Assembly (NCBI GenBank): GCA_002633005.1
Contig: NMRA01001235.1
Coordinates: 1 to 37,151 of the forward strand
Direction of reading: 5' to 3'
Origin: Phoronis australis
Lineage: Eukaryota; Animalia; Phoronida
DNA length: 37,151 nucleotides
Made by a program: the position numbers and the translations under genes. Numbering within the stretch: position 1 is the first letter of the stretch; each line of letters starts with the position of its first letter. Shown here piece after piece: positions 1 through 37,151 of this stretch. Under the pieces are notes generated by a model that worked only from the letters and a program-made list of their open reading frames with translations, was not told where the DNA came from and ran no database searches.

Positions 1-430
1 CAGCACTGTTCTACTGTAGACTGGACCGTCATGTTGCGCCATCTATTGTTCTTTATTGTAGTTGATTGTATGCTCTTTATTTGATTTCTTCGCTAGTGAC
101 ATGAATGTTATCGTGCTTGCCAAACTACCATTTTAGATAGAGTTTTGCACGGGCTTTCAGAAGACATTTTCCATTTTGCATACGACGTCTACTTTTTGAA
201 TTATTCGAGATTTTCGGATACCGTTGTTCCTTCGGTCGCCTATGCAAGGAAGCAGCTGGCTGGCTTTCAGTTCACTTTGTTTTGGTTATGCCTAGTTGAC
301 CCCGACTGACCCAGTCAGCACTGTTCTACTGTAGACTGGACCGTCACGTTGCGCCATCTATTGTTCTTTATTGTAGTTGATTGTATGCTCTCTATTTGAT
401 TTCTTCACTAGTCACATGAATGTTATCGTG
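1..430. repeat. Direct repeat of ~115 bp (1-115 and 316-430)
   Basis: Near-identical cagcactgttctactgtagactggacc...gttatcgtg at a 315-bp offset. Confidence 0.9.
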
Positions 431-531
431 TTATTCATAAAAGCCGCCTTGATCGTCATGATTGTCGTCGTCTCCCTCATCGTCGTCTTTCCGATTAATT
501 CCGCCAAGTGTCGCTCCTCCGAGCGCTCTCG

Positions 532-885
532 TTGTTTAATTGTTTGTCGTCTTTCTGCAAGGAAGAGCTTGCGATAGGAGAATTGGGCTGTCTGAGGTCA
601 TGGCTATTATATGCTCCTAATTATCTACCAGTTGCATGGTTAAACTGTGCCTAACTTAAAAATTTCTCTGTGTAGTCAAAGCACTTACAAAAATGTTTAA
701 GAATTGTAGAATTTTGAAATGTGTACACGAAAGATCGTGACTATAAATAGCTGGTGAGGCCAGTTGTGACAATTACAGACATTGGAAATTCAATCTTTTC
801 TTAGTAGGAATGGCAAAATTTGGAAAATAAATTGCTACAAGAATGCAGCCAAAAACAAATTGACACTAGATGGTGCAATCTTCAC
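532..885 (+). repeat. ~350-bp direct repeat, copy 1 (copy 2 at 36608-36945)
   Basis: Nearly identical sequence apart from a 16-bp indel and a few substitutions; ends at the single n at 886. Confidence 0.9.
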
Positions 886-1277
886 NTCGGCGTATACCCA
901 TACATCCAGTGCTCCTCTCAATAGGATCACACCAATCCTGTTAAATTTCACAAACTTGAGGGAGACGCGCAACTATAAGTATAACTATGACGCACTTAGT
1001 TGCCTATTTTCACAATGAATGGACCTTCAAGTTGGTGGATAGAGCAGTAGACGGCAAAAGAAAACTGGCCCCCACGAAGAGCATATTATGTACGTCGAAG
1101 AAATGAGAACGATAGCTTTTTTAATGAAAATCCGTCCATGAAATCCAAAGATACAAGTAAACATAAAAAAGCACAATTGCCAATAGGGACGACACTGGTA
1201 CTTTCTAATATCAATTAAATGTGCTGTAGCCAGGTTAGGTAATTAATCTGTGTCTGCATGACTGGGTCCGCCATTAC

Positions 1278-1353
1278 CTTCATAGTTACCACTGCCACGC
1301 CCGCCGCCTCTATCACCATGCCCACGATTGCCACCACCCCATTGGTGCTCCAT
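1278..1353 (-). CDS. Putative first coding exon of a neighbouring gene, Gly/Arg (RGG)-rich N-terminus MEHQWGGGNRGHGDRGGGRGSGNYE
   Basis: Polypyrimidine acceptor tttctgtttcag upstream (exon start 1381), aaaaaATGG context, GC-rich island in AT-rich DNA, donor GAAG|gtaatg. Confidence 0.4.
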
Positions 1354-3852
1354 TTTTTGCAACTCTCAAACACAAGATTAACTGAAACAGAAACGGACAA
1401 TATCAAACACAAATACTAAACTCAAGTTGCCAGAATAATATGCCAACAATCAGAGTGTAGAGTATAAATTGGCTTTAGGAAAGTAGATCAAAATAATGGC
1501 AAAATCCATGTGACGAATGTCTGATGAGCCTGTACATGTCATGCCAAGAATTGTGTGATGACACTTAATGACTAAGCTCAATTAAAAGCCAACTAATTAT
1601 GTTGCACACCCAGCAGAATTAACGAAAAGCATAACATAACAACACTGTACAAAAGTTTTAGGTTGTGAAAGTCAAGATTTCTTGTTCGATTTTCAAAACT
1701 GAAAAGCCTAACTGCTTGTTTTCTTAATGCCGGTAATTTCCCTGATGTGCGGTGGGTCAATTGTACTATTGACAATGGCAAACTTCTTGAAATATCAACA
1801 GTCAGACTGGAAATTTTCCACACATTTACCCACTACGATGAAGAAACCGTAGATGCATTTGGGTGGCTACTACTAACAAGCCCCAGAATTTTCATCCCAA
1901 CCCATGTCAAAAAGCTAAAATAAATTATAATAGTGAACTTAACTTAATCAAACAACTGTGGAGGTATTGACATTGGGATTTATTCCTCTGCTTTTTGTAG
2001 CTAATGAACAATGGTAGTGACTTTCGGTCTACCAAATCTGATTTGAGTTCAATCAAGCAAAAGTCATTTCTGGTTCTTATTATATTCCAGAGAACAACAG
2101 TATGAAAGTAACCCTATTTGGGACTTAAATTAATGCAAATGAGCACTGCATATGGGTCACACATAGCAGCCGCGCTTAGCTATTTCTGTGCAATATGAGC
2201 CGTGCGAAATGGACCACGAGTTTCAAACTATCTTTTGGAAAAGGATTATTCTTGTTGCACTTAAAAATTGAAATAGATTGTTAATTGATCATCTATTAGT
2301 AACCGTTTTAATTACATTTTTTAATCTTAAGTTGCACCATTTTTATATGAATAATTATTCGAATGAAATGAACTTGAAATTGATGTTGCACTTGAAATTT
2401 CAATTGAAAGGATTTTTGGGTCCTCTTTTGGACCCCCAGGACCAAAGCCCAGGATTGACGCCCCTTTCCTTGAAGGGTAGGTGATTGCAATCTACTAAAA
2501 TTATATGTGATGGAGCATCAGAATGGAATACAGTGTTGTGGTAGTGATGAATTGTCATGCTTTCTTCATCTTACCTACTGCACAAACCAATTGTCTGCAC
2601 TCAGTTGCAGTCTTGTGCATTCAATAGGGAACACAAATTGTTAGGTGGACGAAACGAGCAGTGAGGTGAGAGAACTTTGTAATGAAAAGCTGGAAAACAC
2701 CCAGTATGGTACTGAAGCATGATTATAGCCACCAGTCATTACGAGCAAAAGCCCTTTGCGTCATGCACAAAATGTCGGGCCAAATCTCCAGTACGTTGTC
2801 AATGTTCAGAGGAATAACCAAAATTTGTGACGATGGGAGGGGCTCAACACTCATATGGCGTACCCCAGTAGTTTTCACCCGTTTAGCACCCCTCCCACGT
2901 ACCCCCTAGGAGGGGGTCAACACATGTCCACTTGTGTTCACTTGGTTTGCACTCATCCGTATACCCCTTTGCTGGCAACTGGGGGCAACTTACGGCCCCT
3001 TGAACTACCAGGATCAATCAAGAGAATGAAAGCAAATACAGCTGACTATGATATTGATTACAGCACACAATTTTCCATTCTCATTCGATTATAAGTAGAT
3101 GTTTACACTTATCTTACCCATTTTCAATCGCAAATTAATTTTATTGCACGACGTCGAACATCATTAAAGTATGAATTTATCAGCATTTACTTGGTTCAGA
3201 CTTCGCCGCTAAATTAGAGTACACAGCTTATTGACCACTTGGGGCGATAGTTTTTCGACCGATCCATCACGGCGAATGGCAAGATGACGGAGTGAACTCT
3301 CCTATTCTTCGTGCACTCTTTACCAATGGCACGTGTAGTTTTGTTCGCTGTGAAATGTTTAGTCAGTGTAGCCATAATCTGGAAAGTTCAGAAATGGGTT
3401 CACGATTCGCTGTCAGTCAAAATCTACGACTGTTTTGGTACTTCAAGTTTAAAAGTAATATAAAAAGATATTAACCCGTACCCAGTAAGAAAAAGACAAG
3501 TAGCACATGTCAGAACTGCTCGCTTGGTCTCTAGCTACAGCAGTACAGCTCTGGAACTGCTGTTATGTTTATAACCTAGAAGGTATCAACTTACTGACCC
3601 CCTGTCATCACTACTAGTAGTGATAGTAAACATTAAAGCTTGAAACCCAGCCACAAGTCATTTACTGCCTGGCCTAGTATATTGGCTGTACACTCTATAA
3701 ATGACTTTAATAAAATAATCAAATACAAAAAAGCACAAAAATCAGGGTGTTTTAAAGTGATTTATACCACAATATTAGCCTCGAATGGCAGATACAACCG
3801 TGTAATAACCCATAAAGTTATCTCACTAGTGAGATAACATTTTGGCGGGAAA

Positions 3853-3927
3853 CCGAGGCCGGATTCGAACCTGGGCCTCAACAGTTGCGAGTCGCCGACT
3901 TTACCACTACTTCAATCAGTGGCTGAC
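3853..3927 (-). mobile_element. tRNA-derived sequence (SINE head or tRNA pseudogene)
   Basis: Minus strand has an A-box-like tgaagtagtggtaa and a B-box ggttcgaatcc at tRNA-like spacing; the acceptor and anticodon stems pair poorly. Confidence 0.5.
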
Positions 3928-4434
3928 GACATCAAATGTGAAAATAGAATACTTAAATGAGCATGAGCAATAATCGTATTTTTAGCAAAGGGCATTGTAC
4001 CGACAATTATACGCTATGAAAAATAAGACAAATAATTTCCATAAAAACGATATTTTAATTCAATGAAAATTTTCTCTCGTGTTCTCTCACTTGTAAATCA
4101 CTGATCTCCAGTTTGAATGCAGGTGTCGTGTGGTCGGGATCCTTTGACTTGAGCATTATAGTCAGTTACTTGTGGTAACCTACTTTAGCAGACGATATTT
4201 TCCCGGTCGAAGCTTAGCGTGATAAAATGTGTAGTAAGCTATAACAGTTGCTAAACCTTAATTTATAGATTCACTTTATTTCTATTTTGTTTTATTTTTC
4301 AATTGGTTTTGAGTATAAGCATTATTTTACAAAAAATATCTCGGCTTTTCTTAAAAGATCACGACCTCCGACCCCGGGCCTCTGACATAGAAAGTAGTTA
4401 CACAGCCGAGGCGAGTCGAGAAAAGTAGATCGGT

Positions 4435-4623
4435 TTCTCATTCAGTATGGGGTATAAATAGATTATTACATGATCTCAGTCGTTATCCCCCTTCTAGAGC
4501 CCTCGTGGATTTTGTTGAATTATCACCCTCGGGGCTAACACACCTCGGGCGATAATTCCCCAAAATCCACTCAGGCTCTAAATAACGGGGGATAACGACT
4601 TCGCCATGTAATAATCTATATAT
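4435..4623. mobile_element. ~190-bp foldback/palindromic MITE-like element
   Basis: Nested inverted arms: atagattattacatg/catgtaataatctat, agtcgttatcccc/ggggataacgact, tagagcc/ggctcta, gtggattttg/caaaatccac, gaattatc/gataattc. Confidence 0.8.
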
Positions 4624-4892
4624 ATAGTTATTGAAGAAAACACAGAACATACAAAGAAATAATAACAAACCCAGAAACCGCGACTCATTATATCTGAGTT
4701 GTAAACAATTCATAAATGAAACTAATATACATAGAGGTATATACAATTAAGTAGTATCTAATACAAGTATTACAATACTTAGATATGCTATTACAAATAC
4801 ATAAAAACAAAAATATGTACGGATTCATGTATGTAAATCAGATGCAACAATATTGATAAACAGTACATAAAAATTTACTAACGTTGCTAAGG

Positions 4893-5036
4893 AGGAATTC
4901 GTTGAGAACGAGGTCAAGGTTAGGACTACCATTCAATAATTGTTAATGCTCTCAATTCTTGTAATAATATCCCTACTAGAGTTACATTATTACTGAATGG
5001 TAGTCCTAACCTTGACTTTGTTCTAAACGAATTCCT
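4893..5036. repeat. Inverted repeat (~45-bp arms) just downstream of the Gypsy relic stop codon
   Basis: aggaattcgtt...gtcaaggttaggactaccattca pairs with tgaatggtagtcctaaccttgac...aacgaattcct. Confidence 0.85.
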
Positions 5037-5125
5037 AGTATCTAACCATACCATAACAGACTAATCAAATTACAAAAGTTGCTATTCTTGCAAACCCATA
5101 CTCAGCAATACACACTTACTGACTG

Positions 5126-6138
5126 TCAGGAAGTTATATAATCATTAAACCTGGAAGGTTTCTTGATTTCCCTTCCTCTCCTTGTAACTACAGGTTTTGA
5201 ATTAATCTCTGGTAAATCATTATCAGTGTCACTTGTTGATTGAATAGGACTGTGTGTTTGTTTGACTTTGACTTTGTGACGAAATGCACTGGGCAAATTA
5301 GGCTGTACAGAATGTGGAGATTCTGCAGTGGACAGTAACATTTGTCGATTGCGACGATACTCTCGCGCTTCATTACCTGATTTGACAATGTAAGATGTAT
5401 CAGAATGTTGTTTAACCAATTCTGCTGGTTCCCAACCACTCTTAGTTTTCATGCGCATTGCTTGTTCAGACTCAGAATTGTTTAACGCCGGCAATGGTTT
5501 AGTATTTCTGTCGTAATACTTCTTTTGTCTCAATTGATAATTGGAAAGTTGTGAATGCACGAAACGTCTTGTGTGACGCACATTGTCCTCTGCTGTTAGG
5601 TTTTTCAGGTGCTGTTGTGACAGAGTCACTTGCACGGCAAATTTTAATGACATTTACTTCTAAGTCTAGAAGTTTCAACTTGATGTGACTTTCGCGAACA
5701 CCATCGACAATTCTGTCACAAATAAATGTGTCTTCTATGTCACCATAGTCACATCCCTTTGCGCGATGCTTCAGATCGGCAACAAAAGCCATAAGCGACT
5801 CACCGGCTTTCTGGTTGCGTTCCCAAAATGCTTGTCTGCGAATATTTCGGTACTTCTTGTGGCCATAAGTGTTCATCAAAACATTTCAGTACCACGTCTA
5901 AATTATACCTCTCTTCTGGCGACAAATCAAAGGTATTAAACAATTTGACACCATCTGCCCCAAGGACTTGGAGATGAAGTAAAATGTTTACTTTCTGTTT
6001 ACCTGACGCATCCTCGAGTCCGCTTGCAATCAGGTAAATGTCAAATCGCTGTCGCCACTGGCTCCAACTTTCTCCTGTTTTGTCAGTCTCTAGCTGTACA
6101 AACGGTTCTGGCGGGCTCAAGTCTAGCTTAGCAGCCAT
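5126..6138 (-). mobile_element. Internally deleted Ty3/Gypsy LTR-retrotransposon relic (gag joined to the integrase C-terminal tail)
   Basis: Frameshifted gag motifs WSQWRQRFDIYLIASG, AFWERNQKAGES, LKHRAKGCDYG and ICDRIVDGV are followed directly by the pol tail QKKYYDRNTKPLPAL...SYIV...YRRNRQML...TRRGREIKKPSRF. The 5' side falls into the N-gap. Confidence 0.85.
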
Positions 6139-6153
6139 TGTTTAGAACAGTAA

Positions 6154-6821
6154 NNNNNNNNNNNNNNNNNNNNNNNNNNNNNNNNNNNNNNNNNNNNNNN
6201 NNNNNNNNNNNNNNNNNNNNNNNNNNNNNNNNNNNNNNNNNNNNNNNNNNNNNNNNNNNNNNNNNNNNNNNNNNNNNNNNNNNNNNNNNNNNNNNNNNNN
6301 NNNNNNNNNNNNNNNNNNNNNNNNNNNNNNNNNNNNNNNNNNNNNNNNNNNNNNNNNNNNNNNNNNNNNNNNNNNNNNNNNNNNNNNNNNNNNNNNNNNN
6401 NNNNNNNNNNNNNNNNNNNNNNNNNNNNNNNNNNNNNNNNNNNNNNNNNNNNNNNNNNNNNNNNNNNNNNNNNNNNNNNNNNNNNNNNNNNNNNNNNNNN
6501 NNNNNNNNNNNNNNNNNNNNNNNNNNNNNNNNNNNNNNNNNNNNNNNNNNNNNNNNNNNNNNNNNNNNNNNNNNNNNNNNNNNNNNNNNNNNNNNNNNNN
6601 NNNNNNNNNNNNNNNNNNNNNNNNNNNNNNNNNNNNNNNNNNNNNNNNNNNNNNNNNNNNNNNNNNNNNNNNNNNNNNNNNNNNNNNNNNNNNNNNNNNN
6701 NNNNNNNNNNNNNNNNNNNNNNNNNNNNNNNNNNNNNNNNNNNNNNNNNNNNNNNNNNNNNNNNNNNNNNNNNNNNNNNNNNNNNNNNNNNNNNNNNNNN
6801 NNNNNNNNNNNNNNNNNNNNN
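6154..6821. other. Assembly gap (N run)
   Basis: 668 n characters. Confidence 1.
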
Positions 6822-8092
6822 TGTCATGAATTCTCATGATGATCAAGTGAAAGTGAGTCATATCCTGTTTTTTCATTGAACTCTGGCAAAAGGAAGAGTT
6901 GTTACATAATAGTTCCTGTGAGTAGTGACCTCAGCATATCAATGTTATTGTTTCAGTGCATCTGGTTGTCTGGTAAACAAGTCACTTTCCATATATGGCA
7001 TGCCAAGACCAGATTGTGGAATTCCATTCATAAAAGTTTACTATTTGTGTTGACGTCACAGGAACTGACTCAAATACACCCAAAACCCACACATATTTTG
7101 AGTTGCTATATAGACTGTAGTTAGACCCAATAAACTTTGTGAGTTCTTATAGCCTTCAATCGATGTAGTCAGTTTTTATCTCCATCTAACTAGCAACGAA
7201 CCGGTTAGACTCCACAGCAGTCTACAGCGTCATCAACTACCCTACAAGCACTGGTCGGTCCCACTGGCACTAGACCTGGAAATGCCGCCAAGTAATTTAA
7301 CAGCCTCTTTCAATATGGGTCTTGTTTTATGTGACAAAAGACAGCGGCTGGATTCTGCACGTGTGTAGGTACGAGACACCTGTCAATCACATATGTTGTT
7401 GTCAAGGTAACATGCACTCCAGAGTGTAGGAACTTACAAACTTGTATCAGTACTTCAGAGATCGCACATCAAAAGAAAACAGTGACAACCCGAGTACACC
7501 GGCGCGACTCTGACTACTTTTGGAAGCCGTTGTTACAAAAAACCCAGTGTTTTACGATATTCCTCCATTCCAATGACCCAAAACTACGATGTCGAGTTTG
7601 TTCCAAGATTTCCCGACTCGATGATCCCTGGACCTGAAGTTCCATGCCCGTAGCTAACTGCGTGCACGTCATTACCACTGCCGGCAATTTTCAATCAGTT
7701 ACGTCGTAGATGTCTCGATCAGACTCGAATGGTAAGAATTTTGTTCAGGCTGAAACTGCCCAATGTAGAAACAAAAATATTCGGGAAGCTAAAAGGCTAT
7801 GTGGATACGATAATTCACAGTTACGCCTGTCGCAAGAAATCGTACTATAAAGAACCACCAGCGACTTTGGCGGAATCTGCTAACGCCAACTTGTCTGAGA
7901 TGCAATAAGCAAAAAACAAAATTTGGCTTGCAGTTTTTTACTTCTTCAAGATGATACACAAACATCCAATAACGTATTGCCAACCTTTGAATTCAGAAAT
8001 CGAGAGACAGCGAATCGGCCAGCAAGGTACATTGTCCGCTCGGTCGCTACGCATCCTCGATAACCTGGAAATTACACTCATCAAAATAGGGA

Positions 8093-10948
8093 GAATTTGA
8101 CATGTATTCTGTGAGTTATGGAAATTCTTGAAAATACGAGACCTTTCTACTAAAAGCGAATTGGAATTACGTGGGCGGTTAACTGAGCATGGGCGTCAAC
8201 CTGAACGTTTACGGTATACGATTGTATGATTGAACATAATTACACAGCTCAGAAAAACAAGAATCAGGGGTGATTCTTTAAAGTTTAGCGATGCTGAGAT
8301 TCACACAGATTCTGCAGTTTGATATTGAGCATTTTTCTTGATTGTTTTGTAACAGGCACATTTTTGTGGCTGAGAATGTGTGAATAAAGTGAGTAAGATA
8401 TCTTTTCAATTATGTTTTGTGGAATAATATTACAAACAATTAATGTTTTGGAAGAAAGTTGCAGAGGCTCTTGGCCTGAGTGAGTGGTATTTTTTATGCA
8501 TTTATTATCATTTACAAACAATTACAAAAACAAACAAACAAATAAGTACACCATTCATTCACGCATGCACACCTCAGGAAGACCATTCTCATTTCTCGTT
8601 TAAAGTAAATATCTTCTACATGAAGTTAACATGAACAATAAATTTTTCCCATTTTGCAGAGAAGCTGTCANTGCTGAGTAGATTATAGTGTTGTTAGATC
8701 ATCTGAAAGAGCTGTAAAGTGTGTTTCTTGTGCGGATTGCCCGTTTAACATTATTGTTGAACCACGGTTGGCTGTTGTGTTTAATTATCTTTTCAGTTGA
8801 TGGGATGTTGTTTTTTAAAATTTCATAGAGAGTACTAGTGAAGAGTGAAACAGTGTCATCAATGTCGCCAGTGTTCAATATGGAATTCTAGTCAGTGTTG
8901 GTGATATCCTGACACAATTTATCGGTATCGACTTCATCATATTTTCAATTGGTTCGAGTGGTGTGTTGTTCTTTAAACGGTTTTTTAGGTGTTAGAGTGG
9001 TTTTGATTGTGTAGTGATCAGAATTGCCAACAGGAGGTAGTACAGAACATGAGTCAATAATACTCAAATTGTTTGTTATACAGAGATAAATACATGAACG
9101 AGAAACGTCGGTGATACGGGTTGGCTCATTAATTAGCTGTATGCAGTCATTAGACAATAAGATATCAAACAATTGTAGTCCGGCCGTATTGTCATGATCA
9201 TCATTCTTGGACCATGTAGAGTTTCGGGCATTGAAATCACTATTTATGATTACACTAACGCTATTGCGGTTAAGTTCCACTAACTGATCGGCTAGGGCTT
9301 TGAAGTAGTTTTCTTTGCGTTGGAGATTGAGAAGGTGAGCGATAAAACAACCCGTAGCAAATTTTTCCGTCATCGAAATAAAAGATGATGCCACGGCCAC
9401 TGTTACTGTGATAGGCTACACTGTAACCAGGAATGATTTGTTCGATCATTATCAAGGTCGTCCTTGGTAACATTACAAGTTTCACACAGAGCGACAATCA
9501 TATAATCGTAAGACAGAACAAAGTTTTTTAGAAGTTGGAATCTAGAGAAATTGTTGAATTTAATGCTGTTAATATTTGAAAATAAGATTTTAAAGGTCGT
9601 ATTGTCTTCAGGCCCCGGAATTTCTTCAACATCACCAGCTAAAAGGAGGCACATGCCAATGACGATTCCGTAATCCATACAGGTGTTATGTAAACAATAG
9701 TAAGACACATCAGTAAGCTGAACCCGCATAGCGTGATATCTCAATCGATGCCCCTGAGGAGAATTGAACTGTCACCATGCGAGGGAAAACATTGTAAGAC
9801 CAGAGAAACTAACACTACTCGAGGCACTCAAAGGATAGCCGTATTTAACAATTAATACACCAATGCTTATTGAAAATTCAAGGGTTGTTAAATGAATAAG
9901 GTAGTCTGGAAAATTAGGTGAGTCATTTTTAAAAAACAAAATTACATGTATATCTAGTGTTCTCCACATCTGAAAATCTAAACAGGTCGCACGCGTAAAA
10001 ACTGCAACGTACCGGAACCGCGTGGCGGTCAATATTCTCCATAAGTTAGTGTGCAGTTTTTTGTGCACCTTATTTTTACCCACGGATTTTAATAGTAATG
10101 CACAGTAGTGCAAACAAATAACTATGTTTATTCAACTTTTTATTTTTAAAAGTTGGACTTATTTCCAAACATATCACATACGTTACAATCAATTTTGCTT
10201 AGTCGATGACTTTGAAATGGAAGTCTACAGACGTGTTTGATACAGTATGGGGAAATGTTTTAGGCTACTCAATAATTGTGATGATCATGTCACTGTCAAC
10301 TGAGTACCGGTACAAAAAGTCTAACACAGATGTAAAATTTTCCTATGAAGTTGACAGTCCAAGTGAATTTGACATGTATTCTGTGAGTTAAGGATATTCT
10401 TCAAAATACGAGACCTTTCTACTAAAAGCGAATTGGAATTACGTGGGCGGTTAACTGAGCATGGGGGTCAACCTGAACGTTTATGGTATACGATTGTATG
10501 GTTGAACTTAATTACACAGCACAGAGAAACAAGAATCACTGAGGGGTGATTCTTTAAAGTTTGGCGATGCTGAGATTCACACAGATTCTGCAGTTTGATA
10601 TTGAGCACTTTTCTTGATTGTTTTGTAACAGGCGCATTTTTGTGGCTGAGAATGTGTGAATAAAGTGAGTAAAATATCTTTTCAATTATGTTTTGTGGAA
10701 TAATATAACAAACAATTAATAAGTTTTGGAAGAAAGTTGCAGAGGCTCTTGGCCTGAGTGAGTGGTATGTTTTATGCATTTATTATCATTTACAAACAAT
10801 TACAAAAACAAACAAACAAATAAGTACACCATTCATTCACGCATGCACACCTCAGGAAGACCATTCTCATATCTCGTTTAAAGTAAATATCTTCTACATG
10901 AAGTTAACATGAACAATAAATTTTTCCCATTTTGCAGAGAAGCTGTCA
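8093..10948. repeat. ~580-bp direct duplication (8093-8670 and 10365-10948), first copy ending at the n at 8671
   Basis: Near-identical text from gaatttgacatgtattctgtgagtta to gagaagctgtca. Confidence 0.9.
8672..9744 (-). mobile_element. Decayed non-LTR retrotransposon (CR1/L2-like) ORF2 5' part: 2A-like peptide plus APE endonuclease
   Basis: LLLAGDVEEIPGP followed by the APE motifs ILFSNINS, IVALCET, SDFNAR...W, NEPTR and SDH over frameshifted ORFs; truncated at the n at 8671. Confidence 0.85.
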
Positions 10949-11230
10949 TATACAAAGTTTTTATGTGCATTTAATTTTTCAGCATTATAGTATTCATAAG
11001 TTTTTGTATTTGTGACATTTCTCCTTGTAAATGTACTGTTTAGCTAGTAGAAGCAAAATGTTAGATAGAAAATCATGCGTCTTGTAAAGTCCAAGAATAA
11101 CAATATGGTAAGACAGACAGTTGGGAACTGAATGCCACACTTTTGAAGTAACTTTCCGAATTCCTTCCAGAAATCCTGAGTGAGTGGTATTGGTAATAAT
11201 GGGTTGAGCCATGGAGTACGTGTTACACAA
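10770..11230 (-). mobile_element. 3' fragment of an L1/Tx1-like LINE
   Basis: VILGL...NILLLLAKQYIYKEKC resembles the ORF2 C-terminus of L1/Tx1-clade elements; followed by a T-rich tail and an AATAAA/A-rich end near 10770-10785. Confidence 0.55.
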
Positions 11231-14200
11231 AAATCAGCGCATCTTCAGGGGACATTTTTTTATCGTTTGGATGAATCAAAATTGACATCACCATGAAAAT
11301 CTGAAAAATATGGGAAAAAGCTTATTACAAGACTTAAAGATAAATTTTAGACAAGAAATGTGAAAAATGTCGTTTAAGGAAAGAAGATTCAGAGACCGAA
11401 ATTACAGGTCAGTATGAGCTAGTAAGTGTGATGAAGTATACTTCGAACAGCATGTTTTTGTGCAGTCCACGGCAGTTGTGGAAACCCCTGAGCGTGTTAC
11501 AGTATGGGTAAAGTGTGGTAAAATGTGAGATTTATAAATCAATTAACATGTTGAGGATCATGTTTTTTTAACTTGTGTACTACACCACAATATGTTTTAC
11601 CACTCTAAGTGTGCAACAATGACGGGAAATACCATCGTTATGTCTTATCCTTTCAAACATGGATACTGCAAATTGACACACAATGTTGAGTAAAGAAAAG
11701 AAGCAGCTCTATTTGCTACGTTGGAATCAGACGCCTTCAGAGACAAGTAATACAACAAATGATTCTAAGCGTACTACTTTCAAAAACTTTGGAAGAATTT
11801 TTTAACAATATCCAGGAAAAATTCCTGAAGTAATGTCCACAAAATCCAGGAAATTGACCACCTAAACTACAAAGTGTCACATATTCGTGAGAAATCTAAA
11901 CAAAATGAAAAAATGATAGCCTAATGATGAAATTAGATGATCTAGAACAGTATTCCCGTCAGAACTGTTAACTGGTTACTGGCGTCAAGAAAACCGAGAA
12001 CGACAATACAGACAAGCACGTAATGGACATTGTTTGCAAATTTCACCAGCTAAATAACGTTGTCGCGGAAAAAGATCTTTACGCACTCATCGACTTGGTG
12101 ACAGAAATGTTGTTAAATTTACTACCTACAATACGCGTCAATAATTTTCTAATAAAAGAAAAGAAATAGGCAGCAGCACTTTTGTCAACGAATACCTCAC
12201 AAAAAAGCAAACTACTCTTTCAATGTCGACAGCTGAAACAAAACGGAAAGATTCAAGCTACCTTAAGCCCACAGATGGTTCAGTGACGAAGTCAACGACA
12301 AGACCTATACAGTGATTGGCTATTTCCACTCTCTTGGTATTGCGTAAGTAATGTATCAATAACAGACTGGCTCGCAAAGTTGTGAGCCTACTAACAAAAG
12401 AACCTAATTTAATCACTGGGTGATCCAACCAATTATGTTTGTTTTTTAGTTTCCCACTTCATGACTACAGTAGTTTTTCAATCTTAGTTAGTCTAGATGG
12501 TACAAATGTGTAGAATTTGTATTTTCATTAGTTTTAATAGTGGACCGCTTTGCATTAAGTTTTCGACTTGGCATGAGCAGTGCCGTTGTGACATGATGTC
12601 GTCCACCGATGAATGAACTCATTAATGTCTTTAGATTTCAATGAGGTATTAAACACCTATGGTGGAAACGTCTGTCACAACTACAACATAATTGACAAAC
12701 ATAATTACCTGGGACTAAATGATGAACAGTTTCATCAATGTACACAGTTCACCTTACTATGATATACAATATTGGTTTCAAAAATTATCTAAGTGCAATA
12801 AACACAAGTTATGCATACATGCAGTAAGTGTCAATATACAGTATATCAAGCGTTGACTCACCAACCACACTAGTGTAATTGACATCATTTGCCTCCAGGG
12901 AAGGTGGTTAAGCAAATATGATAACCCAGGTTAATTTCAACTTTCGGGGTATTCTAATGTAGAGGGTCTCACCATGTATGTTAAAAACTACTTTAAGATT
13001 AGAAAAGTCACTATCTTTAGCAATTTTTAATTCATGGGAAGGACAAAAAGCGCATGTAAGAACGCCTGTGAATTGTTAATGTTTACTGACCACCCGCAAA
13101 TGAGTTCAGACACGCCGACCTATTCCTCAGTGAATATATCCTTGAACTTAAACCAATATATTTTAATATAACAAAGAAATAATTATCTCGGGGGACTTGA
13201 ACATCCACCTTGTAAACTTAAACCCCAAAATGAAAGTTTATGAATTTTTTGATATGTAATGATAGCCTACCATCACCTTCCTAAAATCACTCTTTCCATT
13301 AGATTTATCAATCACTATGCTTCCATATACATATATATATTAAACTTTCTGATATACTTGAAGTCTCACGCTGCAATTCTACTATCGTCTCTATTTGACC
13401 ACTGTCCAACCTTCATTTTAACACCAAAATAACCATGACGCTCAAGTACCCAAACACATTAAGACACACGTAAGGGGAGTCGGTGCAGCGACCAGCACCG
13501 ATCTACTTATTATCTAAACTGTCAACTGTTCGTTGGTGACACCTTATAGAGAGTGAAACAAGAGAGAATATAAATTTTCTGAGTTTCATAATTAAGCACT
13601 AAATATGAAATACAAATCTACGAACTGTACAAATCATCGCTAACTTCTGTCGACATCGCAGCTTTGACTTTTAATAATAACCCAAAGAATTTATAAACTA
13701 GAAGAATTCACCGAAAAACGTTAATGACCAAATTTAAAAGGCCCCAAACAGTTAGTATGCTTGGTTGGGATTCCTTGCGGATAGAGTAGAGACCCGGCAG
13801 AGCCAAAGTTTTAGCGTGAGGGGCCCATTTTTATAGGGGTCGCAAGTTAAACGTAAAAACCAATCAAAATACAAAAATTTCTACATTTTCGCACAACTAA
13901 AGAAAAATCTACGATTAACCCGGTACTGGTGGATACAGAACACAAAGTAACCAATTACAATTGTCCTAAGTTGGCTGCAAAGAAGGCAAGGAAACTCACG
14001 CATGGCTCACGCCTGGCTCATGGACCCCTCGTGCTTCATTCATGCCTTACTCACTGTAGCTCCGGGCACAGTCACGCTAATTGCGCTCACGGTAGTTGTC
14101 ACGGTCGACTCACGCCTCACTCTCCGGTCTGTTTCCGGTTACGCGGTCACGCCTATAGCCATGCAGACCGGAGAGACATGGCTAGACTGGAAAAAGTCTA

Positions 14201-14418
14201 ATAATTCAGTGGCACTGTAAATTGTCGTAAAATTTCCGGTTGGCCCGGTCAAAACACCAAAGTTGATTGAATGAAGCCAAATCAGCAAACGATTACTACC
14301 AAAAGAAGATGAGCGAGGTTTGATAACGGGAGTATTTGTTGGAGTTGGAAAGAATTAAACACATCGACAACCTCCTGAGGTGTTCCTCTATGCGCAAAAG
14401 GTATACGAAAAGGAAAAG

Positions 14419-16581
14419 TTGAGTTTCAATTGAGATTCAATTGAAATTCAATTGAATTTCAATAGAAAATTGAATTTCTATTGAATATGTCTATTGAATG
14501 AAAATTCAATTGGCACTTCCCTTGCCGTCAATTGAATGGCTATTGAACGGCTATTGAACTGCTATTGAATTTCTGCACTTAGAAAATTTTTAGCTGTTCT
14601 GTATTGAATGGCTATTGAATTCCAGGACTTAGAAAAATTTTGGCAGTTCGGAATTAAATAGTTATTGAATTTGAGGACTTAGAAAATTTCAGGATGTCGT
14701 GGAATTGAATGGCTATTGAATTTCAAGACTTAAGGAATTTCTGGATGGTTTGATTTAGCAAGTTACCAGCAATGTTTATTTTAAACATGTGTTACCAATT
14801 GGTTGTCAAGGTTACATTCCTGGAAAGTGACCTTTAAGATTTTCAAACCCTTTCAAACGGTTTTGGTACAGCACAAACTCTGCATGGATAGTGAAGAACT
14901 GCATACATTAAATGGTGAGTTTTTGATTTCAACATGGTATTTTTGTCAATTTGATTGTTAATTGACATTTATGTTTCACATATGAATGAGTAGCTTTGGT
15001 CTTGCAAATAAAATGGAAGTTTTTTTAACTGATTCAATTGTTTAAGGTTATGGAAGTTAAGTAGTAGAGCACAGATTTCAAAATGAGTTGGGTTACAGAC
15101 TAAAACCTGCATGTGCATGTAGTTGCCAAGACAAGTGTCAGTTAATCGTGTTTCGACCTATCATATTTTATTTACTTTTATTTTATTTTTTATGATTCTG
15201 TGTTAAAATTCTCACATCAGAGCAATGAGAGAAAAGTAAATTTTTATTTTGGATACATGAACTGAAACTAAATAATTGAGCTATAGGCAATAAGTAAGAG
15301 ATGTATCAGATATTAGAGGTTTGCCATTGCCACCAGTTATCTACCCGTAGTGTCTCTGCAGTATGGTTTAATTAACTCTTCTGCTCATAGGACTAAAAAT
15401 CAAACTTCAGCTATGAGTTTCCATTAGTGCTATTAATGCTCTCAGTCAAAAGCATATTAAATTTTCTAAAAACTATGGCTAATTAAATAAGAAAGCCTTC
15501 ATGTATTTCCTGAGCGACAAGCTCAATACAAAATTCAAATTTACTTAATACTTTATTTCATACCCTCTAACTGGATATTTTTCAACTTTTTTAGTACAGA
15601 AGAAGACTTTGAAAATATGCATGATGAAGTGAAAAGACTATAACACTTGGGAGCTAATGTCCAATGACCTACCAACACTGTGCCGGTCATCAGTTCCTGT
15701 TGTGGACAGATAACTCAAATTAATGGATTATATCAAGTCTCAGTGCTCTGAAAAGTGCGGACTCCAGAGTTCTGCAGAGACCATGAAAGGCTGTACAATG
15801 CCGACATTTAAAGATCTGGTATCACATGTGGACCGTGCTTTTCAGACAACTAATATTTTGCTGCTATAGCTTTGTATGCCTGAAATTATTATTTTTTATC
15901 TTATCGCCTACATTTATTTAGCTAACTGGATATAAAATACTCATTTACCCTTCAACGTATGGATGTGTTCAACTAAGTTCATAGAGTCATATGATTATTT
16001 CATGTAGAGGCTCAGCATACAAATGTTGAAAACAATCTACAATTAGTCAGCATTATATTCTTCAAAATGTTTACAAAAGCTGTTACTTCTCAAATGCCTA
16101 AGGCTCTGTTTTTTGTTTTTCTTTGACAGATGCTGTATGATAATTGTAATACTTGTGCAAGTTTCGATTTAAGGTTTCAAAATGTTCAGTTGTCTATGAC
16201 TTGATTGTATTCATGCATGCCAGGTTCTTGAATGAAGATTGTGAACTATTCTCATCTCTTGAACAGGTTAACAACAATACATCATATTTTTGAAAGAGTT
16301 AATTTATTATAGAAAATACTTGAAATTCAAATTATTCTGTATAGTTAGAAAAATTGAATGGCCATTGAGCGGCTATTGAATGGCCATTGGACGGCTATTG
16401 AATGGCTATTGAATGGTTATTGAATATGGGATGATCCTGTACTGCATGGAGAATTGAATGGCTATTGAACGGCTATTGAATTCCTATTGAATGGCTATTG
16501 AATATGCTAATGAATTGAATCAATTCATTTACATGGCAAAAACATCAATTGAATTTCAACTGAATCTCAATTGAAACTCAA
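14419..16581. mobile_element. ~2.2-kb non-autonomous element with ~37-bp terminal inverted repeats and subterminal GGCTATTGAAT arrays
   Basis: Left ttgagtttcaattgagattcaattgaaattcaattga is the reverse complement (1 mismatch) of right tcaattgaatttcaactgaatctcaattgaaactcaa; 11-mer arrays at ~14530-14720 and ~16355-16505. Confidence 0.75.
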
Positions 16582-17648
16582 TTGAGCGTCTGAGGAGCTC
16601 CATCGCCTCTGGTCGGGCCAATAGAGGCGATGGTCATTGCCTACCCTTTGTCAAGGAAAACACGAATTAACTTTTTTAGTCACTTTGCTACAAAGTTAAA
16701 ATTACTCCCCACAGTTGCTGGCTATAACTGAATGGCCAGGACCATACTACTGATTCTCTGAATAACACGCATATAGCTCAGTGACCCTGCAACCAGCATG
16801 GTGATGCCCAGCTATACTGAGTGCTCTGAATCTCTTACTTCCCTTCATGGGTGTAAGCTGAGCTGTATGTTGGCACTTGGTGTCTTTTGCAGATAAAATT
16901 ATCCTGATGATGTCTAATGAATAGACGAAACTTGAATGAACATGAACTTTTTTATTTGTGCGTCGATCGTCCGTTTAGATTGAATACAAAGGGAGTGCTG
17001 CCGTGAACAGGCATTATAAAAGTTGTCCAAGGGCAAATTGATTCGCAGCCGTGACCAGTGTAAGCGATAAACTCTCCACGTGCAAAATCCGTTTTACACA
17101 TTCTAATTTGTTCAGCCTCGCGCCGCTCTCCCTCGGGTGAGCGGATGTGCATCCTTCAAGCTTTGGTCTGCGTCATATGGCAGCATTGCCACCCACCTTT
17201 AGGCCACTATAGCTCAACATATTACATAACGTTTTCTTTATCGATATTTGTAGTAGTAGTTCAGCTAGTCATAATACATACTCACCCCCCACCCTCGTTG
17301 TTCCACTGTAAACTAGCTTCGTTATCGCACTTAGCGCAGAAGATTAATTGCTCGTGGTTGTTTCCTGAAAATATATGAATATGCGCATGCAGATACCTGA
17401 ACTAATGAAGAATTGGTTTAAGACTAGCAACACTCATGAAAACTTGCTGAAAGCTAGGTGACGCACACTATTCAAAATAAAAATAACCTACTGTCTGGGC
17501 ATTGAAGACTGACCATCAACTTCAAAAGCCGTTACCTGGTAAAGCTGGACCAGTTTCGAAGAAATTATCAATTTCATCACGTGTCAAAGTCAAGTTCAAC
17601 CCTTAGCGTAGCGTTCAGTGATTGGCTGCTTTCTAGCTAATGTAAATA

Positions 17649-17812
17649 CATGGGCGGCGCACCACAGGACGGGAGTTGAAGGGGAGGGGGGGCTATAGCC
17701 CTACACTTTGTTCAGTGCTACAGGGCTCATGGTCAATAGACGGTGCACCACAGGGCGGGACTTGGGGGTTTACCCAGCCTCCCCACTTTTTTCAGATTCT
17801 GCGCCGCTCATG
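17649..17812. mobile_element. MITE, 13-bp TIR, 5-bp TSD (aaata)
   Basis: catgggcggcgca...tgcgccgctcatg flanked by aaata on both sides. Confidence 0.8.
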
Positions 17813-18054
17813 AAATAGGTCGTGACCTATGTTCGAGTAGCATTTCAGCGAGCACTTGCTGGTAAATCCGACTATTATTAACGATTGGTTTAGACATCTT
17901 GTCTATTTACATTGCGTCGAGACAATAGACAAATTGAAGAGGTCGGTCGACCAAGAGATTTTAATAATAGTTGTAACAATACATGCCACCATCTCGAGCA
18001 ATTTAGTTAAGTCATTTACAAGTGAATCTATGGCAGCGTATCTGGGGACTTGTG

Positions 18055-18189
18055 CAGGGGCGGATCCAGGATTTTGAGGTGGGGGGGCAATTAGACAGCA
18101 TTTTGCCCGTCAGACATTCGCACCCCCGAACTGCCTAATGGAATCTGTAGTATTTTAGGGGGCATGGCCCCCTTCTAAATCCGCCACTG
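18055..18189. mobile_element. MITE, imperfect TIR, 5-bp TSD (ttgtg)
   Basis: caggggcggatccag...ctaaatccgccactg flanked by ttgtg on both sides. Confidence 0.8.
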
Positions 18190-20027
18190 TTGTGCATCGG
18201 CTGCATCATGCATGTACCTGGCTAGAGTTCAATAACGCCAGGACCATCCTCAAAATTTAACCAAATCTCGCGTTCCAATTTAATACACGGCACTGATGAT
18301 ATCTTACGTAATCTCGCGAAGTCTTGCTTTTTTAGCAAGAGGGTTACTGAGCTTGGCTACCTTGAATTGATCTTTAAAACACTTGGTTTAGTGCAGTAGG
18401 CTATGGCCTGTGAGCTGAGGAGTCATAGAGTCCGACACGAGACAATAAATACAAGCGGACCCATAGAATTCTGTAGTGGTTGAACTGACGTGAAATGAAA
18501 TCAATCTGGATAGTATGCCAAAGAAAGGCCGAATGTCGATTCAAATTCAAATGCTACAGCCCAAGACTCCGTGATCACCCACTTTTTAAGAACAGGATTG
18601 TGTAGCCGTCACGTGAGTAACTGTATGAAACAATATACAACTGTTAAGGAAAGTCGGCTTGGGATGGTACGTCATCGTTTGACGGTATACTTAATTGGTC
18701 ACTTATGCTGGAACTAGAAGTCAAGTAATAAGAGTCATGTCTTAGAACACATTTATTTATGAAGCGAACACCAACACTACAGCAAGCAACAGGAATGCAT
18801 CCCCTAACAGCAAAACAAATACACAGCGTCTGAGTGGATTGTTTAATAAAGACGAATAACGACAAAGTGGTAAATTTTGCATCTTTTGGGTCAGCAGCTG
18901 TTTTTAGACGAATATATATTTTTGGCAGCATGAAGACCATGTGCGCACGCACTGCCTTCAAAAATGATCTCGATGAAAAGGTCACATTTATTCAGGGTAC
19001 AGAAAAACATGCTATAAGGTTGACGGACCAAACTTGTTTCTCGACCATCAAAATGGACAGATTGGATAAGACGCATGGTTATCTGGAAGTCAACCTGCAA
19101 AACCCATGTGCTAGTCGTCTTAGTTACGAACAAGCCAGTCTCAGAAACAAGATGGTTCCGCTTGGCTGTGGGTAAATGCATTTATCAACGACAAAATAGC
19201 GTACCCTAAAAGCATCTCGAACTATCTCTGCCCGGTTTCTTGAAAACTTAAAGGAGTATCACCGGCACAAGTGCTGTCACATTTTCTGAACATGCAGCGC
19301 GGCCAGTGTTATCACATAAATCGAACTTGCGAATTGACAAGTTCCATGAAACACGGATACAGAACTGCCTGATCAGAAGTTGGCGATCAAGCATTTTTAG
19401 CTGTTTTATTCTACAGTTCCAGCTTCCAGCAGCACACGGATGAGAGTGGGACATGCGAATTAGTTTGTGGTAGAGCTAACAATATCAGCTGAACACAGGA
19501 CTGTGACTATACATCAGAATAAACAAGCCCTAAGTGAAATATTCGTGAAGACGCCTTTAGTTTAAAATTTGCTACTTTGGCAACAAATTCAAAAGAATTG
19601 TCACTTGACATTGGCTACACAAATCATAAATCACGTTTTACATTTACATTAAGCTACAGGCTAAAAGGAAGCAGAAAAGTAATCTAACAAAAGCTCCCCA
19701 ATTCTGAATGTTTAGCAAAATGATCAGTTGACCACTCCAAAATCAGTGGTTGTCATTTCTTGTTATGGGTTGGTAAAGTTACTCATATTTGTAGTTTTCA
19801 ATTCAAAAACAGTTTTCTTTTGGAAAAGAAAAATGTCTTCTGTCAAACACGGAGCTCCATGGTTTACACACGTTTTCAAAATGATGAAAATTTCCTAATC
19901 AAAATGATTTTTTTAAATTTTTCTTTAAAAAGAAAAAATCGGACTATTCATTGATGGTTCGCAATCCTCTTTAGGATTTTTGATGTAACTTCAATGTTAC
20001 TCAATGACTCATCATCATTTGCAGAAA

Positions 20028-20033
20028 TTTATT
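20028..20033 (-). promoter_or_regulatory. Candidate polyadenylation signal AATAAA (implies a ~1.5-kb 3' UTR)
   Basis: First AATAAA I could find on the minus strand downstream of the stop codon; positional evidence only. Confidence 0.35.
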
Positions 20034-20683
20034 GTTGTGTGCTACAACCACAACTAAAATCTAACAATCATTATTAAAATGAAACAGAATGTTACATTGT
20101 CATATGCAACCACTCAATCACTCTCAAAGAAAATGTCATAAATTTCTAAACACAATCATTTTTTTGCTTTAGCAAAACTAGGTAGATCTGTTACTTTTGC
20201 ATCCACTCAATAGCCACTCCATAGAAATCAACAGTACCCCTCACCAAGAATCTAACATGATATCTGCTGTGATTTCCTAAATGACAACTGCTCACGATCA
20301 ACTCCTAAACAATGTAGTATTCACAAGGGTCAACTCTTGCGGTGCTTAAATGTGAAGCTAAACGAGGGTAACACAAAGAGCTGATCTGCACCAACTGTGT
20401 GCATTGCAAGTGCTGAAAATATCTGGAGTGCTAATTTCTCAAACAATTCAGATTTCGTGTGAAAATAAAAGAAAAAAAATGATTTCACACAATAAGTTGA
20501 AATGAGAAATGGGCATGAAATCCAGCTTTATAGAACAAATAGAGTTCACTTCATCAATTAACATTGAGTGAAAACTAAGCATGGAATATTAGGGTGCAGA
20601 GGCTAAGTCTCACAAATAAGGTACCGCACAACCCATGTCTCTCTTTTTTAGATAGATGTACTGCAAATTAAGAGCGGACAATC

Positions 20684-20918
20684 CACGCGTGCACCAAGGC
20701 GGGGATCAAGTGGCAAAGTGGGCAAAAAGGACCTCTACAGAGAAACGAAGAGTCCAAAAGAGTAGAAAACGAGACAAAAGTCCACTAAAAAGTCAGGAAC
20801 TACCAAAATTCGGTGAATGCACAATTCACAGTTCTGAGCTTACCCGTATTTTTTCAGTAAAATGTCCACATTCTCAAATATTTGAGCCCCCCATTTTTTT
20901 AGGCTGGGTGCGCGCATG
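20684..20918. mobile_element. Older MITE within the putative 3' UTR
   Basis: cacgcgtgcacc...ggtgcgcgcatg inverted ends (2 mismatches); flanks caatc/aaatc. Confidence 0.5.
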
Positions 20919-21545
20919 AAATCATATTAAGTTAAATCCTGCCATTCTTCAGGATGTAACCATGTATGCTTGAACAGATACATCACAAGCACACACTGTT
21001 CAACAAGTTGTCAAACCAATCAGAATATCATTCTGAATATAATTAACATCTCATTATATTTGTAGCTGAACAATATTTCTCATTTTGTCTGTTTTTTTAC
21101 TTCAACTTTATGTCGCCTCCTTTTAAACTGGTATCAAAACAATCGGTAAGACCAAGTTTCATAGAGGAACAAAGGAAATGGACGTCACCAGCTGTAGCAA
21201 TATTTGCAAAACCATCACTGGTCCACCGTTTGTTTTGCGACAGGGCCTTGAACGGAATACAAACCCACAAAGAGAACATCTCTCATCAGCATTTCCACCA
21301 GGAACCTCAAACTACAGAAAAATTGGTTTGATTTATGAAATCAGCAAACTATATTAATGAGTACAACTTTCAAAATGGGGGATAAGAAACAACTATGACA
21401 CAATCTAAGTTCGCAGTTTTGGAAACATTCAACCACAAAAATAGCATGAAGGCTCTCTACCAAACTCCCTTCTGAAGTTTTTCTTTCAAATATATGGTTT
21501 ACCCCAAAGTTGCTCATTTTCAATCAAAACTGCAATGGCTTGCTT

Positions 21546-22662
21546 TCACTGTATGCAGCATTCATCCTTCTTTATTGGAGCAGACGGATAAGACATAGGA
21601 TATCCTGGGTAAGCTGCAGTGCTGGACTGTGGCTCATAGGGGTTATGGTAAATTGGCCTCGTAGCCAAGCCAACATTCAACCCACTGGCTGTATCTGCAA
21701 CACTCACTGGGTTATTAAGGGAAGATACAGGGGTACCTAACTTGGACTTTCGTGGGGTAATGGCAGGTCTTCCCCCAGCACTAAGTGGAAGTGCTGACCT
21801 CTGTTGTTGGCTCTGTTCATTACCAAGAACCTCACTTTTGACATTTTGACGACTTAGCGAGTGTGCTAATGGATTTCTTTCAGGGCTAACATTCTTCACC
21901 GTGTGAAGACTAATGGCATGTTCATTCCTGTCATTCAGTAGGGGATGTAAAATAGGGGCATGCGAGGTAACACGAGTGGAAGGGGTTTGACTTGGAATTA
22001 CTTCCTTCACAGTCATTGTAGGGACATCGGACACTGGACTGGTCGGGGGAGCTGGACCGATTTGAACCGAGTTCCTCAAAAACTGGACCACAGGAATGCG
22101 GTTTCTCGCAGAACTACCTCCAAGCTGCTGGTCAATCTCTGAGTAAGGTGGTGGCATGTCCCCCACAAGGATATCATGGCCAGACGTAGCAACCTCACCA
22201 GAAACTTCTGCAGAAGTTGCAATGGAGGAAGCGGGTTCTGGCATGGATTCAGACGTCAGCAATGGTGAGTCAGTGATGTCATTGACTGTATACTGTATAA
22301 TATACTCGGGGTAACACTGCTGGCGCTCCGTTGCCATGTAAACACCAGGATTGGCAAAATCATCCAATACTGTGTGAACAGACGATGCCTGTGTACCAGA
22401 TCCAACCAGACCCTGGGCAACACGGCCCACAAACATAAGCAGGGGGCCATCTGCTTTAGATGGCATTAAACGATGCATGAGGTGAGACGTTTTAGTAAAA
22501 TAAACACCGGAACCCAGGTTAACAAGGCCCTCGAGTTGCGGGCACTCAGACATGAAGTTGTTCTTCACAATAAAGTTGACCAAATGTTTGTCACATGACC
22601 AACCATAGAAAAGCCTTGTTTCAGTATTAGCGCCGCATGTCTGGGAGAGGTGCCGCCGTTTC
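21546..22662 (-). CDS. Terminal exon: PARP catalytic core, Pro-rich tail with PPxY, CaaX
   Basis: Acceptor tttcttacag|G. Encodes ETRLFYGW, GSGVYFT, MFVGRVAQG, DDFANPGVY and QCYPEYIIQY; ends KKDECCIQ-TGA. Confidence 0.92.
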
Positions 22663-25600
22663 CTGTAAGAAACGAGAAAAAACTGTCAATAGAATGGTTA
22701 CACAAGTTTTACATTATACATGACAAAAAATACAAATCACAACTTCTGGAACTTTCTGTGAAATAATCTTCTCGACAATGTGGACCAACCTGACTCCTAC
22801 TGACTGAATGCTTCCGTGAAAAATTTGTTCACCTCTGTCGGTGTTCCCATAGACAACAACTACAAGGCCGAGGAGCATGGATTACACGACTTAAATGCAT
22901 GGAAAATTGATTGATAGTGAATTCCAGAAATTGCGATTGGTGATCTTTTCACATCTTGTTATTCACCAGAATGAATGATATTGTTCAACGTCTAAGCTTT
23001 AGATATGAAAAAATAGCAGTCGTCAGTTTAGAAGCAGGAACAAAAATTTGTTGAAGAGTGTTCACTGGCCTTTGTGGACATCCTTGGCCAAAAAATGTGT
23101 CATCTATATCCTTAAGTGGGTGACCACCTTAAGTGGGTGACCAATGGTCATCAAACGGCGATACTGTACACTCAAGTCCCATCACACATCTACATTTAAA
23201 CCCTGATACGCTGAAAACCTGTAAACTTGTGATTTTTCTCTCTGTAGAACTGAATCTATGCAAAATATTGGCCTAACTGGGTCTACCTAAAAAGTTGCTG
23301 ATTCCTGTAATAAAACATCCATTTTTACCCCCAAGCGACTGTGCGTTTCTCTGGATGTTTATTACCACAATAACGCCTCAATTATCACAGCTGCAATCAG
23401 TATGAACAACTACTGAGGCAAAATGTACACTGCTGGTGAGCTTAAAACTCCATAATCTGTCCANATGAGGTGAGACGTTTTAGTAAAATAAACGCCGGAA
23501 CCCAGGTTAACAAGGCCCTCGAGTTGCGGGCACTCAGACATGGAGTTGTTCTTCACAATAAAGTTGACCAAATGTTTGTCACATGACCAACCAAAGAAAA
23601 GCCTTGCTTCAGTATTAGCGCCGCATGTCTGGGAGAGGTGCCTCCGTTTCCTGTAAGAAACGAGAAAAAACTGTCAATAGAATGGTTACACAAGTTTTAC
23701 ATTATACATGACAAAAAATACAAATCACAACTTCTGGAACTTTCTGTGAAATAATCTTCTCGACAATGTGGACCAACCTGACTCCTTCTACTGACTGAAT
23801 GCTTCCGTGAAAAATTTGTTCACCTCTGTCGGTGTTCCTAAATAGACAACAACAACAAGGCCGAGGAGCATGGATCACACGACTTAAATGCATGGAAAAT
23901 TGATTGATAGTGAATTCCAGAAATTGCGATTGGTGATCTTTTCACATCTTGTTATTCACCAGAATGAATGATATTGTTCAACGTCTAAGCTTTAGGTATG
24001 AAAAAATAGCAGTCGTCAGTTTAGAAGCAGGAACAAAAATTTGTTGAAGAGTGTTCACTGGCCTTTGTGGACAACCTTGGCCAAAAAATGTGTCATCTGT
24101 ATCCTTAAGTGGGTGACCACCTTAAGTGGGTGACCAATGGTCATCAAACGGCGATACTGTACACTCAAGTCCCATCACACATCTACATTTAAACCCTGAT
24201 ACGCTGAAAACCTGTAAACTTGTGATTTTTCTCTCTGTAGAACTGAATCTATGCAAAATATTGTCCTAACTGGGTCTACCTAAAAGTTGCCGATTCCTGT
24301 ACTAAAACATCCATTTTTACCCCCAAGCGACTGTGCGTTTCTCTGGATGTTTATTACCACAATAACGCCTCAATTATTACAGCTGCAATCAGTATGAACA
24401 ACTACTGAGGCAAAATGTACACTGCTGGTGAGCTTAAAACTCCATAATCTGTCCAAATCAAACAATAAAGCAAAATATACCCGACTTAACAAAGCCACTA
24501 CCAGGCTGCATCACTAAAGGTCAAATAACCAGTCCTGACCTTAATTTTGAATGCATTTTGAAGCCACAACGATGTAATTTCAAAGGTCATAAGTTCACAG
24601 TATATGCACATTAATGAAGTGCAACAAAATTGTTATATCTCCCTTGATGATTTCCAGGAAATAAGACTTTGGATTCACTCAAGTTGTTGCTGTTCATAAA
24701 CCATTAATAGCCGATCAACATCATAAACTTTTTCGTTTTCTGCTGATACCAATCTCCATAATTTACTTAAACGTGGTACATTTTACTTAAAGGTGATACA
24801 TTTTACTTGAAGGTCATACATTTTACTTGAAGGTGATACATTGTACTTGAAGGTCGTAAATTTTCCAATCACACTAACGGGACGATTTTCTTAACTATAA
24901 ATTTAAACTTTGCCTTGAGCCTTTTCCTGGTCAAAAAAATGTCCACTGACATCCTGCTCCCATTTACCCATATTGTGAGCAATTAAGTGTTACCTGTCAT
25001 AATCTCTCCACAGTTGGCGGTTAGAGATCTTCTGAACTTCTCGTATTGTAACCATACCAGCCGGCATGGATTCATGAAACATGTCACGTATTTGCCCAAA
25101 CTCTTGCTGTTGCAACATAGAGAGAGTGGCACCTTCATCTCCATCATGGAACACAGGGTCAGGATAGCGTGATGTGAATGGAGCAGAGACAGTTGAGGCT
25201 GGAATGACCTGCTTGACTCTCGTGCTGACAGGATCTGCACTGGTCAGTAAAGAGGGACTGGTCAGTGAAGCTGAAGTGGCCAGTAAAGATGGACTAGTCA
25301 GTGAAGGTTGACTGGTAAAAGAAGGTGAACTGGTCAGTGAAACCTGCTTCAGAGCACCAACAATGCTTGGCTGAAACACGTCAGACGATTCCCCTCTGCA
25401 ACAGATATACATTCACTATAATAATTTGAAAACTATAATTTGATCACAGAACTAAAGTTGGTCAGCAAGTGTGAAGTTCACATGTTCTGCATTGTTGCAA
25501 GACAGAAACTATTAACACAGCAACTTTATAATTACTTGTCGCACTTTCATCTTCAGTGCCACTTTGGATCAAAGATAATTATAAAGTTGTGTTCAATTCT

Positions 25601-26444
25601 TGCTTAGTTAAAAAATAATGATTTATGATCAACCGTGGCATCAAAGAAAGAATATCTATAATCACTTATTATATACTAAATATATTTGTTCCCACTACCG
25701 TGTTTATACTTTGCCNCTATAATAATTTGAAAACTATAATTTGATCACAGAACTAAAGTTGGTCAGCAAGTGTGAAGTTCACATGTTCTGCAATGTTGCA
25801 AGACAGAAACTATTAACACAGCAACTTTATAATTACTTGTCGCACTTTCATCTTCAGTGCTACTTTGGATAAAAGATAATTATAAAGTTGTGTTCAATTC
25901 TTGCTTAGTTAAAAATAATGATTTATGATCAACCGTGGCATAAAAGAAGGAATATCTATAATCACTTCTTATATACTAAATATATTTGTTCCCACTACCA
26001 TGTTTATACTTTGCCTCCACCCCCACGTCACAGCCAACCCTCACCCTTCAATGCCCCACCCCCAAACTATACGTTCAGTCTCATCATGCAAATGCATGTA
26101 CCTTTTCACAGACAACATACAACTTGAATGTTTGGCTAAGTTCAGGTATATATACACACACCGTGACCTCTTACTCGCTTTCCCACTCCATTGCTACACC
26201 GTCACTCTCACCTTGCAAGCTCCTGTACCTCTTCAGGACTCACATACAGTGGTCGGCTGCGTATAGGCAGGCGTGTACCTGTCTCATCGTGCAAGAAGTA
26301 CATCTCCTCAAAGTTCACCTCATAGTGGTCGCCATCTGGTGAGCGGAACTTGTACTTTGCCTGACCCTCAGCATACTTCCTCTCCAACTCTTTCATAAAG
26401 GGACTACCTTCGTCTTCCTGTATTAATGACACTTGGGTAAGCGC

Positions 26445-26493
<49 letters not shown>

Positions 26494-29400
26494 TGGTTTA
26501 TGTCAACACAGAGCCTGGTTGAGTAGATAAAATTCAAAACAGCACCCCCTTTGAGATTATTTATTAATCGTTGCTATTTCACACATACTTGAATATGTGC
26601 CAATTCATTTCTCAGAAATTAACCTATCACAAGCTCAATCCCATGCAATAAGTCAACAAACAAACAATAAGTTTCACCCGATGTGCTGTTTGACTGGTAA
26701 AATGGCGGCATGGAAACGAAGGTGTGTCAAGGATGCAGCGTTCTGATTCATTCGTTAACCTGTCACTCAAAATCCTGGCGATGGTTCATTGGCTGTTCAG
26801 ATTCACATGAAACTTTAAGATATGATGCTGTTTCCTAAAACGCTATTATCAACTGCTTTTAAATGTTCTACTTTTGTATGTGGGGCTATCAAAAACTATA
26901 GGCATTTTATAATTCCCTAATTATATCAAACAAAATGAAATTTAACTTCTCCACTTCTCAAACTAAAACAAGAACAACACACAGGGTTGAAATATGCCCA
27001 TGACTTCAATGCGAACAATGAGCTTCTAGGTGTTTTTTATTAGTATCATAAAATGGCCACTAGATGGCGCAGAATACCTCAAAAGCATCCCAAAATGGGA
27101 AGATGTCGTAGCCTTTCGGCAAACAGAAAGCTATACTTGCTATATTTCATGCAAATCAGTAGTTGATTACAGAGGCGAACATGGAAAAACAAATTTCCAT
27201 TAGGAAAAAAGCGACAGTTCAAGAAGTCCATCTAATGGGAATACACTTTCCAGACTTCCAAAAGATCTTGCTTGGGGGCTTAAGGAGAACCGCAGATACA
27301 AAAACTTTCACCAGCGGGCAGCAGAGTGGTTGAATTTCCACAATGAGCCTCTTAACGGTTAGGCGAATACATAAGGAGATGACTCCAAAAAATAACAAAA
27401 CTGGCCACTAGGTGCATATCTTAAGAAATGAGCGTCTTCCTTGTTAGCGTATTATTCACAACAAAGGCAAACATAAAAACAAAAATTACAACAAAGGAGT
27501 ACAGCGGTAGTCAGAACAATCCAAAAGTCTTAGGCAACCATAGTCTCATTTATAGTACAACACTTGCAAAGTTTCACGAAGATCCTTCAAAGGAGATACA
27601 GAAGAGGATGTAAAAAAAAGACAAAATCACCACCTCCCCCGTCGGTACCAGAAAGATAGTCCTTGTGTAAACAGTTGAAAAAGTTACTTCCTTTAAGTGA
27701 CTCATTTGATTATACATGCAGATGCCAAAAACAAACTCGCAAAAATAAAAATGTCCACTAGGTGGTGGGAAAATACATCAGATCTGTACAAAAATGCAAG
27801 AGCAATGTCATCACCTTTACAGAAACCTATTTGCCAAATTTCAATCCAACAATCAACAGATATAGAGGCAAAATGAATGCAAGGAAAATAAAATTCCCAC
27901 TTGGGGGCACAGCCGTAGTCGGATTATTGATCTGAAACAGGTCATAACCCGTCGTCAGTTGACAGGAGCACATCCGCAAAATTTCACAGTGGGTTACGAA
28001 AACACAGCCATTGACTCAAAAATGCCACTAGGGGGCACCGAAGTAGTTAAACCTTTCCAAACATCAGTGTTATCTGTGGTCTTCTCATCAGAAACACATC
28101 TGGAGCCAAATGAATTTTTACAAAGAACTTTCGAGCAAATTGGCAGATAGAGAGGCGGCTGCCAAAAACAGACTAGAAACTTTCAAAAATCACCACTAGG
28201 TTGCGCAGAAAATGTCATATTGTTAGAAGACAGGACAGCATTATCGTTTCCTCAATAAAAAACCTATTTGCCAAGTTTCATGAAAATCCAATAACAATGA
28301 ACTCAGAAAATACACAAGAAAAAGTAAAAATATAAGAAACACACCAGTCGTTGGATTGATCTAAACATGTCAGGGCAGACACATGCTAAACTATGTGGGG
28401 CACGCATACTAATAACCAAACGCATAACAATGGGAATGTCTCCTTATATTTGGGGACTATTTTAGTTCAGAGGTTGTTTCCAGAATTTTAGAAAATCATG
28501 TCAAAAGAAGACACTTTAGTGTCCCTACATAGTAAAAATAGGTTTGATTTCAATCCAAAGTTTTGCAGATGATCTTGGCAAAGTAAAAAAAGATTTAAAT
28601 ATTTCTTTTAATTAACTCCCATTATCAAACCCATGATACAAAATATGCTTTTGTTTTCATAAATGAAACACTGTTTAGGGGTTCATTTACACTAATTCCA
28701 TTGCCACGCATGTGTTCTTAGAGACTCTCAACCTTTGACCCCTTCTACCAAGCAAAACAGATACGTTTGAAAACTTGGGATGACAGTGGGCCAAGTGCAC
28801 TATTGCAAAATATGATTTACAGTCACGACAAGGAACTTGGGGTTTACTAAACGTTTTTTGCAACAACATTAGTTGTATATGAAACAAATCAATAACTTCC
28901 TGTGCTGTCCATAGCTATTAGAAGATCAAGCTGAGCAGAGCTTCAGTTTTATGGACAATTCCACCAGGGTGTTAACGTTTGTTACAGTGTGACACACCGA
29001 CTACTCACACCTGCACCTGGCATGAGCAAGTCTGTATACTTCTGTATCAAGACATATTGAATGGGAAAGTGCTTCTATTAGCCACGATTGGGTGAATTTG
29101 AAAGGAACTTCACCGGATTTAAAAATTGGAATACTCCTGACACCAAAAGCAGCTTTTACCCTAGACAAGTACCACCATCTGAGCTTAGCCTGCACGGCTG
29201 GAGTAGGGCCACCATACGCTGAAAGCTTTCCAGAAAATATATGTCTCACAGTGACTAAGTCACCAACCTCATGTTGCTAGAAGTACCTTTACAGGTAAAC
29301 ATTGTAACCACAATCAACATTTTTTTAAAGTAGCCCTTCTCTCTGTCAAAGAAATGGAAGACTGAACGTTTTTGATGTGAATGTGCTCAGGGTGAAACAA

Positions 29401-32400
29401 CGGAAACGTAGAGGATTATGGAAGATCCCCCATCTCTTAGCCACGCGAGAGGCAGCAGCTCAGACAGGAACAAGATTGTCCACTTCTGTACTAAACAATG
29501 CTTATCTAAGCCAAACTTGAGAGGACTGATAAGAGTCAGGTAAACATTGTTAACTAAACAAGTTAGAAGAGGGTAGGACGAGCGCACGAGAATTGAAAAA
29601 CAGCACAAGATCAACAGCTGAAATTAAGTGGGGCAACACCATGTTGCAAAAATGGAGATGATCGTCATTAAACGAAACAGCAGCAGTGTTTCTGAGACGT
29701 CACCTTGAACGTTTATATCCAATAAACTGTGGTATTGGTATCGTTTTACTATGTACCTTGGTTTTGTGCAAAATTTTACTTCACGGACATAGCCACATGA
29801 CTTAATATATGTCAGATTGGAAAAATGTTAAAAATCAAATTCCACAGGATTAATTTCTGCTTTCACAAAATAAACACCTTGACTAAGTTAAACAAATTAA
29901 CCAGGAATTTCTTAAAGATTACATCACAGATATTAACGCAATGACCCATACACCTTGACTAAGTTAAACAAATTAACCAGGAATTTCTTAAAGATTACAT
30001 CACAGATATTAACACAATGACCCATACACCTTGACTAAGTTAAACAAATTAACAAGGAATTTCTTAAAGATTAGATCACAGATATTAACACAATGACCCA
30101 TACACCTTGACTAAGTTAAACAAATTAACCAGGAATTTCTTAAAGATTACATCACAAATAGTAACACAATGACCCTACGTCAAAGGTAAATAAAAGAATT
30201 AGATCTTATACTACAACTTTGATACCAACACGACATAAGTGTAACCCTACCCCTTTCCATTCGCCATTTGGCAATCCATAATACCAAAGCCAACGGGTCG
30301 AGAAGGGCGAGTTGTCTTTGTCTGGGTTGAAAGGAGGTGTTGACAAGTGACGGATTTCAAATACTTTTACTTCACCACTTCTTTTGTCACAACCAGTTAA
30401 CTCCATGGAATCAAAGGCAATTTTACAATCACCAAAGAAAGGAAGTGGTTCTCTAGAACACATTCAAACGGAAGAGTCAAACTTAGAGCAAGAAAGCAGA
30501 AAGTATCACATCATGGCGAATACATTTAGGGGCCAGTTAACTCACACCACAAGGTGTAACTGAACTCAAGGTAATTAGTTCCCATATTCAGATCCTGAAC
30601 CATTATGGAGATGAAACGCGCTGGTGAAGATATTCAGGCATGCATGACATCACTAATGGACATTAACAAAGTTGGATGGAACAGAGCAGTTTCAGAAGAA
30701 CAACAGTTCTTCACACAGCACGTAACATCAAACAAAGAAACATGAATCCAGCTCAACATCCAAATACTATAGCGGATTTGACTTATGACACATGCATAAT
30801 AATTAAAAAGATTTGAGTATTAATTATCACAACCTATAACCAGGATACAGCAAACAATTAAGTCACCTTTGAGACTCGGACTTGACAGGGAAAGTCAGGT
30901 TCAGTTTGAGAATGGCTGGATCGCAGAACTTCTGCTCCAGAACACAGCAGCAGTCTCCCTCAAACAGCTTCCAAATGCTCCTCTGATTCACTGTAGTCTT
31001 GTATTGCCAGTAGTATGGCAGTCCACAATGATGGTTGTGACAGTCAGGGGCACTGAAGAAAGCAAGAGAAGGAGTACAATAGTGATGCTTGTGACAGTCA
31101 GAGGCAATGGAGACAAACAAGGCAGTACATTAGGGATGGTTGAGGTGTGCAGACTTGGGGACGTTATATGTTCATAACTGAGGTGGCTATGTAAGTATCA
31201 TCAAGAGAGGACTGCACTTAAAGTCTTAGTAAAACAACTTTCCAGAGAACTTCACAAAATGTTCATACTCTGATCAGAAGATCGTAAAGCATTCTGACAA
31301 AGCTGTTTACATATTTTCGCTGTGATTCAAGAGCTTTCATTGTGTTGCACTCTACTAAACAGTCGAATCATTTAAACGTGCAGGTATTTTAGTTAAAATC
31401 CATAAGCACATAATCCTAAAATATGGCATAGCATCCTTTTAAGCAGAAAAAACAAACAAACAAACCAACAAACAGCAAATACACTCACCAACGCTTGTTA
31501 CTCAGAAAATCCACACAGATGTCTCTGAAGTCATCATCATCATACACACGAACTTCACAGTTATCGTCATCAGAGTCTGTGCCCTGCCGTTTCATGAATG
31601 ATGAGAAGCCACTGTCAGTAGAAATGTTACGATGAAGTTGACTCGTTTTGACACCTTTGGATGAGACCTTATCTTGAGGTGAAGCAAAGTTGTTGTCAAG
31701 ATTTGCAAACATCGAGTCTGTCACATCTGGTTTAGACACCTCAGCCTTTTTCTTTGTCTTTTTCATCTTCTCTTCTTTGGTGGCTGGAAGTTTCTCCTCT
31801 TTCTCCAAAGGTGGTGCTGGTGATGCTGACATAGCCACTTCTTTAACAAACGTGTTAAGTGAAGACGACATTGGTAGAATGATATGCTTGACAACTTTTG
31901 TTTCAACTTGGGCTAATCCAAACTTCTTCAAAACATTCATATTTGATTTGATGTTGAGATCGTGCCATTTGCCACATTTCACCTTTGACTTGCAAGTGCC
32001 GTCTACATAACCCTGACAGACATGTAGCTTTCTACAAGCCTCAGAACACGAATCTTCGTTATAGGCGGTGCATAGAGCCGGAAAAGAATGCGCGACGACA
32101 TACTTGAGATTAACCTTAGACATTCGGTCAAAGCCACGAGTACGGAGAAGCTTTCTTAGTTTGGCATCTTGAAAATCATGAGCTTTTGAACAAAGCTGAT
32201 CATGCTCCCTATCTCCAATGTAGTCGCGACAAACATGCAAAAACTTGCAGGTATCGACAGAACATCCAGCAGGTGAGTTGTAGTCTTTACACAACCAGAT
32301 AGGGAACTTCAAACAAATCTCCAGCTGTCTATCTGACAGGTAGCACACAAATTCATTAGTGTGATTAAGTAGCCAAGACTGAAAGTTGGATAAAGTGGTA

Positions 32401-35400
32401 AACAACTGCAGAACGGCAGGGTCCTCAACCAGCACAGAATAGGAGCAGAAACCACCGTGAGACAACAGCAGTTGCTTGATAGATGTCACTAGTGTTGCAT
32501 CACTCTGTTCCTCCACCACTGGTTCCGACGTGACACTCTCTGCATCTGAATCACTGCCACTGCCTAGGACAGAACTCGACAGACTCTCCATGCTGACGCC
32601 AGGCTTCAGCTCCTTTCGGACTCGAGGCCTACGCTTTGTCTTTTTTGCACTTGCACTGCTCAGTGGCATCTCCTGCTTCAAATCATGCCTTGGCGAAGTA
32701 CTATCCTCTGATTTCCATGTTACCAACACATTCACCCGCGTGTTTTCGTCTAAAGCGTCCTGGCTAAAACAGTACTCACTTCGCAGACGCATGCAGNAGC
32801 ACACAAATTCATGAGTGTGATTAAGTAGCCAAGACTGAAAGTTGGATAAAGTGGTAAACAACTGCAGAACGGCAGGGTCCTCAACCAGCACAGAATAGGA
32901 GCAGAAACCACCGTGAGACAGCAGCAGTTGCTTGATAGATGTCACTAGTGTTGCATCACTCTGTTCCTCCACCACTAGTTCCGACGTGACACTCTCTGCA
33001 TCTGAATCACTGCCACTGCCTAGGACAGAACTTGACAGACTCTCCATGCTGACGCCAGGCTTCAGCTTCTTTCGGACTCGAGGCCTGCGCTTTGTCTTTT
33101 TCGCACTTGCACTGCTCAGTGGCATCTCCTGCTTCAAATCATGCCTTGGCGAAGTACTATCCTCTGATTTCCATGTTACCAACACGTTCACCTGCATGTC
33201 TTCGTTTTCAGTGTCTGCCCTAAAACAGTACTCACTTCGCAGACGCATGCAGTTCTCATCATGATAACTGTGGTTCCTGCTACAGTTGGTCTCCCTACAA
33301 ATACCCAAGACAAACCAGCGACAGATATGGGCATTCCGACAGTTGGTCGACTGACTGCATCCAATAGGCTTATTGTAATATCTGCAGACAGTGAGAAAAC
33401 ATTGCCTGATGTACTCTACCATTTCATCGCTAGAGTTACTGATGATGGGCACCTTCCGCGCCTTCAACACCTTCTGGTTTTGAGGACTGTTGAATGTATG
33501 GCCTAGTTTGCAGGATTCAGTCTTGCATGAACCTCGCTCCAACCACATTTTGCATATGTGCAGATAACCACAGGTGGCGTTGTTACACTCGCCGTTGCTT
33601 TTTATGTAAGTGGCACACAGCTTCACTTGCCCTGGCTTTAAAGGTGGGTGACCATCAGAGGTGAGTTGTAAATCTGAAAATACAGTCAGTCATTCTCAGG
33701 AAAATTCAATACAACATACAGTAACACTCGCCTAAGTCACATGTGATCTATGCTTAATTCGTGGTAATAATTTTTAGTTTGTGCATTCAACCTTTCAGAT
33801 TAGTAAAAGCTAGCGCTCGACCCTTGGCTTGGCGCCAAGTCACCAAATGCAACTTGGCGGAAATCCCAGGTTTCCAAACAAAATCTGGCGTCACCAACAC
33901 TTACGTCAAAATTGTCATAGGCAAGACAAAGTGTTACCATAGCAAACTCAGCTAAGACAATAAAGGCCCTGTTACTCTAAAGCCATTCCCATGATGCCCG
34001 ACCCGTCTTAACATCTTGAAGAAACTGGTTGGACACTGGAAGATAAGCAGCTTTGGACAAAAACACGCCCCAAATGAGGCATAGTCTACGGAGGATCTTA
34101 TCCAATCTATGCCTGACAATCTTATTTGGTTTCAGTTCTTTGTTTCTGTTTTCAAGATCATATTGAGAACTATGTTGGTGCAATAGGGCGATAAGCTAAA
34201 AAATTCAACATGTGTTATTCTCTATATATCAAATGGAACAATGATGAAATACATTCTTCATTGTCTCCTAAAGTCATGTTAAGAATATATGATAGGTAAC
34301 TAGTTTGAACTCGTCCCCTAGTAAGTAAGATTGTAGGAATCAAAAACACACAATTATAAGCGAATAAGATACCATGCTATGAACATTCCCACTAAATAAA
34401 ATTGGTTCTAACCCCGGTGTTTAAGGTAAACGGCGGGGTATGGAAAATNAAGCCTGATAAGAGTGAAGGTGGATAAATGCGGTGTTCCTACAGTTTCTTG
34501 TTTTAGTGGATGTGTTCACGACATGCTATATTGAAGCAGACACTTGATGTTGGTATAATTGAAAAATGAGACTAAACTACAGTGATTTAACAAATCGTTT
34601 TTACTGATAGGTGGCACCACAAGATTACATATATTTAAAAAAAAATGGCACAATGCAGAGCTCAACATTAACTTTTGAAGACACTTGCCCTTTGTCTAGG
34701 CTTCCTTGTTTGGACATTTTTCCAAAGTGCAGACGATCAGTAGCATCACGTGACACCTTATTTTAAAACCCATTACATGCTTACTAGAGCTCGTTGAGAG
34801 AATCGAAAGAATTTGACCGCGGACATCAGCAGCGCATGCAGCATAGCACTCATTCAATTTTTCTTACAGTGGTCATTCAAAGATACAAGTCTGTTTGGAG
34901 GCCACGTGGGATTTATCGATGGCATTGAGGTTTGTGTCAGGTTATTTACTTTGGAGCAGCAGTTGTGCAGCCTATCAGAGGATCTATTTGTCTACAATGA
35001 GCTTTTTAACTTGCCCATTGGTCAGGTACTTTTCAAATTCCACTCGCTCAACGTAAAAGCTACATGTACTCGGGCAACCTGGCAACCCTTAGTGTTGAGC
35101 CCTGCAATATCTGCACTTGTTCTATTGCTCTACCTGATGTCCACTTACCTTGCACACTGTGGTACTTTCTGATTAAGTTAGACACTGGTGCAGTCTTGGG
35201 CATCTCGTCAACAACTCCGACGACAAGCACAGAGCCAAAGATGGTGTTCATCGCTTTAGTCGTGTCAATATGATACTTGGCTAGAAGTGCCCCCGTGTGG
35301 GGGTCGGAAAAATTATGGCACTTGCCACATGCCTTGGGCGACTGGCAGGTGCCCAAGGCGAAATTGGCACAGACGTGGAGGCGAGGGCATGAGTGGTTGG

Positions 35401-35437
35401 CACAACCTTCCGGGCTAAAGTTGTAATTCCAGCAGAC
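21546..35437 (-). CDS. PARP12: PARP12/ZAP (ZC3HAV1/PARP13)-like protein, spliced and 5'-incomplete: join(35437-35149, 33673-31489, 31052-30867, 30452-30251, 26417-26212, 25395-24994, 22662-21546)
   Basis: Seven exons with GT-AG boundaries and matching phases (0/1, 1/2, 2/2, 2/0, 0/2, 2/2, 2/stop) sum to 4587 nt. Domain order is CCCH clusters - HTH - CCCH - WWE - WWE - PARP catalytic (YPEYIIQY) - CaaX, the PARP12/ZAP architecture. The symbol is a family-level call only; orthology is untested. Confidence 0.9.
22477..24455. repeat. ~990-bp tandem duplication around the n at 23464 (22477-23463 / 23465-24455), including a second copy of the 5' part of the PARP exon (23465-23650); probably an allelic assembly artefact
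   Basis: Near-identical copies directly abutting a single n. Confidence 0.9.
24777..24855. repeat. 20-bp minisatellite, ~4 copies
   Basis: tacattttacttgaaggtga repeated. Confidence 0.9.
24994..25395 (-). CDS. Exon: Ser/Thr/Pro-rich linker and start of the PARP domain
   Basis: Acceptor ctgttgcag|A and donor AG|gtaaca. Encodes EFGQIRDMFHESMP...IREVQKISNRQLWRDY, a typical PARP catalytic-domain entry. Confidence 0.88.
25416..26015. repeat. ~300-bp tandem duplication around the n at 25716 (probable allelic artefact)
   Basis: 25416-25715 matches 25717-26015. Confidence 0.9.
26212..26417 (-). CDS. Exon: remainder of WWE2
   Basis: Acceptor ttaatacag|GAA and donor AG|gtgaga. Encodes KELERKY...YEVNFEEM...TGTRLPIRSRPLYVS. 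Confidence 0.88.
26449..26491. repeat. (TA)n microsatellite
   Basis: Pure TA run ~30 bp upstream of the WWE2 exon acceptor. Confidence 0.98.
26622..26785 (-). mobile_element. ~170-bp interspersed MITE-like repeat, inverted and diverged relative to 36484-36653
   Basis: The reverse complement shares atcgccagg, aatcagaacgc, gacacaccttc, gccgcca.tttaccag, aaacttattgttt and gagcttg.gatagg with 36484-36653. Confidence 0.7.
27000..28330 (+). repeat. Ancient internally repetitive intronic element with recurring CCACTAGRKGG and CAAGTTTCATGAA-like motifs
   Basis: Motif variants at 27057, 27405, 27755, 27897, 28025 and 28193, each preceded by A-rich tracts. Confidence 0.6.
28430..28960 (+). mobile_element. 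Heavily decayed LINE reverse-transcriptase relic
   Basis: In order across frameshifts: GMSPYI, SEVVSRIL, KIGLISIQSFADDL (FADD at 28562-28573), CLGVHL. Confidence 0.45.
29874..30175. repeat. 76-bp minisatellite, 4 copies
   Basis: Units start at 29874, 29950, 30026 and 30102 (acaccttgactaagttaaac...). Confidence 0.95.
30251..30452 (-). CDS. Exon: end of WWE1 and start of WWE2
   Basis: Acceptor gtgttctag|A and donor GGG|gtaggg. Encodes IAFDSM...IRHLST...FSTRWLWYY...GEW. Confidence 0.85.
30867..31052 (-). CDS. Exon: end of the pre-WWE CCCH and first half of WWE1
   Basis: Acceptor gctttcttcag|T and donor AG|gtgact. Splicing rebuilds ICVDFLSNKRCAPDCHNHHCGLPYYWQY...LEQKFCDP, the PARP12/TIPARP/ZAP signature. 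Confidence 0.9.
31489..33673 (-). CDS. Large exon: eight CCCH-type fingers in two blocks of four, ZAP-like HTH, start of the pre-WWE CCCH
   Basis: Acceptor tattttcag|AT and donor TG|gtgagt. Covers the 713-aa ORF with repeated C-x7-9-C-x3-5-C-x3-H motifs and LLLSHGGFCS. Confidence 0.92.
32342..33252. repeat. 456-bp-period in-frame exonic duplication around the n at 32797
   Basis: 32342-32796 matches 32798-33252; duplicates 152 codons. Confidence 0.9.
35149..35437 (-). CDS. First visible exon of the PARP12/ZAP-like gene (two CCCH fingers)
   Basis: Acceptor ttgttctggacag|GTC and donor CAAG|gtaagt. Encodes VCWNYNFSPEGCANHSCPRLH and VCANFALGTCQSPKACGKCH. No start codon, so upstream exon(s) are missing. 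Confidence 0.85.
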
Positions 35438-35476
35438 CTGTCCAGAACAAGGGAAGAATGAATTGATCTTTTCTAT

Positions 35477-35701
35477 GTAGTGCAGTCACAAAGGTGTGTG
35501 TGACTAGTTCTTACACAGGAAGTAGTGCAGTCGCAAAGGTATGTGACTGATCAAGAATGTGTCCTTCATCTGCAGTCACAAAGGTGTGCGTGACTAGTTC
35601 TTACACAGGAAGTAGTGCAGTCACAAAGGTGTGTGTGACTAGTTCTTACACAGGAAGTAGCGCAGTCATAAAGGTATGTGTGACTAGTTCTTACACAGGA
35701 A
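35477..35701. repeat. 45-bp minisatellite, ~5 copies (one interrupted)
   Basis: gtagtgcagtcacaaaggtgtgtgtgactagttcttacacaggaa repeated; contains the inverted pair agtcaca/tgtgact. Confidence 0.9.
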
Positions 35702-36483
35702 GGCCATGAGACAGCAGCCTATTGTGGTAGACATGCTAGCCAAAACTTTAGATTAACCAAAATGTTATCATTATATACATACAAATTATTTGTCTTCATG
35801 TACAATTAGCCATATGTCGGTCACATCACAAGTCTGAAAAGATCTCTTCCTCAATCGTGATTAGAAAAAGCTGATGTAAAATATAGGACTTTGATAAATT
35901 TTATAATTTCAAAGTATCGCGAAAGTGATATCACTGGGATGAGTGCCAAAGTACAAGCATTCTGAGGACTATTTCAATACAATAGACTCTATATTGCTAA
36001 AACAACTACTAGACCTTTTAGCCCACTGGCTCGCACAGTCCTTCACTCATGCAGTTCCAAGAAACAAATTGCCTGCCCTGCTATACGTACACAAAGTCAC
36101 GAGATAACCAATCTCTATCTTTAAAAGAAGAAAATTTGAATNTTTAGCAGCATATCTACAAAATTTTTGTGAAGGTGTGAAAATATATAGTGAAAAGGGA
36201 TAGTACACTAAGTATATGTCTTGCAACAAGTTTGACGCCCTTCGTGCTTGCAATTCTAATGCGTGACGGTGCACGCTTCAAAAGGCTTGACAGCCTCTTC
36301 CATGTCTACTTCTGTCAATTTTCTGTTCATGAGCCGAAACTTGGTTACTCTGGTCAATCCCAGTTTGCAAAGCTACAACTACTTCTTGACTATGTGCACT
36401 ATGTTTCAGCATATGGGATATTGCCTATTGAATTCAGAAGTCTATATATTGCTTATTGAATTCAGAAGTCTAAACTGACTTAG

Positions 36484-36653
36484 CTATCGCCAGGCTGATT
36501 GGGTGACGACTTCATTGACAAATCAGAACGCAGCATTCACACAGACACACCTTCATTTCCAAGCCGCCAGTTTACCAGACAAACAACACGTTGAGGGTTA
36601 AAACTTATTGTTTAATTGTTTGTCGACTTTCCGCAAGGCAGAGCTTGCGATAG
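36484..36653 (+). mobile_element. ~170-bp MITE-like repeat with short TIR (ctatcgccag...cttgcgatag)
   Basis: Short inverted ends and a second family member at 26622-26785. Confidence 0.65.
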
Positions 36654-36945
36654 GAGAATTGGGCTATTATATGCTCCTAATTATCTACCAGTTGCATGGT
36701 TAAACTGTGCCGAACTTAAAAATTTCTCTGTGTAGTCAAAGCACTTACAAAAATGTTTAAGAATTGCAGAATTTTGAAATGTGTACAAGAAAGATCGTGA
36801 CTATAAATAACTGGTGAGGCCACTTGTGACAATTACAGACATTGGAAATTCAATCTTTTCTTAGTAGGAATGGCAGAATTTGGAAAATAAATTGCTACAA
36901 GAATGCAGCCAAAAACAAATTGACACTAGATGGTGCAATCTTCAC
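36608..36945 (+). repeat. ~340-bp direct repeat, copy 2
   Basis: Matches 532-885. Confidence 0.9.
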
Positions 36946-37151
36946 CTTAAGTTCGTCCCATAAGCTAATGGCTTCAATTCTTGATGAGGACATATCTGAC
37001 AAGATTTTGAAGATCCACCATAAAGAAAAATATAATTGCCACTTAAGTCAGAGCCTAGTTCATCCAAAAGTGCAGAACTGTGCTATGCTCATTGATAGAA
37101 GCACAATTGTCAAACTTCATGACGAAGCTCTATATGCAAGAACTTGGCAGA

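What the first reader, a model, noticed from the sequence alone, without database searches (positions are those of the whole stretch)
21546..35437. Apparent invertebrate ZAP-L-like antiviral protein: dead Y-Y-V PARP plus CaaX plus expanded CCCH array
Seen: the spliced protein is CCCH(n)-HTH-CCCH4-CCCH-WWE-WWE-PARP, with a Y-Y-V triad and a terminal CCIQ. Established: vertebrate ZAP-L (PARP13) differs from its active paralog PARP12 (H-Y-I) by a Y-Y-V triad and a farnesylated CaaX (CVIS), and is generally described as a vertebrate PARP12 duplicate. Inference: this genome looks invertebrate (TE repertoire, heterozygous AT-rich assembly). If so, the gene is either a convergent re-invention of the ZAP-L design (non-catalytic, membrane-anchored viral RNA sensor) or evidence of an older origin.
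Basis: partly seen in the sequence, partly recalled or inferred. Interest (0 to 1): 0.9.

Follow-up and report, generated by a model that had tools for sequence, protein, structure and literature searches.

The report
Enzyme-dead invertebrate PARP12/ZAP-family gene
This is a transcribed, very fast-evolving relative of the antiviral protein ZAP, likely from an invertebrate, that resembles human ZAP-L mostly by convergence, and its relatives suggest that the membrane-anchor motif thought to be a tetrapod invention is likely much older.

Summary
The gene is real. Seven GT-AG exons on the minus strand (35437-21546) give a 5'-incomplete ORF of 1376 aa: two fingers, CCCH4, winged helix-CCCH4, CCCH-WWE-WWE, PARP, 236-aa tail, CCIQ. 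RNA reads confirm three of six joints and the terminal exon. The PARP triad reads Y-Y-V. It is not ZAP. It is 23-29% identical to all 32 relatives, falls outside vertebrates in two trees, and lacks ZAP's CpG tyrosine and the WWE2 ADP-ribose pocket. Both supposed ZAP hallmarks weaken on testing. A CaaX-position Cys ends 11 of 18 named invertebrate PARP12-likes (coral, molluscs, crinoid, amphioxus; one in CCIQ) and some fish ones, all with catalytic His. All 18 non-eutherian ZAPs sampled keep His. His-to-Tyr recurs in pike and blackfish paralogs, and the window's second haplotype has Phe there. Doubled zinc-finger units exist in amphioxus too. Verdict: a lineage-specific pseudo-enzyme of the PARP12/ZAP family, likely a farnesylated multivalent RNA binder. 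Catalytic death is convergent; the CaaX is probably inherited. Antiviral function is untested and the species is not identified. The by-product, a likely pre-vertebrate CaaX, conflicts with a 2025 paper and is the most interesting part.

The parts
35149..35437 (-). First exon present (internal; acceptor AG, no start codon): two CCCH fingers resembling fingers 3-4 of a third ZAP-type unit
   Evidence: RNA joint to exon 2 in 15 reads
31489..33673 (-). Exon 2: CCCH4 unit (about 33617-33270), basic/acidic linker, winged helix + CCCH4 unit (about 32528-31960), linker, start of fifth-type finger
   Evidence: RNA joints on both sides
32342..33252 (.). 455-bp two-copy duplication around a single N (32797): assembly/haplotype artefact, one copy in RNA
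   Evidence: depth 0-0.24 over 32481-32834 in X2-X4
30867..31052 (-). Exon 3: end of fifth-type CCCH finger, first WWE
   Evidence: RNA joints
30251..30452 (-). Exon 4: end of WWE1, start of WWE2
   Evidence: RNA joint to exon 3 in 34 reads
26212..26417 (-). Exon 5: WWE2; ADP-ribose pocket Gln/Asn replaced by Phe/His
   Evidence: PF02825 above cut-off; alignment columns; joints inferred from GT-AG and phase
24994..25395 (-). Exon 6: Ser/Thr-rich linker and start of PARP domain
22477..24458 (.). 990-bp two-copy duplication around a single N (23464); the second copy holds a truncated start of the PARP exon with Phe at triad position 1
22260..22662 (-). Terminal exon, PARP-like part: Y-Y-V triad, lost Ala/Ser of the NAD+ site, shortened loop
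21561..22259 (-). Terminal exon, Ser/Pro-rich tail of about 236 aa
   Evidence: transcribed
21546..21560 (-). CaaX box CCIQ and stop
   Evidence: same motif listed as farnesylated in PDE6A and PTP4A1 (PMC7674641)
20300..21545 (-). 3' UTR, transcribed at least to 20300
   Evidence: stranded read depth

Best explanation
This is a transcribed, fast-evolving PARP12/ZAP-family gene, likely of an invertebrate, whose protein has lost the conserved residues of both the PARP NAD+ site and the WWE2 ADP-ribose pocket, carries at least two and a half zinc-finger RNA-binding units, and is predicted to be farnesylated at CCIQ, so it likely works as a non-enzymatic, membrane-tethered RNA-binding scaffold. 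Shown: exon chain, domain order, residue losses, transcription. Inferred: farnesylation and endomembrane location, RNA binding by avidity without CpG specificity, hand-over of bound RNA to decay or translation-block cofactors, and an antiviral role (suggested only by family membership and rate of change). The CaaX was likely inherited from His-bearing PARP12-like ancestors. The catalytic loss arose independently of eutherian ZAP.
For: Open 7-exon frame and stranded RNA. PARP His, Ala and Ser columns are H/A/S in 31 of 32 relatives (H in all 32; one turtle swaps A and S) but Y/T/M here; WWE2 pocket is Q/N in 31 of 32 but F/H here; Q668 and N670 are the ZAP ADP-ribose contacts (PMC8853533). Cys at -4 in 11 of 18 named invertebrate relatives across four phyla, background Cys frequency 2.4%, including CCIQ in a bivalve. 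18 of 18 HTH_53-bearing amphibian, turtle, bird and marsupial ZAPs are H-Y-I/V with CaaX; PMC8102003 also calls chicken and alligator ZAP likely active. Y at position 1 recurs in Dallia (Y-Y-V) and Esox (Y-Y-I) paralogs, each with a shortened loop (22-29 residues against 31-36 in 159 of 160 His domains). Vertebrates group without the window at 97/94 and 89/92; AU rejects window+tetrapod ZAP (p 0.022) and window+jawed vertebrates (p 0.026). Haplotype copies differ by 2-7% and window CpG o/e is 0.64, fitting a polymorphic invertebrate.
Against: No functional data at all: no induction, binding, localisation or restriction. The window's branch is extremely long (about 3-4 changes per site), so its place is unsure, and AU did not reject window+marsupial ZAP (p 0.153). 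No eutherian ZAP, PARP11 or TIPARP was in the trees. Degeneration extends to zinc ligands, and triad position 1 varies Y/F, which also fits simple decay. The tails do not align, so CaaX homology is not proven (7 changes on the tree). Species not identified; RNA runs differ from the window at many fixed sites and may be another population or a sister species.
Confidence: 0.6

Rival explanations
1. A redundant PARP12-like duplicate under relaxed constraint: still transcribed, but its PARP, WWE and some fingers are drifting; Y-Y-V is an accident of decay and it has no special defence role.
For: Y/F at triad position 1 between haplotype copies; Cys-to-Tyr in the fifth-type finger in all 33 RNA reads; many replacement differences: 3 of 5 and 11 of 16 changed codons between copies, 18 of the 30 RNA differences I classified; longest branch in every tree.
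Against: A 1376-codon frame, all splice sites and the CaaX at the end of a 236-aa tail are intact despite about 3 changes per site; listed exon indels in RNA are in frame (3 and 6 bases); 14 zinc-ligand/structural columns of the last unit are invariant in a 30-row alignment.
Confidence: 0.2
2. A functional non-catalytic membrane-bound RNA regulator that acts on host mRNAs (stress, development, germ line, transposons) rather than on viruses.
For: Expressed at similar modest depth in three RNA runs with no known challenge; ZAP's CpG tyrosine and PAR pocket are absent; human PARP12 itself does not restrict CpG-rich virus (PMC8102003).
Against: Extreme sequence rate and module duplication are typical of host-pathogen conflict genes (family knowledge; PMC4038475 passages for PARP13).
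Confidence: 0.13
3. Evidence of an older origin: a true ZAP-L ortholog, with Y-Y-V and CaaX shared by descent with human ZAP.
For: Human ZAP is the best PDB sequence match of the PARP exon (E 3.7e-8 against 5.8e-5 for PARP12); AU does not reject window+marsupial ZAP (p 0.153).
Against: All 18 sampled non-eutherian ZAPs keep His; AU rejects window+tetrapod ZAP; the structure model ranks PARP12 first, weakly; the ZAP match is explained by parallel loop shortening seen also in fish Y-forms; the window has the QCYP motif of bivalve and amphioxus members.
Confidence: 0.04
4. The source is a vertebrate and this is an ordinary ZC3HAV1 or a fish PARP12 paralog.
For: The top hit of the PARP exon among 1.84 billion representatives is a fish Y-Y-V paralog (30% identity); species not identified.
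Against: 25% identity to opossum ZAP while opossum is 51-58% identical to other tetrapod ZAPs; AU rejects window+jawed vertebrates; 2-7% haplotype divergence; best matches for the finger and WWE regions are amphioxus proteins.
Confidence: 0.03

Closest known systems
Amphioxus PARP12-like proteins with doubled RNA-binding units (P0054 B. lanceolatum, P0056 Branchiostoma hybrid)
   Same: Tandem CCCH4 units, CCCH-WWE-WWE-PARP, low-complexity tail, CaaX (CSIQ); best matches for finger and WWE regions.
   Different: They keep H-Y-I, the WWE2 Q/N pocket and an aromatic residue at the Y108 position; only about 29% identical; the window has at least one more half unit.
Bivalve PARP12-likes (P0093, P0089 Potamilus; P0148 Sinanodonta)
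   Same: Same core, tail and terminal CCIQ/CCLQ.
   Different: One CCCH4 unit, intact H-Y-I and WWE2 pocket.
Human ZAP-L (PARP13/ZC3HAV1)
   Same: Winged helix-CCCH4 fold, CCCH-WWE-WWE-PARP order, Y-Y-V at triad positions, shortened PARP loop, CaaX.
   Different: Not in the ZAP clade; multiple RNA-binding units; Y108 replaced by L and K; Q668/N670 equivalents lost; CaaX sits 236 aa after the PARP domain; triad position 1 varies Y/F.
Vertebrate PARP12 and esociform fish paralogs (P0001 Dallia, P0027 Esox)
   Same: Same family; the fish paralogs show the same His-to-Tyr change and loop shortening.
   Different: Tetrapod PARP12 is H-Y-I without CaaX; the fish Y-forms lack WWE and CaaX.

Membership tests
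PARP12/ZAP family (CCCH4 + CCCH-WWE-WWE + PARP) | Four-finger N-terminal unit with ZAP-type fold | tested here: met
PARP12/ZAP family (CCCH4 + CCCH-WWE-WWE + PARP) | Fifth CCCH, tandem WWE and C-terminal PARP-like domain in that order | tested here: met
   PARP and first WWE below Pfam cut-offs when scanned exon by exon
ZAP/PARP13 (ZC3HAV1) orthologs | Groups with tetrapod ZAP in WWE-PARP phylogeny | tested here: not met
   long-branch caveat; window+marsupial ZAP not rejected; no eutherian ZAP in set
ZAP/PARP13 (ZC3HAV1) orthologs | CpG-pocket residues K89, Y98, K107, Y108 | tested here: not met
   Y108 is L and K in the two complete units, Y98 absent, K89/K107 kept in one unit only (residues from PMC8102003); the third unit's finger 2 lies outside the window
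ZAP/PARP13 (ZC3HAV1) orthologs | HTH_53 N-terminal domain | tested here: inconclusive
   no Pfam HTH_53 or WH_PARP12 match, but a winged helix is modelled and aligns to ZAP structures
ZAP/PARP13 (ZC3HAV1) orthologs | WWE2 ADP-ribose pocket (W611, Q668, N670) | tested here: not met
   W kept, Q to F, N to H (PMC8853533)
ZAP-L design (eutherian) | [quoted passage not shown] | tested here: met
   but F-Y in the second haplotype copy
ZAP-L design (eutherian) | C-terminal farnesylation-type CaaX | tested here: met
   CCIQ (PMC7674641); prenylation itself not tested
ZAP-L design (eutherian) | Binds and restricts viral RNA; immune-induced; uses TRIM25/KHNYN | not testable with these tools
   needs bench work; no genome was held to look for cofactors
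Active PARP12-type mono-ADP-ribosyltransferase | H-Y-I/L triad and intact NAD+ site | tested here: not met
ZAP/PARP13 (ZC3HAV1) orthologs | Synteny with the vertebrate PARP12/ZAP locus | not testable with these tools
   no neighbouring genes in the window (101 other ORFs scanned, only a retroelement endonuclease passed)

The most novel reading that the evidence does not exclude
The farnesylated, membrane-anchored form of the PARP12/ZAP family dates to the cnidarian-bilaterian ancestor (tetrapod PARP12 lost the CaaX; ZAP did not gain it), and catalytic death to Y-Y-V/I has happened repeatedly. This invertebrate gene independently reached the ZAP-L end state and went further, dropping ADP-ribose reading as well and multiplying RNA-binding units into a membrane-bound antiviral RNA trap.
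Probability: 0.3. Interest if true: 0.8.

Novelty: new variant of a known kind. Interest (0 to 1): 0.52.

Why it matters
Published accounts place ZAP's origin in lungfish/tetrapods and the gain of its CaaX box in early tetrapods (PMC12204182). CaaX motifs on His-bearing coral, mollusc, crinoid, amphioxus, teleost and lungfish PARP12-likes suggest the opposite polarity, and that is directly testable with public sequences. A transcribed invertebrate paralog that has independently lost catalysis offers a natural replicate for asking why ZAP-like proteins lose ADP-ribosyltransferase activity, and a candidate RNA-restriction factor in an animal without interferon.

Tried and rejected
No whole genome is held, so species, paralogs and cofactors could not be checked. 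Word-index homolog searches with the PARP exon (92 candidates, 0 hits) and exon 2 (7258 candidates, 0 hits) found nothing; the exhaustive search found no close relative (best 30-38% identity; 4 of the 30 hits are low-complexity repeat proteins and were ignored). The one metagenome locus (L001) is a chance 8-residue match in an unrelated bacterial ORF. No indexed RNA holder was listed; the raw-read lays supplied the evidence. ORF 29004-29276 has no Pfam match and is not needed in the frame; treated as intron. The single-exon PARP model was poor (pLDDT 59) and its fold search had no hit at E<=0.001. The finger-unit tree did not resolve the window's units. The ESM Atlas hit for the terminal exon was under 0.9, a lead only. 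WWE2 exon had no PDB sequence hit. Earlier scan findings: none. A paper search for 'Y-Y-V' with 'triad motif' gave 0. The wide structural search was busy and not repeated. Amphioxus as the source was considered: best hits point there, but margins on single units are modest (73 vs 62 and 69 vs 59 bits) and the trees do not support it, so the phylum is left open.
Full report
Gene structure. Six-frame translation and splice-site inspection give seven exons on the minus strand from 35437 to 21546. All six introns are GT-AG, the phases match, and the chain is one open frame ending DECCIQ-stop: 1528 residues as assembled, 1376 once a duplicated block is counted once. The first exon starts at an acceptor without a start codon, so the 5' end is missing. 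Single Ns in the assembly are flanked by 93-98% identical copies. One lies in exon 2 (455 bp) and one over the start of the PARP exon (990 bp). RNA depth falls to 0-0.24 across 32481-32834 while flanks have 7-12 in X2, so transcripts carry one copy. The duplicated block holds the winged helix and linker but no finger, so the finger expansion is real: ten CCCH motifs by pattern plus one degenerate finger.

Expression. One run shares 0.14 of the sampled words and three raw-read runs carry the same species label. Laid on 20300-23460, the three give stranded coverage (first mate on +, so RNA on the minus strand) of roughly 4-17 over the terminal exon and on into a 3' UTR. Laid on 30180-35470 they give the joints of exons 1-2 (15 reads), 2-3 (33) and 3-4 (34). 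The reads differ from the window at many fixed sites, so they may come from another population or a sister species. Only 40 difference rows were shown per call, so the CCIQ and triad codons in RNA are not verified. All 33 reads over joint 2-3 change the second Cys of the fifth-type finger to Tyr.

Domains and residues. Pfam finds PARP12-type CCCH tandems, WWE and PARP. The last unit, folded with a 30-row alignment (pLDDT 85.7), matches the five ZAP RNA-binding-domain structures at E 5e-9 to 2.5e-7 and nothing else below 0.001, although Pfam HTH_53 does not hit. The PARP exon aligns to human ZAP and PARP12 with Y, Y and V at the triad positions. Decay goes beyond the triad. In a 33-row alignment the window alone has Y/T/M where all 32 relatives have H and 31 have A/S, and F/H where 31 of 32 have the WWE2 Q/N. 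Q668 and N670 bind ADP-ribose in ZAP and Q668 mutants lose PAR binding (PMC8853533, passages). ZAP's CpG contacts are K89, Y98, K107 and Y108 (PMC8102003, passage); Y108 is Leu and Lys in the two complete units. The second haplotype copy of the PARP exon has Phe at triad position 1, whereas in human ZAP these residues contribute to restriction (PMC8568172, passages).

Are Y-Y-V and CaaX ZAP hallmarks? A profile search returned 247 proteins, 120 listed. Of 167 PARP domains held, 149 are H-Y-I; the profile was built from 16 His-bearing rows plus the window, so this is not an unbiased census. All 18 listed proteins with HTH_53 (frogs, turtles, birds, opossum) are H-Y-I or H-Y-V with a CaaX, in line with the statement that chicken and alligator ZAP are likely active. 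So Y-Y-V is a late state within ZAP and cannot be shared by descent with an invertebrate. Tyr at position 1 also occurs in Dallia (Y-Y-V) and Esox (Y-Y-I) paralogs, and all six Tyr rows have a short loop (22-29 residues against 31-36 in 159 of 160 His rows). His-to-Tyr needs one transition (genetic code). This parallel decay likely explains why ZAP and the Dallia protein top the hit lists. A Cys at position -4 ends 11 of 18 named invertebrate relatives: coral CSVM, amphioxus CSIQ (4), bivalve CCIQ and CCLQ (3), abalone CILM and CKIM, crinoid CICM, and also teleost CLIS/CVIA and lungfish CLIL. These rows are not independent, but they span four invertebrate phyla and all keep His. Seven unnamed terminal-exon proteins among the 30 hits show the same PARP-tail-CaaX layout. 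CCIQ is listed as farnesylated in PDE6A and prenylated in PTP4A1 (PMC7674641, passage). PMC12204182 (parts 1-2 of 3 read) concludes that the CaaX was acquired in tetrapods; it sampled vertebrates, and its tables S2-S3 were not among the supplement files held, so they may bear on this. Searches (listings only) found no paper on CaaX in invertebrate PARP12-likes; invertebrate ZAP/PARP12-like genes themselves are known (PMC8102003, parts 1-2 of 8).

Phylogeny. From 45 chosen proteins, 6 lacked the start motif (three abalone, three fish) and 5 were dropped for run time or truncation. In the 34-row fifth-finger-to-PARP tree vertebrates group without the window at 97/94; without the other long branch (33 rows) at 89/92. 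AU tests reject window+tetrapod ZAP (p 0.022) and window+jawed vertebrates (p 0.026) but not window+marsupial ZAP (p 0.153). The window's branch is 3-4 changes per site, the root is arbitrary, and no eutherian ZAP, PARP11 or TIPARP was available, so the tree excludes more than it places. Identity to all 32 relatives is 23-29%, against 51-58% among tetrapod ZAPs. Amphioxus proteins with two CCCH4 units are the best matches outside the PARP domain, which shows that unit duplication is not unique either. CaaX needs 7 changes on the tree and is present in 22 of 33 rows; this fits ancestral presence with losses but does not prove it, because tails do not align.

Source. GC 38%, CpG o/e 0.64, 2-7% divergence between haplotype copies and the QCYP motif shared with bivalve and amphioxus members fit a polymorphic invertebrate (inference). 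The phylum is not determined; no neighbouring gene was found among 101 other ORFs.

Mechanism. Shown: a transcribed protein with several ZAP-type RNA-binding units, a PARP and a WWE2 domain that have lost their conserved nucleotide-binding residues, and a CaaX. Inferred: farnesylation tethers it to endomembranes, the units bind RNA by avidity without CpG specificity, and the dead PARP and tail serve as scaffolds for decay or translation-block partners. An antiviral role is plausible from family and rate but untested. Replacement changes are frequent (3 of 5 and 11 of 16 changed codons between haplotype copies, 8 of the 11 clustered in ten codons; 18 of 30 RNA differences that I picked from the rows shown), which fits either conflict-driven change or relaxed constraint.

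Verdict. Observation confirmed with corrections. It works like ZAP-L in layout, but it is not a ZAP. It is a new variant of the PARP12/ZAP family with convergent loss of catalysis and a probably ancient membrane anchor.

Noticed in passing
P0043, P0053, P0054, P0056, P0057, P0089, P0093, P0126, P0139, P0148, P0161, P0087, P0122, P0128, P0157, P0160: His-bearing coral, amphioxus, mollusc, crinoid, teleost and lungfish PARP12-like proteins end in CaaX-type motifs, at odds with a tetrapod origin of the ZAP CaaX.
   Followed up: partly
P0001 (1049-1177), P0027/P0039/P0040/P0042: Esociform fish carry PARP12 paralogs with Y-Y-V or Y-Y-I and a shortened loop, lacking WWE: an independent catalytic loss.
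   Followed up: partly
window 31489: All 33 RNA reads and one contig have a different base at the exon 2/3 joint, turning a zinc-ligand Cys into Tyr.
   Followed up: partly
window 5129-6141: Broken gag-like and integrase-tail-like ORFs on the minus strand next to a 668-base gap; look like an LTR retrotransposon remnant (by eye, no Pfam hit).
   Followed up: no
window 8948-9771: Non-LTR retroelement endonuclease fragment (PF14529, E 9e-12).
   Followed up: no
window 20711-20918 and 34250-34780: Short dispersed repeats with high read depth on both strands, one inside the 3' UTR, one in intron 1.
   Followed up: no
window 14419-14732 and 16353-16585: 11-bp and 50-bp minisatellite arrays sharing one unit; further arrays at 29874-30175 (76 bp x4) and 35477-35702 (45 bp x5).
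   Followed up: no
window 31031-31110: The intron just before exon 3 holds a near-copy of the exon's first codons (finger end), a small local duplication across the acceptor.
   Followed up: no
window 532-885 and 36608-36945: A 350-bp repeat (93% identical) near both ends of the window.
   Followed up: no
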